Positions 1-64,000 of a DNA stretch of 64,000 nt are shown here, piece by piece. The translations under genes were made by a program, and so were the position numbers. The notes beneath the pieces are model-generated. The model did no database searches. It was not told the origin of the DNA and was given only the letters and a program-made list of their open reading frames with translations. This stretch comes from an archaeon (GTDB lineage: Archaea; Nanobdellota; Nanobdellia; Pacearchaeales; GW2011-AR1): positions 8,484-72,483 of the forward strand of contig JBDROH010000022.1 in assembly GCA_043810285.1 (NCBI GenBank). The letters are read 5' to 3'. Each line of letters starts with the position of its first letter. The first letter of the stretch is position 1.

Positions 1-676
1 AAACATCTAGGTTAGAAGTCACAGGTCCAACCCTCTCCTCACAACTACTTAAAGCATTAAACCCAACACAATAAAGAGTAACATCATTACTAATCTCAGA
101 ACTCTTCATATAATCATAATTATCATACTTAAAGGAATCACCATCACAATAAAACTCAGCAGTCACATCATCGTCATCTGCACCACTAAAAAGAAAATAT
201 GCAGAATCTATTTCTTCACGAAACCAAAGAGTTCCTTCATCAGCATTATATATAGGTAAAAGAGTGCCAGAAGCAAAAGAGGTCCACCCGCTAGTTATCC
301 CCTCATAATTATTACCTGGATTTCCTGCATTACGTCCCCATTGAAAAGTCCAATTCTCAATCTCACAATTATCAGGATTAGCAACCACATAATCAGCAGC
401 AGTAGTAGAAATAATAGCAGGAACACCCGCAACACTACCCCAATTAGGCAAATCAGATTCACTATCACAAACCACCTTATCAGCCCTAACAGTTATACAC
501 GGCCCACAGTCCGAATCAGCACAATCAATCTGATCATCAAAATCGTTATCAATCTGATCATCACAAATTTCTGAAACACATAATGTATCTAAAGAAGCAC
601 TAACAATCCCTGTAGACAAAACACCAATCAATAACATCAAGAAAAAAGTTACACTAGAAAATTTCCTGAAATTCAT
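1..676 (-). CDS. Secreted or cell-surface protein, partial: N-terminal part present, C-terminus runs off the window edge
   Basis: The minus-strand ATG is the reverse complement of 674-676. The N-terminus MNFRKFSSVTFFLMLLIGVLSTGIVSAS is a signal peptide. It is followed by a Cys/Asp-rich region with repeated DDQID-like motifs (CDDQIDNDFDDQIDCADSDCGPC). The frame stays open to position 1. It is absent from the ORF track because it is truncated. Confidence 0.5.
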   Translation of the reverse strand, partial: MNFRKFSSVTFFLMLLIGVLSTGIVSASLDTLCVSEICDDQIDNDFDDQIDCADSDCGPCITVRADKVVCDSESDLPNWGSVAGVPAIISTTAADYVVANPDNCEIENWTFQWGRNAGNPGNNYEGITSGWTSFASGTLLPIYNADEGTLWFREEIDSAYFLFSGADDDDVTAEFYCDGDSFKYDNYDYMKSSEISNDVTLYCVGFNALSSCEERVGPVTSNLDV

Positions 677-931
677 AAAGATTATAGAAAAAGTTTGTTT
701 ATAAATATTATCATTACCGAGGATATATTAAAAAATTTAAAGGATTACTCAAGGGTAATTAATTTAGAGCACAATATGTAATACAAACACAAAGAAGAAC
801 ATACAATATATTGATAAATAATTTACCCTACTCTTATTTAATAAAGAAAATTAGTCACCCTACACTTATCCTAACAAAAGATTATCCTCCAATCACGACA
901 AAACTTATATCTCCCCAAAACTCATAATTAC

Positions 932-1411
932 ATGACCAAACTTTCCCCAGAAAAATTTTTAGCAAAGAAACTAAAAGAGATAAATCAAAAAATAAAAACC
1001 TCTTTCGTTCTAATTCGAAAAGATGTCGACGAAATGCAAACAACAATCAACGCAATGCGAAGATACCTCAAAAACAAAGACGAACAATACAAATACGCAA
1101 AAAAAGAAGACAACAAAATCAGAGATGAATTCCGACAAGAGGTCAACGAGTTCACACAGAAAATTTCCTCCCTAAGAATTGCACTGTCTGAAGTAAGAAC
1201 AATCCAAAAAGAAGTTGTATTAATGAAAGATTTAGCAAAAATTGAGGACAAAATCAAAACCTCCTTCAAAAATGAAATAGAAAACTACAAAGAACAAATC
1301 AAACTATTAAGAACCGAATTTAAAGAAGTAGAAAAAAGAATTACTGCAATAGAAAACGGAGATGTTCTAGAAAAAACGAAAGGTTGGTTTTTCAATAAAA
1401 AGGATAAATGA
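932..1411 (+). CDS. Hypothetical coiled-coil protein, Lys/Glu-rich
   Basis: 159-aa ORF with heptad-like K/E-rich composition and no recognisable catalytic motif. Confidence 0.45.
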   Translation: MTKLSPEKFLAKKLKEINQKIKTSFVLIRKDVDEMQTTINAMRRYLKNKDEQYKYAKKEDNKIRDEFRQEVNEFTQKISSLRIALSEVRTIQKEVVLMKDLAKIEDKIKTSFKNEIENYKEQIKLLRTEFKEVEKRITAIENGDVLEKTKGWFFNKKDK

Positions 1412-1414
1412 GAT

Positions 1415-2431
1415 TTATTTTAACTTTTCTACAGTCCTTTTACCGTCATCTCCAATATAAGCCACACGATTCCTACCATTTGCTTTCGCATAATACATAA
1501 GACCGTCAACTTCCTTAACAATCCAATTCGTAGCACATTGTGCGACAGACATATCGCGAATATTAGAATTATTTTCTACAACATAAGACTTAACAAAATT
1601 TCCAATTATCCCTACTCGTTTTCTAATCTCTTCCCTTGTTAACTCCTCTCTTTGAACAGGGGAATGATTCGTAGAATACCATCCGAAATAATTATTTAAC
1701 ATCCCCTCAAAATTAGGGTTATCATTAACATAATCAGATATTAACTGCTTCCCACTAGCCCCATACAGAAACCAAAGAGGATTTTCCTGATTTACTTCTA
1801 TAACGCCAGAACTAACAGTTACTGGTTTTCTATGTTTATTCCCTCTTCCATCTACAAAATTCACTTCTGTATCTTCAGTATGAGACTTTAATCTATACGC
1901 CACATCCAATGCATCCGCCTTTTTGGTGTTAGGCAACAAAACAAAAAATTCTTCTCCTCCATACCTAAATGCGACATCCGAATCCCGAATACTTTCTGAA
2001 ACAACACCACTTAAGGTTTTAAGAACAACATCTCCAGCATTATGACCATAAGTATCATTAAACGCCTTAAAACGGTCTATATCAAACATCATTACCGAAA
2101 AAGGATTACGAAGATTCCTATAAGTCGAAGCAAGTTGTTTTTTTAATTCAAAGTCTAAACACCTTCTATTAGATAATCCGGTTAGATAGTCTTTTGTTGA
2201 CAAATCCTTTGTCTTTTCATTTGCTTCATGAATAATATCTCTCAAGAATGAAATAGTATCAGAACTACATTTCCAATCCCTATCAAATATATTCTTCCAA
2301 ATTTCAGTACCTACATAGATTAAATCATTAGGATTTCCCAACGAACTAACCTCTTTTTTAATGCTCTCGGAACTAAGACCCTCATAACTAAGTCTTCTAA
2401 CGATTGAGTCCAATCCCTTATAACCGTTCAT
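1415..2431 (-). CDS. GGDEF-domain protein (diguanylate cyclase-like) with an intact GGEEF active-site motif and an insertion of about 75 aa inside the domain
   Basis: The GGDEF start DYLTGLSNRRCLDFEL, the motifs FDIDRFKAFNDTYGHNAGD and RYGGEEFFVLLP, and VTVSSGVIEV followed by ADGLMYYAKANGRNRV are all present. About 95 residues separate the last two motifs where about 20 is typical. Confidence 0.75.
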   Translation of the reverse strand: MNGYKGLDSIVRRLSYEGLSSESIKKEVSSLGNPNDLIYVGTEIWKNIFDRDWKCSSDTISFLRDIIHEANEKTKDLSTKDYLTGLSNRRCLDFELKKQLASTYRNLRNPFSVMMFDIDRFKAFNDTYGHNAGDVVLKTLSGVVSESIRDSDVAFRYGGEEFFVLLPNTKKADALDVAYRLKSHTEDTEVNFVDGRGNKHRKPVTVSSGVIEVNQENPLWFLYGASGKQLISDYVNDNPNFEGMLNNYFGWYSTNHSPVQREELTREEIRKRVGIIGNFVKSYVVENNSNIRDMSVAQCATNWIVKEVDGLMYYAKANGRNRVAYIGDDGKRTVEKLK

Positions 2432-2585
2432 GATAAATTAACTTAAAATTAAGGTTTAAATAATAATGTATACTTTAACCTAATATTTTACAAACCAACA
2501 CTCTCAAATGTAATTACACTATTTCAGTAAAAGACACAACAATACTTAAAAACCATCCTCCCGATTTTCTTCAACAAGGTGCTAT

Positions 2586-4475
2586 ATGTGGTCATTATAC
2601 GAGCGAAAAAATGAAGATTCTAGTGATGGTGTAAACTTATTTGATTACTCTGGTGAAAAGCTCAAACCACTGAAATTCTCAAATGGAAAAACTCAAGAAG
2701 ACGTCGTCAAAGAAGTCCTCGAGACAATCAACGCCGGAAACAAACTAATTTTCATAAAAGGAATATGCGGAACTGGAAAGTCGGCAATTGCCCTAAATTT
2801 AGCAAGACACTTTAAAAAAACATCAATCGTCGTCCCAATAAAATCCCTCCAAGAGCAATACGAAAAAGATTACACTCAAAAAAAATTCATTATGAAAAAA
2901 GATAGTAATCCTTTAAAAATTGCAGTTATAAAAGGAAGAAATAATTTTAGATGTCCTTTTTCCGGAGAACGTTCCGATGACCCAGAACTTCCATGTACAA
3001 TCGAAATTAGAGAGAAAAATACTGAGCAACTTTTAAAATACATTGATATGAATGAAGCAGTAGAAAAAGAAAATTTCTCATCAGCGTCGGATGTCCGAAG
3101 AATGAACATTGCTCCTGCATGTCCTTACTGGGCACCACTAATGCCTTCAGAAATTAATCCAAAAGGGCTAAATGATGTCACCAAGAAAAAATATCAAGCA
3201 ATATGCGGAAAAGAATTTGCATTATTCTGTAGAAAAAAAGGATGTGGATATTACGACCAATACAAATCCTATATCGACGCTGACGTTCTTATTTTTAACA
3301 GTATGAAATATCAGATAGAAAGTTCAATAGGAAGAAAACCAAAAACAGATATAGATATTATAGATGAGTGCGACGAATTTCTTGATAGTTTTGCTAATGA
3401 ACGAAAAATTAATTTAAACAGATTACACTCGGCACTCTCAAATCTCCAACCAAACGACCAAGAAAAACGAACAAAAGTCAAGGAACTAATCAAAGAAATA
3501 AATAATATTTTGTTCAATCCTCCAACAATAGAAATTCAAAAAATAAACTCCTCCTCATTCCTCAACCTAATAGAAACAATTCTCAAAAACCCAAATCTTG
3601 CCGAAGACGAAGAACTCAGTTATTACAATACTGTAGTAGAAATTGCACGAACATTCGAAAATCTTCTAGATGAAACATATATTTCTATAGCTAAAATAGA
3701 AGAAGAAACCAAACAGAAAGGACTTTTTGGAACTAATTTCTCCAACGAGAAAACAGTAATACTAAATCTGGTTTCAATAAACTTAGCACAAAAAATTCAT
3801 GAACTAATTGAACAAAACAATATTCTAGTCATGATGTCTGGAACCCTTCATTCCGAACAAGTTTTAAAAGATATTTTTGGTTTAGAAGAATTTAAAATCA
3901 TCGAAGCTGAAATCGAAAGCCCTGGCATTATAAAAAAACAACGAACAGGTTTAGAAAAAAATTGTAACTTCTCCAACTTCTCAAATAAAACCATTACTAG
4001 AAAAATGTACCTTAAGATATTAGATATGTGTATGGCAAATGCCGAGCAACCAACTTTAGTTCACGTGAGTGCTTTCAAAGACCTCCCCACAGAAGAAGAA
4101 AATGCCGAATACAAATTTGAAAATTTAATCACTCAAGAAAAATTAAAGGAACTCCAATCAAGAGGAAATACTTCAGTAGATGAATTTACATCAGGTGAAG
4201 AAGATGTTCTATTCACCACAAAATGTTCGCGAGGAGTAGATTTTGCTGGAAACAAATGCAATTCTATTGTCATAACAAAATTTCCCTATCCAAATATTCA
4301 AGGACTCTTCTGGAAGATTCTCAAACAAGAACAACCTGAAAAATTCAAGGAGTTCTATATGGACAAAGCACGAAGAGATTTGATTCAAAAAATCGCAAGA
4401 GGGGTTAGATTCAAGGGAGATAAAGTTTCATTATGGAGTCCGGATATTAGAGTAATGAATGCTAACTTAAATTAA
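2586..4475 (+). CDS. Superfamily 2 helicase of the XPD/Rad3/DinG type, compact at 629 aa
   Basis: Walker A (GICGTGKSA), a Walker B/DExD-like motif (IIDECDEF), a Cys-rich insert after GRNNFRCPF consistent with an FeS domain, the Rad3-family VMMSGTL motif, and a C-terminal TKCSRGVDF motif resembling Rad3 motif VI. Confidence 0.55.
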   Translation: MWSLYERKNEDSSDGVNLFDYSGEKLKPLKFSNGKTQEDVVKEVLETINAGNKLIFIKGICGTGKSAIALNLARHFKKTSIVVPIKSLQEQYEKDYTQKKFIMKKDSNPLKIAVIKGRNNFRCPFSGERSDDPELPCTIEIREKNTEQLLKYIDMNEAVEKENFSSASDVRRMNIAPACPYWAPLMPSEINPKGLNDVTKKKYQAICGKEFALFCRKKGCGYYDQYKSYIDADVLIFNSMKYQIESSIGRKPKTDIDIIDECDEFLDSFANERKINLNRLHSALSNLQPNDQEKRTKVKELIKEINNILFNPPTIEIQKINSSSFLNLIETILKNPNLAEDEELSYYNTVVEIARTFENLLDETYISIAKIEEETKQKGLFGTNFSNEKTVILNLVSINLAQKIHELIEQNNILVMMSGTLHSEQVLKDIFGLEEFKIIEAEIESPGIIKKQRTGLEKNCNFSNFSNKTITRKMYLKILDMCMANAEQPTLVHVSAFKDLPTEEENAEYKFENLITQEKLKELQSRGNTSVDEFTSGEEDVLFTTKCSRGVDFAGNKCNSIVITKFPYPNIQGLFWKILKQEQPEKFKEFYMDKARRDLIQKIARGVRFKGDKVSLWSPDIRVMNANLN

Positions 4476-4486
4476 TTTATACCTCC

Positions 4487-4610
4487 AATCACCGACGACC
4501 CTACTCGAGCATATTCAAGTGATATCGTATCGTTTGCTTTATACTAATTCACACTCAGACTTTTTAATGGTTATCGGTCTACTTATAGGTGACAAAAGTT
4601 AGGGAGATAT
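4487..4610. repeat. Copy 1 of a roughly 120 bp conserved intergenic element. It has a CTACTCGAGCAT arm and a TCGGTCTACTT..GGTGAC arm
   Basis: Aligns with 5222-5345 and 11120-11240 and partially with 6670-6800. It lacks the full CCCCAACC core but retains ACCGACGACCCTACTCGAGC. Confidence 0.6.
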
Positions 4611-4614
4611 AAAA

Positions 4615-4761
4615 TTACTTCTGCTTCTTAAATAAAACAATTGTTAAAATAATGAAGAATATACCAGTTAATGAATACCAAATAAAGTTAGTTTCTGGTT
4701 CTGGAAAAAATAACAGAATAAGTAATCCAATAATTAATGAAATTATCCAAAGGTTTTTCAT
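4615..4761 (-). CDS. Small membrane protein, 48 aa
   Basis: MKNLWIISLIIGLLILLFFPEPETNFIWYSLTGIFFIILTIVLFKKQK. An archaeal TATA box TTTAAATA lies about 25 nt upstream on the minus strand. The promoter and first codons are duplicated at 9898-9975. Confidence 0.35.
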   Translation of the reverse strand: MKNLWIISLIIGLLILLFFPEPETNFIWYSLTGIFFIILTIVLFKKQK

Positions 4762-4812
4762 ATTCTAATCAAGGATGAAACTTATTTAAACTAAACGCCC
4801 CCAACCATTTGT
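4738..4812 (-). promoter_or_regulatory. Archaeal promoter module (TATA TTTAAATA, near-leaderless start) plus the 5' codons of the small membrane protein. Copy A of a roughly 75 bp duplicated module
   Basis: Minus-strand reading GGGGGCGTTTAGTTTAAATAAGTTTCATCCTTGATTAGAAT-ATG. A near-identical copy lies at 9898-9975. Confidence 0.55.
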
Positions 4813-4924
4813 TAGATAGTTTTGGTACAAGTGCGTGTAGATTAAATATGGGCACAAAATCCCTTGAGTATTTAACAAATTCTTTTTTAGTTAAATAGAT
4901 ATATCTAATTTTTCTTATAAAGAT

Positions 4925-5193
4925 ATGAAGATTTCAGAAAGATAAAAAAAATTGCGAAGAAGATTAAAACCGAGATTAAAGTATACAAGGGTGTTTTAAA
5001 CGACAAAAGAACTCCAAAATTAGAAAAAATACTTCTCGGAGCTGGAATTGCATATTCTTTAAGTCCTATAGATATTATCCCAGATTTTATACCTATCTTA
5101 GGTTATGTTGATGATATAATACTCGTCCCTTTGTTGATATTTATAGGGTTAAAATTTATTCCAAGGAAAATCATTAAGAAGTATCGTTGGTAA
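4925..5193 (+). pseudogene. DUF1232 (YkvA-like) membrane protein gene with an apparent frameshift in an A8 run. Either a pseudogene, a programmed shift or a sequencing error
   Basis: ATG at 4925 gives MKISER then a stop. The +1 frame after the A-run at 4944-4951 encodes KKIAKKIKTEIKVYKGVLNDKRTPKLEKILLGAGIAYSLSPIDIIPDFIPILGYVDDIILVPLL, which carries the DUF1232 DxIPDxIPxxGyxDD signature. That frame has no ATG. Confidence 0.35.
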
Positions 5194-5204
5194 AATAAAA
5201 TTCC

Positions 5205-5345
5205 ACCCTTGAATGTCACAAAAGTCCCAACCGGCTAAGACCCTACTCGAGCATCCTTACGGAATGTCATGTAGTTTGCTTTATTCTATTTGGTGGCTTT
5301 TCTTTTTAAATCTTGTCGGTCTACTTGTGGGTGACACCTCTTGGG
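5205..5345. repeat. Copy 2 of the conserved intergenic element, including the tRNA-Asp 3'-end core fragment CCCAACCGG
   Basis: CCCAACCGGCTAAGACCCTACTCGAGCATCCTTACGGAATGTCATGTAGTTTGCTTTAT...TTTAAATCTTGTCGGTCTACTTGTGGGTGAC aligns with copies 1, 3 and 4. Confidence 0.6.
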
Positions 5346-5385
5346 GAGAAGATATAAATAAACCTAAATCAAGAGATTATCTGAT

Positions 5386-5569
5386 GAAAATACCTGAACT
5401 TGAAAAAAAATACGGGAAGGAATTAATTGACAAAATTTTGAAGGGTCATTATTTGGATGGCTGTACTATTGCGATAGTTAATGGCGAAGACGATATTCCT
5501 GAAGGCGATATAAGATTGGCAATTAGAGAAATAAATGGGGATGAAATTGGTAACTGGGAATGGGATTAA
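5386..5569 (+). CDS. Small hypothetical protein upstream of fic. The ORF-track start at 5213 overlaps the repeat element, so a downstream Met is preferred
   Basis: MKIPELEKKYGKELIDKILKGHYLDGCTIAIVNGEDDIPEGDIRLAIREINGDEIGNWEWD. Lies on the same strand directly 5' of the Fic gene. Confidence 0.3.
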
Positions 5570-5706
5570 TTCATGCCTAAAAGGTTATATTTTTGTTATA
5601 TTTTCCTGCCTAAAAGGTTACAGTAACAAACTATCCCCTCGATAACACTGATAATATTTCCTGCCCAAATAGTAAGGTTTTTAAATAAAGAAAACCTGTT
5701 ATAATC

Positions 5707-6663
5707 ATGAGTCATATAGAAATTAAAAAAACAAAAAGTAATAATTACGCATCATTTGTAAAGAAGGTAGTTTTTATGGGAGAGTCATGCGTGATTAAGA
5801 AAAGCATGGGCCTGCAGTCTTCTACCCTTAACAAAGAAAAATTCTTATTGGATAATATTGACTTAATAACAAAAGAAGAATTTGATTTTAGAAAAAAATA
5901 TCTAAGCCAAATTATTTCCAAGATTTCTCATAATGAAAAATTACCTGAAAAAATAGAATTAGCTTCGATTAAATTAAATAATCTAATTGATGCCAAGGAT
6001 TGTCAGGAAGTGGTGGATATAGAATTTGCAAAGGAGTTTATTTTTAATTCAAATAATATTGAAGGTTCCAAAATTCCTCCACAGGCGGTTAGGGAAATTA
6101 TCGATAAGGGTGATACGAGATATTCGGATAAAAATGAAATTAAGGAAGTAAAGAATTCAATTGAGGCATTTAATTATTTGAAAAAATCATTTAAGTTTAA
6201 TATCCAGTCTATAAAAAAACTCTATCATGTTTTAACAAAAGATTTGGAAATGCAAAAAGGGGTTTCTTATCCGAGAGGTTTTAAGAAAGTTCAAAATGTT
6301 GTGGGGAATTCTATAACAACTGCTCCAGAAAATGTGGAGTCTGAGTTAATTGGTTTATTAAGGTGGTATAGAGAAAATAAAGGTAAAATTCATCCGTTAA
6401 TTTTGGCCTTTGAATTTCATAAGCGATATGAAGGTATACATCCTTTTTTAGATGGAAATGGGAGAACAGGAAGGCTGATTATGAATAAGATTTTGATGGG
6501 TAAGGGATACCAGCCTATAATCGTCTATAAGGAAAATAAGGAATCGTATTTTAATTCTTTGGCAAAAGTTAATGATGGAATGTCAAAAAAATATTATCAG
6601 TTTATGTTGGAACAAACTAGAAAGAGTTATGATTTTTTAGAAAGTGTTATAAAAAAATATTAA
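5707..6663 (+). CDS. fic: Fic/Doc (Fido) family protein, a putative AMPylating toxin
   Basis: Canonical Fic motif HPFLDGNGRTGRLIMNKIL, matching HPFx[D/E]GNGRxxR. Confidence 0.85.
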   Translation: MSHIEIKKTKSNNYASFVKKVVFMGESCVIKKSMGLQSSTLNKEKFLLDNIDLITKEEFDFRKKYLSQIISKISHNEKLPEKIELASIKLNNLIDAKDCQEVVDIEFAKEFIFNSNNIEGSKIPPQAVREIIDKGDTRYSDKNEIKEVKNSIEAFNYLKKSFKFNIQSIKKLYHVLTKDLEMQKGVSYPRGFKKVQNVVGNSITTAPENVESELIGLLRWYRENKGKIHPLILAFEFHKRYEGIHPFLDGNGRTGRLIMNKILMGKGYQPIIVYKENKESYFNSLAKVNDGMSKKYYQFMLEQTRKSYDFLESVIKKY

Positions 6664-6669
6664 GGATCA

Positions 6670-6800
6670 ATTTACTCCTTGAATGACGGATAAATCCGAA
6701 ACACTACATTCTTGTCGTTTAGTCGTTTTTCCATTGGTGAGTGTGCGATGGAGACGATATTTAAATCTTGTCGACCACTAAGGGGTGACGGAAGTTAAGA
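6670..6800. repeat. Copy 4, degenerate, of the conserved intergenic element
   Basis: Shares CCTTGAATG at its 5' end and TTTAAATCTTGTCGACCACTAAGGGGTGAC at its 3' end with copy 2. Confidence 0.5.
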
Positions 6801-6809
6801 AAAATATAT

Positions 6810-7331
6810 TTATTCTTCCAGTATATTTTCTATTAATGTTAAAAATTCTTTAGCCCTTTCTAAAGAAGTTTGAGCCTTTGATTTTTTAATATTTTCAGTA
6901 GTCTCATATTGAAATGTAGATCTTTTAACTTTTTCAAAACCATATTTTGTCAAATAATTATCACTAACAGATAAAGCTTCATCTTTTCCTATCTCATAAG
7001 CTTTCAAAAGATGATTTTTTATTTTATGTCTGCCTTGCACAATTAAACCCTCATTTACTACTTGATGGACAATTTCATGTTTTGTTTTGTATCCTAGTTT
7101 GTATAAATATGCACAAGCCATATAGAACATGGAATAATAACTACTCACAACCACCCATAGTGACGAAGAATTATTCTTGAATAATAGGTTGGCGACGCTT
7201 AGGCTCTCTCTTGCATTTCTCAAATAGGTCTCATAAATTAATGTTTTAGGCTTGTCTATTTCCGTTATTTTTCCGTCTCTCAAATAATTTTTGAAATTAT
7301 CTTCCGCTTGTTTTATTCTTTTTTCATCCAT
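6810..7331 (-). CDS. HEPN-domain protein, putative toxin of a HEPN-MNT pair
   Basis: Alpha-helical 173-aa protein with an R-x(4-6)-H-like motif (RHKIKNH). Overlaps the upstream MNT gene by 19 nt, the typical arrangement. Confidence 0.55.
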   Translation of the reverse strand: MDEKRIKQAEDNFKNYLRDGKITEIDKPKTLIYETYLRNARESLSVANLLFKNNSSSLWVVVSSYYSMFYMACAYLYKLGYKTKHEIVHQVVNEGLIVQGRHKIKNHLLKAYEIGKDEALSVSDNYLTKYGFEKVKRSTFQYETTENIKKSKAQTSLERAKEFLTLIENILEE

Positions 7332-7909
7332 TCTGAAATTAAATTATAGTAATTCTCTTTCCCATAAAGTATAATGTTGTTTTTAATTATTTCGTTACCA
7401 AGATTATTTCCTTTCTTTTCTATCATTGAGGTAAATTCTTTTGAGGTAAATTCTTGTATTTCTAAGTTCAAAGATAATAGGCTTAGTTTCTCATTTAATA
7501 TTTTGGATTTAGATTCATTATCTAGAATTATGCAGATATCAATATCTGAATTCTTTGTGTTAGTTTTTTTAATATATGAACCAAATGCCAATACAGTTAG
7601 AAATGGGTAGTTTAATTCTTTGATATATTTTCTTATAACTTTTAAATTTAAATTTTTCGAGAAAAACTCTTCAGTTCTTTTTTCTTCTATTGAAAGAGTT
7701 TCTATATTGTTATTTTGATTAAATTCGATAAGATAGGAGTTTCCTTGCTTGCTTTTTAAATATGTTTTAGGATTTATTTTAGAGAGTGCTTGAGAAGTGT
7801 TTTTATAATCTGCTTTCAGTTTTTGAGAAATCTCCATGATAGAATGTGGAGATTCTTTGTTTTCGATTAAAAATTTCAATATCTTTTCTTTTAGGGTATA
7901 TTTTACCAT
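7313..7909 (-). CDS. Minimal nucleotidyltransferase (MNT), putative antitoxin partner of HEPN
   Basis: LAFGSYIKKTNTKNSDIDICIIL matches the GS-x(9-13)-D-x-D polymerase-beta-like nucleotidyltransferase signature. Confidence 0.7.
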   Translation of the reverse strand: MVKYTLKEKILKFLIENKESPHSIMEISQKLKADYKNTSQALSKINPKTYLKSKQGNSYLIEFNQNNNIETLSIEEKRTEEFFSKNLNLKVIRKYIKELNYPFLTVLAFGSYIKKTNTKNSDIDICIILDNESKSKILNEKLSLLSLNLEIQEFTSKEFTSMIEKKGNNLGNEIIKNNIILYGKENYYNLISEWMKKE

Positions 7910-8022
7910 GATATTATGGTAGTATATACCTTATTTAAATCTTGTGTTTTTGTCAAAACCCTCTCAACCGCCTCCTGCCCTTAATATGTCGACTGACTGT
8001 TGGGATTATCTCTTTTTCTTCT

Positions 8023-8177
8023 TAATTAAAAAATAAATCAATGCTCCACCAGCTAAAATCAAAAATATAGTCTAAAATGATGTCAGAATTTTCTTTGGAT
8101 ATATCTGGAATGCCGTTTTTTACAGATTCTTTCCATAAAAGATATCTTTCTTCATGCTGATATGGGTCAACTTTCAT
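8023..8177 (-). pseudogene. Remnant N-terminal fragment of a second tyrosine integrase
   Basis: MKVDPYQHEERYLLWKESVKNGIPDISKENSDIILDYIFDF is similar to the N-terminus of the intact integrase at 12644 (MEKRDPYKHKERYFRWLKENANGIGGISLRNSSLILAYLYDM). It ends after about 50 aa. Confidence 0.4.
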
Positions 8178-8471
8178 TAATTTTAGAAGGATTCGCAAAT
8201 AAAAAGGTCATTGTATAAATGTTGTATTTTAGACATAGTATCCTATTACTTAAGGAGATATAAAAATGTTTAGAAATCGCCCCAACCGCCGTGACTAGAT
8301 GAGTGTGTCTTTGGTAGGTGGATGGAATTTATTACCGTTTATTAAAATCAATTCCAATATCTTCTAAGATTTTAAGGGATTTTATAGTCTTGAAATAATA
8401 AACTTGTGCATCACTTCTCTTTTTAAAATATAAATAAAAACAAAATCCTGACAGGATCATCATAAACGATT

Positions 8472-9875
8472 TTATTTATGCTTTCCAAATATCTCTCTAA
8501 CATAAACGAACAAAACATCCATATTCATAGCCCACCGAAGAATAGTGCCCCTAAAAAACCCATATTTCTTTTCTTTAACAGGCTGAGAATAATCAAAAGT
8601 TTTATACCCAAATCCCCCAAAATATTTCTTAACATAACAATTTAATCCTGCTTCAACACGATATTTATATTTAAAATACTTAGGAAGAGTCTCCCAAACA
8701 ATTCTTCTCATTGCTCTTTCTCCAGAATTCAAAGCAATGAGACGAATCGTTTTTTGCATAAAATTACTCCTTAATCCAATAAACATATTGAAATCACCTC
8801 TTTTAACTGGTTCAATTATCCCTTTAATTATCTCTAAATTTAATCCTATCAGATCAGCATCACAAAAGAAAATAATATCTGCATCAGTTGAAAACACCCC
8901 TCTTTCCATCGATTCCGCCTTTCCAAGATTTTTCTCATTTTTAAAATATCTAACCTTTGGAAATTTTCTTACTATCTCATATGTATTATCCCTTGATCCA
9001 TCGTCAACAACAACAATTTCATCTATGGACTTGGATTTACTAATGACTTTTAGAACACTCCTTATTCTCTTGGACTCATTAAAAGAAGGTATTATTGCAG
9101 CAACCTTATTTTCATCTTTTTTCCCAAAAAGATTATTCTTTTCAATGAAATCTCCTATCACTCCACAGATTTCATCATCGTATTCTGAAAAAAACAAATT
9201 ATGAACTTTTGTATTAAAAATTTTCTGTTGTTTAACAAAAGATTTTACCTTTTTATTTATATCTCTTATAGAAGCATAATGACCAATTGGATCCAAATAT
9301 GAATGAATTGAAAGAATGGGACAATTTATATTTTCAAATTTTTCTCTCAATTTTTGAGCAGCTTGTTTTGAGATAAAAAATCCATTTACATGCATAAAGT
9401 CATAACTAAAAGCATTTTTTCTCTTTTCTTTTTCATTTTCACATCGATTTTTCCCCCAATATTTTTTATACTTTCTTAAAACCCCTATTCCCCACACATT
9501 AAAAGGAAATTTAAAAAGATAAGGTGGACAAACATCAAAGACACCAAGTATTGGATATTCTGAAGAAAAAGTTAATGCGAGCATAGCACCAAAACTAATC
9601 CCTCCAAGGATTATTCTTCTCCCTTTTCTAATGTCTTTTTCTAATTCTCTTTTAATTTGTTTAAAAAAATCTTCATATTCAAGATTATCTAGATCTTTTA
9701 CATTAGTTCCATGGCCACGTAAAAGAATAATTTTCACATTAGCATTAAATTTTTTATTCAAATAAGCTGGTAAATTGTTGAAATCTGTTGGGCTTCCAGT
9801 ATAGCCATGAATAAGAAAGAACTCCCGATTCGAATTAGCCTTCAATTCTATTGTTTTTACTTTTTCTTCAACCAT
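8472..9875 (-). CDS. Fusion protein: N-terminal alpha/beta-hydrolase (esterase/lipase GxSxG) and C-terminal family-2 glycosyltransferase
   Basis: N-terminal HGYTGSPTDF and GGISFGAMLAL (GxSxG). C-terminal AAIIPSFNESKRIRSV...VVVDDGSRDNT (GT2 DxD region). Confidence 0.65.
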   Translation of the reverse strand: MVEEKVKTIELKANSNREFFLIHGYTGSPTDFNNLPAYLNKKFNANVKIILLRGHGTNVKDLDNLEYEDFFKQIKRELEKDIRKGRRIILGGISFGAMLALTFSSEYPILGVFDVCPPYLFKFPFNVWGIGVLRKYKKYWGKNRCENEKEKRKNAFSYDFMHVNGFFISKQAAQKLREKFENINCPILSIHSYLDPIGHYASIRDINKKVKSFVKQQKIFNTKVHNLFFSEYDDEICGVIGDFIEKNNLFGKKDENKVAAIIPSFNESKRIRSVLKVISKSKSIDEIVVVDDGSRDNTYEIVRKFPKVRYFKNEKNLGKAESMERGVFSTDADIIFFCDADLIGLNLEIIKGIIEPVKRGDFNMFIGLRSNFMQKTIRLIALNSGERAMRRIVWETLPKYFKYKYRVEAGLNCYVKKYFGGFGYKTFDYSQPVKEKKYGFFRGTILRWAMNMDVLFVYVREIFGKHK

Positions 9876-9897
9876 TTTTTAGTAATCCAATACTTAA

Positions 9898-9975
9898 TGA
9901 AACTATCCAAAGGTTTTTCATATTCTAATCAAGGATGAAACTTATTTAAACTAAACGCCCCAACCACTGTTTACT
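9898..9975 (-). promoter_or_regulatory. Copy B of the duplicated promoter/leader module. It encodes a 17-aa truncated MKNLWIVSLSIGLLKNG upstream ORF that overlaps the start of the GT2 fusion gene
   Basis: About 70 of 75 nt identical to 4738-4812, including the TTTAAATA box. The TGA of the upstream ORF overlaps ATGGTTGAAG of the downstream gene. It ends in the att-core fragment CGCCCCAACC. Confidence 0.5.
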
Positions 9976-10037
9976 TCTAGTAGTGTTTGTTTACACCAAT
10001 TATATAAGATAAGTAAAATTCTTACTAATAATCAATT

Positions 10038-10361
10038 TTAATGTTGCATTGCAAGAATATTTTCTATTTCTTCTAGAGTATTATTTGTCGTTCTTAAAAG
10101 ATATTTAAATGCTTTAATATATTTTTCTTTCCCAGAAGTTTTAATAGCAACTTTCCTTTCTTCTTCATTATCAAAAGCAGAATTAATATATTCTTCATCT
10201 TTTAATACAATACCAAAATAAATTGGGTTCATTCCAAAAAATGTTCTCCATCTATTGTTTAACATGCATACATCACCAGGCTTACTACCTCTCTTAAATT
10301 TACTAAAATTCTTAATCTCTCTTTGTAGCGCCTCTTTGATAAACTTGTCCTGATTTTTCAT
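10038..10361 (-). CDS. Hypothetical protein, 107 aa, co-oriented immediately downstream of the NYN gene
   Basis: Clean ORF with no recognisable motif. Lies 60 bp downstream of the NYN gene on the same strand. Confidence 0.4.
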   Translation of the reverse strand: MKNQDKFIKEALQREIKNFSKFKRGSKPGDVCMLNNRWRTFFGMNPIYFGIVLKDEEYINSAFDNEEERKVAIKTSGKEKYIKAFKYLLRTTNNTLEEIENILAMQH

Positions 10362-10421
10362 ATTGATAATTATATTTAGTAAAGGATGTCTGAGTTTTTA
10401 TAGTTTTAGAATAATTTGAGA

Positions 10422-10958
10422 TTAGGATAATTTAATTTCTTCAATAAATTTTTCGTCTATTTTTATTGTTTTATAAGCTACTTTCTTTAGATGATAGGAT
10501 ATTGTTTTGCTGTTTCCTATTGCTACGTAGTTTATTTTTTTCGAAAATCTTTCTTGTGCTGCTTTAACTGCTCCTGAAAAATCTCCATCATTTGATATAA
10601 GAAATGCTTCGTCAAATTCGTTTGCTTGTGCGTCTAAAACTAAATCTAGTGCTAGGTTGACATCTGTCGCTTTTTCAACAAAGTATTCTTCTCCATCCTT
10701 TTTCCGTTTTTCTAATCTTCCAAAGATTATTTTTAGATTTTTGATTTCTCTAAATTTATCAAAAAAACTTTGTTGTTTTGCGTACATTTTAGAATTTTGA
10801 GTTTGGTCTACAGGTGCAATGTAATAATTTATTTTTACTAAATCATTTTTATTAGTAAGTTTTTTACAGAATTCTCCCATATCTATTTTACAATTAAATC
10901 TTTTCTTTATCGAAAAATAGAAATTGCTTCCATCAATGTAGACAATAGATTTTTTCAT
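10422..10958 (-). CDS. NYN-domain (PIN-like) predicted RNase
   Basis: N-terminal VYIDGSNFYF and later LISNDGDFSGAV are the two acidic-residue motifs typical of NYN/LabA-like nucleases. Confidence 0.6.
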   Translation of the reverse strand: MKKSIVYIDGSNFYFSIKKRFNCKIDMGEFCKKLTNKNDLVKINYYIAPVDQTQNSKMYAKQQSFFDKFREIKNLKIIFGRLEKRKKDGEEYFVEKATDVNLALDLVLDAQANEFDEAFLISNDGDFSGAVKAAQERFSKKINYVAIGNSKTISYHLKKVAYKTIKIDEKFIEEIKLS

Positions 10959-11119
10959 ATAATTAAAAAAATCATGGGGTCCGTGAAGATCCCATGGAGT
11001 TTATTGGAGTTAGATATAGTTTAATGTTTAAAAATGTTATGGTTGTGTATTTTTGTGTATTTTCTCGTTGGTAAATCTAAAAATTATGCGTTTTGTCGAC
11101 GTTGTTTTTATTTTTTACG

Positions 11120-11240
11120 ACCCGCCCCAACCGTCCACGACCCAAGTCGAGCATCCTTACGGGATGTCTTGTCATTTGCTTTATACTTGTTGATGGATTT
11201 TATTTAAAAATGTTGTCGACGACTTTGGGGTGACGAATTG
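11120..11240. repeat. Copy 3 of the conserved intergenic element, with the best-preserved tRNA-Asp 3'-end core CGCCCCAACCG
   Basis: CCGCCCCAACCGTCCACGACCCAAGTCGAGCATCCTTACGGGATGTCTTGTCATTTGCTTTATAC...TTGTCGACGACTTTGGGGTGAC. Confidence 0.6.
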
Positions 11241-11311
11241 ATTATTTACAATAGAAAGAAGCTTCTATTGGGAATAGAAACATTTATAAAATATAATCTT
11301 CTGAAATAGAC

Positions 11312-12526
11312 ATGATAACAAAGGAAGTTTTAATGAAAGTAATAAAAATACAAAGAGAGTGGATTAATACAATTGATAAGGGGATAATTAGGGAAAATTT
11401 CCATAACATAAAATTAAAAGAATCTTTCGCGTTGGTTATTTCGGGGATTAGAAGGTGTGGTAAAAGTACTCTTTTGAACCAAATTCTGAAAGGGCAGAAA
11501 AATTTTTATTATTTAAATCTTGAAGATCCTCGACTAGAGGGATTTGAGTTAAAAGATTTTAATAAAGTTGATGAAATTTTTCAAGAGTTATATGGTCCTA
11601 ACGGAACTTATTTCTTTGATGAGATTCAAAATATTGAAAAATGGGAGAAATTTATTAGATTTTTAGTAGACAGAAAAAACGAGATAGTAATAACGGGCTC
11701 AAATGCTTCCTTGTTAAGTCAAGAACTTGGGACAAGACTTACAGGAAGACATATCAGTTACGAATTATTCCCATTTTCATACTTAGAGTTTTTAGAGTTC
11801 TTTAAGCAAAAACCAAATGAAAAATCTTATTCAGAATATCTCTATGAAGGGGGTTTTCCAGAATATTTGAGGGAAAAGGATATGACTGTTTTGCATGAAT
11901 TATTAAAAGATGTTTTAATGAGGGATATTGCAAATAGATTCGGAATTAAGAATACGGAAACATTGAGAAAATTGGCTATCTATTTACTGAGTAATGTTGG
12001 AAAAGAATTTTCATACAATTCCCTTAAGAAAATGTTGGAAGTTAAATCTGTCCAGAGTATCATAGACTATGTTTCTTTTTTGGAGAATGCTTATCTGATT
12101 TTTACAATACCTAAATTCAGTTATTCTTATAAAAAACAACAAGTTAATCCCAAAAAAGTTTATTCAATAGATAACGGATTATCCTATGCTAACTCGGTTT
12201 CTTTTTCAAAAGATAAAGGTAAGATGTTAGAGAATAATGTTTTTTTGAATTTAAGAAAAAGGTATAAAGAAATATTCTATTTCCAAAAAGATAAAGAGTG
12301 TGATTTTGTGGTTAAGGACAGAGAAAAAGTCCTCCTCGCAATCCAAGTTTGTTATGAATTTAATGATGAAAATCAAGATAGAGAAATAAATGGATTACTT
12401 GAAGCTTTGAATGAATTAAAGCTTAAGACTGGATTAATTTTGACGTATAATCAAGAAGATGAATTTGAAATCGATGGGAAGAAAATAATTCTTAAGCCAG
12501 TTTGGAAGTGGTTGATGGAAGAGTAA
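11312..12526 (+). CDS. AAA+ ATPase of the archaeal AAA_14/DUF4143 type (COG1373-like)
   Basis: Walker A GIRRCGKSTLLNQIL, Walker B-like YFFDEIQNI, and a family-typical length of about 400 aa. Confidence 0.7.
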   Translation: MITKEVLMKVIKIQREWINTIDKGIIRENFHNIKLKESFALVISGIRRCGKSTLLNQILKGQKNFYYLNLEDPRLEGFELKDFNKVDEIFQELYGPNGTYFFDEIQNIEKWEKFIRFLVDRKNEIVITGSNASLLSQELGTRLTGRHISYELFPFSYLEFLEFFKQKPNEKSYSEYLYEGGFPEYLREKDMTVLHELLKDVLMRDIANRFGIKNTETLRKLAIYLLSNVGKEFSYNSLKKMLEVKSVQSIIDYVSFLENAYLIFTIPKFSYSYKKQQVNPKKVYSIDNGLSYANSVSFSKDKGKMLENNVFLNLRKRYKEIFYFQKDKECDFVVKDREKVLLAIQVCYEFNDENQDREINGLLEALNELKLKTGLILTYNQEDEFEIDGKKIILKPVWKWLMEE

Positions 12527-12643
12527 TCGTTTAATGCCTGGGATGAATTGCAGCAACTTGCCGGAAAACTTCTAAATAAAGATTTCAAAAAACATACCAA
12601 TAAGGTAAGAAAATTAGTTCTTTTTAAAAGTAATTAATATGGT

Positions 12644-13774
12644 ATGGAAAAAAGAGATCCATACAAACATAAAGAAAGATACTTCAGATGGTTAAAAGAA
12701 AATGCAAATGGGATAGGGGGGATTTCTTTAAGAAATTCTTCTTTAATCTTGGCTTATTTGTACGATATGCAAGAAGGATTAAATGTTTCAGTAAAATCAA
12801 AAAAAGGTCCAAGAAGTTATACAAGACTAAACAACATAATCCAAAGAATGGTTTTCTTGGCGAAGAAATTTGAAGAAATTTACAGATTAGAAGATATGTC
12901 TCAAATAGATGAAAACATTCTGCATAATTATTTCAATGGAGTAAAAGATGGGACTATCAGAAGATTTGATGGAGAAATATACAGGGACCCTGCAAATCTG
13001 GTAAAGATTTTCAAAGCTTTTTGGCACTGGTGGCAAAAAGTTAACAGAAAGGAAGGAAATGGAATAAAAGACATTACAATAGACTTAGATGCCACTTGTG
13101 ATAAGCCTAAATGGGTTTATATGACCGAAGAACAAATCGCCAAACTTTGTCAAAAAGCTTCTTTTGACTATAATGTCTTGATAACTTTTCTTTATGACTC
13201 TGGAATAAGGGCCCCAACAGAACTTTTAAACATAAGAATCTCGGACTTTCAAAACGAGTTCAGGGAACTGACTATAAGGGAAGAAGTAAGCAAGACTTTT
13301 GGAAGGAGAATCAAATTAATGTTCTCTTCTGAATTAATAAAAAAATATGTGGACAAAAAAGGGCTTTCAAAAGAAGACTATCTTTTCTCATTAAGTCCTT
13401 ATACAATAAATTCTAATCTTCAAAAACTGGTAAAAAAAGTTTTGGGGACAGAAGTAAGTCCTGCAGGACAAAAATACTCTGAACTCACCATGTATGATTT
13501 CCGACATTGCTCATGTTGTTACTGGCTACCAAAATATAAATCTGAATCAGGTCTAAAATATCGTTTTGGTTGGAAAAAGTCAGAAAGGATCCATTATTAT
13601 TCTGAGATGCTTGGGATGCAAGACACTATTTCTGAAGAAGATTTATTTGAAGATACTGGTGGGATGGTCTTCAAAAGAAAAGTGAATAAGATTTACACAG
13701 ATAATAGGCTACAAGAATCTAGGTTAGACTTTCTTGAGAGAAAGATTCAAGAGTTAGGTAAGAAAGTAACTTGA
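12644..13774 (+). CDS. Tyrosine recombinase/integrase
   Basis: Box I-like LYDSGIRAPTELLNIRISDF and box II-like MYDFRHCSCCYW (H-x-x-R) followed by Tyr residues. The gene ends 140 bp from the 3' end of the tRNA-Asp gene. Confidence 0.7.
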   Translation: MEKRDPYKHKERYFRWLKENANGIGGISLRNSSLILAYLYDMQEGLNVSVKSKKGPRSYTRLNNIIQRMVFLAKKFEEIYRLEDMSQIDENILHNYFNGVKDGTIRRFDGEIYRDPANLVKIFKAFWHWWQKVNRKEGNGIKDITIDLDATCDKPKWVYMTEEQIAKLCQKASFDYNVLITFLYDSGIRAPTELLNIRISDFQNEFRELTIREEVSKTFGRRIKLMFSSELIKKYVDKKGLSKEDYLFSLSPYTINSNLQKLVKKVLGTEVSPAGQKYSELTMYDFRHCSCCYWLPKYKSESGLKYRFGWKKSERIHYYSEMLGMQDTISEEDLFEDTGGMVFKRKVNKIYTDNRLQESRLDFLERKIQELGKKVT

Positions 13775-13913
13775 GTCCTCCAAAAAATACTTCAATGCCC
13801 CGTCAAAAATCTCGACGCTCCGAACGGACAAAGACTTGAGTTCTCAAGAGAAGTAAATGTATTCGTCGTCGACAAAAACTATAAAACTTCAATCCACCGT
13901 CGGTAAAAACCCA

Positions 13914-13985
13914 CGCCCCAACCGGGGATTGAACCCGGATCTCGACCGCGACAGGGTCGTGTACTAACCACTATACTATTGAGGC
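13914..13985 (-). tRNA. tRNA-Asp (GTC)
   Basis: Cloverleaf read by hand. Acceptor GCCTCAA/TTGGGGC, D arm GTAT-AGTGGTTA-GTAC, anticodon stem CGACC/GGTCG with loop CTGTCGC (anticodon GTC), T arm CCGGG-TTCAATC-CCCGG. 72 nt. Confidence 0.85.
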
Positions 13986-14034
13986 TTGTAATTTAATTGA
14001 AGAATTGATTTAAAAGACTTACTATTTTTTCTTT

Positions 14035-14988
14035 GTTGTGCAAGCAAGTGACATATGTCACCCCCTAAAACAATAGCTCAAAATCATTATAAATTTCATC
14101 TGGCGTTTTATTATCCAAGCTCATATGTGGTCTAAAATGATTATAGTTCATTCTCCAGAGCTCAACATCTTCATTGCAAAACTTAAACTCTCTTTTGAAA
14201 GTTTGAAACAATCTCTCAACTTTTCCTTGCGTTGTTGGGCTATGAACTGTTCCTCTAATGTGTTCTATTCCCCTCTTTCTACATCTTCTGTCAAATCTTG
14301 AATGTCTGCTTTTCAAACCATAAGCTGAACCATTATCAGTTAGAATTTGTTTTGGCTTGCCATAAATTTTAATTAACTTATCGATTAAATTTATCACAAT
14401 ATCCGTCGTAACAACGTTAGTTACAGCAAAAGCTAAACTTTTTCTTGAGCAATCATCGACGACAGAAACTACCCACTTATCTTTAATTTTTTGTTGGCTA
14501 TGATCAATCTGCCAAAGAGAATTAGGACGTTTTCTTTGAAAACGAATATATTTTATTCTTTTCTTTTTTCTTTTAGTTGGTTCAGTTAGTTTGTGTTTGT
14601 TTAGAATTTTATTAATAGATGTATGGCTTAAGTTTACAAAGTTTTCAATTTTTTCAGCCCCAAAACCAGTTTTCTCTCTTATAGAAATAATCTTATTTTC
14701 TATCTCTTTAGTTATTTTTCTATGAATCATTTTAGGACGTCTGGACTTATCATTCAAATCCCAATTATCATTTGTATCTAATTCGTGTACCCATCTTTTC
14801 AAAGTTCGATTAGTTATTTCGAATTTATGTTTTACAAAAAGTATTTTTCTACATTGGTTATATGAATGTCCCTCCATTTTTAGTTTAAAAAATATCTTTC
14901 TGATTTCTTCTTTTTTCATAAAAAGAATCAAAAAACACTGCGGAACTAATTTTCGGTGCTAGTGACATATGTCACTGGATTGCACACT
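14035..14988. mobile_element. Insertion sequence of about 950 bp with 18-19 bp imperfect terminal inverted repeats and a palindromic core AGTGACATATGTCAC at both ends
   Basis: Left TGTGCAAGCAAGTGACATATGTCAC (14035-14061) and right AGTGACATATGTCACTGGATTGCACA (14962-14988) flank a single transposase ORF. Confidence 0.75.
14065..14931 (-). CDS. DDE transposase with integrase core (rve) domain and N-terminal HTH, IS481/IS3-like
   Basis: WQIDHSQQKIKDKWVVSVVDDCSRKSLAFAVT....ILTDNGSAYG shows the D..D..E core pattern. An N-terminal helix-turn-helix region is present. Confidence 0.8.
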   Translation of the reverse strand: MILFMKKEEIRKIFFKLKMEGHSYNQCRKILFVKHKFEITNRTLKRWVHELDTNDNWDLNDKSRRPKMIHRKITKEIENKIISIREKTGFGAEKIENFVNLSHTSINKILNKHKLTEPTKRKKKRIKYIRFQRKRPNSLWQIDHSQQKIKDKWVVSVVDDCSRKSLAFAVTNVVTTDIVINLIDKLIKIYGKPKQILTDNGSAYGLKSRHSRFDRRCRKRGIEHIRGTVHSPTTQGKVERLFQTFKREFKFCNEDVELWRMNYNHFRPHMSLDNKTPDEIYNDFELLF

Positions 14989-15208
14989 ATTTTTTCTTTG
15001 TTTTCTTTTTTGTCTTATTTTCTGAAATCTTTGCAACTTCTACTCGGAGTTTTTCAATTTCTTCTAAGAGTGTTGCGTGATTTAGACTAAGGTGTTGTAT
15101 TTTCTCATGAATATCTGAAAAGGCATCGTTAAGCATTAACATATCTTTTTTCACATACCCGAAACTCGCAGAGATATCTTTTTCAATTTGTTTAATTGAT
15201 TTTTCCAT
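14987..15208 (-). CDS. Small coiled-coil protein (hypothetical)
   Basis: 73-aa ORF with heptad pattern and a Lys-rich tail. Weak support. Confidence 0.25.
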   Translation of the reverse strand: MEKSIKQIEKDISASFGYVKKDMLMLNDAFSDIHEKIQHLSLNHATLLEEIEKLRVEVAKISENKTKKKTKKK

Positions 15209-15302
15209 AATATTCCATATATTTTATATTTATAAACTTTTGTAACTTTAAAATTGCGACAAAAAACGGGAATGATTAAAAAGAACTAATCTCTGTAACT
15301 TT

Positions 15303-15578
15303 ATGGATAATCTCTTACAACGTTTACCTTCAGTTCATTCTTGTAATACTGTTTTGGAAGAGAGAAAAATTCAGGTAGATGGGAGAATCTTAAATTTGAA
15401 TCCCTATCCAGTTGATTATTGTCCGAAATGTAATATCTACAAGTATAATGATATCGAATCTATGAATCCAAGATTTGTTGGAAGGTACATAACTCGGTTG
15501 CAAGAAGAAACAAATCAACTAACAAATAAATCTATGTTTAACATCAAATTTAGATCTAGTCCAAACAAAAAGCCTTAA
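15303..15578 (+). CDS. Hypothetical small protein with a CxxC pair
   Basis: 91-aa ORF upstream of the U32 gene containing YCPKCNIY. Confidence 0.3.
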   Translation: MDNLLQRLPSVHSCNTVLEERKIQVDGRILNLNPYPVDYCPKCNIYKYNDIESMNPRFVGRYITRLQEETNQLTNKSMFNIKFRSSPNKKP

Positions 15579-15602
15579 AATGTTATTTTTTGTTCTTATT
15601 TT

Positions 15603-16793
15603 ATGAAATCAGATTACGAACTCTTAGCCCCTGTTGGAGATTTTAAGAATTTACATGCGGCGGTAGTAGCGGGAGCTGATGCAGTATACTTTGGGATTAA
15701 AGGATTTAATATGCGGGCTAGCGCAAAGAATTTCAGCGTTAGGGACTTAAAAAGAATTCGACGGATTTGCAATGATTCCTCTAGAAAGCCTAAAATGTAT
15801 TTAACCTTGAACACAGTAGTTTATGACAGAGAATTGAAGAAACTTGAGAAAATTGTAAAAGCGGTTAAGGGGAAAGTTGATGCGATTATTTGTTGGGATA
15901 TGTTGGTGATTGTATTATGTAAAAAATATGGTGTTCCATTTCATGTTTCTACTCAAGCATCTATTTCTAATGTTTCTGCCGCTAAAATTTATAAGAATCT
16001 TGGAGCTAAAAGAATAGTTCTTGCTAGAGAATTGAATTTAGAGCAGATTAAAAAAATATCCAATGTGATTGATATTGAGTGTTTTTGTCATGGAGCAATG
16101 TGCGTCGCAATTTCAGGAAGATGTTTTACTTCGCAATTTGTTAAAAGGCTTTCGGCTAATCGTGGACAGTGTGTGCAACTTTGTCGACGAGCTTGGGAAA
16201 TTAAAGATGATGAAGGAAATAAGTTGGTTCTGAATAATAATCGGGTGATGTCCGCGAAGGATTTGTGTACATTGCCTTTTATCGAGAATATGAAGAAAGC
16301 CGGAATTAAATCATTTAAAATTGAAGGAAGAAATCGAAGTCCAGAATATGTTTATGCAGTAGTATCTGAATATAGAAATGCTTTAGATAATAATTTAAAT
16401 CGAACTGAGATTATTGAAGGGATTGCTCGGTTGAAGAAAGTTTACAATAGAGGATTCAGTTCCGGGTTCTATTTGAAAATGCCGACGGCAGATGACTTTT
16501 CGTTTAGTGAAAATGGAGAACAAGAAGAAAGGAAAGAGTTTGTTGGACGAGTTGAGAGGTATTGGCCAAAGGCTGGAGCAGCATCGGTTAAAATGTTTGC
16601 TGGTTGTTTGAATGTTGGCGATAATGTGTATTTAATTTCGAAAGATGCCCCAATTCAGAGAGTTGTTGTTAAGAGTATTGAATTCGAAAGCAAGGATGTC
16701 AAGGTCGCTAAAAAGGGTCAGGAAATTGGAGTTAATTTTGGTGTTGTAGTAAAACGTGGCGACGAGGTTTATGTTATTAGGTCTGCTTCTTAA
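15603..16793 (+). CDS. Peptidase U32 family protein
   Basis: N-terminal ELLAPVGDFKNLHAAVVAGADAVYFG and the CHGAMCVAISGRCFTS Cys motif are characteristic of U32. Confidence 0.8.
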   Translation: MKSDYELLAPVGDFKNLHAAVVAGADAVYFGIKGFNMRASAKNFSVRDLKRIRRICNDSSRKPKMYLTLNTVVYDRELKKLEKIVKAVKGKVDAIICWDMLVIVLCKKYGVPFHVSTQASISNVSAAKIYKNLGAKRIVLARELNLEQIKKISNVIDIECFCHGAMCVAISGRCFTSQFVKRLSANRGQCVQLCRRAWEIKDDEGNKLVLNNNRVMSAKDLCTLPFIENMKKAGIKSFKIEGRNRSPEYVYAVVSEYRNALDNNLNRTEIIEGIARLKKVYNRGFSSGFYLKMPTADDFSFSENGEQEERKEFVGRVERYWPKAGAASVKMFAGCLNVGDNVYLISKDAPIQRVVVKSIEFESKDVKVAKKGQEIGVNFGVVVKRGDEVYVIRSAS

Positions 16794-17295
16794 AACTTAA
16801 AATAGTTAAAAAAAGAATTATCCCTCCGAAAATAAACCCTCCAATGATATCAGTTAACCAATGAACTCTTAGATAAATTCTCGTAAAACCTACTAAAAAA
16901 ATTGTTAGAATAGCAATTAGTGAGGATATTAATTTTATTTTCTTTGATTTGTTTTTCGAGAATAGATAAACTATTAGTCCAAAGAAAACAACAGCCATTG
17001 TTGAATGTCCGCTCGGAAACGAGAAACCAATTTCTTGAACTATTTGATTTAATGGACGAGTTCTTTGGAAAATTTCCTTGGATACTTTTATTAATATGCC
17101 CGTTAAGAGTATTGCCGAGGTAAAAATGATTCCTTTTTTCTTAGATGATTTAACGTAGAGGTATATTGCAATAATTAGAGAAATTGCAATTAAAGTTATT
17201 GGATCAAAAATTAATGCTAAGACTTTAGAGAAAATTGTTAATTGGGAAGTTTGGATTGATTGCATAAATATATTTGTCACGGTGTCGATTAGCAT
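16777..17295 (-). CDS. PAP2-family phosphatase (membrane)
   Basis: Motifs KxxxxxxRP (RTRPLNQ), SFPSGHS and RVHWLTDIIGG, with multiple TM helices. Confidence 0.8.
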   Translation of the reverse strand: MLIDTVTNIFMQSIQTSQLTIFSKVLALIFDPITLIAISLIIAIYLYVKSSKKKGIIFTSAILLTGILIKVSKEIFQRTRPLNQIVQEIGFSFPSGHSTMAVVFFGLIVYLFSKNKSKKIKLISSLIAILTIFLVGFTRIYLRVHWLTDIIGGFIFGGIILFLTILSFKKQT

Positions 17296-17296
17296 C

Positions 17297-18001
17297 CTAA
17301 GGGTAACGATAAAAGATTAATAAACCTTTTTCATCAGAGATATAGAGTGAATCACCTTCGTCATTCCAGATACACGAGAAACTTTTTATGAAAGTCCCTT
17401 TTTGGAGTGTTTCTTTATAGGTGTGGGTGGCGTCGTCTTTTATTGTTACAGAGATTTCATCGCAAGAGTTTTCTAAAATTAAAAGTTCATCATTAGAACA
17501 CCGTATTGGCTGTTCTTTGTATTTCAATTCGATGAGTTTGAGACAGTTTGCATTAGGTGAATTTTTCCAAAGACCCTTTTTATTGAGCCTTGCGAATTCT
17601 TCAGCTTGTTTTAGTTCGTCATAATATTTGTCTTTTTCATAGTAATATAATGTAGCGAAACCTTCTCCAAGAATCTCCTTATTTATGTTTTTTCCGTCAA
17701 TAAATATGTATGCTAGGGTTCTCCCATATTTATCTGTGCCATAGCTTTCGATTTCAATTGACTTATTTTCAACTAATTGTCTGACTAATTCAGTCGCTTC
17801 TTGGCTAAAAGACATTAATTTTTCAGGAGTATTAATTCCCTTAAGTCTAATTTTTTGTCCTCCTATTAATTCCAATGTATCTCCGTCTATAACTCTCACT
17901 ACAATTGTAGAAGTTTTTGCGATGGTATCTTCAGTTATTTGATAGTAGAATATGCAAGAAGAAAGAAACAAAATAGCGAGAAATAGAGATTTGAGATTCA
18001 T
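17297..18001 (-). CDS. Secreted/membrane-anchored staphylococcal-nuclease (SNase/thermonuclease)-like nuclease with a C-terminal extension
   Basis: Signal/TM N-terminus. The motifs VVRVIDGDTLELIGGQKIRLKGINTPE and YGRTLAYIF match the SNase fold. Confidence 0.7.
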   Translation of the reverse strand: MNLKSLFLAILFLSSCIFYYQITEDTIAKTSTIVVRVIDGDTLELIGGQKIRLKGINTPEKLMSFSQEATELVRQLVENKSIEIESYGTDKYGRTLAYIFIDGKNINKEILGEGFATLYYYEKDKYYDELKQAEEFARLNKKGLWKNSPNANCLKLIELKYKEQPIRCSNDELLILENSCDEISVTIKDDATHTYKETLQKGTFIKSFSCIWNDEGDSLYISDEKGLLIFYRYP

Positions 18002-18042
18002 AGGATTTGGAATACAGCAAGGTTTAAAAGTGTAATTTTTGT

Positions 18043-18360
18043 TTGTGTCTTATGTCAAAAGTACGAATCAAATTGCAAAGTGTAGAAATCGGTAAATTGA
18101 ATGACGTTATCGATATGATAAAAACTATTGCTAGCGGTGCAGGAATTCCAATAAGTGGACCGATTCCATTACCGACGAAGCGATTGAAAGTAACTACTAG
18201 GAAATCTCCTTGCGGTGATGGAACTGCAACTTTCGACAGATTCGAAATGAGGATTCACAAACGTATTATTGATTTACCTGCTAATGATAAAATTCTTCAT
18301 AGTATTATGAGAATCAATATTCCTAGAACGGTTAAGATTAAGATTGAGATGGTTGATTAA
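18043..18360 (+). CDS. rps10: Ribosomal protein uS10
   Basis: Archaeal S10 sequence: RIKLQSVEIGKLNDVIDMIKTIASGAGIPISGPIPLPTKRLKVTTRKSPCGDGTATFDRFEMRIHKRIID. Confidence 0.85.
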   Translation: MCLMSKVRIKLQSVEIGKLNDVIDMIKTIASGAGIPISGPIPLPTKRLKVTTRKSPCGDGTATFDRFEMRIHKRIIDLPANDKILHSIMRINIPRTVKIKIEMVD

Positions 18361-18399
18361 AGAGATTATAATAATACTTAAAAAGATGTTTTTTTCAAT

Positions 18400-18834
18400 T
18401 TGACTATGATGACCCCATTACAATCTAGAATTGAACTTTCAGTTACAGGAGGTCTAGGTTATGATAGTAGAACGGATTTTTCTAAATCTTATAGTATCTA
18501 TTCCGATTATTTATCTCCGGAGGAAGTTAAGAATACTAGTGAGGGTTTAAAGGCACATTTAAGGGAATTGGCTAGTCCCGAGTATCGTCTTTATGGCGTA
18601 TGTTCTGGATTTCTTTTTTCTTCTACAGGAATAAGGATGGACATTATGACTTCTAGTAAGTTTAGAGATATGCAAATGAAGTGGAAGAATAGGAAACTAA
18701 TTGACAAAGCATATAATACTTTAGCAAGAGAACAAGGTAGGATAAACACTTTTGTTAGTGGGTTTATGAAAAAGGCATTTAGAGATAACCCCTTAGGTTT
18801 AATTGAATATCTTAATTCTACAAATTCTAGTTAA
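18400..18834 (+). CDS. Hypothetical protein
   Basis: 144-aa ORF between rps10 and tRNA-Ser. No recognisable motif. Confidence 0.4.
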   Translation: MTMMTPLQSRIELSVTGGLGYDSRTDFSKSYSIYSDYLSPEEVKNTSEGLKAHLRELASPEYRLYGVCSGFLFSSTGIRMDIMTSSKFRDMQMKWKNRKLIDKAYNTLAREQGRINTFVSGFMKKAFRDNPLGLIEYLNSTNSS

Positions 18835-18857
18835 TCTTAAAAACCATTCTCTCGGTT

Positions 18858-18938
18858 ATTGTATATTGCCCATATCGCATAACGGTATTGCACAAGACTG
18901 GAACTCTTGACCCTTCGGGGTGCCCAGGTTCGACTCCT
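18858..18938 (+). tRNA. tRNA-Ser (GGA), class II with a long variable arm
   Basis: Acceptor GCCCATA/TGTGGGC. Anticodon stem CAAGA/TCTTG with loop CTGGAAC. A 14-nt variable arm. T arm CCAGG-TTCGACT-CCTGG. 81 nt. Confidence 0.8.
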
Positions 18939-18964
18939 GGTGTGGGCGTAAATTAAAATCAAGT

Positions 18965-19774
18965 CTAAGCAAACCCCTTACTAATTCCCTCTTTCCAAAA
19001 TGAAGGTAATGGATTACTCACAAACCCTCGAAATTTCCCAGAATAAATATGCGTCAACCCTTGGTGTTCTTTAAACCTCTCAAAATCCTTATCTGCAGAC
19101 TCATAAATTTTCTGGACTATCTTTCTCTCAAAATCTTTCTGCAATAATGACGAAGGCTTCAATACCAGAAAATCAGCCTGCCTTAAAATATTTACTTCAA
19201 GATTCGAAGAATTCTGCGATATAAAGATTATACTAATATTTTTATGCCGAGCAACCATTATCAACTGACTCAGCAATTTATTCGCACTACTCATAGAACT
19301 TCTAGAATTAAATAAAACCCCTCCCTCATCAATCAAAACCATAGAATTATTCTTAATCTCTCCAATATCCGAGACTACATTTATCCAAGAAGGTAGCTCT
19401 TCTTTCCGAAACCCTATCGCAAAACATTCTTTCTCATACTTAGAATAAAAATTCTCCAAAAACTTTATCGCAAACGCAGTCTTCCCGGATCCCCTCGCAC
19501 CAAGGATAATCCCCATCTGACTATCTGACTTCGAAACATCATTTACCCATTCGGAATAATCACCTTCTATAACATGAATTATTTTAAATTTCTCATACTT
19601 TGAATTAATAGAATCTCGTTTCTTCTTCACTTTTACCTCCCTATCTTTTTCTGATATTTTTTTATCAAGCAAATACGCTCCCTTAAAGCAATAATACGGA
19701 AGTTTTACTATAAACAATAAACCTTTCCCTAAATATCTTAAAAATTTAGAAACTTTCTTCTTCCTCTTTTTCAT
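18965..19774 (-). CDS. P-loop NTPase with an N-terminal membrane segment (Zot-like/unknown family), lying between two tRNA-Ser genes
   Basis: Walker A GARGSGKTA, Walker B MVLIDEGG, and a hydrophobic N-terminal region. Confidence 0.55.
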   Translation of the reverse strand: MKKRKKKVSKFLRYLGKGLLFIVKLPYYCFKGAYLLDKKISEKDREVKVKKKRDSINSKYEKFKIIHVIEGDYSEWVNDVSKSDSQMGIILGARGSGKTAFAIKFLENFYSKYEKECFAIGFRKEELPSWINVVSDIGEIKNNSMVLIDEGGVLFNSRSSMSSANKLLSQLIMVARHKNISIIFISQNSSNLEVNILRQADFLVLKPSSLLQKDFERKIVQKIYESADKDFERFKEHQGLTHIYSGKFRGFVSNPLPSFWKEGISKGFA

Positions 19775-19883
19775 ACTTACTAGATAGATTTCAGAATTAT
19801 AAATTTATGCTTATACTTCTTTAACACAAGCAGTCATCTAAGCGTAAAACCTTAAAAACCTCTCCCTTCTAAAATGTCTATAA

Positions 19884-19964
19884 GCCCATATCGCATAATG
19901 GTATTGCACCGGTCTAGAAAACCGGGTCCGAAAGGGCATCCCCGTTCGATTCGGGGTATGGGCG
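19884..19964 (+). tRNA. tRNA-Ser-like class II tRNA with an apparent anticodon AGA (A34). Its 5' half is identical to tRNA-Ser(GGA) at 18858
   Basis: Acceptor GCCCATA/TATGGGC. Anticodon stem CCGGT/ACCGG with loop CTAGAAA. A 14-nt variable arm. T arm CCCCG-TTCGATT-CGGGG. A 3'-end fragment is repeated at 20053-20069. Confidence 0.6.
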
Positions 19965-20102
19965 TTTTAGAATCGAACGTTCGATTTGAGCATCTTCGCT
20001 TTGAACAAAAACAAAATTCAAATAAATATTTTTGTGAAATGCAAAGTGCGAACAGGGATATGGGCGTTTAAAATGATTTCTTGAGTTAAGGGAAGAATTA
20101 AT

Positions 20103-21479
20103 TTATCTTCTATGCCTTCTATTCCCTGAACCTGATCTGCTTCTTCCCTCTCTACCTCTACTTGAGTTTGGTCTACTTGAACTTTGTCTTCTTGAACCAG
20201 TTCTAAAATTTCCCCTACCGCCATCATCTCGACTCTCACCCCTACGAGCACTTCTTCCATGTCCACCACCTCTTTCACGACCGCCGGTACGACCACTTTG
20301 ATTTCTTGGTGCTGGTTTTGCATCTTTACCTTCGGCACTTTTTGCTTTTACAGAATGATATTTGTGTTCTGCTTGTTGAGTTTTTCTTTTTGTTAATCTT
20401 TCTATTTGATTAAGATAGTTTCTATCTTCTGCTGCACAAAATGAATACGCAGTTCCTTCGCTTCCAGCTCTAGCAGTTCTTCCGATTCGGTGAATATAAT
20501 TTTCTGGTTCGTTTGGTAAATCATAGTTTATGACGTGACTAATGTTTTCAATATCAATTCCTCTAGCTGCAATATCTGTTGCTACTAGAACTCTAACTTT
20601 ACCAAGTTTAAAATTATTCAAAGCCCTTGTTCTCTGATGTTGTGACTTATTACCATGAATAGCGTCTGAAGCTATTCCGCTCATATTTAATACTCTTACA
20701 ACCTTATCGGCTCGGTACTTCATTCCAACGAATACTAATACTCGGTTTATGTTTTGCTGTTTGATTAAATCGATTAATAACTCATTCTTGTTTTCTTGGT
20801 CTACAAAGAACACACATTGTTCAATTTTTTCTACAGGGGTTGACTGAGGTGTGATTTCTATTTTCACCGGGTGTTTTAGAAATTTTCTTGTTAGTTCTTC
20901 TATTTCTCTAGACATTGTTGCTGAGAAAAATAAGGATTGTTTTTCGTTTGGTAATGAAGACGCGATTTTGTTAACATCTTTTGAGAATCCCATATCAAGC
21001 ATTCGGTCTGCTTCGTCTAAAGTAAAAAATTCTACTTTGCCAAGATTTACTTTTCCTTGGTTCATTAAATCTACCAATCTTCCAGGTGTAGCGATGAGAA
21101 TGTCGACTCCGTGTTGAAGCGTTCTTATTTGTGGCCCTATTCCTACACCGCCATATACTGCTAGATGTTTGAACTTAAGGAATTTGCCATAAGTTTCAAA
21201 ACTCTCAGAGATTTGTGCGGCTAGTTCTCTCGTTGGTGCTAAGATAAGTGCCTTGGGTATTGTCGCCTTGTTGAAACCATATTTCTCATACAATTTCTGT
21301 AACATAGGAACAACGAATGCGGCGGTTTTCCCAGTTCCAGTTTGTGCAATTCCAATTACATCCCTTTCATCTAAAAGTAAGGGAATAGTTTTTTCTTGTA
21401 TTGGTGTTGGCTCTACATAGCCTTCTTTCTCGAGTGCTCTCAGGAGCGGTTCTATAATCTTTAATGATTTGAATTCCAT
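20103..21479 (-). CDS. DEAD-box ATP-dependent RNA helicase with a C-terminal Arg/Gly/Ser-rich tail. The start is taken at the internal Met MEFKSLKII
   Basis: Q-motif region TPIQ, Walker A AQTGTGKT, DEAD box (TLDEADRMLDMGF), SAT, HRIGRTARAG and an RG-rich tail. Confidence 0.85.
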   Translation of the reverse strand: MEFKSLKIIEPLLRALEKEGYVEPTPIQEKTIPLLLDERDVIGIAQTGTGKTAAFVVPMLQKLYEKYGFNKATIPKALILAPTRELAAQISESFETYGKFLKFKHLAVYGGVGIGPQIRTLQHGVDILIATPGRLVDLMNQGKVNLGKVEFFTLDEADRMLDMGFSKDVNKIASSLPNEKQSLFFSATMSREIEELTRKFLKHPVKIEITPQSTPVEKIEQCVFFVDQENKNELLIDLIKQQNINRVLVFVGMKYRADKVVRVLNMSGIASDAIHGNKSQHQRTRALNNFKLGKVRVLVATDIAARGIDIENISHVINYDLPNEPENYIHRIGRTARAGSEGTAYSFCAAEDRNYLNQIERLTKRKTQQAEHKYHSVKAKSAEGKDAKPAPRNQSGRTGGRERGGGHGRSARRGESRDDGGRGNFRTGSRRQSSSRPNSSRGREGRSRSGSGNRRHRR

Positions 21480-21599
21480 AATGAATAAACGAAAAATGGC
21501 TATATAAAGGGGGTAGTATAATAAAGACCTATAGAATTCAAGTTCTATTGGTTCCAAAGAACATTCTAACTAATTTCTCTATAACCTTTCTAAATAAAT

Positions 21600-23642
21600 T
21601 TAAACAGTCAAATAGTTTTCTTTCAAGTTAGATATACTAGAATTATCTCCTTCCGAAGAAGACGAAAGAAATGATAAAATCAATTTATACACTTCCGGAT
21701 ATTTATTTGGTAATGGTAGCTCACTATGTAAAAGATTAACACCATCACAGGTTCCATTTATATAGTAATTATTTGCCCAAGAGAGATAGGCACTAGAATT
21801 TTTTGCAATACCATCACCAGTTTCATTTTCCATATTACATCCAATCCCAATTATATTCTCAACAGAAATCTCTGGAATTTTTCCATAGGTTAGCTTATTC
21901 ATAAATAAACTTTTTTTATCCATATCCTCACAATGTTGATCTGAACCTAAAACCGGACAGATAGATAAGACTATACCTTCAATCCCATGGTTAGGAGTTC
22001 CAATCATAATTAATTTTTCAACATCCTCTTCTCCAAATATTTGAAGATATTTTCTGGTTACTAATCCTCCCATACTATGGGTAATTATGATTACCTTCTC
22101 TTTATTGGTTTTTAATTTTACTTCATTTACTATTTCATTTATTCTTAAAGCATAAGTATCTAAATTATCTGACTGTGTTTCAAGAATTACCGTTTCTTCA
22201 GTATTTTTATAGATATCAAAATAATAACTCGCTAAGAATACTACTTGTTTTCTGGTTCGTTTAAAAGTCTCTGCTACGCCCTCACTCTTCAGAAGAAGAG
22301 TTCCGCCATCTAAAAAACCGTCAGAAAATAACTTTTCTTGTATATCTCTTAAATCCTTTAAACTTTTTTCTGCAGAAATTGCACTATTGAATGAATGCCC
22401 ATGTAGTAATATTATAGGATATTTCGTAGCATCATTCGTACACGAATCGTCACAACATTTTTCTTTTATTCCTCCAAAAGAACAAATTAATTCTTCCAAT
22501 GGAATTGACAAATTTATAGAGTAATCTTTTGTAAAATTAAGATACAAATATTCTAGAACTGATGAATCAATCGTTTCAAAGATTAAATTATTTATTTTAG
22601 AACCATTTAAACTTAAATTGATTCCTTTTAATTCGTTTATTAATTCGTTTATTTCTCTATTTTTATTTTCTATATTAATTGTAGAATTTAGAGTACTAAT
22701 AAAGAGATTATGCTTCTGAATAAAACTAGACGTATTTTCAAGGTCTTCTTCACTCATGTTTTCTTGCAAAATCAAGTTCCTTAATGTTTCTTCTTCCCCT
22801 TTAATTAATAAAACGAGATTATTATATTCGTTAACCTCTGATTTTAAGAAGGTATTTTCTTTTTTAAGTGTTTTATTTGAAAAATTAATAGTTTTACTCA
22901 TGACAGATTCATATTCATAATTTTCAAAGTCTTCTAGACATTTTCTTATTTGAAGTTCTATTCCAGAAAAATTATCTTGTTTTAATTCCTCTGTTAAAAT
23001 TTTTTCAGATAAAACTCCGTGCAAATATTCATTTTCTAAAGATAAGAGATTTAACTCAGTGTATCCTTCAATTAATTTCTCTAATTTTTTAACAGCCTTT
23101 TCTCGTAAAATAGATTGGCTTTCGCTAAGATTATAATTTAAAGATATAATAACGCTTTTCTGAATGGATTTTTCCTTTGTTTCACAAAAAATAGATTTAT
23201 TCCCCACACAACTAACCCAGAACCTATATAATTTTTGACCAGCACCTTTATCTGGTGCTTGGAAAAGATATCTCTGCGAATAGGGATTTGATATTAGTGT
23301 ACTAAAACTATTTTTATGAATAAGTTTATCTATTGAAATATCGGTTAAGCTATACTCACAAGTAGACTTACAAAACGGATTTGTTGAAACATATATATCA
23401 ATTTTAATCTCTGACGAATCAGAATTATTCAAAAATAAGTCTTGACTATCTAGAGTTAGTCGTAATAAAGAATCATGTCCCATAAGTAAATATATCATCA
23501 AATACATTTTTGTTCCAAAAAAAAGAATTATAGAAAAAATTGCGAAGAAAGCAAAATAATAAACAAGTTTTCTAGGGAAAAATAAAAATTTATTTTCTAC
23601 TTTTTTTATTCTTTTTTTAGAATGTTTTTTAAACAACCCCAT
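21600..23642 (-). CDS. Membrane-anchored protein with a C-terminal alpha/beta-hydrolase (lipase-like, GxSxG = HSMGG) domain
   Basis: N-terminal TM helices, a long Asn/Ser/Leu-rich region, and a C-terminal PIILLHGHSFN...IITHSMGGLVTR lipase/PGAP1-like motif. Confidence 0.5.
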   Translation of the reverse strand: MGLFKKHSKKRIKKVENKFLFFPRKLVYYFAFFAIFSIILFFGTKMYLMIYLLMGHDSLLRLTLDSQDLFLNNSDSSEIKIDIYVSTNPFCKSTCEYSLTDISIDKLIHKNSFSTLISNPYSQRYLFQAPDKGAGQKLYRFWVSCVGNKSIFCETKEKSIQKSVIISLNYNLSESQSILREKAVKKLEKLIEGYTELNLLSLENEYLHGVLSEKILTEELKQDNFSGIELQIRKCLEDFENYEYESVMSKTINFSNKTLKKENTFLKSEVNEYNNLVLLIKGEEETLRNLILQENMSEEDLENTSSFIQKHNLFISTLNSTINIENKNREINELINELKGINLSLNGSKINNLIFETIDSSVLEYLYLNFTKDYSINLSIPLEELICSFGGIKEKCCDDSCTNDATKYPIILLHGHSFNSAISAEKSLKDLRDIQEKLFSDGFLDGGTLLLKSEGVAETFKRTRKQVVFLASYYFDIYKNTEETVILETQSDNLDTYALRINEIVNEVKLKTNKEKVIIITHSMGGLVTRKYLQIFGEEDVEKLIMIGTPNHGIEGIVLSICPVLGSDQHCEDMDKKSLFMNKLTYGKIPEISVENIIGIGCNMENETGDGIAKNSSAYLSWANNYYINGTCDGVNLLHSELPLPNKYPEVYKLILSFLSSSSEGDNSSISNLKENYLTV

Positions 23643-23736
23643 TTTATTATATTGAATATAGAGTTTATTAACTTAAGGAAATATTTATTCTAAATCTCTG
23701 AACTAATTATTTAAAGTTCATTAATCTTGCACGAGT

Positions 23737-24021
23737 TTATGTAAGGAAATCCTTCTTCCCCCAAAACTCTTCTGCCTCTTTTTCTAATTTTTCCAACCGG
23801 TCATAATAATCTGAAAATTCATTTAAATGTGCTAATGCAATTTTTCCAGTAATAATCGGATCATCATTAGTAACATTTGTTTCAACATCCACTAAACCAT
23901 GCTCTAACTCTACATTCATCCCAATTTTAAATTGGTTAACATCAAATTTATCCCATTGGATACCTAATTGTTCTCCAACTATCTTGGCTTCTTCCTCATT
24001 AAACTCTTTTTTCGATACCAT
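23737..24021 (-). CDS. Hypothetical protein
   Basis: 94-aa acidic ORF with no motif recognised. Confidence 0.35.
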   Translation of the reverse strand: MVSKKEFNEEEAKIVGEQLGIQWDKFDVNQFKIGMNVELEHGLVDVETNVTNDDPIITGKIALAHLNEFSDYYDRLEKLEKEAEEFWGKKDFLT

Positions 24022-24103
24022 TATATCTTTGACTTACACTGCAAAACAACTAAAAATAAAATAAAAATCTATATTAGGTTAATAATCTTTAATGATTATC
24101 TCC

Positions 24104-24340
24104 TTATTTTCTGTTGTTAAAACAATCTCTACAGAAAACTTCTCTTCCTTCAGTTGGTTTGAATGGTACTTCGCATTCTTTCTTACAGCCAGAGCATGTT
24201 GCCTTGTGCATTTCTCTAGGTCCTCTGTCGAAGTTATTCCTTCCGCCAAAATTGCTTCTTCCGCCTGAACTATTGCTTCTATTGTCGAATCTTTTTCTTT
24301 GTTCCATATTACTTTTTACTCCTTTCAATCTATATTGCAA
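24104..24340 (-). CDS. Small zinc-ribbon protein with an RGG/Asn-rich N-terminal region
   Basis: Two CxxC pairs (CSGCKKEC...CRDC). Preferred over the overlapping plus-strand ORF. Confidence 0.4.
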   Translation of the reverse strand: MQYRLKGVKSNMEQRKRFDNRSNSSGGRSNFGGRNNFDRGPREMHKATCSGCKKECEVPFKPTEGREVFCRDCFNNRK

Positions 24341-24564
24341 TATTAAAGAAAGTATACTTGTAGGTATAGTTCTCCATAATATTCATATTCAAAGTTTTTA
24401 TCAGTTTAAAAAGCTATGTTATAGTAATTTTCCTCTAAAAACTCTTAAGTTTTAACACAGAAAATTGTGCAAAATTTTATCCCTAAAGGGGAATAAATAA
24501 ATATTAATTATCAAGGGGTAAACCACAAAAAGCTTATAAATTTAAAATCCATTAAAAAACAACT

Positions 24565-25296
24565 ATGGTCTTAAGTTTGCCAAAATGGGTAACTGAGCAT
24601 TATAAAGAGAATGGTAAACAGATCTCTGAGATTTTTGAGGCTAACGAATGTTTTATGTCTACAGCAAAAATTATGCAAACAAGATTGGCTCATGGTAAGG
24701 AATTTCCAGATTTATGGCATCACTTCTTTGATACTCCGGATTTAGTTATCTATCCTCAAGGAAATAATGATAATGTTTATCTCTTGTTAACTACTAACAA
24801 ACAAGGAAGAATTACTGAAAATGGAGAAAAATTATTAAAATTGATTAGACCTGAGAATTTAGCTTCAAATGGAGGGGCTATCGTTGAAATATTGGATCAC
24901 CTAAAAGGAAACAATTTAATAAAAGTTTCAAGAAAGAAAATTACCACTGAAAAATATTTAACAAAAGACCAAACATTGAAAGAACAAGTATGGAGAATTC
25001 TTGCAAGACATCCCGATGAAGTCCATGCAGAAATTGCTGAAAATGCAGATTTATTGCAAGTATATACTACAATGGTTCAATTAAAAACCCGTGACTCTGA
25101 AAATATGACTATCTGCTTAGACAACCCATTGAAAGATAAGACAACATTTAAGACATTATGTATTGGAGGGATTAGTGGAAGATCTTCAGCTACGGGATGG
25201 TATAATCTCAACGATTATAATGGAAGATTTATAGGACTAACGTCAGATATAAATCCTGAAAGTTCAAGATTAGAAAAATCAGTTATAAATTCTTAA
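24565..25296 (+). CDS. Hypothetical protein
   Basis: 243-aa ORF with normal composition and no motif recognised. Confidence 0.4.
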   Translation: MVLSLPKWVTEHYKENGKQISEIFEANECFMSTAKIMQTRLAHGKEFPDLWHHFFDTPDLVIYPQGNNDNVYLLLTTNKQGRITENGEKLLKLIRPENLASNGGAIVEILDHLKGNNLIKVSRKKITTEKYLTKDQTLKEQVWRILARHPDEVHAEIAENADLLQVYTTMVQLKTRDSENMTICLDNPLKDKTTFKTLCIGGISGRSSATGWYNLNDYNGRFIGLTSDINPESSRLEKSVINS

Positions 25297-25301
25297 AAAA
25301 T

Positions 25302-26213
25302 TTAATACAAAGAACTTATTCCTGCAATGTCTCCTGATTCAAGAATTCTCTTTTTAGTTTCACCATAACTTGCATAGCCATACATTGTTTGTTCTGAGCA
25401 TCCACTTGTATACAAATCTCCCATGCCTACTGCATGTCCAAGTTCATGTGTTACTATATTTTCAAAATCCATTTTGTTAGTACAATCCGTTGTACAATCT
25501 TCAGACCAATCAAAATCAACATCATCAAAAATCATATCCCATTCCACTAGCACTCTCTTATTAGGTCGTCCTCCGAAAATACCCCATATAATTGTAATTC
25601 CAATTGCTCCTTGTGAATCAATATTTGCAAACATTACTTCATTTTTACCATTTAAATCTCCAATAGTCTCTCTATTAACTGAACTAGAGGTATCTTCCTC
25701 TCCAAGGATATTAGCTCCGCCTGAAGCATCTTCCCATTTATTAATATCAAATGCTAAATTACTTCTTATAGATGTGTTACTCAATCCTCTTATATTCTCA
25801 GTATCAACTAAGTATGGTTCAACACTTTTCCATTTTGCTCCGCTTGCTAAAAATGTATAACAAGAACTTGTATCTGGTTCTGGGTCAGGTTCTGGGTCAG
25901 GTTCTGGGTCAGGAACTTCTCCACAATCTTGTGGGCAACCTCCATCAGCTTCAAACACTAGGTGACACTTTCCATCTCCACAAACAGCTTTTGCAACCTT
26001 TTTCTTATCTTCAATCATAAAAGCATAACCTTCCACAACTTTTCCTTTATCAAATGCTTTCCCCAAATAGAAAACTCCTGGAGCAATCTTTACTGCATTG
26101 TCTGGAAGTGTGAATTCCTTATCTTGTTTTTGAGACTCTTTCCCAGCAACAACCATCCCAACTATCATTAACATAAATCCTAGAATAAAACCAACTGCTA
26201 TTATTTTTTTCAT
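25302..26213 (-). CDS. Secreted zinc metallopeptidase (HExxHxxGxxD, metzincin/snapalysin-like) with a (PEPD)n linker
   Basis: Signal peptide MKKIIAVGFILGFMLMIVGMVVA. Zinc-binding motif HELGHAVGMGD near the C-terminus. PDPEPDPEPDPEPD is encoded by a tandem 12-bp repeat. Confidence 0.65.
   Translation of the reverse strand: MKKIIAVGFILGFMLMIVGMVVAGKESQKQDKEFTLPDNAVKIAPGVFYLGKAFDKGKVVEGYAFMIEDKKKVAKAVCGDGKCHLVFEADGGCPQDCGEVPDPEPDPEPDPEPDTSSCYTFLASGAKWKSVEPYLVDTENIRGLSNTSIRSNLAFDINKWEDASGGANILGEEDTSSSVNRETIGDLNGKNEVMFANIDSQGAIGITIIWGIFGGRPNKRVLVEWDMIFDDVDFDWSEDCTTDCTNKMDFENIVTHELGHAVGMGDLYTSGCSEQTMYGYASYGETKKRILESGDIAGISSLY
25876..25912. repeat. Tandem 12-bp repeat (GGTTCTGGGTCA x3) encoding the PEPD linker of the metallopeptidase
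   Basis: Direct tandem repeat visible in the sequence, in frame within the CDS. Confidence 0.8.
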
Positions 26214-26370
26214 ATTTTTTCACCTATTGAGATATTAGGGCATAGAAGTATAAAAATGTTGTGTTATTAAAAAAATAATTTTGTTTTAGTAGCTATTGAA
26301 ATGATATTTACTATATCTATACTACAGAAGATATCATCAATAAATTTGAAACCTCGAATACAAACTGTAT

Positions 26371-27201
26371 TTATTTAAAATATAAACTCGCCCCTAAAAC
26401 TCCTGGATGTTTCAGCTTGCTCCATAAGATTGGAGTCTTTTTCGGAAACCGAACATATCTATCTAAATGTTTTCTTATCATTCTCAAAAACTTATCGCCA
26501 CACTCACTAACCCCTCCGGCTAAAATAACTACCTCCGGGTCAAAACAATGAATAAGCGACGCAATTCCCTGCCCATAATATTTTGTAAACTCTTCCAATA
26601 TTTTATCTGCTTTCACATTTTTCATTTTCATTAATTCATTAAAAAGTTTTGATTCTCCAAATAAATTAGTAGTTATACTCATTAATCTCTTCGACGCAGC
26701 CAAACTCTCAAAATCCTTACCACCATCTAAAATAATATGTCCAAGTTCTCCCCCATACCCTTCCCCTCTGTAAGGTTTGCCCTCGATAACCACACCACCA
26801 CCTATTCCCGTTCCAAGAGTTAAAATAATAAAATTCTTTTTTCTACAACCCAGTTTTAATTCAGCAAAAGCAACGCAATCAGCATCATTTTTAATAACAA
26901 CTGGAACCTTAAATTTGTCTTGCAAATCTTTCTTTAAATTATAATTTTTTATAGGCAAGTTTGGAGTAACCTTTATCACACCATCTTTTAACAATCCAGG
27001 AACCGCAACAGCTATACCTTTCACCTCGTCAGACATATAACTTCCCACAAGTTCAAAAATTTTTTCCTTAATCTCCACGAAAGTTTTAGGTGTTCTTTCC
27101 TTCAAATACTTCAATATTTTCCTATTTTTAATAAGAGCAACTCGAACATTCGTCCCACCCAAATCAATCGCTATAATCTTATCACCTCTAGAAACTTTCA
27201 T
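26371..27201 (-). CDS. ROK-family sugar kinase (putative glucokinase). The start is taken at the internal Met
   Basis: IAIDLGGTNVRVALI (ATP-binding N-terminus), LGTGIGGGVV, and the GELGHI ROK signature. Confidence 0.7.
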   Translation of the reverse strand: MKVSRGDKIIAIDLGGTNVRVALIKNRKILKYLKERTPKTFVEIKEKIFELVGSYMSDEVKGIAVAVPGLLKDGVIKVTPNLPIKNYNLKKDLQDKFKVPVVIKNDADCVAFAELKLGCRKKNFIILTLGTGIGGGVVIEGKPYRGEGYGGELGHIILDGGKDFESLAASKRLMSITTNLFGESKLFNELMKMKNVKADKILEEFTKYYGQGIASLIHCFDPEVVILAGGVSECGDKFLRMIRKHLDRYVRFPKKTPILWSKLKHPGVLGASLYFK

Positions 27202-27249
27202 AAAAACAAAAGACTTCCAATGTTTAAAAATCTGTTCATATATCAACCC

Positions 27250-28917
27250 TCAAAACCCATCTCTCTTCTGATACTTAGTATGCAACAATTTCTCTGCTTT
27301 CTTACTCAACGGTTTCCCCAAATACTTCTTATAAATTTCTTTAACAATCGGATTCTCATGAGACCTCCTAAACTTCTTTCTCGAATCCTGTTTATACAAC
27401 GCCTTACTCCTTAATCCTAAAACTTTCTCATCAAAATAAATCGGTTGCCCTCCCCCACCAACACATCCTCCAGGACAAGCCATCATCTCAATAAAATGAT
27501 ACTTATCTTTATCTTTCAACAACCTCCGAATATTCGCCCCACCATTTGCACAAGCATATTTGATAGTTTTATCCCCCAACTTTACCGACCCTGTTTTTAT
27601 CCCCTTAGAATCCCGAAGATTATCAAACTCAACTTTCCTAAGTTCTTTCCCCGCCACAATCTCATAACTCGTCCTCAACGCCGCTTCCATAACTCCTCCA
27701 GCAGTTCCAAAAATATCTCCAGCCCCACTCGCAATTCCAAGAATAGGATCAAATTCCTGATCTTCGAGTTTAGCAAAATCAATATTTTTTTGTTTAATCA
27801 ACCTACCCAACTCTCTCGTCGTAAGAACATAATCCACTTCAGTATTCAACTCAGGACGCGTAGACTCAAACTTCTTCGCAACACAAGGCATAATACTCAC
27901 GACGACAATATCCTTCGGATTTATCTTTGCCTTCTCCGCATAATACGTTTTAATAAGTATACCTAACATTTCATGAGGACTCTTACACGTCGACATATTC
28001 GGAATAAGCTCGGGATAAAAATGCTCCATCATCAAAATCCAACTCGGACAACACGTAGTAATCATCGGGAACAATCCTCCCCCCTTAATCCTCTTCAACA
28101 ATTCTGCAGACTCTTCCATAATAGTCATATCAGCCCCCAAATCCACGTCGAACACCATATCAAAACCACATTGCTTTAATGCTGTAACCATTTTCCCAGT
28201 AACCAAAGTCCCATATTTCATACCAAAAAGTTCCCCTAACGTTGCTCTTATCGACGGTGCTGTCTGCGCAACAACATGCTTCTTAGGATTATCCAATGCC
28301 TCAATAACTTCTTTCAAATGCGACCGCTCAGAAATGGCCCCCACAGGACAATTAATCAAACACTGTCCACATTTTATACAAGCAATATCAGACAAATGTT
28401 TTTCATTATACGGGGTCACATGCTCATTATGTGCCCGACTCGCAAAATCCACTGCAAAAATTTCCTGAATTTTTCCACAGACCTGAACACACCGTCCACA
28501 ATTAACACATTTATTATTATCTCTAACAAGTGCCGCCCCAAGTTCGGGAACATAATTTTTAATCGATTTGAATCTCTCATTATCCAAACCAACCTGCTCA
28601 TAAATTTCTCTCGCCTCAAAATCATTCGACAGTGCACCAATATTTACACCAGGATTCATCAACTCCATATTTCTCCGTCGAGCTTTCAAAACTTTTTTAG
28701 AAGAAGTCATAATTTTAGAATACTCTTTCGCCCTTGTAGAACAAGCAGTCACCAATTTCCCGTCAAGGTCAACCAAACATAATCGACATCTTGCCTCAGG
28801 AAATAAACTTTTGTGATAACATAATGTAGGAATTTTAATATTCTGTTTCTGACATATTTCTAAAATTGTTTTCCCCTCATCGACTTCCAAGTTCTTCCCA
28901 TCAATTGTTATTTTCAT
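27250..28917 (-). CDS. hydA: [FeFe]-hydrogenase catalytic subunit HydA with N-terminal 2Fe-2S and 4Fe-4S ferredoxin domains
   Basis: H-cluster motifs L1 TTCCPSW, L2 MPCVAKKFE and L3 EMMACPGGCVGGGGQP. An N-terminal 2Fe-2S plant-type ferredoxin fold and CxxCxxCxxxCP motifs are present. Confidence 0.85.
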   Translation of the reverse strand: MKITIDGKNLEVDEGKTILEICQKQNIKIPTLCYHKSLFPEARCRLCLVDLDGKLVTACSTRAKEYSKIMTSSKKVLKARRRNMELMNPGVNIGALSNDFEAREIYEQVGLDNERFKSIKNYVPELGAALVRDNNKCVNCGRCVQVCGKIQEIFAVDFASRAHNEHVTPYNEKHLSDIACIKCGQCLINCPVGAISERSHLKEVIEALDNPKKHVVAQTAPSIRATLGELFGMKYGTLVTGKMVTALKQCGFDMVFDVDLGADMTIMEESAELLKRIKGGGLFPMITTCCPSWILMMEHFYPELIPNMSTCKSPHEMLGILIKTYYAEKAKINPKDIVVVSIMPCVAKKFESTRPELNTEVDYVLTTRELGRLIKQKNIDFAKLEDQEFDPILGIASGAGDIFGTAGGVMEAALRTSYEIVAGKELRKVEFDNLRDSKGIKTGSVKLGDKTIKYACANGGANIRRLLKDKDKYHFIEMMACPGGCVGGGGQPIYFDEKVLGLRSKALYKQDSRKKFRRSHENPIVKEIYKKYLGKPLSKKAEKLLHTKYQKRDGF

Positions 28918-30029
28918 TTTATATACTCCCGATAATCTTTTTTAAAATGTTTAAGACTTGTCAATATATGATTTCCACAAGACTGTCCTAATCCACACAA
29001 ACTAGTTTCCTGAATATGTTCTGCAAATTCTTTCAATAACTTTATATCACTCTCGTTGGCCTTTTTATTCTTTATTTTTTTCAACAAATTAACTAATCTT
29101 ATCGTTCCCTCTCTGCACGGAGTACATTTTCCGCAAGACTCGTAAGTATAAAATTTCGCAATACTCAAGCATATATCGACGATGTTATGTCTCTCACCAA
29201 TAAGAATAATACTAAACGCTCCGTGCTGACAATCACTTTTACATATAGTCTCTTGAGACACCGAGGAATTTTTATTAATCGGCATAATCCCTCCAAAACA
29301 ACCAAAAGACATTGCCTTAATTTTCTCCTTGGGTTTAACTGTCTCCAAAATCGTTGACATTTTCACTCCAAGTTCCCATTCATAAACTCCTGGATGATTA
29401 ACATCTCCCGAAATAGAAAACAGCCTATAATCCGGATTCCAATCTTCGTATACCAATGCTTGGGGAACACAAGTTAATGTCTCGACGTTATTCAATACAG
29501 TTGGTTTACCCCATAACCCTGAAATAGTAGGATAAGGAGGCTTGTACATTGAACTACCCCTATTCCCCATTATCGATTGAATAATTGCAGTCTCTTCCCC
29601 ACAAACATACGCACCAGCCCCCCTAACAATTTCAATAGAAACTTTCATCTTAGATTTCTTTAACATCTCTTTTATCTTTTCCTCAAGCTCTTCTCTCAAA
29701 TAATCATACTCTCCTCGAAGATAAATAAAACACCTCTTAACTTTCAAAACATAAGCTGCAATTAACAGTCCTTCAATCATTGTCTCAGGATTATTTTTTA
29801 AAATAAATTTATCCTTAAAAGTTCCTGGCTCACCTTCATCAGCGTTACATATAACATATCGTTCTTTTGCCTTTGTATCCATTGCCACCCCCCATTTTTT
29901 TGCAACAGAAAAATTTACACCTCCCCGACCGCCCAATTTCTTCTTCGATAAAATCTCAAGAACCTTCTTTCGCCCAATTTTTTTAGCCAATTTCAAACCG
30001 GCCAATTTCGTCTCTCTAAGTATCTGCAT
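28914..30029 (-). CDS. hydB: NADH-binding flavoprotein subunit (NuoF/HydB-like) of a multimeric hydrogenase
   Basis: GEPGTFKDK NADH/FMN-binding region and the C-terminal 4Fe-4S motif CGKCTPCREG...C. Overlaps hydA by 4 nt. Confidence 0.8.
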   Translation of the reverse strand: MQILRETKLAGLKLAKKIGRKKVLEILSKKKLGGRGGVNFSVAKKWGVAMDTKAKERYVICNADEGEPGTFKDKFILKNNPETMIEGLLIAAYVLKVKRCFIYLRGEYDYLREELEEKIKEMLKKSKMKVSIEIVRGAGAYVCGEETAIIQSIMGNRGSSMYKPPYPTISGLWGKPTVLNNVETLTCVPQALVYEDWNPDYRLFSISGDVNHPGVYEWELGVKMSTILETVKPKEKIKAMSFGCFGGIMPINKNSSVSQETICKSDCQHGAFSIILIGERHNIVDICLSIAKFYTYESCGKCTPCREGTIRLVNLLKKIKNKKANESDIKLLKEFAEHIQETSLCGLGQSCGNHILTSLKHFKKDYREYIK

Positions 30030-30444
30030 TTTTTCTTAATTCTCCCAAAATTTCCTTAACTCGTTGGATTGTTAATTTTGTATAAGGCACCCCATTAACC
30101 AACATCGCTGGAGCTTCATCACAACACCCGATACATGAAGTTTTATAAACAGAAAACAAATTATCTTTACTAGTTTCTCCAATTTCAATTTTCAATTCTT
30201 TTTCTAAAAAGTTTTCTATCTCTCTACTTCTGTTTAAAATACAACTTGGAGATCCACATAATTCTATTACATATTTTCCTTGTTTTTTGATTTTTAGCAT
30301 AGTATAAAATGTAGCAACCCCATAAAGCTTAGATATCGGAATATCGTATTCTATGCTAATTTCTTTTAAATTTTTTTCAGAAAGATAACCCTCTCTATCT
30401 TGTACTTCATGCAATATATTCAAAAGTATTTTATCTTCCATCAC
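30016..30444 (-). CDS. hydC: NuoE/HydC-like thioredoxin-fold 2Fe-2S subunit
   Basis: CGSPSC...C..CCDEAP four-Cys pattern of the NuoE family. 142 aa. Confidence 0.7.
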   Translation of the reverse strand: MMEDKILLNILHEVQDREGYLSEKNLKEISIEYDIPISKLYGVATFYTMLKIKKQGKYVIELCGSPSCILNRSREIENFLEKELKIEIGETSKDNLFSVYKTSCIGCCDEAPAMLVNGVPYTKLTIQRVKEILGELRKNADT

Positions 30445-31067
30445 ACAATCAACTCTTTTAACTCCTTCCGGGGATTTTTAGCATTACAAATCGCAGAACT
30501 AACTGCAATACCTGAAGCTCCAAGTTTCATTGCAATCTTAACATCCTCAGAAGAATGAATTCCTGCACCGACGAGAAAATTCATTTTCAAGCTCTTCTTT
30601 ATCTTCTCTATTAATTCCGGTTTAGACTTCGAAACAGAAATCTTACCACCAACAAGTTCTGGAGGTTCTATTACTAAATAATCAGGATTCAACTTTTCAA
30701 TTTTCAAAGCCTCCCCCAACGACGAAGCAAAAACCACAGTCTTCAAACCAACCTTATTACATCTCTTAATCGTCCTCTTTAAAATATCAAAATCCAACTT
30801 ATGTTCAGAATGATTTAAAAAACTTCCAATAGCTTTCTCACTTTTTACAGCCTCGGGAAGAACAAATCCTGTAGCTCGGCCTTTTTCCAAACAATCTACA
30901 TGCTGACTATAAACTTTTAATTTAGTCTTCTTAACAATCTCACAAATATCACTTGCCTGAACACCGACGATAATGTTCTTATCAACCTCCTCAATCTGCT
31001 TAGCTAAATTAACTGCTTCCTTTCCTTGCTTATATGTCTTAAAGTTTACAATAATAATCGGTTTCAT
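30441..31067 (-). CDS. tpiA: Triose-phosphate isomerase, archaeal short form. The start is taken at MKPIIIVNFKTY, and the ORF-track start overlaps the upstream gene
   Basis: NFKTY N-terminus, the NHSEHKL catalytic region, and about 208 aa as in archaeal TIMs. Confidence 0.8.
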   Translation of the reverse strand: MKPIIIVNFKTYKQGKEAVNLAKQIEEVDKNIIVGVQASDICEIVKKTKLKVYSQHVDCLEKGRATGFVLPEAVKSEKAIGSFLNHSEHKLDFDILKRTIKRCNKVGLKTVVFASSLGEALKIEKLNPDYLVIEPPELVGGKISVSKSKPELIEKIKKSLKMNFLVGAGIHSSEDVKIAMKLGASGIAVSSAICNAKNPRKELKELIV

Positions 31068-32257
31068 TTTAAACCATCCTTTCTTAACAAAATATATTCG
31101 GCATGACTCCATCCCAAGGGATTCGCCCAATAAACCATTTTTCTTCCTCTAAAATTTTTAACTGACTTTTCAGCTTTTTTCATTTCATTTATAATTCTCG
31201 AATTAAACTCAATTTCATGAGACTTCCAATCATCATATTCCTCTTTCGTCGCAATATGTTCCGGTAACAATCCATCTGAAAAAAAAGAAACTTCCCTTAA
31301 CCATTTAATACATTCGTTATATCCTCTCTTATTTTTAACCTTTTTATAAAATCTAGCAACCATTGCAGTGAGAGCACACCAACTTCCAGAACCTCCAGTA
31401 TACCAATGCCAATCATCACAAATCTCAAATTTTCTAAACCTTCTAAATCCTCCAATTTCACCATCCCAAATATGCTTTCTTAAATAAGCCAATGTATTCC
31501 TCAAAACTTTTTCATCATCATCAACATTAAAATAAAATGGAGCCAACTGAGAAATATCTGGGGAATCTGGAAACCTCTTATTTTTAATATAAATCTTAAG
31601 TTTCTTATTGAACAATCTCTTCTCAATATTCCCTTTAATTTTCTCCGCCTTTTTGTCCCACTCTTTGCTTTCTTTTTTATGATTCATTATTTCCGCAATC
31701 TTGGCCGCATCTTTTAATCCTCGATAACAAGCACAATTCACCCAGAGATCATATCCCTTCTCAAGTTTTTTGAATTCGTGAATACTAGAATTAGTTTTAA
31801 CTAACCCAAATCTAGAATAAGAAAATATAAGCCCAACGACTTGTTCAACTGTCGTCCACATATTCTCAAGAAAAGTCTCTTTCTTATTATGCAAATAAGT
31901 ATCATATATCCCGTGCAACAACAATCCCTCATTATCATTTTGAACTTTCCGTGTTACAGAAGGCAATCCTGAAGAGGTATACCTCTGAAAAACCTCTTTA
32001 TAATTTTCGACCTTAACTGCTTTTTTCATAAAATAATAAAATTTCTCCGAAGCATCAGCCATCCCTATACGATTCAATGCCTTACTAATAATAACGCTAT
32101 CCCTCGTATAAACATATGGATACGCCGCATCCTTGGGGGTCGCAAGTATACCTCCATTTTTTAACCGCAAAGACTTGACAACCTCTTCACTCTTTTTCAA
32201 CAAATCTATCTTACCTCTAGAAGTCTTAGAACTTAAAGTCATAATCATGTCCTGCAT
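31064..32257 (-). CDS. Glycoside hydrolase family 15 (glucoamylase/glucodextranase-like) catalytic domain
   Basis: ATPKDAAYPYVYTRDS, WTTVEQ, and GGFRRF...DDWHWYTGGSGSWCALTA of the (alpha/alpha)6 barrel of GH15. Confidence 0.65.
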   Translation of the reverse strand: MQDMIMTLSSKTSRGKIDLLKKSEEVVKSLRLKNGGILATPKDAAYPYVYTRDSVIISKALNRIGMADASEKFYYFMKKAVKVENYKEVFQRYTSSGLPSVTRKVQNDNEGLLLHGIYDTYLHNKKETFLENMWTTVEQVVGLIFSYSRFGLVKTNSSIHEFKKLEKGYDLWVNCACYRGLKDAAKIAEIMNHKKESKEWDKKAEKIKGNIEKRLFNKKLKIYIKNKRFPDSPDISQLAPFYFNVDDDEKVLRNTLAYLRKHIWDGEIGGFRRFRKFEICDDWHWYTGGSGSWCALTAMVARFYKKVKNKRGYNECIKWLREVSFFSDGLLPEHIATKEEYDDWKSHEIEFNSRIINEMKKAEKSVKNFRGRKMVYWANPLGWSHAEYILLRKDGLK

Positions 32258-32663
32258 TTTTACTATAGATTGTAAAAACTTCTAAATTACTTTTCCCAGT
32301 GTTAATAAGCCTATGTCCAGACTTCCCAGGGATAAAATAAATTTTACCCTTCTTCATATTTATTTCCTTAATTTTATTCTTTTCTTTAATCAAAAGTTTC
32401 CCTTTCCCGTTGATCAACATATAAATTTCCTCGACGGGATTTCTATGTCTATGCCCCTTAGTCATAAAATATTCTTTTCCAATCTTCCCAGATTCAATAA
32501 CTGTCAAACCAGTTTCAAAACTTTTAAAATCTTTAATATACACCACATAAATCAAAGGGTTCCCTTTAATTTCAGATTTATATTTATCCTTCATATCGGT
32601 ATACCTTCTTACCATTTTTTTATCGCACAACTTCTTTAAGTTTTTATAATCTACTTCAATCAT
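32226..32663 (-). CDS. Cupin-type glucose-6-phosphate isomerase (cPGI)-like protein
   Basis: Cupin motifs TKGHRHRNPVEEIY (TxGHxH....E) and GHRLINTG, resembling archaeal cupin PGIs. 145 aa is shorter than typical. Confidence 0.5.
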   Translation of the reverse strand: MIEVDYKNLKKLCDKKMVRRYTDMKDKYKSEIKGNPLIYVVYIKDFKSFETGLTVIESGKIGKEYFMTKGHRHRNPVEEIYMLINGKGKLLIKEKNKIKEINMKKGKIYFIPGKSGHRLINTGKSNLEVFTIYSKNAGHDYDFKF

Positions 32664-33411
32664 TTTTCCAAATCACCCCACTTATTTTTTTAGAAATCTT
32701 CAAAGGATTTTTGCTCTGCCAAACATTTCTCCCAATAGCAAACCCCGAACATCCAACCTTCATCGCTTCCTTTACTTCTTTAATCAAATCACTCTCATCT
32801 TTTTTTCTTCCACCAGCAATAACTACTCGAACCTTTCCCGCACTTTTAATCGCCCAAGCTAAATCCTCTTTTTTTCCAGTAGATTGAATCTTAATAATAT
32901 CTGCGCCAATCTCTAACCCCACCCTTGCAGCATAAGCCATCAAATCTTTTTTCTTTTTCCCAGAAACCCCTTTTCCTCGAGGATAAATCCAACAAATCAC
33001 TGGCAGACTATTCTTGTGTGCCTCTCTTTGTATCCCTTCAAACTCAGACAACATTTCCTCCTCATGTTTACTCCCAATATAAATTGTATATCCTACTGCA
33101 ACCGCACCAAGACTAATCGCTTCCTTTATCGTACAAAGTTGTTTTGATATAGGATCTCCTCCAACCAAATTTGTTTTCCCATTAAGTTTTATTATCAAAG
33201 GAACCTTACTTAATTTTATTTCCTGATTATACTTTTCCGCAATCCCTTTCTGAAAAATAATTCCGGTATACTTTCCCTCTTTTGCAATCTTTATAATATA
33301 TTCAGGATCTACATTCTTATCATTAAAATCCATCGGCCCATGTTCCAACCCCTGATCATAAGCTAAAAACAACGCCCTTCCCTTTCTCATAATTTTATTT
33401 AATTTAATCAT
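32656..33411 (-). CDS. Class I fructose-bisphosphate aldolase of the DhnA/FbaB family. An ADH synthase paralog is not excluded
   Basis: ALFLAYDQGLEHGP N-terminal motif and a TIM-barrel aldolase of about 250 aa. Lies in a glycolytic gene context. Confidence 0.6.
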   Translation of the reverse strand: MIKLNKIMRKGRALFLAYDQGLEHGPMDFNDKNVDPEYIIKIAKEGKYTGIIFQKGIAEKYNQEIKLSKVPLIIKLNGKTNLVGGDPISKQLCTIKEAISLGAVAVGYTIYIGSKHEEEMLSEFEGIQREAHKNSLPVICWIYPRGKGVSGKKKKDLMAYAARVGLEIGADIIKIQSTGKKEDLAWAIKSAGKVRVVIAGGRKKDESDLIKEVKEAMKVGCSGFAIGRNVWQSKNPLKISKKISGVIWKND

Positions 33412-34364
33412 TTTAACTTCATCCTTAATAATTTATTTTTCGCCCCAAAGTATCTAATTACAGATTCACTCTCCTTCAAACCTAATTTCAAACTTTCAGG
33501 AATCGTCTTTCCCACAATCATCCCGGCAACAAATCCTGAAGCAAACGCATCTCCAGCCCCAGTTCTTTCAACAACCTTAACTTTATTCGGCTTCAAAAAA
33601 TAATCTTCATTCCCGTCGCTACAACTTATCAAATTATTCTTATCAGTTATAACAATAATCTTCGGACCCAACTCCCTCAAACAAACCATCAAATTTCCCT
33701 TCTTCTTATACTTCTTGCAAAGCATCTCAGCTTCTTCTTTATTTAAAATTAAGACATCACATAATTTTAACATCGACGTCAAATCTTCTCTCTTAATCAA
33801 ATATTCTCCAGGATTAAATGCCAACTTCGTCCCTTCTTTTTTTAGTTTCATTACAAGTTTTTCTTGCGTCCGAAGACTCTTTCCCAGAACCGAAGAAAAA
33901 TAAAGCCAATCAGTTTTAAATTTCGGAATCTCGCTTAACCTAACATCATTCCCCGGACCCTTAAATGTTAAAATAGTTCTACTCCGATCTTTACTATCAA
34001 GAATTATAGAATACCCGGTTTTGCCTTTTATCTTCGAGCCAAGAAATTTAATTTTTTCATTTTTCAACATATTCAAAATATCTTGTCCATTATTGTCGTC
34101 GCCAATCTTACAAATACATCCAGTTCCTAATCCCAAACGTGCAAAAGCAACCGCAGTATTCGTTGCCCCTCCGCCAATATCAAACTTCAGATTATTGACC
34201 AGAATTTTAGAACCTGCAGGATAGTTAAACGAATTACTTCTTTCATTAAATTCAGTATCTACAAAAGCATCGATAACAGCACTTCCAAAACTAACCACCT
34301 CAAATTTCATCATCTTTTTTAGCTTATTCTCCGAAGAGAAAATTACTTCACTCCTTTTTCTCAT
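33408..34364 (-). CDS. PfkB/ribokinase-family carbohydrate kinase (candidate ATP-PFK or nucleoside kinase)
   Basis: GGGATNTAVAFARLG and the catalytic TGAGDAFASGF motif. Confidence 0.75.
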   Translation of the reverse strand: MRKRSEVIFSSENKLKKMMKFEVVSFGSAVIDAFVDTEFNERSNSFNYPAGSKILVNNLKFDIGGGATNTAVAFARLGLGTGCICKIGDDNNGQDILNMLKNEKIKFLGSKIKGKTGYSIILDSKDRSRTILTFKGPGNDVRLSEIPKFKTDWLYFSSVLGKSLRTQEKLVMKLKKEGTKLAFNPGEYLIKREDLTSMLKLCDVLILNKEEAEMLCKKYKKKGNLMVCLRELGPKIIVITDKNNLISCSDGNEDYFLKPNKVKVVERTGAGDAFASGFVAGMIVGKTIPESLKLGLKESESVIRYFGAKNKLLRMKLK

Positions 34365-34560
34365 TATTAGTAGATTTAATTAATTAAAAGCTTTTGTATT
34401 TCTAATTTAATGTCAAGTCATACCTCTATTCAGCAAACTTCTTACCGAATACCAGTCCAAACATAATTCGGACAACCTCCAATTCTATTGTTCCCAACTT
34501 TATCAACTCTCAACAAATCACAATAATCTCGAGAATCAATTTTCACCGACGAATCAGATT

Positions 34561-35121
34561 TTAGAACCGAACCGCGTCCCTACTCTGCTCACTCGACATT
34601 CCAATACTAATTCCTAAAGAAATCAAACCCTTCTCACCAATAATCTCTTTTCCAGTCTCGGCAAAACTCGCAATTCTAATTGGACACCGAGCCTTCCGAC
34701 AAATCTTAATATTTTGAATCAACCTAGACAAACGCAAAGCTTTCGCATTACTATCTAATCTCGACACCTCGCCAAAATCAATAACTATAGTTACACATCG
34801 CTTAGTCGCTTCCCCTGCGATAACATGATTCAATCCAGAATCTCTCTGCTTTAAACTATCATTTTTCAAACCCCGTTCAGGAGAAACCAGATAGTCTACT
34901 TTCAATGTTTCAATAGCCCGACGATTAAATACACTGTCCCCTCCAACGACAGCAATAACTTTCTCTTTTCCTTTTAAAGATTCAATAATCTTCCGAGCTT
35001 CATTCTCCGAAGCCTCAATCAAATAGCCATCGCAATCATCTTTCTCTAAAACTTCTGACTTTGATTTTATCTTCTTCAAAAAAATTGAATCTTTTGTTTT
35101 GAATAAAGTTATGTCTTTCAT
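34561..35121 (-). CDS. RNase P protein component 3 (Rpp30/Rnp3)-like
   Basis: GLNHVIAGEATKR and LISLGISIGMSSEQSRDAV resemble the conserved segments of archaeal Rpp30 as recalled from memory. Not verified by search. Confidence 0.45.
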   Translation of the reverse strand: MKDITLFKTKDSIFLKKIKSKSEVLEKDDCDGYLIEASENEARKIIESLKGKEKVIAVVGGDSVFNRRAIETLKVDYLVSPERGLKNDSLKQRDSGLNHVIAGEATKRCVTIVIDFGEVSRLDSNAKALRLSRLIQNIKICRKARCPIRIASFAETGKEIIGEKGLISLGISIGMSSEQSRDAVRF

Positions 35122-35801
35122 CCCGCTATCAAGGTTCCCCCAAAATTCTTTTCCCCTTTCAGAATTTTATCAATCGCCGTCAAAGAACCAACAATATATG
35201 TCGGAATTTTCTTTTTCAAAATAACTTTCGCTGCAGATTGGTCAAGGACAAAATGCTGTCCAGCCTTGAACTTTATCTTTCTAGTAATCTTTTCAAAATC
35301 CTTCCAAGTTATTTCCCTTATGAATTTTGCATTTTTATTAGTCTTAGGATTAGAAGTATACAAGCCTTTTACATTCGTGAGATTTATGAAAGGGCATTCC
35401 AAATATGCTGAAAGTTTTGCAGCAGTCCCATCCGAAGTATTACTTTTCTCATACCTCAAACCCCCGCAAAAAACAATTTGATTTTTGTTAAGTAAATCCT
35501 TAACTTTTTTCATATTATTTGGAATAACTTCATTCGCACTCTTACCAAAAAATCTCGCCATAAATCCTGCATGAAGTCTCGTAATTGCAATCCCCGAAAT
35601 AGACTGCGACTTCGTAGTCTTCCCCAATTTCCTCAACGCTGAAATATATTTCCTAGCGGTAGAACCTCCCCCAGTCACCCCAACAAACTTATGAGAAGGA
35701 TGTGAATCAACTAATTTTTTGAAGCTCATAAGAAACTTCTCATCTACTTCATCAGGAACAATCCGTGAACCACCGAGAGAAATCACCCAAACTTTTTTCA
35801 T
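35118..35801 (-). CDS. pyrH: Uridylate (UMP) kinase, archaeal type
   Basis: Amino-acid-kinase fold: VISLGGS N-terminus, VTGGGSTAR, and a length of about 225 aa. Confidence 0.75.
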   Translation of the reverse strand: MKKVWVISLGGSRIVPDEVDEKFLMSFKKLVDSHPSHKFVGVTGGGSTARKYISALRKLGKTTKSQSISGIAITRLHAGFMARFFGKSANEVIPNNMKKVKDLLNKNQIVFCGGLRYEKSNTSDGTAAKLSAYLECPFINLTNVKGLYTSNPKTNKNAKFIREITWKDFEKITRKIKFKAGQHFVLDQSAAKVILKKKIPTYIVGSLTAIDKILKGEKNFGGTLIAG

Positions 35802-35840
35802 AGATTGAGAGAGCGATTTAGATTTATATAGATTGTGGAA

Positions 35841-36122
35841 TCAACAAACAGTAAACAATCTATCATCACTAACATCAAATATCTTCAATCGAACTCCCGA
35901 ATCTAACCACCCGTGTGCATAATTCAAAGCCGCGAAAGCATTAACCAAATCACCCTTGTCCCCGAAGTGATGTGCATCCGAAACATAATTCCCAACCATA
36001 TCGATTATTTCTTTAGCCTCATTTTCCTTCCCTTCAAAAATATTCTTCTTCACCTCGGCAAAAGCCGTCTCAGTCAAACTAAAATACTTCTTCAACTTCT
36101 CAATACTAATCTCATTTTGCAT
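35841..36122 (-). CDS. Hypothetical small protein
   Basis: 93-aa ORF with no motif recognised. Confidence 0.35.
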   Translation of the reverse strand: MQNEISIEKLKKYFSLTETAFAEVKKNIFEGKENEAKEIIDMVGNYVSDAHHFGDKGDLVNAFAALNYAHGWLDSGVRLKIFDVSDDRLFTVC

Positions 36123-36146
36123 ACTAAAATAAAACTTAAAAGTTAT

Positions 36147-36959
36147 TTAAATCTGTCTCTCGAGTAAAGAATAAGGCGTCTGCTTCCTAATCACAAACCG
36201 CGACCCAACCATATCCGATATAATTGCATTAATAGAAAAGTTACCAACACTCGCTCGGAACACACCTTCAAGTAATGGAATATGTGCGTTATCTGAAATC
36301 TCTTGTAAAATCCTCTTAATTTCATCAGGGCTCAAAGTTATCCGTGTGAGTTGTTTCTGACCTGCTCGAAGAATCATTACAGGTTCTCCTGCTCCCGAAC
36401 ATTCAATCAAAGAAATCATAGGGTCATCTAAAAGCGGTTTAATCCTCCCATAATCTTGACCTGACTCGATTCCTACTTGAATATAAGGGGCTATAATCTG
36501 ATTACTTATCTGTTGCATTTGTCGAGGAGGTGATACAGGTGCTGGTATTTCCCGATGATGAATCATTTGAGGTGGTGAAAGAGTTTGCTTTTCAATGAAC
36601 TGTTTTGGCGGGAGGAGGATGGGCATTTGTTTAACTGGAGCCTTAATAACAATCGGCTTCTGTTCCATGGGGGCCCTATCCATAATAGATAATAATCTAA
36701 TTGGAATTTTAGGAACTTCAACAACAGGTTTACCCATAGGGATAACTAATTCTTTCAAATTCTCTTTCACAAAAGGAATCTCTTTTTCCTTTAAAGAAGA
36801 CTGCATAACTTTTTCCGAGACCATTGGCACTAAGTCTGCATGAATAATGTGTTTTTCTTCATAAGAAAAATTCTGCGACCGAATGCTTTGAATTATCGCA
36901 AAAACAAATTTCCTAATAAAAGGTTCTACTGCTATTAATGATAAATCTTCAGAGTTCAT
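36147..36959 (-). CDS. Protein with a Pro-rich middle region and a C-terminal domain resembling the N-terminal domain of FlaI/VirB11/PilB secretion ATPases. No ATPase domain is present
   Basis: DDPMISLIECSGAGEPVMILRAGQKQLTRITLSPDEIKRILQEISDNAHIPLLEGVFRASVGNFSINAIISDMVGSRFVIRKQ matches the DDP-I-DI..NG...V....G.......EE....I..I.....I.......A.L.DGSR.N.I.P...G...TIRKF pattern. The ORF stops before any Walker A. Confidence 0.5.
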   Translation of the reverse strand: MNSEDLSLIAVEPFIRKFVFAIIQSIRSQNFSYEEKHIIHADLVPMVSEKVMQSSLKEKEIPFVKENLKELVIPMGKPVVEVPKIPIRLLSIMDRAPMEQKPIVIKAPVKQMPILLPPKQFIEKQTLSPPQMIHHREIPAPVSPPRQMQQISNQIIAPYIQVGIESGQDYGRIKPLLDDPMISLIECSGAGEPVMILRAGQKQLTRITLSPDEIKRILQEISDNAHIPLLEGVFRASVGNFSINAIISDMVGSRFVIRKQTPYSLLERQI

Positions 36960-37417
36960 ATACTCGGAAGCGGTCTAGGTCTTTGAGGGGGCGCTCCCGG
37001 ATAAAAAGGTTTCTGCTCGACAACTTCAGAACGATTCCTCAAACTTTCTTCCATTAAAATCAAACCCTTCGCAATAGTTTTATTTTGATCCAACAAAGAA
37101 TCGATTTTCTTCAACATAGATTTATCATCTAACTTATCCCCTGAAATAAAACTCTTAGCAGCTTCTTCAAAAACTTGAAGCAATTTTGTAATGTTATCCG
37201 ACAGAGAACCAAATTTAACAGATAGGTTTGTCATTGCATGTTGTAACCCTACAAAATTTTCAAGCAAAAGTTCTTCACGTTCCTTGGCTGTCATTCCCTT
37301 ATTTACTGAACTCTTCCTCTCAATCTCCCTCGGAGAGTGTTCCTTCACGACAGATTTTTTAGAACCCTCACTTTCTACAACCGTAGTAACCGTCTTTTTC
37401 ACCACATCTTTTACCAT
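36956..37417 (-). CDS. Hypothetical protein, co-oriented upstream of the FlaI-N-domain protein and overlapping it by 4 nt
   Basis: 153-aa ORF with a Pro-rich C-terminus (PGAPPQRPRPLPSI). Confidence 0.35.
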   Translation of the reverse strand: MVKDVVKKTVTTVVESEGSKKSVVKEHSPREIERKSSVNKGMTAKEREELLLENFVGLQHAMTNLSVKFGSLSDNITKLLQVFEEAAKSFISGDKLDDKSMLKKIDSLLDQNKTIAKGLILMEESLRNRSEVVEQKPFYPGAPPQRPRPLPSI

Positions 37418-37577
37418 GACAAAACTAAGAAGCCTTTATTTATAAAAGTATTGGGCAATAAAAAATAATATGGGCTCAGCAGGAATCCTTCTCAAGATTC
37501 ACTCTAAAATTTCACATGTAATTTTTTGGGAAATTCGAGCAAATCTTTCGCCCCCGCCTTGGCGCGTGTTTGATAAA

Positions 37578-37648
37578 TGGGCACAGGAGGAATCAAACCC
37601 CCGCCCCCCGGGCTGGAGCCGAGTAGACTATCATTATCCGATGCACCC
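37578..37648 (-). tRNA. Candidate tRNA-Trp (CCA) with a non-canonical T-loop
   Basis: An isolated roughly 100-nt GC-rich island in an AT-rich intergenic region. Acceptor GGGTGCA/TGTGCCC with two G-U pairs. Anticodon stem CTCGG/CCGGG with loop CTCCAGC. T arm GGGGG-TTTGATT-CCTCC with U at position 56. 71 nt. Confidence 0.45.
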
Positions 37649-37809
37649 TAATAACCTAAAATATATTACAACCCTTCACTTTTAAATCTAATTAAATCTC
37701 TGACTGACCAAACAATTTCTATTTGTTACTACGCTTAAGAAACGACAAATAGAAAGATTTATAAACATTTAATTCCTAAGTATTTTATCAAAATATTGGA
37801 GATAATAAA

Positions 37810-38091
37810 ATGGCAATAAAAAATTTAGACAAAATAACCAACCATAACATATGTAGAGAAAAAGGACTTGAAATAATTAGTTGTAACAACCGTAACAGAT
37901 ATCTAAATAAGGATAGTGCTACAAGAGAAGTGGCTGTTGTAAGAATAGAAGGAGATATGGGGATAGCTGAGATGAATCGGAAAGAGTATTTCAATAGCCT
38001 AACAGACCCTATCAAAAAAGATGAATGTATTAGGTGTAAACTTAATCCTCAAAACTATAAAGAAAACTTAGCGTTATATTGTAATAAATAA
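37810..38091 (+). CDS. Hypothetical Cys-containing small protein
   Basis: 93-aa ORF. Weak support. Confidence 0.25.
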   Translation: MAIKNLDKITNHNICREKGLEIISCNNRNRYLNKDSATREVAVVRIEGDMGIAEMNRKEYFNSLTDPIKKDECIRCKLNPQNYKENLALYCNK

Positions 38092-38101
38092 ACTGCCCTG
38101 T

Positions 38102-38776
38102 TTAAATTAATTTTTTCATTTCTTCAATTTCAACAGAAGAAATCGCCGTGCCCTTAAACTTAACTCCATAAAGTAACGCATCAAGAAAATCTTTACTTTT
38201 TTTAATTGGCATCAATCCTTTTTTATACGCAACAAAAAGAATCTCAGAAGAACGAATAAATTTCAAATCTTTTAATTCATCCAACAACGACAACTCTACC
38301 TTAAGAGAAGTATGTAATTTTCTCTCCATCATCTCCTTTAAATTCTGTGGTGCCTCTGTCAACATCCGCGTAGTTCTCTCATCAATAACAATCACATTAT
38401 CTTCCCCACACAACTTAGAAAATGCAAGACATGATGCCTCACCCTCATGAATAATCTTAATTTTCTCTCCCGTTTGCACCGTCCTTAAAACTCCTCCAGT
38501 AACTTTCAAAATCTTTTTAATTTCTACATCTAACTTTTGGTTCGACACAATCTCCGAAGACATCTTAAAAACACCCCTCTCAATCATATCATTAACCTGA
38601 ATCGCTTCAAGTTTATACTTCTTAATTTTCATAGGCCTATCCACAACTTCTCTCTTCACTTGAAAAGTCAAAATAAACTCTCCATTAAAATCTTCTTTCA
38701 ACTTTTCAATTACATACAACATCCCATTCATCGTCAAAGAGATTATCGGACCAGCGTCGAAGATTAAATATTTCAT
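38102..38776 (-). CDS. PIN-like domain protein (predicted nuclease) with a C-terminal extension
   Basis: Acidic residues in PIN-like positions: IFDAGPI, IHEGEASCLAF and VIVIDERTT. Confidence 0.4.
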   Translation of the reverse strand: MKYLIFDAGPIISLTMNGMLYVIEKLKEDFNGEFILTFQVKREVVDRPMKIKKYKLEAIQVNDMIERGVFKMSSEIVSNQKLDVEIKKILKVTGGVLRTVQTGEKIKIIHEGEASCLAFSKLCGEDNVIVIDERTTRMLTEAPQNLKEMMERKLHTSLKVELSLLDELKDLKFIRSSEILFVAYKKGLMPIKKSKDFLDALLYGVKFKGTAISSVEIEEMKKLI

Positions 38777-39333
38777 CCAAAAATATCCTCCGCAATTTTA
38801 ATTCTCTTAGCAACTGGCATACTAATCGCAACTTTTGCATCACCTATCGACGATTGTCCAATATAACTCGCCATATCCCAAAGACTAACTCCTAGAAGTT
38901 CCGCAGTCTGTTCCGACGACAAACCGTGCTCATAAAGTTTAAACGCCTTATTAATTTCTGCCTTCCTAAAAATATCCTTAATATACTGACCTAAATTACC
39001 TGAAATTTTATTCAAAGAATTTCTAATTTTCCCAAGATAAATTCGTGTTTTATCAATATCATTTTTTTCAAGTTCCTGAATTGCCGAAGCAAAATCCTTG
39101 GTCATAGCATCATAAAATTCCGACCAACCTTCCATATCCCTATAATGCTCCCTCTCGAGAATCTTACTCAAGGAATAAACAAAAACAGCTACAATAATAT
39201 TATCCGCATCTTGAGAAATCGTAGCGGAGTGGATTGTTTGGTCTGAAAGAAGTTTTATTCCACGAGAATTATCCTCCTCAATAAATCTCTTAGTTTCCTT
39301 CAGAATCCTTAAAACATTTTCAACCTCTTTCAT
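38773..39333 (-). CDS. Hypothetical protein with a C-terminal HTH-like segment
   Basis: SSEQTAELLGVSLWDMASYIG resembles a helix-turn-helix. 186 aa. Confidence 0.35.
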   Translation of the reverse strand: MKEVENVLRILKETKRFIEEDNSRGIKLLSDQTIHSATISQDADNIIVAVFVYSLSKILEREHYRDMEGWSEFYDAMTKDFASAIQELEKNDIDKTRIYLGKIRNSLNKISGNLGQYIKDIFRKAEINKAFKLYEHGLSSEQTAELLGVSLWDMASYIGQSSIGDAKVAISMPVAKRIKIAEDIFG

Positions 39334-39383
39334 AAGTTTATTAAGAAGAGAAGTTATATAAATCTTCTCAGGCTATCTAAGAT

Positions 39384-39767
39384 ATGAAAATATTACTAGA
39401 CACAAATTTCGTTCTGACCTGTGTAAAACAAAAAATAGATTTTTACAGTATTACAAATGACTTTTCTGAAGAATCAATAGAATGGATTGTCCCTCAAGAA
39501 GTGTTAGAGGAATTAAAAAATCTAAAAGATAAAAAAAACATTAAAGTTAAAGAGAAGAATGCGGCCAAATTAAGCTTAGAAATCTTAAAAACAATCAAAC
39601 CTCAAGTTATAAAACTCAGAGGGAGAAACCCTAATGTAGACATCAAAATAGTAAATTATCTCTTGGGAACTAAAATTGTTTTAGCAACACTAGATAAGGA
39701 TTTGAAAAAAAGAGTAGCCAATAAAATTCTAACGATTAGAAACAAAAAGAATTTAGAAATTATTTAA
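39384..39767 (+). CDS. PIN-domain protein, Fcf1/Utp24-like
   Basis: KILLDTNFVL N-terminal Asp, and LATLDKDLKKRV resembling the ATxDxxLRRR Fcf1 motif. Confidence 0.5.
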   Translation: MKILLDTNFVLTCVKQKIDFYSITNDFSEESIEWIVPQEVLEELKNLKDKKNIKVKEKNAAKLSLEILKTIKPQVIKLRGRNPNVDIKIVNYLLGTKIVLATLDKDLKKRVANKILTIRNKKNLEII

Positions 39768-40991
39768 TCTAGCACTAATGCCCATTTCCTTCTCAACTTT
39801 CTTAACTAATCTAAAAATATCTTGGATACTAGTTTCTTTTTTAACCCACCAATAACCATTTTTCTTAAAAGAATTTTTGCCATTTGCCTTTCTAAAATTT
39901 TTAACGATATTGACTAATCCAACTGAAGGACCTCTAATCTCAATCTCCTTTTTCTCCTCTACCACTACATACCCTTTCGCTTTATCACCCTCTCCAAGAT
40001 AGTCAAACTCTTTCACTAAAACTTTCTGTTGTCTTCTTCCAAGTTCACTAACAAAAAAATCCAAGAACTTCTTCATTTTTGTTCCAGCAATATCTCCTTC
40101 TTGTCTATTCGTTTTTAAATTAATTTCTAAAAATGTTACTTTTTTCTTATCTGCAAACCTTTTCAAACCCCTAATATCAATCGACTGCCATTCAAAAAAA
40201 TTTAACGATGGAGATTTTAAAAATTTCTTAGCAACAATATTAAATTTCTCGAACGTTTCCTCACCAAGTCCTGCAGTCACATTTCTATACCTATATGTTG
40301 GGTCAATTAAAATAACTGGTCCAGTCAATTTGGAGGTATTTAACTCATTCAGAACTTCTCGTTCATTCTTAAAATACTTTAATGGATCAATAACTCTCTT
40401 TCTAGAAATTCCTTTCAGAAACTTAACAAAACTTCCAAAATAAATTACTAAAACTTCTAAAGAGTAACCGCTAAAACCTCGAACATAACCTTCCGCTCCA
40501 TAACATCGATTTGCCCAGCAAAACGCTTTAGCTAATTTAATCTCATCACTAATCTTGGGGTTCTTTTTTACAATCTCTCCTATATATTTAACATGACTCA
40601 AGGAAACATCTGTTACATTTTCTGCTAATTCAGGATTCTTATTTTTCATAACTGGAACTAATTCCAATAAAATATTTTCACAAATAATTTGAAAATAATC
40701 TCGCGACCCGTGAACTTTTTTCAACTGTCCAGGCAGTTTAATCATCTTCAAAACTTTTTCAAATCTTCGGATACCTTCATTAGAATCAAACACTACAAAA
40801 ATGTCTATATCTTGTTTTCCTGGTTTTTTAATCACAGTTCCCTTAGCTAAGCTACCTCCAACATAAGCTTTAATTTTTTTAGAAGCAAGTTGTTTGATAA
40901 ATTCTTTAGCAATTCTCTGCAAATCCAAAACCTCCTTCTGAGAAAGTGAAATCGCTACAAGTTCTTTTTCCAAAATAATTTTTATACCCAT
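39753..40991 (-). CDS. cca: Archaeal CCA-adding enzyme (class I tRNA nucleotidyltransferase)
   Basis: YVGGSLAKGTVIKKPGKQDIDIFVVFD (GS...G......DxD) and 412 aa, as in archaeal CCA enzymes. Confidence 0.8.
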   Translation of the reverse strand: MGIKIILEKELVAISLSQKEVLDLQRIAKEFIKQLASKKIKAYVGGSLAKGTVIKKPGKQDIDIFVVFDSNEGIRRFEKVLKMIKLPGQLKKVHGSRDYFQIICENILLELVPVMKNKNPELAENVTDVSLSHVKYIGEIVKKNPKISDEIKLAKAFCWANRCYGAEGYVRGFSGYSLEVLVIYFGSFVKFLKGISRKRVIDPLKYFKNEREVLNELNTSKLTGPVILIDPTYRYRNVTAGLGEETFEKFNIVAKKFLKSPSLNFFEWQSIDIRGLKRFADKKKVTFLEINLKTNRQEGDIAGTKMKKFLDFFVSELGRRQQKVLVKEFDYLGEGDKAKGYVVVEEKKEIEIRGPSVGLVNIVKNFRKANGKNSFKKNGYWWVKKETSIQDIFRLVKKVEKEMGISARLNNF

Positions 40992-41036
40992 ATCCTAAAC
41001 AATGAAAATTAGTTTATTAAAGTTTACAATCTCTCA

Positions 41037-41435
41037 TTACATCCGCTCAATATCTATCAAATACTTTCCCTCTTGTAACTTAAAAATAATCGGCTTTCTA
41101 TTCATCAATGAAACAATATCAATCTCGAATTGTCCAGGTTTAAGAACTCGAATACTTTCTAAATCTAAAATCACTGGCTTCGACTCATCCTCAATATCTA
41201 AAATAGCCCTCACATCTGACTCTATCTGTTTCTTATCTACAGTATCAAATTCAGGAATTAGAATCTCCTTTGAAGCGTTTATCTGTGCCACTTGTTCCTC
41301 ACGAATATAGAAAAAAAAATTCCCATTACAACTATTACACCCTTCAAGAATCTCTCGACTCCCAACTTTAATTATTTTTCCGCAGTGTACACATTGGTGT
41401 GGCATTTTATTTTTTATTGTATTCCTCCAATACAC
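41037..41435 (-). CDS. Zinc-ribbon protein (hypothetical)
   Basis: CVHCGK...CNSCNG four-Cys ribbon at the N-terminus. 132 aa. Confidence 0.4.
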   Translation of the reverse strand: MYWRNTIKNKMPHQCVHCGKIIKVGSREILEGCNSCNGNFFFYIREEQVAQINASKEILIPEFDTVDKKQIESDVRAILDIEDESKPVILDLESIRVLKPGQFEIDIVSLMNRKPIIFKLQEGKYLIDIERM

Positions 41436-41471
41436 TTAATTGAAACCATAAGAAATTAATAAATGTTTAGG

Positions 41472-41765
41472 TTACTTTCTCTTAACCTTAACGCCACGCG
41501 TCTTATGCCGAGCAATCATAATAAACACGAAAAGAGAAACTAAAAACACAACACCAAATTTAGACCAAGAACTCACAACCAATTTGTTAATTTGAAAATA
41601 ATTGGCAGCAAACACATTACTCCCTACCAACAAAATTAAAGAAACCCATCCTTTCCAATTAATGGGTACCCAACCCCACTCAGCACTTTTAGATTCAATA
41701 ACTTTCCTAAACCACATACCTTCTTTTTTCTTAATTTTCCTATTCACCATATTACTCTTAATCAT
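41472..41765 (-). CDS. Small membrane protein (hypothetical)
   Basis: Two predicted TM helices and a basic C-terminus. Confidence 0.3.
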   Translation of the reverse strand: MIKSNMVNRKIKKKEGMWFRKVIESKSAEWGWVPINWKGWVSLILLVGSNVFAANYFQINKLVVSSWSKFGVVFLVSLFVFIMIARHKTRGVKVKRK

Positions 41766-41821
41766 TAACCTCTAATAAATTAAATCAACAACCTTTATAA
41801 AATTTCCTAATAATCAATTAT

Positions 41822-42607
41822 ATGGAAAAAATCCCCCAAGATATAATTGGTGACATCGCACTCTTGAAATTTCCAAGACGAACACCTTGGTTAATAAAAA
41901 AACTAAAAGCAAGAAAATTTTTAATAGAACATAAAACTCTAAAAACTGTCCTAGAAAAAACCGAGGGATTCTCTGGAGAACTTCGAACATTAAAAACAAA
42001 ACATCTCGCTGGCATCAAAACAAAAGAAGCTACTTATAAAGAAAATGACTGTATATTCAAGTATAACGTAGATGAATCTTACTTTTCACCGAGACTATCA
42101 AATGAAAGAAAAGTAATAGCTGACGAAGTAGTTAAGATATCTAAAAAGAAAGGAACAAAAATTCTCGTAATGTTCGCAGGCATTTCTCCTTACCCTATTG
42201 TCATAGCCAAAAAGCTAAAACAATCAGGAAAACAAATAACAATAATTTCTAATGAATTAAACAAAAAAGCAAATATTGCAGGAAGGAAAAATATTGTCCT
42301 AAACAAACTACAAAATATAATAACGCTTATAGAAGGGGATGCAAAAAAACTCTCAACAAAATTAAAAGAAAAATTTGACATTATTCTAATGCCACGACCA
42401 AATCTAGAAGATACTTTTCTAGAAACTGCACTTAAACTTTCAAAAAAAGGAACGATAATTTTCTACCACGGCTTCGGAACAAAAGAAGAAGTCCTTAATG
42501 AAATAGAAAAAAATACTAGAAATAAAATAGAAAAAATTTCAATAAGAAAAGCCGGCGACATTGGACCTTACAAGTACCGTTGGCAAGCAAGATTTAAAGT
42601 TAAATAG
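41822..42607 (+). CDS. Class I SAM-dependent methyltransferase of the Trm5/Taw2 (Met-10+) family
   Basis: ILVMFAGISPYPIVIAKK (SAM-binding motif I, analogous to DMFAGvGpF) and MPRPNL (the NLP motif). Confidence 0.55.
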   Translation: MEKIPQDIIGDIALLKFPRRTPWLIKKLKARKFLIEHKTLKTVLEKTEGFSGELRTLKTKHLAGIKTKEATYKENDCIFKYNVDESYFSPRLSNERKVIADEVVKISKKKGTKILVMFAGISPYPIVIAKKLKQSGKQITIISNELNKKANIAGRKNIVLNKLQNIITLIEGDAKKLSTKLKEKFDIILMPRPNLEDTFLETALKLSKKGTIIFYHGFGTKEEVLNEIEKNTRNKIEKISIRKAGDIGPYKYRWQARFKVK

Positions 42608-42657
42608 AAACAGGTAAAACTATAAATTTCCCAACAGCAACTTTTTTCACAAAAATA

Positions 42658-43278
42658 TTAATTTAAATTTTCCTTCATTAAAAATCTTCTATAAGTTTCT
42701 GGAGTATTATCTTTTTTTAGTTGTTCCAAATGAGGTTCAAATGAATAATATTTAAAAACTTTTGAAAGGCCCTCTGGAGAAACAACACCCAAACTTTTAA
42801 GGGGATATTCAAAAGGATCAAGTTGATAAGCATCAATCCGCGTCTCATAAAGTTTATACCTATCATTAAACCTATCCACAAATTTTCCTTCCTTAAATTT
42901 CGTTTTATTTAGAACCACGTATTCTGCAAAGTGAAGTTTATAATCAATAAATAACTCAACAGCAAAATGAACCTCGGAATACTTCTTATAAGGTTGCTTC
43001 AATTCTTCTATCACTAAAGTTACATCAAAACCATTTTTCTTTAAAATTTCTACTAAAAGAAAAGTATAATCTGCACACGGATTCATATAACAAGTATGCC
43101 TATCTTTCAAAATCTCCGCAACAGTTCTTCTTCCAAATTTTTCTTCAAGTTGCTTATTAGTCCATTTCCTTTTTTCAATATTCCCTCTTACCCAATTCAT
43201 AGACTTTAATACTGTTTCTTTTTGGCTTCCAATAAAACTAGGCAACTCTAACTTTTTTTCAAGTACAATAGACTTCAT
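42658..43278 (-). CDS. Hypothetical protein
   Basis: 206-aa ORF with no motif recognised. Confidence 0.4.
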   Translation of the reverse strand: MKSIVLEKKLELPSFIGSQKETVLKSMNWVRGNIEKRKWTNKQLEEKFGRRTVAEILKDRHTCYMNPCADYTFLLVEILKKNGFDVTLVIEELKQPYKKYSEVHFAVELFIDYKLHFAEYVVLNKTKFKEGKFVDRFNDRYKLYETRIDAYQLDPFEYPLKSLGVVSPEGLSKVFKYYSFEPHLEQLKKDNTPETYRRFLMKENLN

Positions 43279-43477
43279 AAGATTCTCCTAAGTTTGTTCC
43301 TTGACAGAACTCTATACAAAATTTAAGAGCAAATATCTTATTTAAATCCTTCTAATAACTACTTTTTCGGGACTAAACTAAGGATAACATTTGTGTATAA
43401 TAAATACTTCACAATAAGCTATAAGTCTAACCTTAGTTAAACAATAACCTTAAAACCCTAATCTTCCCAAAATAAAT

Positions 43478-44212
43478 ATGACATTTTACTTGATAGGAAT
43501 AGGTCTAAATAAAAATTCAATCTCGGCTGAGGCTTTAGAAATTCTAAAAACTTGTGACAAAAGATACTTAGAAAACTACACTGTAAACTTCCCATACAGT
43601 CTAAAAGAATTAGAAGAAGCAATGGGGTTAAAACTTATTGAATTGAAAAGGGAAGTAATAGAAAACGAAACGATTATTAAAGAAGCAAAAGACAAAAACA
43701 TAGCCTTATTGATATATGGAGATTCGCTATCTGCAACAACCCACATTCAATTAATTCTCGAATGTAAAAAACAGGAAATTAAATCACAAATTTTTCATAA
43801 CACTTCAATCATAACAGCTATCGCAGAAACTGGACTTCAACTTTACAAATTTGGAAAAACCGCTTCAATGCCCAACTGGAAAGAACATACAAATAAACCA
43901 ACTTCTTTTATGAATTACATTAAGGAAAATCAATCAATAAAAGCACACACCTTAATATTAACAGATATAGGACTTGAAATAGTAAACGCAGTTAATCAAT
44001 TAAAAGAAGCTTCAGAAAAAGAAAATATAAAATTTCCAGAAAAAATCATTGCTTGCTCAAACATGGGAACCCAAAATCAAAAAATATTCTACGACACTCC
44101 AGACAACCTAGAAAAAATAGAAATAAAAATGCCGTTTTGTCTAATCATTCCGAGTGAAATGCATTTTCTCGAAGAAGAGGCTTTAGAAAATTTAAAAGAT
44201 AAACTTAAATAA
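43478..44212 (+). CDS. dphB: Diphthine synthase (Dph5/DphB)
   Basis: MTFYLIGIGLNKNSISAEALEILKTCDKRYLENYT matches the tetrapyrrole-methylase-like N-terminus of archaeal diphthine synthases. About 245 aa. Confidence 0.75.
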   Translation: MTFYLIGIGLNKNSISAEALEILKTCDKRYLENYTVNFPYSLKELEEAMGLKLIELKREVIENETIIKEAKDKNIALLIYGDSLSATTHIQLILECKKQEIKSQIFHNTSIITAIAETGLQLYKFGKTASMPNWKEHTNKPTSFMNYIKENQSIKAHTLILTDIGLEIVNAVNQLKEASEKENIKFPEKIIACSNMGTQNQKIFYDTPDNLEKIEIKMPFCLIIPSEMHFLEEEALENLKDKLK

Positions 44213-44232
44213 TTCAATCATAACAAACTAAT

Positions 44233-47025
44233 ATGGCAAAAGAATTCAGTGAAGAAGAAATTTTGAAGTTTTGGGAAAAGAAAGAAATCTATCAAAAATC
44301 TAAAAAGAAAAATGTGAACGGAGAAAAGTTCTATATGATGGATGGACCTCCATACGCAACAGGACACATTCATATGGGTACAGCCCTAAATAAAATTTCT
44401 AAAGATATCGCCATGCGAGCACAAAGACTCCAAGGAAAAAATGTATTTGATAGATGTGGATATGATACACATGGAGTCCCAATAGAATTTAAAGTGGAAA
44501 AAGAAATAGGGGCAAAAACTAAACAAGATATTGAAAAATTTGGAGTAAAAAAATTTGTAGAAAAATGCAAAGAATATGCAACTAAGTTTATAGGAATAAT
44601 GGGACCCGAATTTAGAAACTTAGGAGTTTGGATGGACTTCGATAATCCATATCTTACACTAGACACTGAATACATAGAAACAATTTGGGACACTTTCAAA
44701 ATTGCCGATGAGAAAAATCTCCTTTATTTAGGAAAATACCCTGTACATAATTGTCCTCGTTGTGCAACCGCAGTTTCCTTCAACGAAATTGAATATGCAA
44801 AACAAACAGACACCTCCATCTTCGTAAAATTTCCATTAAAAGATAAAAAAAATACTTACCTAATTATTTGGACCACAACACCTTGGACCCTCCCAGGGAA
44901 TACAGGAGTTATGGTAAACCCTGATATAGATTACCAACAAATAGAATTATCCTCGGGGGAAAATTGGATTATGGCTAAAGACCTTGTTCCAGAAATAATG
45001 GCAAAATTAGAAATGGGTTTCACACCTAAGGGGGAATTCAAGGGAAACAAAATGGTTGGATGGACTTACGAAAATGCACTATCAAAACATTTGAAATTAA
45101 AACTAAAAGATGCATATAGAGTCATTCCCTCATCAAGATATGTAACAATCGAAGAAGGAACCGGCCTTGTACATTGTGCACCTGGTCACGGAAAAGAAGA
45201 TTATGAAGTTGGAATTAAAGCAGGCATTGATGCTCCCTGCCCAGTAGACCTTAATGGATTGTTAACAGAAGAAGCAGGGAAATATGCTGGCAAAAAAGCA
45301 AGAGTTGTCGATGCAGAAATAATCGAAGACCTTGAAAAAGAAAAAGCTCTCGTCTATAAATTCCCCTACACTCATGATTATCCACTATGTTGGAGATGCA
45401 AATCCCCCCTTCTAATGATTTCACAACCACAATGGTTCCTAAAAATTTCAAGCATACAAAAACAAATTCTCAAGGAAAACGAAAAAACTAACTGGTCTCC
45501 AAAATGGATGCAACTAAGAATGAAAGCTTGGTTAGAAGGAATTTCTGACTGGCCAATCTCAAGAAAAAGATACTGGGGAACACCATTACCAATTTGGACC
45601 TGTAACAAATGTGAGGAAAGAAAAGTAGTTGGTTCATTAAAGGAATTAGAAAAAATTTCCGGAGAAAAAATTAAAGGAATTCACAAACCAGAAATAGACG
45701 CGGTGAAAATAAAATGCTCTTGTGGGGGGGAAATGTCAAGGGTCAATGAAGTCTTAGACGTTTGGTTTGACTCAGGAGTTTCAAGTTGGGCAGCACTAAA
45801 TTATATGAAAGACCAAACACAATTCAAAAAATTCTGGCCAGCAAACTTGAATCTCGAAGGAAAAGACCAAATTCGGGGTTGGTGGAACTCCCAATTTATT
45901 TTATCGCACATAAAATTCGATAAAAAACCATTTGAAAATATCTTAGTTCATGGAATGGTTTTAGATTTAAATAAAAAAAAGATGTCTAAATCAGACGGAA
46001 ATGCTATTACTCCTACAGATATTATCAAACAATATAATCGAGATTTTTTAAGATACTACTTCGCGAAAATTTCTAAGGGAGAGGACTTCTCCTTCCAAGA
46101 AAGAGAATTTAAAGACATAAGAAAAGTATTCACAATGATTCCAAATATAACGAATTTTGTAAGCCAATTAGACGGATCAAAAAACAAACAAACCCTCGAA
46201 GACAAATGGATTTCATCCAGATTCAATAGAACAATCGAAGAAGTGACTACCGCCTACGATAATTTTAATTTTCCAGAAGTCACAAAGCTTCTAGAAGATT
46301 TTCTCATAAATGACCTATCAAGAACTTATATTAAGATAATCCGAGAGAGAGCAAATGAAACAAAAGAGTTACTTGAAGAAATTTTAATTGGAGTTATAAA
46401 ACTTTTCGCACCAATAGCCCCATTTATAACTGAGAAAATCTGGCAAAATCTTTTAGAAAAAAAGGAAGTAAGTGAAGAATCCATTCATTTATCTCTCCTT
46501 CCCAAGGTTAACAAAAATAAAGTGAATAATGAGTTAGAAGAAGAATTTAGCACAACATTTAGACTAATAGAAGAAGGTTTAGCAAAGAGAAACCAAGCAC
46601 AAATAGGATTAAAATGGCCCCTTGCAAAAGCAACAATTAAATCTCCAAAAAAACTTAATAAAGAATTGGATATCATTATCAAGAATCAATTAAATATAAA
46701 AGAACTAATTTACAAAACCAGTAATACTTTAGAAATAATCCTAGACACAAAACTTACACCAGAATTAGAAGCTGAAGGTTTTGCTAGAGAGATAGCAAGA
46801 AAAATTCAAGCAGCGAGGAAAAAAGCAGAATTAGTAACGACAGATATAATTGAATTAGAAATATTTTCAGAATTCAAGGATAAGTTAAAGACACATCAAG
46901 ACTTTATAAAAGAGAGAGTTGGAGCAAAAAATATTTCATTTAACAAATCTGGAAAAAAATTTAGTTACTCTGAAGAGGGTAAAATCAAAGAGAAAACATT
47001 CATAATCCAATTTAATAGAATTTAA
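44233..47025 (+). CDS. ileS: Class I aminoacyl-tRNA synthetase, most likely isoleucyl-tRNA synthetase
   Basis: HIGH-region PPYATGHIHMGTAL, KMSKS (KKKMSKSDGN), and WPISRKRYWGTPLPIW, which is closer to the IleRS DWCISRQRYWG[V/I]PIP motif than to ValRS. 930 aa. Confidence 0.65.
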   Translation: MAKEFSEEEILKFWEKKEIYQKSKKKNVNGEKFYMMDGPPYATGHIHMGTALNKISKDIAMRAQRLQGKNVFDRCGYDTHGVPIEFKVEKEIGAKTKQDIEKFGVKKFVEKCKEYATKFIGIMGPEFRNLGVWMDFDNPYLTLDTEYIETIWDTFKIADEKNLLYLGKYPVHNCPRCATAVSFNEIEYAKQTDTSIFVKFPLKDKKNTYLIIWTTTPWTLPGNTGVMVNPDIDYQQIELSSGENWIMAKDLVPEIMAKLEMGFTPKGEFKGNKMVGWTYENALSKHLKLKLKDAYRVIPSSRYVTIEEGTGLVHCAPGHGKEDYEVGIKAGIDAPCPVDLNGLLTEEAGKYAGKKARVVDAEIIEDLEKEKALVYKFPYTHDYPLCWRCKSPLLMISQPQWFLKISSIQKQILKENEKTNWSPKWMQLRMKAWLEGISDWPISRKRYWGTPLPIWTCNKCEERKVVGSLKELEKISGEKIKGIHKPEIDAVKIKCSCGGEMSRVNEVLDVWFDSGVSSWAALNYMKDQTQFKKFWPANLNLEGKDQIRGWWNSQFILSHIKFDKKPFENILVHGMVLDLNKKKMSKSDGNAITPTDIIKQYNRDFLRYYFAKISKGEDFSFQEREFKDIRKVFTMIPNITNFVSQLDGSKNKQTLEDKWISSRFNRTIEEVTTAYDNFNFPEVTKLLEDFLINDLSRTYIKIIRERANETKELLEEILIGVIKLFAPIAPFITEKIWQNLLEKKEVSEESIHLSLLPKVNKNKVNNELEEEFSTTFRLIEEGLAKRNQAQIGLKWPLAKATIKSPKKLNKELDIIIKNQLNIKELIYKTSNTLEIILDTKLTPELEAEGFAREIARKIQAARKKAELVTTDIIELEIFSEFKDKLKTHQDFIKERVGAKNISFNKSGKKFSYSEEGKIKEKTFIIQFNRI

Positions 47026-47111
47026 TTAGCGTCGATAAAATTGCTTTTTCACCCCTCTAGTCCGAGACAATTCAAAGAAACATTTAAATACTATTCTACA
47101 TTAAAACAATT

Positions 47112-47918
47112 ATGATTGTCAAGGAAGAATTTTTAAGCAGGCTGAGAAAAATATTTGATCTTAATTTATATGAAGTAAAAGTTTGGACAGCACTTCTATC
47201 TCGAGGAACTTCCACTGCAGGAGAGCTCTCTTCAATTTCTGATGTACCCCGTTCTAGAACATATGATATCCTCGAATCCCTTGAAAAGAAAGGATTTATT
47301 GTAATGAAACTTGGTAAACCAATCAAATTCGTTGCACTAAAACCTGAAGAAGTAATTGAACGAGTAAAAAAGAACCTCGTGGTTACTGCAAGAGAAAAAT
47401 CACAAAGATTAGAAAAACTAAAAAGTGAAGATATTCTTGAGGAACTAACAGGTATATTTTCTGAGGGTATTAAATATGTTGAATCAACAGACTTATCTGG
47501 AGCCTTAAAAGGAAGACAAAATATTTACAATCATCTTGATATGTTGATAAGAGAAGCACAAAAGACTATTATACTTGTAACAACTGCAGATGGTTTAAGC
47601 AGAAAGTTAGAAATTCTTTTACCAAGTTTAGAAAAAGCAAAAAAACGAGGAGTTACAATAAGAATCTCCGCACCGATAAATGCGGAAAATAAACAAGTTG
47701 CAAAAGATTTTTCAAAAGTTGCCGAAGTTAAGGATATGGGAGCTCTTCGAGCAAGATTTATGGTAATTGATGGTGAGCAATTAATGTTTATGCTTCTAAA
47801 TGATGAAGAGGTTCATCCAAATTATGATGTTGGAGTTTGGCTAAACACAGAATTCTTCGCTCAAGCCTTGGAACAATTATTTGAAATAGCTTGGAACAAT
47901 TTTAAAGCGATTAAATAA
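47112..47918 (+). CDS. TrmB-family transcriptional regulator
   Basis: N-terminal winged HTH LYEVKVWTALLSRGTSTAGELSSISDVPRSRTYDILESLEKKGFI, typical of TrmB. Confidence 0.7.
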   Translation: MIVKEEFLSRLRKIFDLNLYEVKVWTALLSRGTSTAGELSSISDVPRSRTYDILESLEKKGFIVMKLGKPIKFVALKPEEVIERVKKNLVVTAREKSQRLEKLKSEDILEELTGIFSEGIKYVESTDLSGALKGRQNIYNHLDMLIREAQKTIILVTTADGLSRKLEILLPSLEKAKKRGVTIRISAPINAENKQVAKDFSKVAEVKDMGALRARFMVIDGEQLMFMLLNDEEVHPNYDVGVWLNTEFFAQALEQLFEIAWNNFKAIK

Positions 47919-47933
47919 TTCTAAATTGGCTCA

Positions 47934-48500
47934 TTAAGAAAAACCTTCAATCAACTTAGCTTCCCTAAACAAACCAAGTGCCTTATATGTCGAGAGCAAT
48001 TTCTGTTTTATCTCTGATTTCTCAACTTCCTCTAAATCCATCTTAATCAATCGCTCATAAAATTTCGCCGCATGTGCTTTCTTTCCCTTACGTTCCAATT
48101 CATGTGCAGAGATAAGATAAACATTTTTTCGAGCCAACTTTACCTTCATTCTCTGCTCAACATTCGCATCACGTCCTGCCCGAACAAACATATCATCAGC
48201 GTCGTCAACTTTGCCAACCCTCGAAAACAACTCCGCCGCAGTTATATAACTATCAATCTTATCTCTAAACGAAATCTCCATCCCAGCTTTATTCGCCATC
48301 GCTTTCGCTGACTTTTCAAACATTCCTCGCTCTTCATACAACCCCGCTAACTCCTTCCATAAAAATCGCTTAATCTCAAAACTAAAACTCGTAGCCTTCA
48401 ACACCGACTCCAAATAATTAATCTTATTCAACGCCGTGTCCATCTCCGCCAACCTACCTTCAATCTCCTCAACCGTCCTCTCACGCACTTGAATTACCAT
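47934..48500 (-). CDS. Hypothetical alpha-helical (TPR-like) protein
   Basis: 188-aa helical ORF occupying the position where rps10 is expected downstream of tuf. Confidence 0.4.
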   Translation of the reverse strand: MVIQVRERTVEEIEGRLAEMDTALNKINYLESVLKATSFSFEIKRFLWKELAGLYEERGMFEKSAKAMANKAGMEISFRDKIDSYITAAELFSRVGKVDDADDMFVRAGRDANVEQRMKVKLARKNVYLISAHELERKGKKAHAAKFYERLIKMDLEEVEKSEIKQKLLSTYKALGLFREAKLIEGFS

Positions 48501-48586
48501 AAGAGGAAAAACTATAAGGAGTTTTTAAGAATTTATGTGTTTCATTTAACCCAAATAACTAATAAAAAAGTCTTAACCCTTGGAAG

Positions 48587-48611
48587 GAAATCCTCCAAGG
48601 GATATATTACA
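48587..48611 (-). terminator. Hairpin (CCCTTGGA-N9-TCCAAGGG) followed by a T-tract on the minus strand, downstream of tuf
   Basis: Perfect 8-bp inverted repeat 29 nt after the EF-1alpha stop codon, with a TTTTTATT run following on the transcribed strand. Confidence 0.5.
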
Positions 48612-48639
48612 AAAAAATAAAAAAGAGGTCTAATCGACC

Positions 48640-49926
48640 TTAAAGTTTCTTTTCAACAAGAGACTTGCAAACACCTGCTGCGACTGTAACACCTGCGTCT
48701 CGGATAGCGAATCGAGCCATGTATGGATTATCTCCAACTGCCTCAAGTACTAAATTTCCGATCGGCTTGATTCTAACAATAGCAACGTCCCCATTCTTCA
48801 AAAAGTCTGGGTTTTCTTGTGCAACCTGTCCCGTAGCTGGATCCAACTTCGCTTTGATTTCTACAAATTGACATGGAACCTGAGCAGTATGAACATGGAA
48901 AACTGGTGTGTAGCCCTTAGCAATAACTGTCGGATGATTAATCACGGCAATCTGTGCTTCGAACTCTTCAACAATCTTCGCAGGATTAGCAGCATCACAA
49001 ATAACATCTCCTCGAGCAATATCTTTCTTAGCAACTCCTCTGATGCTTATACCGACATTATCTCCAGCTTCACCTTCTTTTAACTGTTCATGGTGAGCTT
49101 CAATACTTCGGACTTCGCCAGTTATTCCAGTTCCAGTTCGACCAGGTAATATAATAACCTTCTGACCTATTTTCATAATACCGGTTTCAATCTTTCCTAC
49201 AGGAACAGTACCGATACCAGTAATATCATAAACATCTTGAATAGGCATTCGCATTGGTAGACCAGTCGGCTTTTCTGGAGCAGGAAACTTATCAATCTGT
49301 TCCAAAATAGTAGGACCCTTATACCAAGGCATCTTATCTGACTTTTTAGCGATATTATCTCCCATCAAAGCAGAACCTGCTAAGAACGGAACCATATCAG
49401 GTTTGTAACCTGCTTGCTTGATAACTGCAGAAACTTCTTCCACAACTTTCTTGAATTTCTCTTCTGAATAATTAACAACATCCATTTTGTTTACCAAAAC
49501 AGCGAGCGACTTAACTCCCATAGTTCGAAGCAACCAAACGTGCTCCTTAGTCTGGGGTTGAACTCCACCATCGACAGAAACTGTCAAAAAAGCTGCATCT
49601 GCTTGCGAAGCACCAGTAATCATATTCTTAACGAAATCCTTGTGACCTGGAGCATCGATAATTGTAACTTCAAAATTCTTAGTCATAAGCTTTTTATAAG
49701 ACAAGTTAATAGTAACTCCTCTCTCTCGCTCTTCCTTCAAATTATCCATCACATAAGCAAATTCAAACCCTGCTTTACCATGCTTTGCTGCTTCTTCCTT
49801 GTGCTTTTTCATTTCCTGTTCGGAAACTCCACCACAATCATAAAAAAGTCTTCCAACTGTAGTAGACTTCCCGTGGTCAACGTGCCCAACGAAGACAACA
49901 TTCATTATTGGTTTTTCTTTAGCCAT
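48640..49926 (-). CDS. tuf: Translation elongation factor 1-alpha (aEF-1alpha)
   Basis: [18 protein letters not shown] and the full EF-Tu/EF-1alpha domain structure. 428 aa. Confidence 0.95.
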
Positions 49927-50004
49927 ATTTCTTAATTTTAATTTAGTTAATTTAATCTATCTTCCATCGAAGATATAATATGATATAAATTTTGGTTTAT
50001 AAGC

Positions 50005-52176
50005 CTATTGATTCTCAGCCAAACCTTTTCTACTCCTAATCTGCTTAATAACTTTCGCCTGAAACTGAGTTGGTAATTTCTTAAAAGTTTGACTAACCAA
50101 AGACGAAATACCTCGTCCCTCCGTCGCACTTCGTAAATCATTACTCCACCCTATCATCTCTTGAACAGGAAGTTCTGCTCTAATTGTAACTCCAGATTCA
50201 TCCTGCTGAACATCAACTAAAGTCCCTCTTTTTGTTGAAACCAAGGAAGTTACAGCACTCATAAATTCTATAGGTGCTTCAACCTGATGAACCTGAACTG
50301 GCTCAAAAATAGCTGGAGCCGCTTTTGCAAACGCTTCCTTAATCGCCTCTCGAACTGCCGGATAAACCTGTGCCGGTCCACGATGAATAGCATCCTCATG
50401 CAACTTCATATCAACAACTGAAATCTTCATTTTATGGCAAGGTTCTCGAGCCAATGGACCAGCGTCGACAACCTGTTCAAATGAATCTAAAAGTAACTCA
50501 ATAACCTCTCCAATTTGCACAATCCCTTTAGTTCTATCCAAAAAAATACAACCCTTATACACGTCTCGATATTGCTGAGCCTCATCCCGAGGGATACCCA
50601 ACCCAACTAAAGTTTCATCTAATGCCTTATCCTTCTTTTTAATTCGTCCAGTAGGCAATTTACCTTCAACAATAGCCTCGACAATCGCATCTTCTAGCGG
50701 TTCAACACTAATAAAAAAATCATTATGCTTATTCGGGGAACGTCCAATTGCGACATCACTCACTTTCATAACTGATTCCCTAAAGACTACAATAGGAGGA
50801 CCCATTTCAATATCAAGACCTTTCTCAGTTTTAATTCTGTTCTCAATAATTTCCAAATGCAACTCGCCCATTCCAGACATCAAAGATTCTCCAGTCTCTT
50901 CATTAATTTCAATCCTCAAAGAAGGATCTTCTTTCCCAACTCGTCTCAAAACTTCAATCAGCTTCGGTAAATCCGCGGTTCTTTTTGTACTGATAGATTT
51001 TGTAACAACAGGTTCAAATAAATGACTAATCGCCTCAAAAGGTTCAATAGGATTCCTTGAAACAGTTTCACCGACGACAACATTTCTCAAACCTACAATA
51101 CCCACAATATTTCCCGCAACAACTTCATCAATCTGAAATCTTTGAGCACCTTTGTAAATAGAAACCTGCTGAACTCGTACTTTCGTTCCAGCAATATTCA
51201 TATATAACTCATCCCCTTGTTTAATCGTCCCACTAAATAACCTACCACAAGCAACCTCTCCTGCATGAGGATCAACCACAATTTTAATCGGAACAAATGC
51301 CACTTCACCGTTAATATTACAGCTCATCAAATCTTTCGCAGCTTCGCTCTCTAAATCACCATGCCAAATCTTAGGAATCCTATATGCTTGAGCAGTTACA
51401 GGATCTGGATGATTATTAATAACCATATCCAAAACAACCTCGTGGAGAGGTGCTTTTTTCGCTAACTCCTTATATGTCTCTCCACCAGCTTCGGAAGCAT
51501 CAATAACTTCCTTAAAAGAAATCCCCTTCCTCTTCATATAAGGAATACTTAAAGCCCAATTATGAAAAGCCGAACCAAATGCAACAGAACCATCAGCAAC
51601 ATTAACTTGCCACTTCTGTTTGTATCCTTCTTCAGCAATCTGAGCAATCAACTTATTTACATCATTAATAATTTTGATAAACCTCTGTTGCATCTCTTCT
51701 GGAGTCAACTTAACTTCTCTAATCAAACGGTCAACCTTATTAATAAAAAGAATTGGTTTAACCCTCTCTTTCAAAGCCTGTCGAAGGACAGTCTCAGTCT
51801 GAGGCATAATACCTTCAGAAGCACAGCACAAAACAATCGCTCCGTCAACCGCCCTCATAGCTCGAGTAACATCACCACCAAAATCAACATGTCCAGGCGT
51901 TTCAATCAAATTAATTAAATAATCTTTTCCGTCAACACTATGAATCATCGACACTGAAGCTGAATCAATAGTAATACCTCTTTCAGTTTCATCATCATGA
52001 AAATCTAAAGTTCTAGCCTTCCCAGCCAAAGCATGACTCATCATTCCTGCACCTGCTAGGAGATTATCTGAAAAAGTCGTCTTTCCATGGTCAATATGTG
52101 CCGCAATCGCAATATTACGAATATATTTAGGAGTTTTCTGCAATTCCTTAATTCGTGTATTTATATCGGGCGCCAT
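50005..52176 (-). CDS. fusA: Translation elongation factor 2 (aEF-2)
   Basis: AHIDHGKTT G-domain and the diphthamide-region DAIHRGPAQVYPA. 723 aa. Confidence 0.95.
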   Translation of the reverse strand: MAPDINTRIKELQKTPKYIRNIAIAAHIDHGKTTFSDNLLAGAGMMSHALAGKARTLDFHDDETERGITIDSASVSMIHSVDGKDYLINLIETPGHVDFGGDVTRAMRAVDGAIVLCCASEGIMPQTETVLRQALKERVKPILFINKVDRLIREVKLTPEEMQQRFIKIINDVNKLIAQIAEEGYKQKWQVNVADGSVAFGSAFHNWALSIPYMKRKGISFKEVIDASEAGGETYKELAKKAPLHEVVLDMVINNHPDPVTAQAYRIPKIWHGDLESEAAKDLMSCNINGEVAFVPIKIVVDPHAGEVACGRLFSGTIKQGDELYMNIAGTKVRVQQVSIYKGAQRFQIDEVVAGNIVGIVGLRNVVVGETVSRNPIEPFEAISHLFEPVVTKSISTKRTADLPKLIEVLRRVGKEDPSLRIEINEETGESLMSGMGELHLEIIENRIKTEKGLDIEMGPPIVVFRESVMKVSDVAIGRSPNKHNDFFISVEPLEDAIVEAIVEGKLPTGRIKKKDKALDETLVGLGIPRDEAQQYRDVYKGCIFLDRTKGIVQIGEVIELLLDSFEQVVDAGPLAREPCHKMKISVVDMKLHEDAIHRGPAQVYPAVREAIKEAFAKAAPAIFEPVQVHQVEAPIEFMSAVTSLVSTKRGTLVDVQQDESGVTIRAELPVQEMIGWSNDLRSATEGRGISSLVSQTFKKLPTQFQAKVIKQIRSRKGLAENQ

Positions 52177-52322
52177 ATAATAATCGATTGAAAATTCAGT
52201 TTATAAAAGTTTGCATACTAAAAGATAAAATCACCGACGACGATTGAATAAACTTCTCTCCAAAATTCAAATTAAAGATTACCTCACCAACATATATCTC
52301 AAAGTATTCTTTTGATTGCCGA

Positions 52323-52577
52323 TTACCTTCCCCTTATATAAATCCAAAATCCAATAATCGCCAAGATGAAAAAAATCACCCCTAACAAATTCGTATCATT
52401 CGTAGAAAAATTTGAAATTGCATTCCCAGTAATATTAGTAACCAAAAATATAAGGCTCAAAGCAAAGCTACCCATACTCAAAATCAAAGTCATCCTACGG
52501 CTAACATTTCTCTCACTGCCGTCGACAACTATAACCTCTGGATTAGGTTTTCTAGCTTTATCTTTTAATATCACCAT
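52323..52577 (-). CDS. Small membrane protein (hypothetical) between EF-2 and S7
   Basis: 84-aa ORF with two hydrophobic helices. Weak support. Confidence 0.25.
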   Translation of the reverse strand: MVILKDKARKPNPEVIVVDGSERNVSRRMTLILSMGSFALSLIFLVTNITGNAISNFSTNDTNLLGVIFFILAIIGFWIYIRGR

Positions 52578-52648
52578 CTAAATAGAACAAAAATCTCCTT
52601 TAAATATATTTTGTAAACAACATAATTAATAATCTTAGTAAATAAAAC

Positions 52649-53263
52649 TTACCTAGCAGCATCTGCTTGCTTTTCAGCATCATTCTTCTTAGAAACAGCA
52701 TAACTCTCCGAACTACCTTCCGCAGCCAACATTAATTCTTTAGCTAAAGATTCGACAATCGTTGCCTTCTTATTAAAGGCTTTATCATAAGACCCATTGA
52801 TTATATACCTAAGAACCAAGTTCAATCTTCTTCTAGGAGAAACATCAACAGCCTGAGGATACCGAGCACCACCATATTCAATTGCAGTTACCATATCCCT
52901 AGGAGCCCCGTTTTCAATCGCCTTAATTAAAATCTTCAGAGGATTTTCTCCAGTTTTCTCCTCAATAATCTTAAACGCATCGATAACAATTTTAGTACAC
53001 CGAACCTGCTTCCCAGTAATTCGTCCAGTAATAATTTTATGTTTCTTCCCTCGAGAACCAGGAACTTGCAATAAATTTATCAATCTCTCAACAACATTAA
53101 CCTTCGCCCTCGTCGGATCCCACTTAATTCTACCGTGAGATTTCAACATTAACTTAGCATTCAAATTAATAACTTTCTTTAAACCAGGGTCTTCAACACG
53201 AACTTCAGAACTATCAAACAAACCAAAAATTTTCATTTCCATCTTATCGTCTTCCTTTCTCAA
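52649..53263 (-). CDS. rps7: Ribosomal protein uS7
   Basis: The [16 protein letters not shown] motif and an archaeal S7 length. Confidence 0.9.
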
Positions 53264-53666
53264 TCTTACCGGACCAAAGTCTAGCTAATGACTGATCATT
53301 TACTTTAATAACCTGAAACCGCACACCAGACAAATCTCCTTTCGTCCGTCCCTGTTTCCCACCAATTCGTTCAATCACAACCTCGTCATGCTCATCTACA
53401 AACTTCTGAGCCAAGTTCCCAGGAATAAAAGCCGTAACTTCCTTACCATTTTTAATCAACTGAACCCTGCAACATTTTCTCATAGCCGAGTTAGGCTGCT
53501 TCGCCTCTTTCTGAATCTTTTTAATGACAATACCTTTCGCTTGAGATGCTCGCCCAATAGGGTCAAACTTCAAACTAATTCCAAGTCGCTTTTTCTTCGC
53601 TGGCAACTTGTTATCTCTAAATTTCTTTCGAGATTTCTTCAATTTCAATGCATTCATCAATCCCAT
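53244..53666 (-). CDS. rps12: Ribosomal protein uS12
   Basis: [26 protein letters not shown] conserved core. Confidence 0.9.
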
Positions 53667-53741
53667 AAGTTGATATCCTCTGCCTTCAATATTTTATATA
53701 CCATTGTATAAATTAAGTGAAAATTCCTTTTATAAATTTAC

Positions 53742-54167
53742 CTACACAATTCGTAACTTAACAACATTAAAAAAATTTTTCAAAACCTCAGACAACTCCT
53801 TTTCTCTTTGACGATTTCGTCCAATCAAAGAAGCTTTACTCTGACGCCCTGCATTAATCACTACAGAATTTTCTTTTACCTCAATTTTATTAAATTCAAT
53901 AGGACTAATAACTGCCTCGACAAATTTTCCAATCTCATCATTATTGTTAATCATAGGCATAGCTACAACCCTGATTTTTCTTCTCAAGATACCATTAAGT
54001 TTCTTAACATTTATCCCATCTCTTCCAATTGCTCTTGAAACTTGTGTCTTAGGTACTGCAAAAATTATCTGATTATTATAAAAAAAACATTTTGTCGTCG
54101 AAACTTTTGTTACTCTAGCAAATAAATTAAGATATCTAATCAATTGCATATTAATAATTTCTGCCAT
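53742..54167 (-). CDS. nusA: Archaeal NusA-like KH-domain protein
   Basis: About 140 aa with two KH-like segments (VAVPKTQVSRAIGRDGINVKKL). Canonical position between L30e and S12. Confidence 0.75.
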   Translation of the reverse strand: MAEIINMQLIRYLNLFARVTKVSTTKCFFYNNQIIFAVPKTQVSRAIGRDGINVKKLNGILRRKIRVVAMPMINNNDEIGKFVEAVISPIEFNKIEVKENSVVINAGRQSKASLIGRNRQREKELSEVLKNFFNVVKLRIV

Positions 54168-54168
54168 C

Positions 54169-54468
54169 TTATTTTTTTTTATTTACAGAAGATAAATCTT
54201 TAGAAGCGATAGAAAAAACTTCGCATTCAAAGTCAAGATTTAGTTCCTTGGCTAAATCTTCTTTAGATTTCAAAACAATAAATTCGACTCCTGCGGAATC
54301 CAGTTTTTCAACAGTTTCATCTCGAGCATCTTTACTAATAAAAACATTAGATAATTTGACCCCCTTCGATTTGGGGTCTGCCGAGTGGCCAGCATGTTTC
54401 AAGGCCTGTCGAATCCCAAAGTAAACCTTTCCTTGTTCTATCGCTTCATTAATTTCCTTTACTGACAT
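54169..54468 (-). CDS. rpl30e: Ribosomal protein eL30 (L7Ae/L30e fold)
   Basis: 99 aa with the GKVYFGIRQALK N-terminal region. Canonical position after rpoA. Confidence 0.75.
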   Translation of the reverse strand: MSVKEINEAIEQGKVYFGIRQALKHAGHSADPKSKGVKLSNVFISKDARDETVEKLDSAGVEFIVLKSKEDLAKELNLDFECEVFSIASKDLSSVNKKK

Positions 54469-57400
54469 TTTTTTTAACTCCCTTCGATTTTTCCCGTTCC
54501 GCTAAAGAACCTGTAACTTTAACCAATAAACCTGGAAGACCTGTTCCAACAGGAACTGGTTGGTTTAATATAATATTCTCGATTACCGACGCTAGCCTAT
54601 CCCTCTTACCTGTCTTTGTTGCCTGGACAAATTGAGGAACTGGAGTTTCAAATGAGGCTCTTGCTAAAATCGAACTCTTATCCGAAATAATACCCATTCG
54701 AGTAATACCCTTAACCACTCCAGAAGCAGTCATTGTATCTGCAACCAACATAGCATGTTTCCAGTCAATTGCAAGACCTTGGGAGGTAACAACTTTTTGA
54801 ATCTCATTAATTATCGCCTGTCGTGCAGCCTCGATACCAATAGTATTAGCAATCTCATGAATGTCATTAGTAACAACCTTGTCACTATCAACGCCTTTGA
54901 ACTTCAAAATTTCTTTCAAGTTTGAACCTGCAGTCAAAATAACATAGTCCCTCTCTCGCTTAACAACTAATACTTGAGAAATACCTTTAATACCTGTCAA
55001 GATAACTTCCTTAAGTTTTTCTTTAGTTTTATAAATCATCTTGAAATCTTCTTTAGCCATATCAAGCACAAAACCATCTGAGGATTTTTTCGCACTAAAG
55101 CCTTTTTCATTCAAAACCTTAAGAGCACTATCAATATTGATATGTGCCGCCTTCAATCCAGTTGAATCAACACCAATCTTAATTTTCTTCGAACCAAAAT
55201 CAATAGCAATATCAGAAATAATTTCCTTCAACTTAACCTCTTTAATCTTCTCCGCAATAACTCTTGCGTCCTTCTCATTATTATGCTCTTTATCTAAATA
55301 GATTTCCATCGAAGGAGTTTTAGGTAATTTTCTCGCATCTAAAATTTCAACAAGTCTCGGAAGACCTTGGGTAACCTGCATTTCCGCTACACCCGCCGCA
55401 TGGAACACATTCAGAACCATCTGCGTCGACGCCTCTCCAAAAGACTGAGCAGTCACAACACCAATAGCCTCGCCAGGCGCAACCTTGCCACCAGTATGCT
55501 TAGCTGAAATATCAACACCATCAAGACCATAAATATATTGAACGATATTATTTGAAGCATCTCTTACAGTTCCATCATAAGCCACAACCAAATCCTGCAA
55601 AGCATTCGCTAAACGTCTAAATAAATAACCAGACTTAGGAGTTCTAAGTGCAACATCCATTAGACCATCTCTTCCAGTCATAGCACCAAAAAATAATTCA
55701 TCAGGTTCAAAACCTTTCATCAAAGAACTATAAATAAATCCGTGGGGTCTTGGCGACAAATCTCCTTTCTTGAAAAACGGTAAAGTTCTTTCAGTATAAC
55801 CAAAATCAATTCTACGCCCGTGAAGAACTTGCTGTCCAACCGAACAAGCAATCTGAGTAATATTCAACAAACTTCCCCCAGCTCCAGAGCTAATCATCTT
55901 ATTCGCTAAATTATCTTTAGGAAAACCAGCCTTAACAGCGTCACCAATATCAGTTCGAATCTCATTCAAAGCATGCAAAATCTTAGTTTCCCTCGTTTCC
56001 TCAGCACTCTTTCCAGGCAAACATTCAAGACTTTTATCGTAATAACTTTCTATAATCTTTTGGGTCTTAATTTCCGCAGCCTCGATAATTTTTTGAGTCT
56101 TCTTCTTAACTTCTTCAGGAACGTCAAGATCATCTGCAGAAAGAGTAAATCCCGTTCTCGACACAAAATTTGCTCCCAATGAAAAAACCTTTTTCAAAAG
56201 TTCAATAGTTCTCTCTCGACCAATCTTCTTATCTGCGATTCTCAGAACTGCACCGCTACCACTCTTAAATCCCTTAGGATCGATACTCTCATTTGCAATT
56301 TCCTTAGGAATAAGTTTCGCAAAAATATCTTTTCCAGAATTATTCTTATTCAAATTCCCCACCTCTACATTATTTTCGTACAACAACTGAGCCGCATCCT
56401 CTTTACTCAATTCGGATTCACCAAGAATGAAATTACCACTAACAGCGTCCTTAACACATCCAATAAAATTCATATTATTCTTAGGTGAAAATAGGTTCGC
56501 GTTGACATTCAACAAAATTTTTGCCTCAGCTCGAGCTTCTTCGGTTTGAGGAGCATGGATATTCATTTCATCACCATCAAAATCCGCACCATAAGGAGCA
56601 CAAACTGCTGGATGAATTCTGAACGTCCTTCCGGGAAGAACCTTTACTAAATGAGCCATAAGCGAAGCCCTATGCAAAGACGGATGTCGGTTAAATAAAA
56701 CAATATCTCCATCAACAAGATGTCGTTCAACAATATAACCTGGCTCAATTTCGTTCTGCAAATCTTCTCTCAAATCATCAGTAATTCGCTTCCTCTTTTC
56801 ATCAGGTCGAATAATATAATTAGCTCCAGGGTAACCCTTAGCCGCAATCAATTTTTTCATACGATTAATATTTCTAGAAGTAACTTTCTCAGCTACAGTC
56901 AAAACATTAGCAACAGTTAAGGGAATACCTACTTCATTCAACTTCAAATTAGGATCTGGAGAAATCACAGTTCTTGCAGAATAATTAACTCTCTTCCCCG
57001 CTAAATTCTTCCTAATTCTACCTTCCTTACCTTTAATTCTTTCAGTAATAGTCTTCAATGGCTGTCCACTTCTATGCCTTGCAGGAGGAATCTTAGCGAT
57101 AGAATTATCAAAAAATGTAGTAATATGATATTGCAATAAATCCCAAAGATCTTCGATAATAACTTCAGGCGCACCCGCATTCAAATTTTCCCAAAGCCTT
57201 TGATTAGACCGAATAATATCTGACAACTTATGAGTTAGGTCATCCTCTGATCTTTCACCAGTTTGTAACGTAATTGAAGGACGCACAGCGACGGAAGGAA
57301 CAAGTAACAGCGTCAATATAGCCCATTCAGGTCTTAAAGTTGCTGCATTAATTCCCAATACCTTCAAATCCTCGTCAGGAACATTAACTAATCTCTCACG

Positions 57401-57883
57401 AATCTCTGAAGGAAACAATCTCCTTCGCCCACTTCTAAAAGTGCATGGCTTCTCAAGCTTAACCCTTTCCTGAACAATACTACAATGAGGACATTTTTTC
57501 CCATCCTTTGCTTTTTTAATCCTATCAATTAAAGGTTTATTCAAATCTTTCTCATCTTTAATCAAAACTTTTCCACAAGCTTCACAAGTCGATCTTAAAA
57601 CCAAATCAATAATAGGCAGATATTTGATATGAACAATTGGTCGAGCTAACTCAATCATTCCAGGATGACCTAAACATTCTTTCAATCGCCCACCACAAGT
57701 CCTACACCTAACACCCGGGTCAATAGCACCAAGTCGCAAATCCATCAAACCACCGTCAACAGGATAACCATCCACATCATAAAGTTCAGGAGTTACAATT
57801 TTCGCAACAGATAATTTTTTAATCTGTTCAGGACTAACTAAATGAAAATTCATTCCACTAACTTGTTTCTTTACAGGTCTCAT
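54449..57883 (-). CDS. rpoA: DNA-directed RNA polymerase subunit A as a single fused A'/A'' polypeptide of 1144 aa
   Basis: Clamp/zipper Cys motifs, NRHPSLH, the active-site YGADFDGDEMN, bridge helix GRDGLMDVALRTPKSGYLFRRL, the trigger loop (normally in A'') GEAIGVVTAQSFGEASTQMVLNVFHAAG, and an A''-like C-terminus, all in one frame with no stop. Confidence 0.9.
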   Translation of the reverse strand: MRPVKKQVSGMNFHLVSPEQIKKLSVAKIVTPELYDVDGYPVDGGLMDLRLGAIDPGVRCRTCGGRLKECLGHPGMIELARPIVHIKYLPIIDLVLRSTCEACGKVLIKDEKDLNKPLIDRIKKAKDGKKCPHCSIVQERVKLEKPCTFRSGRRRLFPSEIRERLVNVPDEDLKVLGINAATLRPEWAILTLLLVPSVAVRPSITLQTGERSEDDLTHKLSDIIRSNQRLWENLNAGAPEVIIEDLWDLLQYHITTFFDNSIAKIPPARHRSGQPLKTITERIKGKEGRIRKNLAGKRVNYSARTVISPDPNLKLNEVGIPLTVANVLTVAEKVTSRNINRMKKLIAAKGYPGANYIIRPDEKRKRITDDLREDLQNEIEPGYIVERHLVDGDIVLFNRHPSLHRASLMAHLVKVLPGRTFRIHPAVCAPYGADFDGDEMNIHAPQTEEARAEAKILLNVNANLFSPKNNMNFIGCVKDAVSGNFILGESELSKEDAAQLLYENNVEVGNLNKNNSGKDIFAKLIPKEIANESIDPKGFKSGSGAVLRIADKKIGRERTIELLKKVFSLGANFVSRTGFTLSADDLDVPEEVKKKTQKIIEAAEIKTQKIIESYYDKSLECLPGKSAEETRETKILHALNEIRTDIGDAVKAGFPKDNLANKMISSGAGGSLLNITQIACSVGQQVLHGRRIDFGYTERTLPFFKKGDLSPRPHGFIYSSLMKGFEPDELFFGAMTGRDGLMDVALRTPKSGYLFRRLANALQDLVVAYDGTVRDASNNIVQYIYGLDGVDISAKHTGGKVAPGEAIGVVTAQSFGEASTQMVLNVFHAAGVAEMQVTQGLPRLVEILDARKLPKTPSMEIYLDKEHNNEKDARVIAEKIKEVKLKEIISDIAIDFGSKKIKIGVDSTGLKAAHINIDSALKVLNEKGFSAKKSSDGFVLDMAKEDFKMIYKTKEKLKEVILTGIKGISQVLVVKRERDYVILTAGSNLKEILKFKGVDSDKVVTNDIHEIANTIGIEAARQAIINEIQKVVTSQGLAIDWKHAMLVADTMTASGVVKGITRMGIISDKSSILARASFETPVPQFVQATKTGKRDRLASVIENIILNQPVPVGTGLPGLLVKVTGSLAEREKSKGVKKNVSKGN

Positions 57884-57885
57884 AA

Positions 57886-60800
57886 TTACTCGTATTTATT
57901 TTTCAAATGAAATTTAGTTATAATATGTAATCCTTGCAATTCTTCAATCAATAATTTGAAAGCATACGAAACTTCAATAGGCTCAACCTGATTTGAATGA
58001 CACAATCTACAAACTTTCTTGTTGTGAATTTTATCATCAATAACAAGACTTCCACACTTTGAACAGATATGAATAAGAACTTTGTCTGAATCGTAACGTT
58101 CTTTTAATAAAAGTGATGCTCCGTGCCCTACAAGTGCCTCTTGCTCCATTTCACCAAGCCTTAAAGCTCCTCCACGAGCCCGACCTTCAATAGGTTGCCT
58201 AGTCAATAAAGCAATCTTTCCAGATGCCCGAGCATGTAACCTATCCGCAACCATATACTTTAATTTCAAATAAAACATATTACCAATAAAAATTTTAACC
58301 GGCATCCTCTGTCCACTAATCCCATTATACATAATCTCCTTACCATTCTCCCTAAATCCTAACTTCTTCAAATTATTTTCTAAAGTATCAATAGTCTCTC
58401 CTGTAAACGCAGAAGCATCAATGATTTTTCCAGAAAGAGCCGCAACCTTACCACCAAGAATATCCATTAGATAACTAACAGTCATACGAGAAGGAATACC
58501 ATGTGGATTAAACATAATATCTGGCCGAATACCGTTAACTGTAAATGGAATATCTGCCTCTGGAGCAACCATACCCACAATACCTTTCTGACTATGAGGG
58601 TTTGAAAATTTATCTCCAATCTCCGGAATTCTTAACTCTCGTGTTCTAACCTGAACAATCTTATTACCCTCTTTATCTTGAGCAACAAAAACAGCATCAA
58701 TAATACCTGTTTCCTCTTGACGAATCGCAGAAGAAGCTTCATTTTTAGTTTGAATTGAAATCTCACGAGCTTCACTCAAAAACTTAGGAGGACTAATTTT
58801 TCCAATAACCACCTCTCCAGAAATCATCTCAGCTTCAGGATAAACAATTCCATCATCTTCTAAAAACCTATAACTCTCTTCAGTCCTATAACCTGAAACA
58901 TCTTTATCTGGAACAACAATCTCGTCTTTAAGACCTCCTGCATAATTCAACTCAACAGAAACATAAGGTCTAAATCTCGAACTTCGAGCAAGACCTCTAT
59001 CAACTGAACCCTTATTCAAAACTGTAGCATCTTCAATATTATACCCTTCATAAGGTAAAATACCTAATATCACATTTTGCCCAACAGGATGAACATCTAA
59101 GGTATCATAAATGAAAGTTCTAACTAGAGGTTTCTGGGGGTAATGTAAAAGTGAAACATCAGTATCAATTCTAACTGGAAAATTTCCAGCATAAAGACCA
59201 AGACCTTGACGGTAAGCTCTCGAACCACCCTTAACCATACGTGCAGGAGGACTATGATTACCAAACGGAATCAGTGCAACACTAACACCCAAAAGATCCA
59301 CAGGATCAACCTCAAGATGAGTATGCTCCTCAGTCAAATCACTTTCATTAAGTGCAACATAACAATCATCTTCTTCAGCAGCATCAAGATATTCTAAAAT
59401 TTTCTCCTTGAACAAGCCTTCCCAAGTTAAACTCCCATTACGAATTAATTCTAAATGTTCTGTCCTCAATTTTGAAACACCATTTTCAACAATAATCAGC
59501 GGACGTATAACTCTTCCAATCTCAGAGCTTATAAAAACCGTATCTAGAAATTTATCAAATTTTACAGACATTTCAATAGGTAACTTACCTTCTCGACGAT
59601 AATCCCTCACAACACTAACGAATGCTCTCACATCATTAGTAACTCCAATAAATCTCCCATTATAAAAAATATCAATATCTCCTTCATCATTTTTATTTAC
59701 AAACCCTTTTAAAATATTTAAGATATTCCCGTGATCCATCAAGGTTCGTGTTGAAATCCTTGCAAGTAAAGCCAAGTTCTTCCTCAACCCAATTTCAGTC
59801 CCTTCAGGAGTTTCAATAGGACAGAACCGACCATAATGGGTAGGATGAACTGTTCGTGCAGCTAAATTTTCTTGCTCACCTGGAAGAGTCGAAGTAACTC
59901 TCTGCAACTGAGACATAACTGAAAAAGAATTATTCATATCCATATTTTGAGTTACACCATTTCGCTCACCAATCCATGAACCTGTAGCAATCGCACTCTC
60001 TATTCGATGTGTGAACAAAGTAGATTTAGCAATTGTTTTAATAGAAAAAAACTTACGTCTCTTCACAGTCTTTTGTAATGTATGTTGAACTTCTCGAAGA
60101 AGAATACTCATATTTACCCTAAACAAATCCGACAATAAATCCCCTGAAAGCCTAACTCTCTTATTCGCATAATGGTCTTTATCAGTCATTGAATCTTTCG
60201 GATTTTCTTTCGTAACGTAAAATTGTTTAATAAATTTACAAAGAGTTTTAGCTTTCTCAAGCCGAGTTTCCTTATTAAGTCCGATATGTGGCAAAAAATA
60301 CGAATCTATTCTTTGCTTAACCCTATCAAGCATTTCCTTATTAGTTCCTTGCAACGAACTCTTCTCGGCAATCCACATCAAAGCATCGTTAACATTTGTA
60401 ACAGTAGCAAATTCATAAAAATTAACAATTAACCCATCTGTCTGTTTCCGAACTAATTTGGCAATATCAGCATCACTAGAAAGACCTAAAGCTTTCAACA
60501 AAACCATTGCGGGAATATCTCTAAATCTAGAAAAAGAAACTTCCAAGATTCCCTCAGAATTCTCAGACAATGAAATAGGAATTTTGTAAGCATCCTTCTG
60601 AGAAAACAAACGCAAAACCAACCGCTTCTTGATTTTCTGCCACTCAATAAACGTCTGATTCGATGCCAAATCCTCTGCCATAACCATCACTCTTTCATTA
60701 CCGTTAATCAAAAAATAACCACCGGTATCTTTAGGATCAATATAATTCTTAATCAAATCTTCCTCACTCATCCCATTAAGATTACAAGCCCCACTCTTAA

Positions 60801-61149
60801 TCATAATTGGAATTCTTCCAAGTTCTACCTTTTCAGTTTCAATCTGTCCTGCATAATTAATTGTCATCTCTATCCAAATTGGAGCTGAATAAGTTAATTT
60901 TCTTAACCTTGCCTCTGCAGGAGTTACCAGCTTCGAAGAACCATCCGACTCGATTATATTTGGTTTACCTACAATAACCTTTCCCAGTTTAATTTCAAAA
61001 TCCTCATTAGGTAATGAATCCGAAAGTCCAGTAACAATTTCCTGCATCCTAGTTTCAACAAAATCATTAAAAGATTTAATATTAGATTCGACTAGCGAAT
61101 GATTTTTCAAAAACTCTCTAACTAAAATATGATCATTTATCGCAACCAT
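57886..61149 (-). CDS. rpoB: DNA-directed RNA polymerase subunit B (unsplit). The start is taken at the internal Met MVAINDH, and the ORF-track start at 61200 would overlap rpoH by 50 nt
   Basis: Conserved Rpb2 motifs: the GEMEQ-like RLGEMEQEA and the C-terminal zinc ribbon CSKCGS...CRLC. About 1090-1104 aa. Confidence 0.9.
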   Translation of the reverse strand: MVAINDHILVREFLKNHSLVESNIKSFNDFVETRMQEIVTGLSDSLPNEDFEIKLGKVIVGKPNIIESDGSSKLVTPAEARLRKLTYSAPIWIEMTINYAGQIETEKVELGRIPIMIKSGACNLNGMSEEDLIKNYIDPKDTGGYFLINGNERVMVMAEDLASNQTFIEWQKIKKRLVLRLFSQKDAYKIPISLSENSEGILEVSFSRFRDIPAMVLLKALGLSSDADIAKLVRKQTDGLIVNFYEFATVTNVNDALMWIAEKSSLQGTNKEMLDRVKQRIDSYFLPHIGLNKETRLEKAKTLCKFIKQFYVTKENPKDSMTDKDHYANKRVRLSGDLLSDLFRVNMSILLREVQHTLQKTVKRRKFFSIKTIAKSTLFTHRIESAIATGSWIGERNGVTQNMDMNNSFSVMSQLQRVTSTLPGEQENLAARTVHPTHYGRFCPIETPEGTEIGLRKNLALLARISTRTLMDHGNILNILKGFVNKNDEGDIDIFYNGRFIGVTNDVRAFVSVVRDYRREGKLPIEMSVKFDKFLDTVFISSEIGRVIRPLIIVENGVSKLRTEHLELIRNGSLTWEGLFKEKILEYLDAAEEDDCYVALNESDLTEEHTHLEVDPVDLLGVSVALIPFGNHSPPARMVKGGSRAYRQGLGLYAGNFPVRIDTDVSLLHYPQKPLVRTFIYDTLDVHPVGQNVILGILPYEGYNIEDATVLNKGSVDRGLARSSRFRPYVSVELNYAGGLKDEIVVPDKDVSGYRTEESYRFLEDDGIVYPEAEMISGEVVIGKISPPKFLSEAREISIQTKNEASSAIRQEETGIIDAVFVAQDKEGNKIVQVRTRELRIPEIGDKFSNPHSQKGIVGMVAPEADIPFTVNGIRPDIMFNPHGIPSRMTVSYLMDILGGKVAALSGKIIDASAFTGETIDTLENNLKKLGFRENGKEIMYNGISGQRMPVKIFIGNMFYLKLKYMVADRLHARASGKIALLTRQPIEGRARGGALRLGEMEQEALVGHGASLLLKERYDSDKVLIHICSKCGSLVIDDKIHNKKVCRLCHSNQVEPIEVSYAFKLLIEELQGLHIITKFHLKNKYE

Positions 61150-61150
61150 T

Positions 61151-61354
61151 TTAAATAACCACCCGAAAATATACCTCTGCAAAATCGCCTTTCCTCTCAA
61201 TCTTCACAACATCTCCAGTATTGCAACCTTCTGGAAGAGCTGGATCTTTCTTAGAAATTTTAGGCAGTTGTGCTAAAGCAATATTAAATTGTGCTAAAAT
61301 CCTCTCAGCTTCGTCGGAATTCAATTTCTCGTGCTTCGGTTGGAGGGCGTGCAT
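61151..61354 (-). CDS. rpoH: RNA polymerase subunit H (Rpb5 C-terminal domain homolog)
   Basis: 67 aa with the HxLVPKHE-like region LQPKHEKLNSDEAERIL and the C-terminal GDVVKIERK. Confidence 0.75.
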   Translation of the reverse strand: MHALQPKHEKLNSDEAERILAQFNIALAQLPKISKKDPALPEGCNTGDVVKIERKGDFAEVYFRVVI

Positions 61355-61459
61355 TTCTGTTAGTAAAATATAAATTTTTAGATAAGAAAAATATCAAAAA
61401 TAGCTTTAAAAATCTTTTGCTTTTGTTATTCAAAAGTAGTTCGGGCAAAAATCAAGAAA

Positions 61460-62125
61460 TTATAATCTATTTTTTATTTGAGAGTAAATTTCAGTTCTAG
61501 AACACTTAGGTTTAAGATAATCTTTGACCTTCGAACCGATTAGAATTTCAGAAAAACTGTTACTCAAATTTAAAAAAAATGCTTCAGGACCCAAGCCTTT
61601 AATTAAATGAGGCAAATCAACAAGTTTTCTTCGAATTTTCTCTTGTTTCTTTTCAATCTTTAAATTATTAATATTAAAAGGCACACCCAAAGATGAATCA
61701 AATACATTATTAAACGACGCTTCAATTCTAGATTGCTCACTCGGAAAAATAATCTGTTCTTTCCCTAAATCAAAATCAATACCCTCGCCAGTTAAAACAC
61801 CATAATCTAGATGAAATTGAGTTGAAAATGTCATCTTTATAGGTAAGACCATCTTTGAAGTATCATTAAAAGAATCAATATATTTTATAGGTTCTCGATG
61901 ATACCTCACAATAGCTATTTCTTTACCTCTAGAATCCCTTACTTGATTATCCAATTCATAAAAAGATTTCCAAGATATAGAATTTGTGCCAACAGAACAA
62001 AAAACAAAATCATCAAACTTTTTCCCTAAACTTTCTTCTCCCTCCTTAATTCGTTCCCTTAAAGAATTAATTTCATCGTGTGTGTCTTGTAACTTCTTCG
62101 AAAGTCCTTCAACCCTTTCATTCAT
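61460..62125 (-). CDS. Hypothetical protein
   Basis: 221-aa ORF with no motif recognised. Confidence 0.4.
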   Translation of the reverse strand: MNERVEGLSKKLQDTHDEINSLRERIKEGEESLGKKFDDFVFCSVGTNSISWKSFYELDNQVRDSRGKEIAIVRYHREPIKYIDSFNDTSKMVLPIKMTFSTQFHLDYGVLTGEGIDFDLGKEQIIFPSEQSRIEASFNNVFDSSLGVPFNINNLKIEKKQEKIRRKLVDLPHLIKGLGPEAFFLNLSNSFSEILIGSKVKDYLKPKCSRTEIYSQIKNRL

Positions 62126-62289
62126 AAAAAATAAACCTCCTGAGACTATTTAAAAACTTATATGATAAAGATATATATTCAAATTTATTTGAGGATAAAT
62201 TTATTCTTGCCTTAAATATTCCGCCCTGTATGTACTTCTGGTGAAGCAATCCCACAAGTTTTTAAATCAAAATTTCTCATAGATACTAT

Positions 62290-62364
62290 GGCTCCGTAGC
62301 TCAGTCTGGCTAGAGCACTGGACTTTTAATCCAGGTGTCGGGGGTTCAAATCCCCTCGGGGCCA
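62290..62364 (+). tRNA. tRNA-Lys (TTT)
   Basis: Acceptor GGCTCCG/CGGGGCC. D arm GCTC-AGTCTGGCTA-GAGC. Anticodon stem CTGGA/TCCAG with loop CTTTTAA. T arm GGGGG-TTCAAAT-CCCCT. 75 nt. Confidence 0.85.
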
Positions 62365-62566
62365 TAAGTGCTATCGAAGATAGCACATATTCTCTGGAGA
62401 TTTTAAGTCACGGCAAAGTCGGGGGCGAAGAATTTGCTCCGAGTAAAATAAAATTCAGATAGATATTTTTACGAGGTGTGAATTATGAGTAAAATCCCCT
62501 CGGGGCCATAAAAATTTGAAATCACGAACAACATAGTTTTAAATAATCCAACGCTTATTTTTTCTG

Positions 62567-62977
62567 ATGTATAAGTTTTTAGAACATACTGCAGATGTAA
62601 AATTCAGAATTGAGAGTCCTACAATTGAAGAACTGTTCAGTTCGGCCGCCGAAGCTTTAAACGAAACTATTCGAGGAGATATTAAGATTTTAGAACAAGA
62701 AGAGAAGAGTTTTGAAATTGAAGGAAAAGATTTAGAAGAACTCCTCTACAACTTTTTAGAAGAATTTTTATTTTTACTAGATGCTGAAGATTTTCTAATT
62801 TCAAAAATTAAAAGTATTCAAATTGATTTAGAAAATAAAAGAATAAAATGTGCTGTAACAGGAGATAAAGCAGATAATTATAAATTTACTAACGACGTTA
62901 AGGCAATAACCTATAACGAAATGTTCGTCAAAAAAAAAGAGGGCAAGTTTATTTGTGAGGTAGTTTTAGATGTATAA
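62567..62977 (+). CDS. Archease
   Basis: MYKFLEHTADVKFRIESPTIEELF N-terminus typical of archease. Immediately upstream of and overlapping RtcB. Confidence 0.8.
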   Translation: MYKFLEHTADVKFRIESPTIEELFSSAAEALNETIRGDIKILEQEEKSFEIEGKDLEELLYNFLEEFLFLLDAEDFLISKIKSIQIDLENKRIKCAVTGDKADNYKFTNDVKAITYNEMFVKKKEGKFICEVVLDV

Positions 62978-64000
62978 AGAACAGTTGAAAAAAATATCTG
63001 AATTTGAATACGAATTACCTAGAACTGGTAAAATGAATGTCCCAGGGAAATTATTTTTATCCGAAAAATTATTAAACGACGTCGAGGAAAATTCTCTTAA
63101 ACAAATTGCCAACGTTGCAACGCTACCAGGAATTCAAAAATATTCAATTGGTCTTTCAGATATGCATACTGGTTACGGATTTCCTATCGGGGGTGTAGCC
63201 GCATTTGACATTGAAACTGGAATTATTAGCCCGGGGGGAGTTGGCTACGATATTAATTGCTCAGTTCGTTTACTAAAAACGAATTTAAAGATAGACGATT
63301 TAAAAGGAAAGGAAAAAGAAATTACACATTCATTATTCAGGACAATTCCCTCGGGAGTTGGTCACGGCGGAAAGTTGAATCTTAATGAAAAAGAATTAAA
63401 TAAAGTTCTCCTCGGAGGAGCACAATGGGCTGTTGAGAAAGGTTATGGTAAGAAAGAAGATTATTTACATATTGAAGAAAATGGAAAGTTAGAAAATGCC
63501 AACCCGTCGGCCGTATCACAAAGAGCAAAAAGTCGAGGCATGCCCCAATTAGGCTCGCTCGGTGCTGGAAACCATTTTTTAGATGTATTACTCGTCGATG
63601 AAATTTTTGATAAAAACATCGCGAAAGTTTTTGGTTTAGAGAAAGAACAAATCGTTATTATGATTCATTGTGGTTCACGAGGATTAGGGCATCAAGTAGC
63701 TTCGGATTATATTAAGCTGATGGACAATGAATATGGACATCCAGATTTTGATAGAGAATTAGTAAATGCTCCAATTAAATCCGAACTTGGAAAGAGATAT
63801 TTATCTGCGATGGCCTGTGCCGCAAACTTTGCATTTGCGAACAAACAATTAATCACTCATTGGATTCGTGAAAATATGAAAAATTATTTCCCTGACTTCA
63901 AAGCAGAAGTAGTATACGATATTTGCCATAACATTGCAAAATTTGAAAATCATATTATCGATGGAAAAGAGAGAAAAGTTTTGGTTATGAGGAAAGGAGC
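62969..64000 (+). CDS. rtcB: RtcB RNA 3'-phosphate ligase (tRNA-splicing ligase), partial: it continues beyond the window
   Basis: GVGYDINCSVRL, GSLGAGNHF and MIHCGSRGLGHQVASDY are RtcB active-site regions. The ATG at 62969 overlaps the archease stop. Confidence 0.85.

Follow-up and report, generated by a model that had tools for sequence, protein, structure and literature searches.

A conserved serine tRNA gene with anticodon AGA and a structured trailer unit in a DPANN archaeon

Introduction

Published surveys agree that Archaea have no, or almost no, tRNA genes with adenosine at anticodon position 34 (A34) (PMC11066159; bioRxiv 10.64898/2026.05.15.725136), and reviews and surveys report neither encoded A34 tRNAs nor TadA/ADAT in this domain. 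In GtRNAdb, anticodons starting with A are found in only 3 of 10,517 archaeal tRNAs, and the avoidance of A34 is regarded as ancient and nearly universal. A preliminary description of a 64,000-nucleotide stretch of archaeal DNA (the window) had likewise called A34 essentially unused in Archaea, and it reported two class-II serine tRNA genes flanking a P-loop ATPase, the second with the A34 anticodon AGA. It further proposed that the ATPase might be the remnant of an integrated element that had duplicated part of the tRNA. The locus raises the question of whether the AGA gene is a genuine tRNA, from where it arose and how it would be employed in decoding. The window belongs to a Woese/Pacearchaeota-type DPANN archaeon: it carries archaeal RpoA'/A''/B, aEF-2 and EF-1alpha genes, and its relatives are recorded as Woese-, Pace- or Nanoarchaeota. 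The sequence matches assembly GCA_043809305.1 at 99.97% identity.

Results

Two genuine serine tRNA genes

Both tRNA genes are real, and the anticodon register of tRNA-Ser(AGA) is unambiguous. ARAGORN and the Rfam model RF00005 each recovered the two class-II tRNA-Ser genes, with scores of 55.7 and 52.6 bits against a gathering score of 29 (Table 1); the first gene, although present as described, starts at 18868 and not at 18858. It encodes a class-II tRNA-Ser(GGA) with a long variable arm, discriminator G73 and no encoded CCA. Since the loop CUAGAAA of the second gene lies in the standard register of the Rfam alignment, its anticodon (19916-19918) is AGA with A34 at 19916, and the A34 call stands; both programs thus place an encoded A34 in the tRNA of a four-codon box. 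This gene has the sequence features of a class-II tRNA-Ser, namely score, loop register, long variable arm, G73 and the serine D-arm and acceptor stem. The latter (GCCCAUA/UAUGGGC) is perfectly paired, and the variable arm forms a 3–4 bp stem with covariation. The long variable arm and G73, along with the D-arm and acceptor stem common to serine tRNAs, would favor charging with serine.

In a whole-window scan with default Rfam filters tRNA-Ser(AGA) was missed, and it was found only in a small-region scan; as filtered covariance-model scans overlook it, the gene may be under-reported. The near-identity of the 5' halves was also borne out, the first 26 nt differing at a single position (C/T), with an overall identity of 71% between the two genes. 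However, the D-arm 18-mer of tRNA-Ser(AGA) is common to the GCU, UGA, GGA and CGA tRNAs of the clade.

Each gene is preceded by its own BRE/TATA-like box. Among 49 distinct regions upstream of AGA genes, 33 have a box of this type that begins at -32 to -30, and a box about 30 nt 5' of tRNA-Ser(AGA) predicts a nearly leaderless transcript. In this respect, as implied by promoter spacing, the locus resembles N. equitans, where tRNA transcripts are near-leaderless.

Table 1. Coordinates of the features of the tRNA locus and of a second trailer unit in the window.
Feature	Positions	Strand	Evidence or remarks
Ribosomal protein S10 gene	18043..18360	+	Pfam Ribosomal_S10, E = 2.8e-27
BRE/TATA-like promoter box AATCTTAAAAACC	18833..18845	+	~30 nt 5' of tRNA-Ser(GGA); direct repeat of the AGA box
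tRNA-Ser(GGA)	18868..18948	+	ARAGORN 18867-18949; Rfam RF00005 55.7 bits
Zot/A32-like P-loop ATPase, N-terminal hydrophobic segment	18965..19774	-	Pfam Zot 29.2 bits, Pox_A32 25.5 bits
BRE/TATA-like promoter box AACCTTAAAAACC	19848..19860	+	Own promoter of tRNA-Ser(AGA)
tRNA-Ser(AGA)	19884..19964	+	ARAGORN 19884-19964; Rfam RF00005 52.6 bits
Trailer unit start	19965..19986	+	T-run TTTTA, then GAATCGAACG, then T-loop copy TTCGATT
Imperfect hairpin module (GAGCATCTTCGCTTTGA...GAAATGCAAAGTGCGAACA), conserved	19987..20054	+	Profile search match 19987-20056, E = 2e-15
Degenerate tRNA 3'-end copy GGGATATGGGCGTTT	20055..20069	+	T-stem and acceptor-stem 3' strands, discriminator, T-run; closes the trailer unit
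DEAD-box RNA helicase gene	20103..21557	-	Pfam DEAD E = 6.3e-50, Helicase_C E = 6e-34; converges on the tRNA pair
tRNA-Lys(UUU) and trailer unit	62289..62511	+	tRNA 62289-62365; second example within the window

Conservation of tRNA-Ser(AGA)

The AGA gene is present in seven other species-level genomes (L086, L100, L131, L140, L144, L163 and L184) and on 60 metagenome contigs, and the family comprises 37 sequence variants. Its carriers include the assemblies GCA_043815105.1 and GCA_024654505.1 and the long contigs Ga0082335_1000013 (722 kb), Ga0209042_1000002 (603 kb) and Ga0233430_1000008 (502 kb). RNAalifold analysis of 33 variants yielded 23 cloverleaf pairs, 11 of them with double compensatory changes, which shows that the cloverleaf is maintained by selection. 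The metagenome search pattern required CTAGAA, so that loop conservation within that set is circular; among the genes found without loop constraint, eight of eight have CTAGAA(A/C). In L163 the discriminator co-varies with that of the neighboring gene, both GGA and AGA genes having A73, and the L140 allele carries an intron with intact flanks. As the same gene occurs in dozens of related genomes, tRNA-Ser(AGA) is a genuine lineage trait rather than a broken copy or a mobile-element leftover.

A decaying or neutral mutant copy of a serine tRNA could have arisen by a single U-to-A change, and the failure of the filtered Rfam scan would be in keeping with such a pseudogene. This reading is, however, extremely improbable given the covariance-model score of 52.6 bits, the perfect acceptor stem and the gene's own promoter box, together with 37 variants on more than 60 contigs, 11 compensatory pairs, an anticodon invariant in the eight genes found without loop constraint and the intact flanks of the L140 intron. 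A wrong loop register was likewise ruled out by the covariance-model score and the compensatory changes.

A viral origin of the tRNA was also considered and rejected. The D-arm 18-mer matches 72 IMG/VR contigs, but these matches belong to phage serine tRNAs whose acceptor stems are of the GGA type. IMG/VR contains no match to the AGA pattern, and the D-arm is universal in the clade.

Gene order and the intervening ATPase

The locus follows a conserved order, with an SNase gene on the minus strand, the S10 gene on the plus strand, tRNA-Ser(GGA) and then, where present, tRNA-Ser(AGA). More than 25 related loci share the S10/GGA/AGA order, and the AGA gene has tRNA-Ser(GGA) as its neighbor both in the window and at 36 of 60 metagenome loci. 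Among 38 tabulated loci, 33 have GGA followed by AGA; the two are only 34–40 nt apart in 10 of these metagenome loci and in L184, while in other loci quite different genes intervene, the ATPase being one of many. The DEAD-box RNA helicase gene forms the right-hand boundary of the tRNA locus.

As previously described, the ORF between the tRNAs contains a Walker A motif (GARGSGKT). It adjoins the AGA gene in L213, L225, L238, L242, L208 and L220, and in the four of these loci that have both tRNAs (L208, L220, L238 and L242) it lies between them. A search retrieved 1,271 homologues. The best 120 are 62–100% identical and 261–290 aa long, and the chromosomal contigs that carry them reach 832 kb; in other places, the gene has varied housekeeping neighbors. 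The ATPase is thus a conserved chromosomal gene of Nano-, Pace- and Woesearchaeota that came to lie between the tRNAs of this lineage by chance.

These results bear on the proposal that a serine tRNA gene was invaded and partly duplicated by an integrated element, with the ATPase as the remnant of that element and the 3' fragment left as an attachment-site repeat. Integration into tRNA genes is a classic pattern, 11 nt of the tRNA 3' end are repeated exactly at a distance of 102 nt downstream, the ATPase is weakly similar to Zot/A32 and phage families, and the near-identical relative L213 lacks the repeat. Nevertheless, the repeat pair does not include the ATPase; it brackets only 88 bp with no ORF, and the surroundings of the tRNA pair yielded no integrase gene. 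Further, the strong conservation of the family, at 62–97% identity in more than 1,200 DPANN proteins, shows no patchy distribution of the mobile type. The close spacing of the tRNA pair in other loci and the variety of intervening genes also point to a GGA/AGA pair older than the insertion. Finally, every serine isoacceptor of the clade has the 5' half that had suggested duplication, and the AGA body is not GGA-like (see below). We consequently rejected the ATPase as a mobile-element remnant on the grounds of its conserved chromosomal family and housekeeping contexts, and the repeat as an attachment site given that integrase is lacking and merely 88 bp separate the copies; the proposal as a whole is very improbable.

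Origin of tRNA-Ser(AGA) and the chromosomal slot of tRNA-Ser(UGA)

With the anticodon loop excluded, 25 of the 37 AGA variants are closest to a UGA tRNA and the other 12 to a CGA tRNA; none is closest to a GGA tRNA, the distance to any of which is 11–17. The 5' half that the two neighbors share corresponds to the D-arm and a co-evolving acceptor stem found in the GCU, UGA, GGA, CGA and AGA isoacceptors of about 100 genomes, which does not support a duplication of part of the tRNA by an element. tRNA-Ser(AGA) was probably derived from a UGA-type serine tRNA by a U34-to-A change, and not from its GGA neighbor.

Gene order provides a second line of evidence. In many genomes the ribosomal protein genes L1, P0 and L12 are followed by CGA (in some cases), UGA, PPIase and DeoA, whereas in L184 the order is L1, P0, L12, CGA, GGA, AGA and PPIase, with no UGA gene alongside. 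The left part of the L184-type order is found in L251 and the right part in L255. The AGA gene thus holds the slot of tRNA-Ser(UGA) in three loci, L184 and, with part of the order each, L251 and L255. In the close relatives L261, L262 and L265 tRNA-Ser(UGA) occupies its expected slot, which is empty in L268. For the window's own species, a non-exhaustive look recovered the serine tRNAs CGA (L260) and GCU (L160) and no UGA, and in L260 no UGA gene follows CGA; the ribosomal protein P0 matches sought for this species all came from other species. AGA and UGA genes were never found together in six sparsely sampled genomes, which, in a partial survey, is weak evidence (about p = 0.08).

On balance, replacement of tRNA-Ser(UGA) by tRNA-Ser(AGA) is somewhat favored. 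The locus as a whole is probably an ordinary, vertically inherited GGA/AGA pair, in which the AGA gene would be functional and UGA-derived, the ATPase unrelated, and the palindrome and 3'-end copy parts of the trailer unit described next.

A structured trailer unit downstream of tRNA-Ser(AGA)

The 16-bp palindrome that had been reported to echo the T-arm was confirmed as AATCGAACGTTCGATT at 19971-19986, and consists of GAATCGAACG and the T-loop copy TTCGATT; its left half exactly complements the T-arm segment CGTTCGATTC at 19943-19952. The reported repeat of the tRNA 3' end is also present, starting at 20055 instead of 20053; it reaches 79% identity over 24 nt, and the 64 kb contain just two exact copies of its 11-mer TATGGGCGTTT, at 19957 and 20059. 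The same layout of T-run, T-arm complement and T-loop copy was observed in L140, L113, L160, L215, L234 and L086. A profile search with the hairpin module gave 18 matches in 1.35 Mb, each no more than 280 nt from a tRNA gene, and an alignment of 14 sequences revealed compensatory changes in 7 of 15 pairs. In relatives, the 3'-end copy co-varies with the tRNA that it follows.

For the purposes of this analysis, we defined a trailer unit as a same-strand copy of the tRNA's own 3' end, at most 400 nt downstream, with a T-arm complement and the hairpin module ahead of it; positions 19965-20069 of the window form such a unit. A 3'-end copy lies downstream of 38 of 174 sampled serine tRNA genes of the clade (~20%), compared to one upstream. 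Units also follow GGA, CGA, UGA, GCU, Pro and Lys tRNA genes, which does not support the view of the copy and palindrome as traces of integration; that of tRNA-Lys(UUU) in the window ends in a 20-nt copy of its own tRNA 3' end, AAATCCCCTCGGGGCCATAA (62492-62511). They are 55–190 nt long, range from 0 to 4 in copy number and are mirrored by units on the 5' side, which group with genuine anticodon-loop tRNA introns. For the 3' module of the window type, a likeness to the L140 AGA intron was apparent only by eye. The palindrome and 3'-end copy thus form a single structured unit bounded by a tRNA end, not an attachment site, and such units are common beside tRNA genes of the clade and related to its tRNA introns.

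The unit might act as a functional RNA, either as a small structured RNA that is co-transcribed with the tRNA and released by RNase Z or as an alternative 3' exon joined via the splicing endonuclease. The module sequence is conserved across genomes and different tRNAs, always near a tRNA 3' end, and this idea is also in line with the compensatory changes, the second T-run with which the units finish and the clustering of 5'-side units with introns. Against it, single-sequence folding energies of the trailer were no better than those of shuffled controls (z = -0.5 to -1.0), the 3'-end copy in the window is degenerate (GGGA, not GGGG), the close relative L213 lacks the unit, copy number varies, and Rfam detected no family besides tRNA in 19780-20110. 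Such a function is therefore doubtful, and the unit is probably a co-transcribed or recombination-derived flank that would be removed by 3' processing.

Decoding and the search for a deaminase

According to base-pairing rules, A34 of tRNA-Ser(AGA) would read UCU via an A:U pair; tRNA-Ser(CGA) reads UCG, and tRNA-Ser(GGA) reads UCC and UCU. UCU is the commonest serine codon (28–31%), and serine codon usage at AGA loci was not visibly different from that at UGA loci. If tRNA-Ser(UGA) has truly been replaced, tRNA-Ser(AGA) must also serve UCA, to which about 25% of the serine codons belong in this case. It would most plausibly do so through deamination of A34 to inosine (I34) by a hypothetical archaeal tRNA adenosine deaminase, horizontally acquired or newly evolved; alternatively, unmodified A34 might read UCA loosely.

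No TadA-like gene was detected when the window and 1.27 Mb of related loci were searched by tBLASTn with TadA of E. coli, and a scan for the deaminase zinc motif in the window and 1.27 Mb of related DNA returned a single dCMP-deaminase-like ORF, in L094. Known inosine systems dispense with G34, whereas here tRNA-Ser(GGA) adjoins and coexists with tRNA-Ser(AGA), which makes for a poor fit to those systems. Among the papers searched, none paired A34 or I34 with DPANN taxa, and a preprint on complete Nanobdellota genomes contains no anticodon table in its text or supplement (bioRxiv 10.64898/2026.05.13.725050). That, across a large Woese/Pacearchaeota-type DPANN clade, tRNA-Ser(AGA) has replaced tRNA-Ser(UGA) and reads UCU, UCC and UCA through I34 made by an unrecognised archaeal deaminase is conceivable, but rather unlikely.

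The gene could instead provide an extra, dedicated UCU reader with unmodified A34, helpful in an AT-rich genome; it would then have arisen by duplication of tRNA-Ser(UGA), itself retained elsewhere in the genome. The prominence of UCU, the retention of GGA and the outcome of the deaminase searches in the window and 1.27 Mb of related DNA would all agree with this, as would the UGA genes in their usual slot in L261, L262 and L265. Moreover, A34 tRNAs are known in AT-rich bacteria, and an unmodified engineered tRNA-Ser(AGA) is tolerated in E. coli (bioRxiv 10.64898/2026.05.15.725136). However, the AGA gene sits in the UGA slot of L184 (partly also of L251 and L255) with no UGA gene beside it, and no genome of the partial survey has both. 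Since UCU is already read by tRNA-Ser(GGA), the benefit would be small for so well conserved a gene. We regard an extra UCU reader as a tentative option that falls short of being favored.

Discussion

Whichever way its anticodon is employed, tRNA-Ser(AGA), probably a functional, UGA-derived member of a vertically inherited pair, has counterparts outside Archaea. It shares anticodon, codon box, class-II structure and G73 with the eukaryotic cytoplasmic tRNA-Ser(AGA), in which ADAT2/ADAT3 generate I34, and in both cases a CGA isoacceptor for UCG is found alongside. Eukaryotes, however, drop the GGA gene and use a known deaminase, whereas the archaeal GGA gene is next door and no deaminase was found in the window and 1.27 Mb of related DNA.

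Bacterial A34 tRNAs comprise tRNA-Arg(ACG), the partner of TadA, and tRNA-Leu(AAG) and tRNA-Thr(AGU) of AT-rich Lactobacillales and Mollicutes. They are similar in that A34 is fixed clade-wide in small AT-rich genomes, and tRNA-Arg(ACG) has the same C32-U33-A34...A37-A38 anticodon loop. In contrast to the DPANN gene, with its U34/C34-type body and G34 kept, the bacterial genes replace the G34 gene (bioRxiv 10.64898/2026.05.15.725136), and most of those bacteria encode TadA. Unmodified A34 has been described in Mycoplasma capricolum tRNA-Thr(AGU) and yeast mitochondrial tRNA-Arg(ACG) (see in part PMC11066159), which constitute working precedents in reduced AT-rich genomes. There, however, the codons read are rare or a U34 tRNA coexists, whereas UCA accounts for about a quarter of serine codons here.

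The trailer units also have partial parallels. In E. coli tyrT, tandem repeats of ~178 bp lie 3' of tRNA-Tyr, each ending in the last 19 nt of the tRNA. Both are downstream repeats of variable copy number that end in a tRNA 3'-end copy, but the DPANN units contain a conserved hairpin and a T-arm complement, and they are found beside many tRNA genes in many genomes, with mirrored units on the 5' side. Archaeal tRNA disruption, i.e., non-canonical introns, intron transposition and split or permuted tRNAs in Nanoarchaeum, Thermoproteales and Caldiarchaeum, likewise involves intron-like modules with partial exon copies, and homology links the 5'-side units to genuine introns of the anticodon loop. 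Here, unlike in those cases, the tRNA genes are intact and contiguous, and the fragments lie outside the gene and are unneeded for tRNA assembly.

Taken together, an A34 serine tRNA appears to be fixed under selection in a whole archaeal clade, contrary to the stated absence of such tRNAs from Archaea, and it seems to derive from a U34 isoacceptor rather than from a G34 one. The tRNA-end-bounded, intron-related flank repeats are a second, unexplained trait of tRNA gene evolution in this clade. Should I34 reading prove true, no earlier case of wobble-inosine decoding in Archaea would precede it. The clade may thus serve as a natural system for asking why A34 is normally avoided and whether wobble inosine can exist outside Bacteria and Eukarya.

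The window genome and its tRNA genes

The window, with a G+C content of about 33%, encodes the archaeal RNA polymerase A'/A'' and B, aEF-2 and EF-1alpha, and its relatives by DNA pattern are labelled Woesearchaeota, Pacearchaeota or Nanoarchaeota. The window shares 99.97% identity with contig JAZDEA010000012.1 (GCA_043809305.1, locus L001), apart from one insertion-sequence copy, present here and absent there, which carries an rve-type transposase ORF and has terminal inverted repeats containing AGTGACATATGTCAC, with a 17-bp duplication, ACTATTTTTTCTTTGTT, on its flanks. In most archaea, RNA polymerase A' and A'' are the products of separate genes; here, they form a single 1,144-aa ORF (NCBIfam: A' N-terminal, best-scoring stretch residues 4-530; A'' residues 792-1116).

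Four tRNA genes were called in the window by ARAGORN, including two for serine. The second of these had been assigned the anticodon AGA, with adenosine at its first position (A34), in the preliminary description, and both the ARAGORN call and the covariance-model score bear this out: in the Rfam alignment CUAGAAA fills a normal seven-base loop and therefore the anticodon is AGA. The acceptor stem GCCCAUA/UAUGGGC is perfectly paired and the discriminator is G. This score was obtained by scanning a small region without speed filters, as a whole-window run with filters hid the gene; Rfam default filters also pass over tRNA-Ser(AGA) in the related loci L184 and L255. ARAGORN alone or Rfam alone under-calls tRNAs in genomes of this type. 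Nearly all coordinates proposed earlier held, with the first tRNA at 18868 instead of 18858 and the repeated 3' fragment at 20055 instead of 20053.

Positions of features in the window and in two related loci
Feature	Position	Strand	Evidence or remark
Insertion sequence	14021-15002		
rve-type transposase ORF	14065-14931		
tRNA-Ser(GGA)	18867-18949		ARAGORN; Rfam tRNA model, 55.7 bits
Zot/A32-like ATPase	18965-19774	-	Pfam Zot, Pox_A32, KaiC-type P-loop (weak); N-terminal hydrophobic segment
Promoter box of AGA gene	19848-19860		AACCTTAAAAACC
tRNA-Ser(AGA)	19884-19964		ARAGORN; Rfam tRNA model, 52.6 bits
Anticodon AGA	19916-19918		
11-mer	19957 and 20059		TATGGGCGTTT
Palindrome	19971-19986		
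tRNA-Trp(CCA)	37578-37648	-	Rfam, 44.1 bits; missed by ARAGORN
RNA polymerase A'/A'' ORF	54449-57883	-	NCBIfam
tRNA-Lys(UUU) with trailer unit	62289-62511		
20-nt exact 3'-end copy	62492-62511		AAATCCCCTCGGGGCCATAA
tRNA-Ser(CGA) and region beyond	L260, 536-10496		JBDRJI010000022.1, window's species
Second unit downstream of tRNA-Ser(CGA)	L113, 4950-5200		

Conservation of the tRNA-Ser(AGA) gene family

The A34 observation is real and wider in extent than could be seen from the window itself. One genome per species was scanned for the D-arm 18-mer TCGCATAAYGGTATTGCA preceded by GC, which returned at least 120 stretches, nearly all from DPANN archaea; the anticodons among the matches listed were GCU (50), UGA (34), GGA (21), CGA (13) and AGA (5). 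With ARAGORN added, AGA was found in at least seven species-level genomes beyond the window (L086, L100, L131, L140, L144, L163 and L184), and a scan with the AGA anticodon arm as pattern yielded 60 tRNA-Ser(AGA) genes on 62 metagenome contigs.

The 37 distinct AGA sequences share one cloverleaf with a variable arm, and double compensatory changes were present in 11 of 23 pairs, distributed over the acceptor, D, anticodon, variable and T stems. In L163, A73 occurs in AGA and in the adjoining GGA gene alike and the identity position therefore changes in step. Of 49 distinct upstream regions, 33 have a TT(T/A)AAA box that begins between -32 and -30; the box in the window repeats the one before the GGA gene. 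The AGA pattern had no matches in IMG/VR. Conservation, selection on structure, the promoter and the lack of IMG/VR matches together show that this is no pseudogene but a cellular gene under selection. Judged from these sequence features, tRNA-Ser(AGA) is very probably a functional serine tRNA.

The shared 5' half and the intervening ATPase

The two serine tRNA genes had been described as having identical 5' halves, and the ATPase between them as a possible remnant of an integrated element that duplicated part of the tRNA. The first 26 nt are indeed alike except for one C/T difference (overall identity, 71%). However, the 18-mer forms the D-arm in all serine isoacceptors of the clade and acceptor stems co-vary between isoacceptors within one genome, so the shared 5' half is uninformative on recent partial duplication.

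The ATPase between the genes belongs to a family of 1,271 members (E <= 0.001), of which the best 120 are 62-100% identical, 261-290 aa long and come from contigs up to 832 kb in length whose sources are given as Nano- or Pacearchaeota; with 62-97% identity across more than 1,200 sequences, it is among the best-conserved proteins of the clade. In other genomes it lies among ordinary genes (in JANLHN01 on the same contig, 35 kb from the tRNA pair), and it adjoins AGA only in the window's sublineage (L213, L225, L238, L242, L208 and L220). The gap between GGA and AGA is 34-40 nt in 10 metagenome loci and L184, and elsewhere the pair is parted by genes for an RlmN/Cfr-like radical-SAM enzyme, a Cys-rich secreted protein, methyltransferases, a phosphodiesterase or a uracil-DNA glycosylase. 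Given these varied genes, the spacer is a gene-insertion hotspot. The conserved family, its ordinary contexts and the varied spacer genes led us to reject the ATPase as a mobile-element remnant, and the integrated-element account is not supported.

Origin and chromosomal position of AGA

When the anticodon loop was left out of the comparison, the closest serine tRNA other than AGA was of UGA type for 25 of the 37 variants and of CGA type for the other 12; GGA was nearest to none, at a distance of 11-17. The anticodon stem CCGGU/ACCGG is common to AGA and several UGA tRNAs. AGA would most simply have arisen from a UGA-type gene by a change of U34 to A.

Gene order is in line with this origin. 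Genomes with UGA have the order L1, P0, L12, [CGA], UGA, cyclophilin-type PPIase, AMP phosphorylase, permease, and L184 has L1, P0, L12, CGA, GGA, AGA, PPIase; the left part of the latter order (up to AGA) recurs in L251 and the right part (from CGA) in L255, and none of these three loci contains a UGA gene. In the window's lineage the pair sits after S10, in the order SNase(-), S10(+), GGA, AGA in more than 25 loci, and related genomes (L111, L132, L165, L110 and L126) have S10 and GGA without AGA.

Repeat units bounded by tRNA ends

A downstream copy of the 3' end and a palindrome had been noted at the AGA gene. Both features are present: the 11-mer occurs at only two places in the 64 kb, and the left arm of the palindrome is perfectly complementary to the T-arm. 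They are not special to this gene. Exact 10-nt copies were surveyed around 174 non-redundant serine tRNA genes that had sufficient flanking sequence: a gene's own 3' end recurred within 400 nt downstream in 38 cases vs. one upstream, its own 5' end upstream in 35 vs. one downstream, and internal 10-mers only once or twice. Tandem copies are frequent (e.g. L111, L086, L140 and L165). End copies were also found at four of 49 non-serine tRNAs, including the window's tRNA-Lys(UUU), whose trailer unit ends in one, and flank repeats are therefore not limited to serine tRNAs.

The downstream unit comprises a short T-run, the T-arm complement and then a T-loop copy (together the palindrome), a conserved imperfect hairpin, and the 3' strands of the T-stem and acceptor stem with the discriminator; this last part co-varies with the tRNA before the unit. 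A profile of the hairpin module detected 18 copies in 1.35 Mb, all no more than 280 nt from a gene for tRNA-Pro or for a serine tRNA, whatever its anticodon. Compensatory changes affect seven of 15 pairs in a 14-sequence alignment of the hairpin; single-sequence folding of the unit was no better than that of shuffles. A functional co-transcribed small RNA is conceivable but less likely. L213 lacks the unit, with an ATPase 97% identical and the same AGA tRNA, and L140 has two units.

Upstream units group with genuine anticodon-loop introns (L138 with those of L079 and L085; L147 and L188 with a tRNA-Asp intron). We read the flank units as intron-related and bounded by tRNA ends, and infer that they may go back to recombination or insertion events at the T-loop and D-loop, with later amplification through unequal exchange; during normal end-processing they would be trimmed off the transcript. 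Similar cases are the tyrT repeats of E. coli and archaeal tRNA gene disruption, but the units described here occur throughout the clade, on both sides of tRNA genes, and are related to introns.

Where the AGA genes of L195-L256 (e.g. L216, L165 and L201) have a 5'-end copy upstream, the promoter box lies about 30 nt before that copy, not before the real tRNA start. The 5'-side units of AGA genes contain the complement of tRNA nt 5-12 and end, just before +1, in RATGATGAGC, which resembles the box C motif, a hint of either a K-turn protein site or an unusual way of maturing the 5' end. In L260, tRNA-Ser(CGA) has a 194-nt trailer unit; hypothetical genes, a tyrosine integrase and a recombinase then fill about 8 kb ahead of the S9 and L13 ribosomal protein genes, and this stretch may be a genuine integrated element beside a serine tRNA gene. 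In L113, the second unit after tRNA-Ser(CGA) (acceptor stem GCCCATA) ends in CGATTCGGGGTGTGGGCGTACAATAT; in another genome, L150, the CGA gene has a matching 3' end and trailer, and it looks as if the whole gene had been replaced, leaving its old 3' end behind.

Decoding by tRNA-Ser(AGA)

In L131, L199, L245, L239 and L197, an RlmN/Cfr-like radical-SAM gene (274-281 aa, motif LCLSSQVGCAMGCxFC) separates the GGA and AGA genes or comes immediately after AGA. Bacterial RlmN methylates A37 of some tRNAs, and AGA tRNAs have A37. Phage tRNA arrays of 9-23 genes (IMG/VR L009, L020, L022, L030, L040 and L064) include a serine tRNA with the same D-arm and the anticodon ACT, that is, A34 in a two-codon box, and L020 also has tRNA-Gly(ACC); such anticodons have been described as absent from phages (recent preprint).

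AGA and UGA occurred together in no genome of a partial survey in which a single isoacceptor was recovered from most genomes. Serine tRNA genes recovered from the window's species were GGA, AGA, GCU (L160) and CGA (L260), and no UGA gene follows CGA in L260. In other species, the slot between L12 and PPIase is occupied by UGA (L261, L262 and L265) or empty (L268). UCA makes up 22-25% of serine codons in AGA loci, and therefore it has to be read somehow. On balance, we favor a replacement of UGA by AGA in these genomes. There is an appreciable chance, short of even, that A34 is instead unmodified and AGA an extra reader of UCU, with UGA kept elsewhere.

Archaea have been described as having no A34 tRNA genes (PMC11066159), and anticodons starting with A account for just 3 of 10,517 archaeal tRNAs in GtRNAdb, with TadA/ADAT absent from archaea (bioRxiv 10.64898/2026.05.15.725136). 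Neither a TadA-like sequence nor a CDA-type zinc motif was found in the window and 1.27 Mb of related DNA, except for one dCMP-deaminase-like ORF. In its presumed way of working, the archaeal tRNA resembles eukaryotic tRNA-Ser(AGA) and bacterial A34 tRNAs. Unlike in inosine systems, no deaminase is known here, and one of their defining traits is missing because G34 is not spared; moreover, bacterial A34 tRNAs replace G34, whereas AGA would descend from a U34/C34 type. We give conversion of A34 to inosine a comparable chance, likewise short of even, loose reading by unmodified A34 accounting for the remainder. What is new here is a clade-wide archaeal serine tRNA with A34; wobble inosine in archaea, if it occurs, would be categorically more novel.

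Follow-up and report, generated by a model that had tools for sequence, protein, structure and literature searches.

The locus described here raises the question of whether a DPANN archaeon joins the first half of sugar breakdown to H2 formation in one operon, and by which electron route its hydrogenase would work. The window, that is, the whole 64,000-nucleotide stretch of DNA analysed, comes from a contig of a metagenome-assembled genome of a Pacearchaeota-like DPANN archaeon. In the ORF listing of the window, nine co-directional minus-strand ORFs fill exactly 26371-34364 in the order PfkB, class I fructose-1,6-bisphosphate aldolase (FBA), short cupin-type phosphoglucose isomerase (cPGI), GH15-like hydrolase, triosephosphate isomerase (TIM), HydC, HydB, HydA, and ROK (Table 1). 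The first-pass annotation had named the same nine families in the same order, and Pfam and NCBIfam scans upheld every call.

It had also described 4-20 nt overlaps or tiny gaps within a single operon. The genes do overlap, but when the likeliest start codons are used, the successive overlaps measure 4, 8, 32, 4, 4, 14, and 4 nt, and a 48-nt gap precedes ROK. The PfkB start was placed at a conserved ATGATG at 34313, as supported by comparison with relatives and by the gene call in the related genome L002, whereas the ATG at 34364 of the mechanical ORF is not kept in relatives; the starts of TIM (31067) and ROK (27201) were corrected from gene calls. A Shine-Dalgarno-like motif lies ahead of each internal start codon. 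When the sequences upstream of PfkB in the window, L002, and L007 were compared, the BRE/TATA-like block GAAATACAAAAGCTTTTAATTAA was the sole strongly conserved stretch in otherwise divergent sequence, and it probably acts as the promoter. At the other end, a T7 tract that may work as a terminator is followed by a TATA-like TTTTTATA element, a GGTGA motif, and the ATG of the next gene at 26213. Because of the overlapping junctions, the Shine-Dalgarno-like motifs, the conserved BRE/TATA-like block, and the T7 tract with its new TATA-like element, we infer that the nine genes are co-transcribed as one catabolic operon, in agreement with the single-operon claim. Only two coding-strand runs of at least seven T occur between 26000 and 34700, one of which, a T8 tract, falls within the GH15-like gene and could split the transcript.

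Table 1. Genes and candidate signals of the locus (window coordinates)
Feature	Position	Strand	Evidence or remark
T7 tract, candidate archaeal terminator	26269..26275	-	about 100 nt past ROK stop codon
ROK-family sugar kinase, proposed glucokinase	26371..27201	-	PF00480 155 bits; TIGR00744 115 bits, under cutoff
HydA, group A [FeFe]-hydrogenase catalytic subunit	27250..28917	-	TIGR02512 506 bits, cutoff 406
HydB, minimal NuoF-like diaphorase, 371 aa, FMN and one [4Fe-4S]	28914..30029	-	Complex1_51K and NADH_4Fe-4S only
HydC, NuoE-like thioredoxin-fold [2Fe-2S] subunit	30016..30444	-	PF01257 141 bits; Cys 63, 68, 104, 107/108
TIM, archaeal type, 208 aa	30441..31067	-	NF003302 (PRK04302) 214 bits, cutoff 132
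GH15-like (alpha/alpha)6-barrel glycoside hydrolase, single-domain, 397 aa	31064..32257	-	PF00723 34.6 bits; TIGR01577 98.8 bits
T8 tract within GH15-like gene, coding strand	31279..31286	-	possible internal archaeal termination signal
cPGI, short, 145 aa	32226..32663	-	PF06560 64 bits
FBA, archaeal class IA	32656..33411	-	DeoC/LacD class I aldolase 148 bits
PfkB-family sugar kinase, 301 aa	33408..34313	-	PF00294 133 bits; proposed ATP-dependent 6-phosphofructokinase
BRE/TATA-like block, candidate promoter	34380..34402	-	upstream of first gene (PfkB)

At least four related genomes (L002/L018, L006, L007, and L008) carry the nine-gene co-directional array as well, with HydA 85-88% identical, and because of this repetition the arrangement is not due to chance. 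ROK is the variable end of the array, being preceded by insertions in L002 and L007. This array is one of three arrangements that link HydCBA to glycolysis. In other DPANN clades, a divergent ROK gene and HydCBA are followed by convergent TIM-FBA-PfkB, sometimes together with phosphoglycerate kinase (PGK) and glyceraldehyde-3-phosphate dehydrogenase (GAPDH) genes, or HydCBA is co-directional with GAPDH-PGK. Annotated genomes of Pacearchaeota, Woesearchaeota, Nanoarchaeota, and Micrarchaeota include relatives of the hydrogenase that share 60-88% identity with it.

Among the sugar genes, the aldolase scored 248 bits (E 7e-73) against the fructose-1,6-bisphosphate aldolase of Thermoproteus tenax (1ojx) and 110 bits against the ADH synthase MJ0400, and it keeps the equivalents of Asp24, Tyr146, and Lys177 in the motifs AYDQG, IYPRG, and IIKIQ, which speaks against an assignment as ADH synthase. 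The cPGI matched the enzymes of T. litoralis and P. furiosus (E 4e-20) and, although about 27 C-terminal residues shorter than these 189-aa enzymes, retains all metal ligands, with the motifs TKGHRH, E-IY, GHR, and GHDY conserved. Neither protein therefore resolved to an unrelated paralog. The ROK protein, read directly, has neither an HTH domain nor the CxCGxxGC zinc motif. The substrate of the PfkB protein is less evident from its own sequence, which carries the GAGD and NxxE kinase motifs. Its best NCBIfam matches are ribokinase, IolC, and fructokinase, every NCBIfam equivalog model lies far under cutoff, no close relative was found among PDB sequences, the weak PDB matches include the nucleoside kinase MJ0406, and the names given to it in the sources go no further than "carbohydrate kinase" or "ribokinase". 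These matches would suit a kinase acting on ribose, a nucleoside, fructose-1-phosphate, or a keto-deoxy sugar, in which case the sugar genes would serve another sugar or salvage route rather than the Embden-Meyerhof pathway; according to the accessible part of one survey (PMC8421398), these lineages are often described as lacking phosphofructokinase. We nevertheless regard this alternative as rather unlikely. The PfkB gene adjoins FBA and TIM in two independent gene arrangements, the aldolase is far closer to a proven fructose-1,6-bisphosphate aldolase than to ADH synthase, and, given ROK, cPGI, FBA, and TIM, the sole gap is the conversion of fructose-6-phosphate to fructose-1,6-bisphosphate. 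It is thus the gene neighbourhood that points to a 6-phosphofructokinase.

The GH15-like protein had been taken to link the operon to starch, which is an overstatement. No sequence-level match was found in the PDB, and no hydrophobic N-terminus was found, so that this single-domain protein is predicted to be cytoplasmic. Its AlphaFold2 model (pLDDT 89.9) gave as the top PDB fold the GH15 isomaltose glucohydrolase of Kribbella flavida (5Z3A, TM about 0.7), which also consists of one (alpha/alpha)6-barrel domain (about 370 aa) and lacks the N-terminal beta-sandwich, but shares only 17-18% sequence identity. Glu161 and Glu166 in the alpha5-alpha6 loop and Glu333 in the alpha11-alpha12 loop are invariant. 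We propose that the enzyme may release glucose from alpha-glucosides. The family occurs in both DPANN and Patescibacteria. With the substrates of GH15, ROK, and PfkB as predicted, the six sugar genes would cover every preparatory step of Embden-Meyerhof glycolysis and could together convert an alpha-glucoside to two triose phosphates.

We then consider the hydrogenase. HydA comprises an N-terminal [2Fe-2S] site, two [4Fe-4S] clusters, the H-cluster, and a small-subunit domain. Its L1 (TTCCPSW, 28039-28059), L2 (MPCVAKKFE, 27865-27891), and L3 (MACPGGCVGGGGQP, 27442-27483) motifs are all present with their cysteines aligned, which bears out the earlier description of an intact H-cluster, whereas the His-ligated [4Fe-4S] site is lost, the HxxxCxxCxxxxxC motif of the Clostridia being absent. 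HydB matches T. kivui HydB over residues 178-559 and T. maritima HydB over residues 181-556, i.e., over the NuoF core only, and direct alignment with five Clostridia HydB proteins showed neither the N-terminal [2Fe-2S] nor the C-terminal 2x[4Fe-4S] domain. Its PGTFKD, GAGAY, and FGCFGG motifs stand in place of PGAFMD, GAGAF, and GGPSG in the Clostridia, and Thr/Lys occupy the positions at which bifurcating enzymes carry Ala/Met. The residue comparison covers the discriminators other than Phe/Tyr at T. maritima position 367, where this HydB has a deletion.

Published criteria for the anatomy of non-bifurcating NADH-dependent enzymes (PMC7311640, PMC9499530, PMC9304861), which include residue and domain discriminators in HydB (PMC7311640) and the loss of clusters B2-B5 (PMC9304861), are based on a handful of characterised enzymes. 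Because the two additional Fe-S domains are gone from HydB, whose signature residues are of the non-bifurcating kind, and because HydA lacks the His-ligated site, the sequences suggest that HydCBA is a minimal trimeric NADH-dependent [FeFe]-hydrogenase that operates without electron bifurcation; the NADH dependence claimed at first pass is well supported by this anatomy. A true group A3 enzyme, which would oxidise NADH and reduced ferredoxin together to form H2, is an unlikely alternative. The accessible parts of several surveys label archaeal trimers as bifurcating group A3 (PMC8421398, PMC11216029, PMC11606122), the HydC-HydB-HydA organisation defining this group in HydDB-style classification (PMC8421398, PMC11216029). 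Moreover, the closest solved relatives of HydA (8a6t, with chain 8a6t_A the best PDB match at 550 bits, and 7q4v) are subunits of the bifurcating complexes of T. kivui and A. woodii, and its nearest bacterial relatives (44-47% identity) adjoin long HydB genes, both of which count against a non-bifurcating enzyme. On the other hand, all HydB features tied to bifurcation are missing together with the His-ligated cluster of HydA, no ferredoxin or pyruvate:ferredoxin oxidoreductase gene lies nearby, and, HydA apart, the window contains no CxxCxxCxxxC motif of the ferredoxin type. In addition, one Nanoarchaeota contig (L031) retains a long-HydB operon in tandem with a short-HydB one, which argues that the two HydB types are functionally distinct.

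Taking these results together, we favour, at slightly better than even confidence, a single operon that combines the upper Embden-Meyerhof half with a ferredoxin-free hydrogenase producing H2 from NADH. The GH15-like hydrolase would liberate glucose from an alpha-glucoside or oligosaccharide in the cytoplasm, the ROK kinase would form glucose-6-phosphate, cPGI would convert it to fructose-6-phosphate, the PfkB kinase would yield fructose-1,6-bisphosphate, and the aldolase with TIM would give two glyceraldehyde-3-phosphate molecules. NADH from a GAPDH encoded elsewhere would reduce the FMN of HydB, and electrons would pass through the single [4Fe-4S] cluster of HydB to the [2Fe-2S], the two [4Fe-4S] clusters, and the H-cluster of HydA, a route without ferredoxin or bifurcation like that of Syntrophomonas wolfei Hyd1ABC. 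H2 formation from NADH is endergonic under standard conditions and becomes favourable only when H2 is very low, and because of this uphill step the module would run only with a partner organism that holds H2 very low. The same thermodynamics, and the reversibility of characterised non-bifurcating enzymes (PMC7311640), could instead suit an enzyme that mainly takes up host or environmental H2 to form NADH or acts as a reversible redox valve. This seems improbable to us, since the other genes of the presumed operon encode, among others, a hydrolase and two kinases that consume ATP, a catabolic and NADH-generating context, since the enzyme is linked to GAPDH-PGK in other clades, and since no obvious NADH-consuming reductive pathway was seen in the window. 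The reaction thus probably runs from NADH to H2.

The module had further been called self-contained, which goes too far. A search of the window and a further 7.5 kb of contig sequence, together about 71 kb of the 84.7-kb contig, revealed no GAPDH, PGK, or other lower-glycolysis genes, and no pyruvate:ferredoxin oxidoreductase, ferredoxin, or HydE/F/G genes; as GAPDH is the NADH-making step, the NADH source is assumed. The TrmB-family regulator noted nearby is a real gene but lies 13 kb from the operon, and the TrmB-type TGM motif was neither found near the operon nor enriched across the window. The lack of maturase genes in this part of the contig might mean that HydA is never matured and is only an NADH-linked Fe-S redox protein or non-functional. 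We consider this very improbable, because dozens of DPANN genomes show strict conservation of all H-cluster ligands and of the motifs around them, implying selection for catalysis. Furthermore, according to the accessible part of PMC11216029, a full maturase set is encoded by only 5 of the 130 archaeal genomes that have an [FeFe]-hydrogenase, and no cultured H2-producing archaeon is among these five, so that an alternative maturation route was proposed.

In this DPANN archaeon, a tiny organism of the symbiotic type, genes for the upper part of sugar catabolism share one operon with a hydrogenase reduced to three minimal subunits, and the anatomy suggests that NADH is disposed of directly as H2, unlike the bifurcating mechanism usually assumed for such archaeal enzymes. 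The same protein family has been reported as trimeric DPANN "group A3" [FeFe]-hydrogenases (Huang et al., 2021, PMC8421398; Greening et al., 2024, PMC11216029). In their accessible parts, these reports assign bifurcation or confurcation to the trimers, unlike our reading, and do not describe the HydB domain and HydA cluster losses, the placement of the hyd genes within a glycolytic operon, or the linkage of HydCBA to GAPDH-PGK, although an association with carbohydrate-degrading DPANN was already noted (PMC11216029). A literature search found no paper joining "non-bifurcating", "hydrogenase", and "DPANN". The bifurcating HydABC enzymes of Thermotoga maritima, Thermoanaerobacter kivui, and Acetobacterium woodii (group A3, Bfu family) share the three-gene organisation, HydA scores of 519-550 bits, and identical H-cluster motifs, but differ by the HydB N-terminal [2Fe-2S] and C-terminal 2x[4Fe-4S] domains and the HydA His-ligated cluster, all lost here, and in the NADH- and FMN-site residues. 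HydB also resembles the complex I N-module (NuoE, NuoF, and the NuoG N-terminus): its top score is to Aquifex NuoF (258 bits), with GEPGTFKD and GAGAY motifs and the cofactor set in common, whereas the acceptor here is an H-cluster domain instead of the quinone module and the complex is soluble. The non-bifurcating, NADH-dependent Syntrophomonas wolfei Hyd1ABC and Syntrophus aciditrophicus HydAB likewise combine catalytic, NuoF-like, and NuoE-like subunits, with a beta subunit without extra Fe-S domains, complex-I-type NADH-site residues, and no GGPSG, and for them, as for HydCBA, very low H2 is a predicted requirement. The present enzyme, known from its genes alone, differs from them in being archaeal, in its even shorter HydB, in a HydA without the His-ligated [4Fe-4S], and in the position of its hyd genes inside a glycolytic operon.

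The interval assigned to the operon in the first-pass annotation is filled exactly by nine consecutive minus-strand open reading frames, and Pfam and NCBIfam scans upheld all nine family names given there (PfkB kinase, class I FBP aldolase (FBA), cupin PGI (cPGI), GH15-like hydrolase, TIM, HydC, HydB, HydA, and ROK kinase). Our confidence in the operon structure and gene families is high. With the most plausible starts, neighboring genes overlap by 4, 8, 32, 4, 4, 14, and 4 nt, with one 48-nt gap, and a GGAG/GGTG-like motif stands ahead of every internal start. Some boundaries were corrected; in particular, PfkB begins at a conserved ATGATG, the ATG at 34364 being unconserved in relatives. A 196-nt spacer separates PfkB from the RNase P p30 gene upstream, and the genes 5' of PfkB vary among relatives. 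When aligned with two related genomes, this spacer was poorly conserved except for a 23-nt block, GAAATACAAAAGCTTTTAATTAA, which resembles a purine-rich BRE with a TATA box after it and, by the archaeal consensus, would be the promoter. Downstream of ROK come a T7 tract, a candidate terminator by the same consensus, and then, ahead of the next gene, a TTTTTATA element and a GGTGA motif. Between 26000 and 34700, the coding strand has just one more run of at least seven T, a T8 tract within the GH15-like gene, at which archaeal transcription could be terminated or attenuated internally.

Coordinates of the operon, its signals, and other features of the window and of related loci
Feature	Sequence	Position	Strand	Remark
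Nine-gene operon	window	26371-34364	-	PfkB to ROK
PfkB start	window	34313	-	corrected
Conserved block	window	34402-34380	-	putative BRE/TATA box
GH15-like gene	window	31064-32257	-	397 aa
T8 tract	window	31279-31286	-	putative internal signal
TIM start	window	31067	-	corrected
ROK gene	window	26371-27201	-	start (27201) corrected
T7 tract	window	26269-26275	-	candidate terminator
TrmB-family gene	window	47112-47918		13 kb from operon
GGDEF gene	window	1415-2431	-	338 aa
Toxin-antitoxin/defense-type cluster	window	5707-11000		
Fic gene	window	5707-6663		in cluster
HEPN + nucleotidyltransferase pair	window	6810-7909		in cluster
NYN gene	window	10422-10958		in cluster
PIN-domain gene	window	39384-39767		away from cluster
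tRNA-Asp	window	13914-13985		
rve-family integrase/transposase	window	14065-14931		adjoins tRNA-Asp
Possible mobile-element insertion site	window	13914-14931		tRNA-Asp and integrase
tRNA-Ser(aga)	window	19884-19964	+	ARAGORN, not Rfam
tRNA	window	37578-37648	-	Rfam, missed by ARAGORN
Two large ORFs	window	54449-61200	-	1104 and 1144 aa; presumably RNA polymerase B and A
Tandem HydC-HydB-HydA operons	L031	558-7813		marine Nanoarchaeota contig
UCP014422-family gene	L002	11714-12181		155 aa, between HydA and ROK
Inserted gene	L007	11665-12779		between HydA and ROK

HydA (555 aa) matched Thermoanaerobacter kivui HydA1, Acetobacterium woodii HydA1, and CpI with 550, 519, and 475 bits, respectively. 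It reached TIGR02512, the model of group A [FeFe]-hydrogenases (506 bits; cutoff 405.95), and fell just below the cutoff of the narrower NF040763, "NADH-dependent, group A6" (724.6 bits; cutoff 765). When we searched for the H-cluster motifs L1 (TSCCPxW), L2 (MPCxxKxxE), and L3 (ExMACxxGCxxGGGQP), including all ligating cysteines, they were found intact, as had been claimed, in the forms TTCCPSW, MPCVAKKFE, and MACPGGCVGGGGQP, and their conservation extends to 12 DPANN relatives. Also kept are the N-terminal [2Fe-2S] site and the two ferredoxin-like [4Fe-4S] sites. The HxxxCxxCxxxxxC motif, which marks the His-ligated [4Fe-4S] cluster and is retained in the Clostridia sequences, is missing from HydA of the window clade. 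In HydC, the four NuoE cysteines are present.

The question whether this enzyme bifurcates electrons turns largely on HydB, whose 371 aa correspond to no more than residues 178-559 in T. kivui HydB and 181-556 in Thermotoga maritima HydB. A whole-library HMMER search returned only a few 50%-identity clusters of relatives of approximately 370 aa, beyond which came generic NuoF/HydB at approximately 40%. We aligned ten DPANN HydB (370-392 aa) with five long HydB (596-656 aa) from Clostridia loci. All ten are devoid of both the N-terminal [2Fe-2S] thioredoxin-like domain and the C-terminal 2x[4Fe-4S] domain; the window protein ends five residues past the NuoF core, where the Clostridia proteins go on with a CxxCxxCxxxCP...CxxCxxCxxxC domain, and contains no Fer4 Pfam domain. 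The NADH site reads GEPGTFKD in all aligned DPANN HydB (in the window, PGTFKD with Thr70 and Lys72) versus GDPGAFMD in the long forms, and FGCFGG is found versus GGPSG. A further difference, GAGAY versus GAGAF, is drawn from the present alignment.

According to Losey et al. (PMC7311640), position 232 (T. maritima numbering) is Ala or Glu and position 234 is Met in bifurcating HydB, which also carry GGPSG in the SLBB domain, while non-bifurcating beta subunits have no extra Fe-S domains and no GGPSG, with Thr or Ser at 232 and Lys, Ser, or Ala at 234. Domain content, the 232/234 pair, and GGPSG are the discriminators of that study matched here. Its fourth, Tyr instead of Phe at position 367 in non-bifurcating enzymes, has no aligned residue here, since an 8-residue stretch directly following a conserved Trp is deleted from every DPANN HydB. 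The C-terminal domain occurs in all characterized bifurcating [FeFe]-hydrogenases and is absent from non-bifurcating ones (Furlan et al., PMC9499530), and non-bifurcating homologues are without clusters B2-B5 (Schut et al., PMC9304861). Judging from the HydB domains and residues and the lost HydA cluster, the "NADH-dependent" label of the first-pass annotation is a better reading of the sequence than bifurcating group A3, and we lean, by somewhat more than even chances, toward an NADH-only mechanism without bifurcation. Its chief competitor is genuine confurcation with ferredoxin, in keeping with three papers that label DPANN trimers electron-bifurcating group A3 from gene organization (PMC8421398, PMC11216029, PMC11606122); in view of the same HydB and HydA features, we consider it unlikely. 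No literature combining "non-bifurcating", "hydrogenase", and "DPANN" was found in the searchable library. Because the extra HydB domains and the His-ligated HydA cluster are lost, the predicted cofactor chain of an NADH-only enzyme is linear, and would run from FMN through the HydB [4Fe-4S], the HydA [2Fe-2S], and two [4Fe-4S] clusters to the H-cluster, with the HydC [2Fe-2S] to one side.

The gene order was surveyed by tblastn of the nine operon proteins against 85 fetched loci (L numbers; paired handles are joined by a slash). The identical co-directional nine-gene array was found in L002/L018, L006, L007, and L008, with HydA 85-88% identical. A second arrangement, with ROK divergent upstream, HydCBA, and convergent TIM-FBA-PfkB, occurs in L003/L021, L009, L010, L012, L014, L017, L032, and L041 (HydA 61-79% identical); in L003/L021 and L014, it runs on into PGK and a bacterial-type GAPDH, and genes for glycogen phosphorylase, debranching enzyme, glycogen synthase, and GH57 lie close by in L003/L021. 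In a third arrangement, HydCBA is co-directional with GAPDH and PGK (L034 and L039) or with GAPDH (L038). HydCBA stands alone in Micrarchaeota, Aenigmatarchaeota, and many Woesearchaeota loci. Since the linkage of hydrogenase and glycolysis genes, including the NADH-producing step, is found in three arrangements, it is recurrent, and the joining of these genes in one operon is confined to near relatives of the window. An extra gene lies between HydA and ROK in L002 and in L007, and L007 has further gaps on either side of FBA, toward PfkB and toward cPGI, so that the array varies more at its ends than in its TIM-HydCBA core. The tandem hydrogenase operons of L031 are of two kinds: operon one encodes a 574-aa HydB with both extra domains and GAGAF and a HydA with the complete His-ligated motif, and operon two a 372-aa HydB with PGTFKD and GAGAY. 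That this contig keeps both in tandem argues that the long- and short-HydB types are not redundant.

We are fairly confident that the sugar genes serve upper glycolysis. The aldolase is of the DeoC/LacD-type class I according to Pfam and NCBIfam, and scored below both relevant NCBIfam cutoffs (equivalog NF040816, 196 versus 430 bits; ADH-synthase subfamily model, 214 versus 241). ADH synthase had been set beforehand as an alternative that would overturn the FBA call. The PDB comparison did not bear this alternative out: the protein matched Thermoproteus tenax class I FBP aldolase (1ojx) with 248 bits (E 7e-73) versus 110 bits for ADH synthase MJ0400, and Asp24, Tyr146, and the Schiff-base Lys177 (T. 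tenax numbering) all have conserved, aligned counterparts, so that ADH synthase is unlikely. The cupin protein reached PF06560 (Pfam GPI; 64 bits, cutoff 20.7), aligned with the cPGI of Thermococcus litoralis and Pyrococcus furiosus (E 4e-20), and has an intact His-His-Glu-His metal site and GHDY motif. At 145 aa versus approximately 189 aa for the full-length fold, its alignment stops at residue 162 of 190, approximately 27 C-terminal residues are missing, and this short form is kept in relatives. TIM is archaeal-type and reached the curated model NF003302 (214 bits; cutoff 132).

The PfkB protein (PF00294, 133 bits) has TGAGDAF and NKEE, corresponding to the GAGD anion hole and NxxE motifs of the ribokinase-like fold; it reached no NCBIfam equivalog naming a substrate and had no close PDB relative, and its database homologues have generic names. 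We propose it as a candidate 6-phosphofructokinase on the grounds of pathway hole-filling and gene neighborhood. A role outside the EMP pathway would agree with the generic names, and we rank it as a lesser alternative to the phosphofructokinase. The ROK protein (PF00480, 155 bits) is without an HTH domain and scored 115 bits against TIGR00744, below the cutoff of 260. It also lacks CxCGxxGC, the zinc-binding motif that ROK glucokinases typically have, and what follows GELGH is a shortened segment, ILDGGKDFESL. Putative glucokinase is a reasonable assignment for this protein.

The GH15-like protein is a single domain with a non-hydrophobic N-terminus. Because no PDB sequence matched it at E<0.01, structure prediction and a fold search were needed. 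The AlphaFold2 model (pLDDT 89.9) is an (alpha/alpha)6 barrel whose top PDB fold matches are the GH15 enzymes 5Z3A-E, 9JU0, and 1LF6. The best solved match (TM approximately 0.7) was Kribbella flavida isomaltose glucohydrolase (5Z3A), which is likewise a single-domain GH15 enzyme (PMC12446779). Invariant Glu residues of the family lie in the alpha5-alpha6 loop (Glu161 and Glu166) and the alpha11-alpha12 loop (Glu333), where the GH15 acid and base are placed (PMC12446779), and by loop position these are putative catalytic residues in the model. The fold and the catalytic-loop Glu residues therefore bear out the GH15 part of the original "GH15 glucoamylase" call. Its starch specificity is not established, because GH15 spans glucoamylases, glucodextranases, trehalases, and isomaltose glucohydrolase (PMC12446779); moreover, the protein reached no NCBIfam equivalog model. 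A cytoplasmic alpha-glucoside or oligosaccharide is a more likely substrate than starch. The family consists of proteins of roughly 380 aa in Pacearchaeota, Nanoarchaeota, and Patescibacteria. Its sharing between DPANN- and Patescibacteria (CPR)-annotated proteins at approximately 60% identity (proteins P0148, P0165, and P0167) suggests exchange between ultra-small organisms, or mis-binning.

The operon had also been described as a self-contained fermentative module, with a TrmB-family regulator nearby. In the window and 7.5 kb more of the contig, no genes for GAPDH, PGK, phosphoglycerate mutase, enolase, pyruvate kinase, pyruvate:ferredoxin oxidoreductase, lactate dehydrogenase, ferredoxin, or HydE/F/G were found, and a six-frame regex scan for the ferredoxin-type CxxCxxCxxxC gave only two sites, both in HydA. 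Because GAPDH, lower glycolysis, ferredoxin, and HydE/F/G are absent from this stretch, the module is not self-contained, and the NADH source and the fate of the triose phosphates are assumed. A hydrogenase that is not matured is a lesser rival, to which the absence of HydE/F/G is pertinent; the same absence matches a survey in which only 5 of 130 archaeal genomes with [FeFe]-hydrogenases have the full maturase set (PMC11216029). We favor a matured enzyme. As for the regulator, the gene is real but distant from the operon. A search for the Thermococcales motif TGM (TACTN3AGTA, at most one mismatch) gave 33 matches in the window versus 27 expected, which is not an enrichment, and none in the region upstream of the operon; TrmB control is thus unsupported.

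The window carries archaeal EF-1alpha, EF-2, S7, KH-domain NusA, RNase P p30, CCA-adding enzyme, OapC, and archease, and for each operon protein the nearest relatives bear the label Pacearchaeota or Nanoarchaeota. The HydA protein is encoded on NCBI contig JAZDEA010000012.1 (84.7 kb) of the metagenome-derived assembly GCA_043809305.1. The organism is a low-GC (33.5%) DPANN archaeon. Base composition, with a GC content of 29-39% per gene against 33.5% in the window, gives no sign that the hyd genes were acquired recently. Upstream of NusA-S12-S7-EF2-EF1alpha lie two large ORFs that presumably encode RNA polymerase subunits B and A. In archaea, RpoA usually comes as separate A' and A'' parts, but only one ORF of at least 100 aa was seen in this region. 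A strong GGDEF diguanylate-cyclase domain (128.5 bits) is also encoded on this archaeal contig. To our knowledge, c-di-GMP signaling is generally regarded as bacterial, and the gene could have arrived by horizontal transfer or result from a fault in binning or assembly. The remaining features, namely the toxin-antitoxin/defense-type cluster, the PIN-domain gene, the tRNAs, and the integrase or transposase, are listed in the table.

The genes suggest the following route. A cytoplasmic alpha-glucoside would be cut to glucose, which ROK, cPGI, PfkB, FBA, and TIM would turn into two triose phosphates; NADH would be made by a GAPDH encoded elsewhere, and the presumably co-transcribed minimal HydABC would reoxidize it to give H2 without ferredoxin. 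Net H2 uptake by the hydrogenase is a lesser alternative to this last step, electron transfer from NADH to H2 being endergonic at standard conditions. Because of this energetics, and because characterized bacterial enzymes sustain only 2.2-40.2 Pa H2 (PMC7311640), H2 evolution would depend on an H2 consumer, which fits the DPANN lifestyle. Taken as a whole, the widespread DPANN trimer would be a minimal, ferredoxin-independent NADH:H+ oxidoreductase that is wired by gene order to glycolysis in several clades, uses H2 as its NADH sink, and matures without HydEFG, a combination that we put forward tentatively, at slightly less than even chances. Were it true, these ultra-small archaea could ferment sugars only next to a host or partner that consumes H2, and the transfer of H2 between species would provide a mechanism for their dependence.

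Current DPANN reconstructions treat the trimeric [FeFe]-hydrogenase as bifurcating group A3 and thus assume the use of ferredoxin and NADH. An NADH-only enzyme would change the redox balance and energetics of DPANN fermenters, would need very low H2 and hence a syntrophic or host partner, and would alter the reading of environmental hydrogenase surveys. The gene-order link to upper glycolysis, or to GAPDH-PGK in other clades, offers a concrete testable hypothesis. With approximately 1070 residues in three subunits and a predicted complement of one FMN, two [2Fe-2S], three accessory [4Fe-4S], and the H-cluster, the DPANN HydABC would also be a compact enzyme for work on bifurcating versus non-bifurcating catalysis. 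The enzyme family, its presence in DPANN, and a general tie to carbohydrate fermentation are already published. The systematic lack of every bifurcation-associated module in the DPANN trimer (the His-ligated HydA cluster included), the insertion of hyd genes into an upper-glycolysis operon, and the parallel HydCBA-GAPDH-PGK linkage appear not to have been described previously. The reassignment would be useful and testable for hydrogenase or DPANN specialists, while the category of system itself is not new. In comparison with the electron-bifurcating HydABC/Bfu family, the window HydB lacks three hallmarks, namely the C-terminal domain, the N-terminal domain, and the 232/234 residues with GGPSG, while in the domains and residues of the beta subunit it agrees with the Syntrophomonas wolfei-type non-bifurcating NADH-dependent hydrogenase. 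The DPANN trimer may be pictured as the fusion of a complex-I N-module with an H-cluster, minus the His-ligated cluster.

Follow-up and report, generated by a model that had tools for sequence, protein, structure and literature searches.

The largest subunit of archaeal RNA polymerase (RNAP) has been described in both split and unsplit forms. In Woesearchaeota, Euryarchaeota and Crenarchaeota it is made from two genes as Rpo1N (A′) and Rpo1C (A″) (structures 2PMZ, 4QIW and 8CRO), while two published studies describe a single, unsplit RpoA as the usual form among Thaumarchaeota, Korarchaeota and Bathyarchaeota (PMC5484517, PMC4084955). The first-pass annotation of the DNA studied here had taken the A′/A″ split to be near-universal in archaea, which is at odds with a single-gene RpoA being the norm in those groups. 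For the lineage concerned, Da Cunha et al. 2017 (PLoS Genet, S29 Fig) refer to ‘a secondary fusion in Pacearchaeota’ (PMC5484517): the lineage label is the same, the same single rpoA is read as a secondary A′/A″ fusion, and as far as that statement goes nothing essential differs from the locus described below. The rpoA fusion is already known, in print since 2017, and is a lineage trait rather than a discovery. Beyond that published statement lie an apparent loss of ∼65 residues at the junction, fixation of the fusion in every sampled member and a later re-fusion of rpoB.

We analyzed a 64,000-nucleotide stretch of DNA (the window), in which rpoA is laid out as follows:

54449..57883, minus strand: rpoA, 1144 aa, A′ and A″ equivalents fused (ORF, Pfam, NCBIfam and PDB matches)
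55490..57883, minus strand: A′-equivalent part, residues 1 to ∼798, with Zn sites, active site, funnel and bridge helix (A′ chain alignment)
54449..55489, minus strand: A″-equivalent part, residues ∼799–1144, with trigger loop, jaw and C-terminal clamp (Rpo1C/A″ alignment, TIGR02389)
55610..55675, minus strand: bridge helix motif, residues 737–758 (motif position; aligns to Rpb1 and A′ bridge-helix regions)
55391..55474, minus strand: trigger loop motif, residues 804–831 (motif position; aligns to Rpb1 from 1049 onward and to A″ from 51–58 onward)

The reading frame runs through 1144 codons with no internal stop, and Pfam places Rpb1 domains 1, 2, 3, 4 and 5 in order within this one ORF (residues 5–294, 296–460, 463–586, 614–717 and 724–1072; E from 1.9e-77 to 1.3e-08), in agreement with the fused A′/A″ ORF proposed in the first-pass annotation. 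The motifs that it had picked out are also in place, with ADFDGDEMN at residues 433–441 upstream of the bridge helix and trigger loop, and the distance between these last two, put at about 45 residues, is exactly 45. The stop after ∼850–900 codons and the separate A″ start that mark the two adjacent genes of the archaeal split type are both absent from rpoA. Searching the whole window with the RpoA protein (tblastn) found no second rpoA-like sequence, and therefore a separate rpoA″ is absent from the window.

Alignment to Rpb1 and to split A′/A″ chains recovered both halves of the protein, meeting at RpoA 792–803. Each PDB A′/Rpo1N and A″/Rpo1C chain matches its own half of the window RpoA; the A′ alignments stop at 856/880 (Saccharolobus) and 887/906 (Thermococcus), and the Rpo1C/A″ chains match RpoA 792–1124 from their own residues 51–58 onward. 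Among NCBIfam models, that for A′ matches the N-terminal part, with its best stretch at 4–530 (NF006336, score 1024, cut-off 819), and that for A″ matches 792–1116; this second model, TIGR02389, aligns only from profile position 32 and scores 377, below its cut-off of 420.65, because its first 31 positions have no counterpart in RpoA. The Zn-site residues of the clamp (C60, C63, C70 and H73; C100, C103, C131 and C134) are invariant in an alignment of 50 relatives, as are the Mg-binding aspartates D434, D436 and D438 of DFDGD, and the trigger loop conserves the NTP-interacting residues Q821, L824, N825 and H828, equivalent to Rpb1 1078, 1081, 1082 and 1085. By its sequence, the protein is unambiguously the largest subunit of a multisubunit RNAP, despite a deviation at one asparagine of the catalytic motif that we return to below.

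The genes around rpoA, in the order rpoH-rpoB-rpoA-rpl30e-nusA-rps12-rps7-EF2, form the canonical archaeal operon:

61151..61354, minus strand: rpoH, 67 aa, its stop abutting the rpoB ATG (Pfam RNA_pol_Rpb5_C 1.3e-17, NCBIfam subunit H 7.8e-18)
57886..61149, minus strand: rpoB, 1087 aa from ATG, B″ and B′ equivalents fused (Pfam Rpb2 domains 1–7)
54169..54468, minus strand: rpl30e (eL30), 99 aa, divergent, with a 10-aa insertion (positional orthologues, family profile)
53742..54167, minus strand: archaeal nusA-like KH protein, 141 aa (Pfam KH_2, TIGR01952 2e-17)
50005..53666, minus strand: rps12, rps7, an 84-aa ORF and EF-2, completing the conserved archaeal operon (Pfam S12, S7 and EF-G domains)

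The 84-aa ORF had no family match in an NCBIfam search. L30e had been placed directly downstream of rpoA with no rpoA″ gene in between, and this arrangement stands, with rpl30e overlapping the rpoA 3′ end by 20 nt. Single-sequence searches of Pfam, NCBIfam and PDB with its 99-aa ORF gave nothing significant (Pfam E=0.0063, short of the cut-off), and its orthology comes from relatives: 10 of 10 positional orthologues match PF01248, and their profile matches eL30 structures at 4e-28.

The position of the fusion is delimited by alignments with split and unsplit relatives:

55475..55510, minus strand: rpoA fusion junction, residues 792–803, ISAKHTGGKVAP

Alignments of PDB A′ chains end, and those of A″ chains begin, within these residues, and in split relatives A′ ends at about RpoA residue 798–801. 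The anchors D791 and P802 are 10 residues apart in the window RpoA, against ∼74 residues plus stop and start codons in split relatives. Counted in 77 sequences, the junction is 10–12 residues long in every member of the fused clade, whereas split forms have a median of 74 and unsplit Bathyarchaeota 83; across DPANN, lengths between 6 and 110 residues occur at the split site. Among relatives the amino-acid sequence of the junction is conserved. The segment absent from the window RpoA can be aligned between split Woesearchaeota and unsplit Bathyarchaeota, and for that reason we regard the segment as ancestral and its absence in the window as derived. An AlphaFold2 model of the fused protein (50-sequence alignment) reached a mean pLDDT of 52 and a pTM of 0.31, with the junction below 50, and is unusable for junction geometry.

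Compared with known systems, the closest homologues of the window RpoA are the split Rpo1N/Rpo1C proteins, which lie in the same operon and share all catalytic and structural elements bar the split-site segment; they are encoded by two genes, and the window lacks the C-terminal 16–24 residues of A′ and the N-terminal 50–57 of A″. The unsplit A-type RpoA of Thaumarchaeota, Korarchaeota and Bathyarchaeota is likewise one gene with the same domain order, but it is longer, the Bathyarchaeota sequence L064 having 1281 aa and an anchor-to-anchor distance of ∼83 residues, against 10 in the window. Eukaryotic Rpb1 and bacterial β′ are single chains too, with bridge helix and trigger loop in one polypeptide; the window RpoA carries neither the CTD of Rpb1 nor any of the lineage-specific inserts of β′. 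Between its two aligned blocks yeast Rpb1 has ∼172 residues (877–1048), which we take to be the ‘foot’ domain (Cramer et al. 2001), and the window RpoA has none. A literature search covering the split site and the ‘foot’ domain yielded nothing that could be used.

The same single-ORF RpoA is found in at least 120 protein clusters at 76–92% identity and 1121–1170 aa (NCBI, JGI, ENA, Logan and Tara assemblies), all of which have Rpb1 domains 1, 2, 4 and 5 and all but four domain 3. In a survey of 80 species-level genome loci, every Pacearchaeota-type locus that reaches the junction reads through it (42/42, comprising 39 full-length and 3 partial; 57–91% identity), and the 29 Woesearchaeota-type loci, at 50–55% identity, are split at the canonical A′/A″ site, at about RpoA residue 795–801. 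The first-pass annotation had found the fusion significant, with the proviso that commonly fused relatives would make it unremarkable, and all relatives of at least 57% identity to the window RpoA are fused. The closest database matches are named Candidatus Pacearchaeota (P0001 at 92%, P0077, P0089, P0096 and P0102), and fused loci L010, L011, L012, L014, L018, L021, L024 and L031 carry the Pacearchaeota label; across the fused clade NCBI organism labels are mixed between Pacearchaeota, Woesearchaeota and Nanoarchaeota. Two apparent variants were rejected: the rpoB–rpoA fusion of L034 is a run of 100 N, and the frameshift of L036 coincides with an Illumina-adapter-like string.

A neighbour-joining tree built on RpoA itself, as distinct from a species tree with a site-heterogeneous model, gave 100% bootstrap each to the fused clade, to the split Woesearchaeota clade and to their sister relationship. 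Because this sister clade has its genes divided at the canonical position, where the median is 74 residues, we favor a secondary fusion that removed ∼65 residues in frame, and consider it very probable that the window rpoA is a genuine, functional, secondarily fused gene of a Pacearchaeota-type archaeon (DPANN, Nanoarchaeota sensu GTDB).

A secondary fusion would have started from split A′ and A″ genes that were re-joined in one frame. The ∼65 residues lost across the split site would be the last 16–24 of A′ and the first 50–57 of A″, along with the stop and start codons. The simplest mechanism would be an in-frame deletion of ∼200 nt taking out the gene boundary in one step; alternatively, the stop codon may have been lost and the segment then have shrunk. 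At several split loci both genes are in the same frame, with one stop and 0–3 codons between them. The 10-residue connector would join the segment after the bridge helix straight to the trigger loop with the catalytic elements in their usual order, and both halves would be made 1:1 and assemble in cis as a predicted single chain of 130 kDa. We infer that the surface segment lost around the split site is dispensable and that the fused enzyme is active. The fusion would have a single origin at the base of the clade and have been kept by all descendants.

A point absent from the first-pass annotation is that the other large subunit gene of the operon is fused as well, at a junction placed by alignment of fused and split forms:

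59671..59700, minus strand: rpoB fusion junction, residues 484–493

The NCBIfam B″ model matches RpoB 6–483 and a B′-length model 494–1085, and the junction is not much longer or shorter than the same region in split relatives. All Woesearchaeota-type relatives have rpoB split at this same site, as do L024, L028 and L032, which are basal in the fused-rpoA clade. On these sequence comparisons, rpoB was re-fused later than rpoA in the same lineage. No account of rpoB re-fusion in DPANN came up in a literature search.

The main alternative is that the lineage never split its largest subunit, having retained an ancestral unsplit A-type RpoA and merely lost the junction segment. We consider this improbable. 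It would fit the unsplit RpoA of several archaeal phyla (L064 included), and compact fused DPANN forms are scattered: L046, L054 and L058 are placed among split lineages in the tree, and at least six other clusters at 50% identity have the compact form (P0124, P0125, P0165, P0172, P0196 and P0236), so that simple parsimony barely separates four fusions from three splits at all-DPANN depth and the deep polarity stays ambiguous. One compact fused form has a Nanohaloarchaeota MAG as its cluster label. However, the breakpoint in every split DPANN lineage coincides with that of Euryarchaeota and Crenarchaeota, evidence for a single old split followed by repeated fusions; at all-DPANN depth, this shared site in all split lineages is the one thing that tips the balance towards repeated fusion. 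The window RpoA shows no affinity with TACK RpoA, being 40% identical to L064 against 50–55% to the split Woesearchaeota-type forms, which are its nearest sequences and form its fully supported sister clade. Adjacent split genes in one frame make fusion mechanistically easy, and the same lineage has demonstrably re-fused an rpoB that is nested inside split forms.

Horizontal acquisition of a fused rpoA from a single-chain lineage or a virus, replacing native split genes, is very unlikely. Nothing specific speaks for it, although the matches include many metagenomic single-chain large subunits; against it, RpoA is sister to Woesearchaeota-type RpoA (100% bootstrap), the gene occupies its place in the canonical archaeal operon, flanked by rpoB and rpl30e, and the identity gradient of rpoB across the same loci matches that of rpoA. 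Least credible of all, and practically to be dismissed, is a fault of sequencing or assembly in the contig, such as loss of a stop, collapse of a region or a chimeric join, for although the source data are metagenome-derived and related contigs do show such faults (the adapter-like string at the L036 frameshift, the 100-N gap of L034), the identical single ORF with a 10–12 residue junction recurs across different projects and assemblers, in ∼40 independent species genomes and in no fewer than 120 clusters, with its junction sequence conserved as protein.

The catalytic motif of the window RpoA departs from the usual NADFDGD at its first residue, a detail that the first-pass annotation also passed over:

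56561..56590, minus strand: catalytic motif GADFDGDEMN, residues 432–441, with Gly432 (codon GGT, 56588..56590) in place of the Asn of NADFDGD

This Asn contacts ribose hydroxyls of the incoming NTP. It is present in 141 of 150 diverse representatives, and Gly stands at its position also in L001–L004, L030 and 52 of 120 close clusters. In yeast, substitution of the same residue (Rpb1 N479S) causes a severe elongation defect (PMC3325174).

The rpoA fusion in itself carries little weight: it is shared by the whole clade, is already in print and has served in debates on rooting the archaeal tree. Its value is modest, as a clean synapomorphy and a marker separating Pacearchaeota-type from Woesearchaeota-type genomes where database labels are mixed. 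Of more interest for transcription biochemistry are the sequential re-fusion of both large subunits and the natural Asn-to-Gly change in NADFDGD. A stepwise remodelling of the RNAP core may tentatively be proposed, although we hold it at somewhat less than an even chance: A′ and A″ would have been fused by deletion of ∼65 residues, the boundary between B″ and B′ would have been lost later, after L024, L028 and L032 had diverged, and Asn would then have been replaced by Gly in the subclade of the window. If the rpoB fusion and the Asn-to-Gly change are indeed unreported, and if the sole RNAP of these archaea works in this form, the clade would be a natural experiment, one that would bear on why the large subunits of archaea are split and on how dispensable the Asn is for NTP selection.

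The rpoA gene of the window (54449..57883, minus strand) is an open reading frame of 1144 codons with zero internal stops, and Pfam places Rpb1 domains 1–5 in canonical order entirely within it, confirming the single fused A′/A″ frame of 1144 aa that the first-pass annotation had read from the sequence. The motifs quoted there were located as listed below, and the spacing from bridge helix to trigger loop, put at ∼45 residues, is exactly 45. A tblastn search of the whole window with the RpoA protein detected no other rpoA-like sequence, and therefore no separate rpoA″, as had been claimed. The gene sits in a canonical archaeal operon of closely packed genes, all on the minus strand.

Motifs of the window RpoA and genes of its operon
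RpoA residues 433–441: ADFDGDEMN motif
RpoA residues 737–758: bridge helix
RpoA residues 804–831: trigger loop
61151..61354, minus strand: rpoH, before rpoB
57886..61149, minus strand: rpoB, a single gene between rpoH and rpoA
54169..54468, minus strand: rpl30e, after rpoA
53742..54167, minus strand: nusA-like gene, after rpl30e
Minus strand, after the nusA-like gene: rps12, rps7, EF-2 and EF-1alpha, the remainder of the operon

Identifying eL30 (54169..54468) required a family profile, as the single protein matched Pfam at only E = 0.0063 and gave no significant single-sequence match. Its positional orthologues match PF01248 in 10 of 10 relatives and their profile matches eL30 structures at 4e-28, which upholds the earlier placement of L30e after rpoA. 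The window eL30 is highly divergent, with a 10-aa insertion (HSADPKSKGV), and loci L012 and L014 have no eL30 frame between rpoA and nusA. Two proteins have no family matches: one of 84 aa, predicted to be a membrane protein and encoded between rps7 and EF-2 (52323..52577, minus strand), and one of 221 aa encoded immediately upstream of rpoH (61460..62125, minus strand). Elsewhere in the window, at 27250..30029 (minus strand), genes for a 555-aa protein resembling the [FeFe]-hydrogenase large subunit and for a 371-aa NuoF-like flavoprotein lie side by side; together they may encode a hydrogenase module of the HydAB type in this small-genome archaeon. A tRNA at 37578..37648 (minus strand) was called by Rfam and missed by ARAGORN, while a tRNA-Ser(aga) at 19884..19964 (plus strand) was called by ARAGORN and is absent from the Rfam calls.

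In a large protein database, at least 120 clusters, derived from NCBI, JGI, ENA, Logan and Tara assemblies, are 76–92% identical to the window RpoA, several of them named Candidatus Pacearchaeota. All are 1121–1170 aa long with Rpb1 domains 1, 2, 4 and 5, and all but four have domain 3. Scanning a single genome for each GTDB species yielded 80 rpoA loci, which were re-analysed frame by frame. Every locus of at least 57% identity (39 full-length and 3 partial) has one continuous rpoA frame across the junction. In the 29 Woesearchaeota-type loci (50–55% identity) A′ and A″ are separate frames with the break at query residue ∼795–801, and four more split DPANN loci (35–45% identity; Micrarchaeota, Aenigmatarchaeota and Nanohaloarchaeota labels) break at the same site. 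The fusion is thus real, but its first interpretation is only partly supported: the fusion is lineage-wide and common among relatives, which the first-pass annotation had itself said would make it unremarkable, and it is secondary and already published. The premise that the A′/A″ split is near-universal in archaea was likewise overstated, since Da Cunha et al. 2017 (PMC5484517) describe a single A-type polypeptide in Thaumarchaeota and Korarchaeota, with Bathyarchaeota likewise fused, and a single rpoA in Thaumarchaeota is also reported in PMC4084955. They also call the Pacearchaeota case ‘a secondary fusion’ and present a split-region alignment in S29 Fig, so the fused rpoA of this lineage was already known.

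Several loci have peculiarities of their own. Public MAG contigs contain artefacts: an apparent rpoB–rpoA fusion in L034 (2900–3000) is mimicked by a run of 100 N, and a frameshift in L036 rpoA (3540–3560) coincides with an Illumina-adapter-like string and was rejected as biology. An otherwise fused rpoA has a lone in-frame TAA (L013:4441–4443) at query residue ∼489, well away from the site of the canonical split; this stop could reflect a sequencing error or a pseudogene, or be a newly arisen split. Among Woesearchaeota-type loci, two A″ frames are long (L063:5546–8152, 869 aa; L073:2895–5444, 850 aa). The L063 sequence contains an intein that interrupts the trigger loop after TQM and before TLNVFH, with Cys as first residue, a terminal HN and a LAGLIDADG-like block; L073 has a matching extension of ∼470 aa, the intein features having been read in L063 only. 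A Woesearchaeota subclade (L075:229–6324, L080:1–4005) has the order rpoB′–rpoA″–rpoA′, so that A″ precedes A′, opposite to the canonical arrangement.

Alignment to Rpb1 and to split chains, as earlier proposed, showed what the fused protein lacks. Archaeal A′/Rpo1N chains of solved structures align with the N-terminal part of RpoA only as far as residue 856 of 880 in Saccharolobus or 887 of 906 in Thermococcus, and A″/Rpo1C chains align with the C-terminal part only from their residue 51–58 on; the two stretches come together at query residues ∼792–803. The NCBIfam A″ model scores just under its cut-off because its alignment begins only at profile position 32. Yeast Rpb1 aligns in blocks at 753–876 and from 1049 onward, leaving ∼172 residues without counterpart in the window RpoA, a stretch that would correspond to the ‘foot’ domain reported by Cramer et al. 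2001. The gene boundary and ∼65–75 flanking codons are absent from the window gene, so it is not a plain read-through of two genes.

Junction length, as residues between conserved anchors (query D791 and P802)
Window RpoA and most of the fused clade: 10
Remaining members of the fused clade: 11–12
Split forms (n = 33): median 74 (range 32–110)
Unsplit Bathyarchaeota gene L064 (1281 aa): 83

Since the extra segment of split Woesearchaeota can be aligned with that of unsplit Bathyarchaeota, the comparison indicates that the segment is ancestral and its absence from the window RpoA derived. Because the AlphaFold2 model of the fused RpoA is poor (pLDDT 52), we can only infer how the connector is arranged and which contacts went with the deleted segment.

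A neighbor-joining tree (1126 well-occupied RpoA columns, junction excluded, Bathyarchaeota root, 100 replicates) gave 100% bootstrap to the fused clade, to the split Woesearchaeota clade and to the two as sister groups. All split archaea compared break at one and the same site, and in six of nine split loci examined (L040, L043, L044, L053, L059, L071) A′ and A″ share a frame with one stop between them; where checked (L040, L043, L053, L071), A″ starts 0–3 codons past that stop. Fusion would thus be mechanistically easy, as one substitution in such a locus would join A′ and A″. The constancy of the site and the frequent sharing of frame support a secondary fusion in the Pacearchaeota-type clade, in accordance with Da Cunha et al. 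Most economically, a single in-frame deletion of ∼200 nt would have taken out the 3′ end of A′ with its stop, together with the start and 5′ end of A″; alternatively, the stop may have been lost first, with shrinkage afterwards. Compact fused RpoA is recurrent in DPANN-like lineages, since three loci branching among split DPANN lineages (L046, L054, L058) and six 50%-identity clusters (P0124, P0125, P0165, P0172, P0196, P0236; 41–53 residues from bridge helix to trigger loop) are also compact single chains. These are 1125–1246 aa long at 35–45% identity, some with Altiarchaeota, Aenigmatarchaeota or Nanohaloarchaeota labels, the last on the MAG that is the source of P0125. The deep polarity lies beyond what a simple neighbor-joining RpoA tree settles.

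The window rpoB is also one frame (1087 aa from its ATG), matching the NCBIfam B″ model at residues 6–483 and a B′-length model at 494–1085.

Fusion junction in rpoB
about 59671..59700, minus strand: B″/B′ split site of relatives

All informative Woesearchaeota-type loci, and the outgroups reaching the site, have rpoB split exactly there. Within the fused-rpoA clade, basal L024, L028 and L032 have rpoB still split and rpoA already fused (100% bootstrap for the trio L031, L032 and L028), while in a crown clade of 36 members (100% bootstrap) rpoB is a single frame in 33 of the 33 that reach the site. This distribution indicates that rpoB was re-fused later than rpoA. In contrast to rpoA, with its ∼65–75 flanking codons gone, the fused rpoB junction roughly equals that of split relatives in length, with no large sequence loss. 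Our literature search found no paper describing B″/B′ re-fusion.

A further change lies in the catalytic motif, where the residue preceding ADFDGD is Gly432 (codon GGT, 56588..56590), giving GADFDGD in place of the universal NADFDGD with its invariant Asn. Glycine is common to L001–L004 and L030, which with the Asn-bearing L005 form a clade (100% bootstrap in the RpoA tree). Among the 120 close clusters listed, of at least 120 in total, 52 have Gly, 3 Ala and 65 Asn; in a set of 150 diverse representatives (50% identity level), Asn occurs in 141 and Gly in 2. The yeast equivalent, Rpb1 N479, is placed to contact ribose hydroxyls of the matched NTP, and in Kaplan et al. 2012 (PMC3325174) it was N479S that impaired elongation in vitro most severely. 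By translation, the trigger-loop partners equivalent to Q1078, L1081, N1082 and H1085 are intact in the window RpoA. The re-fusion of rpoB and this Asn-to-Gly change are the points that deserve a specialist's second look.
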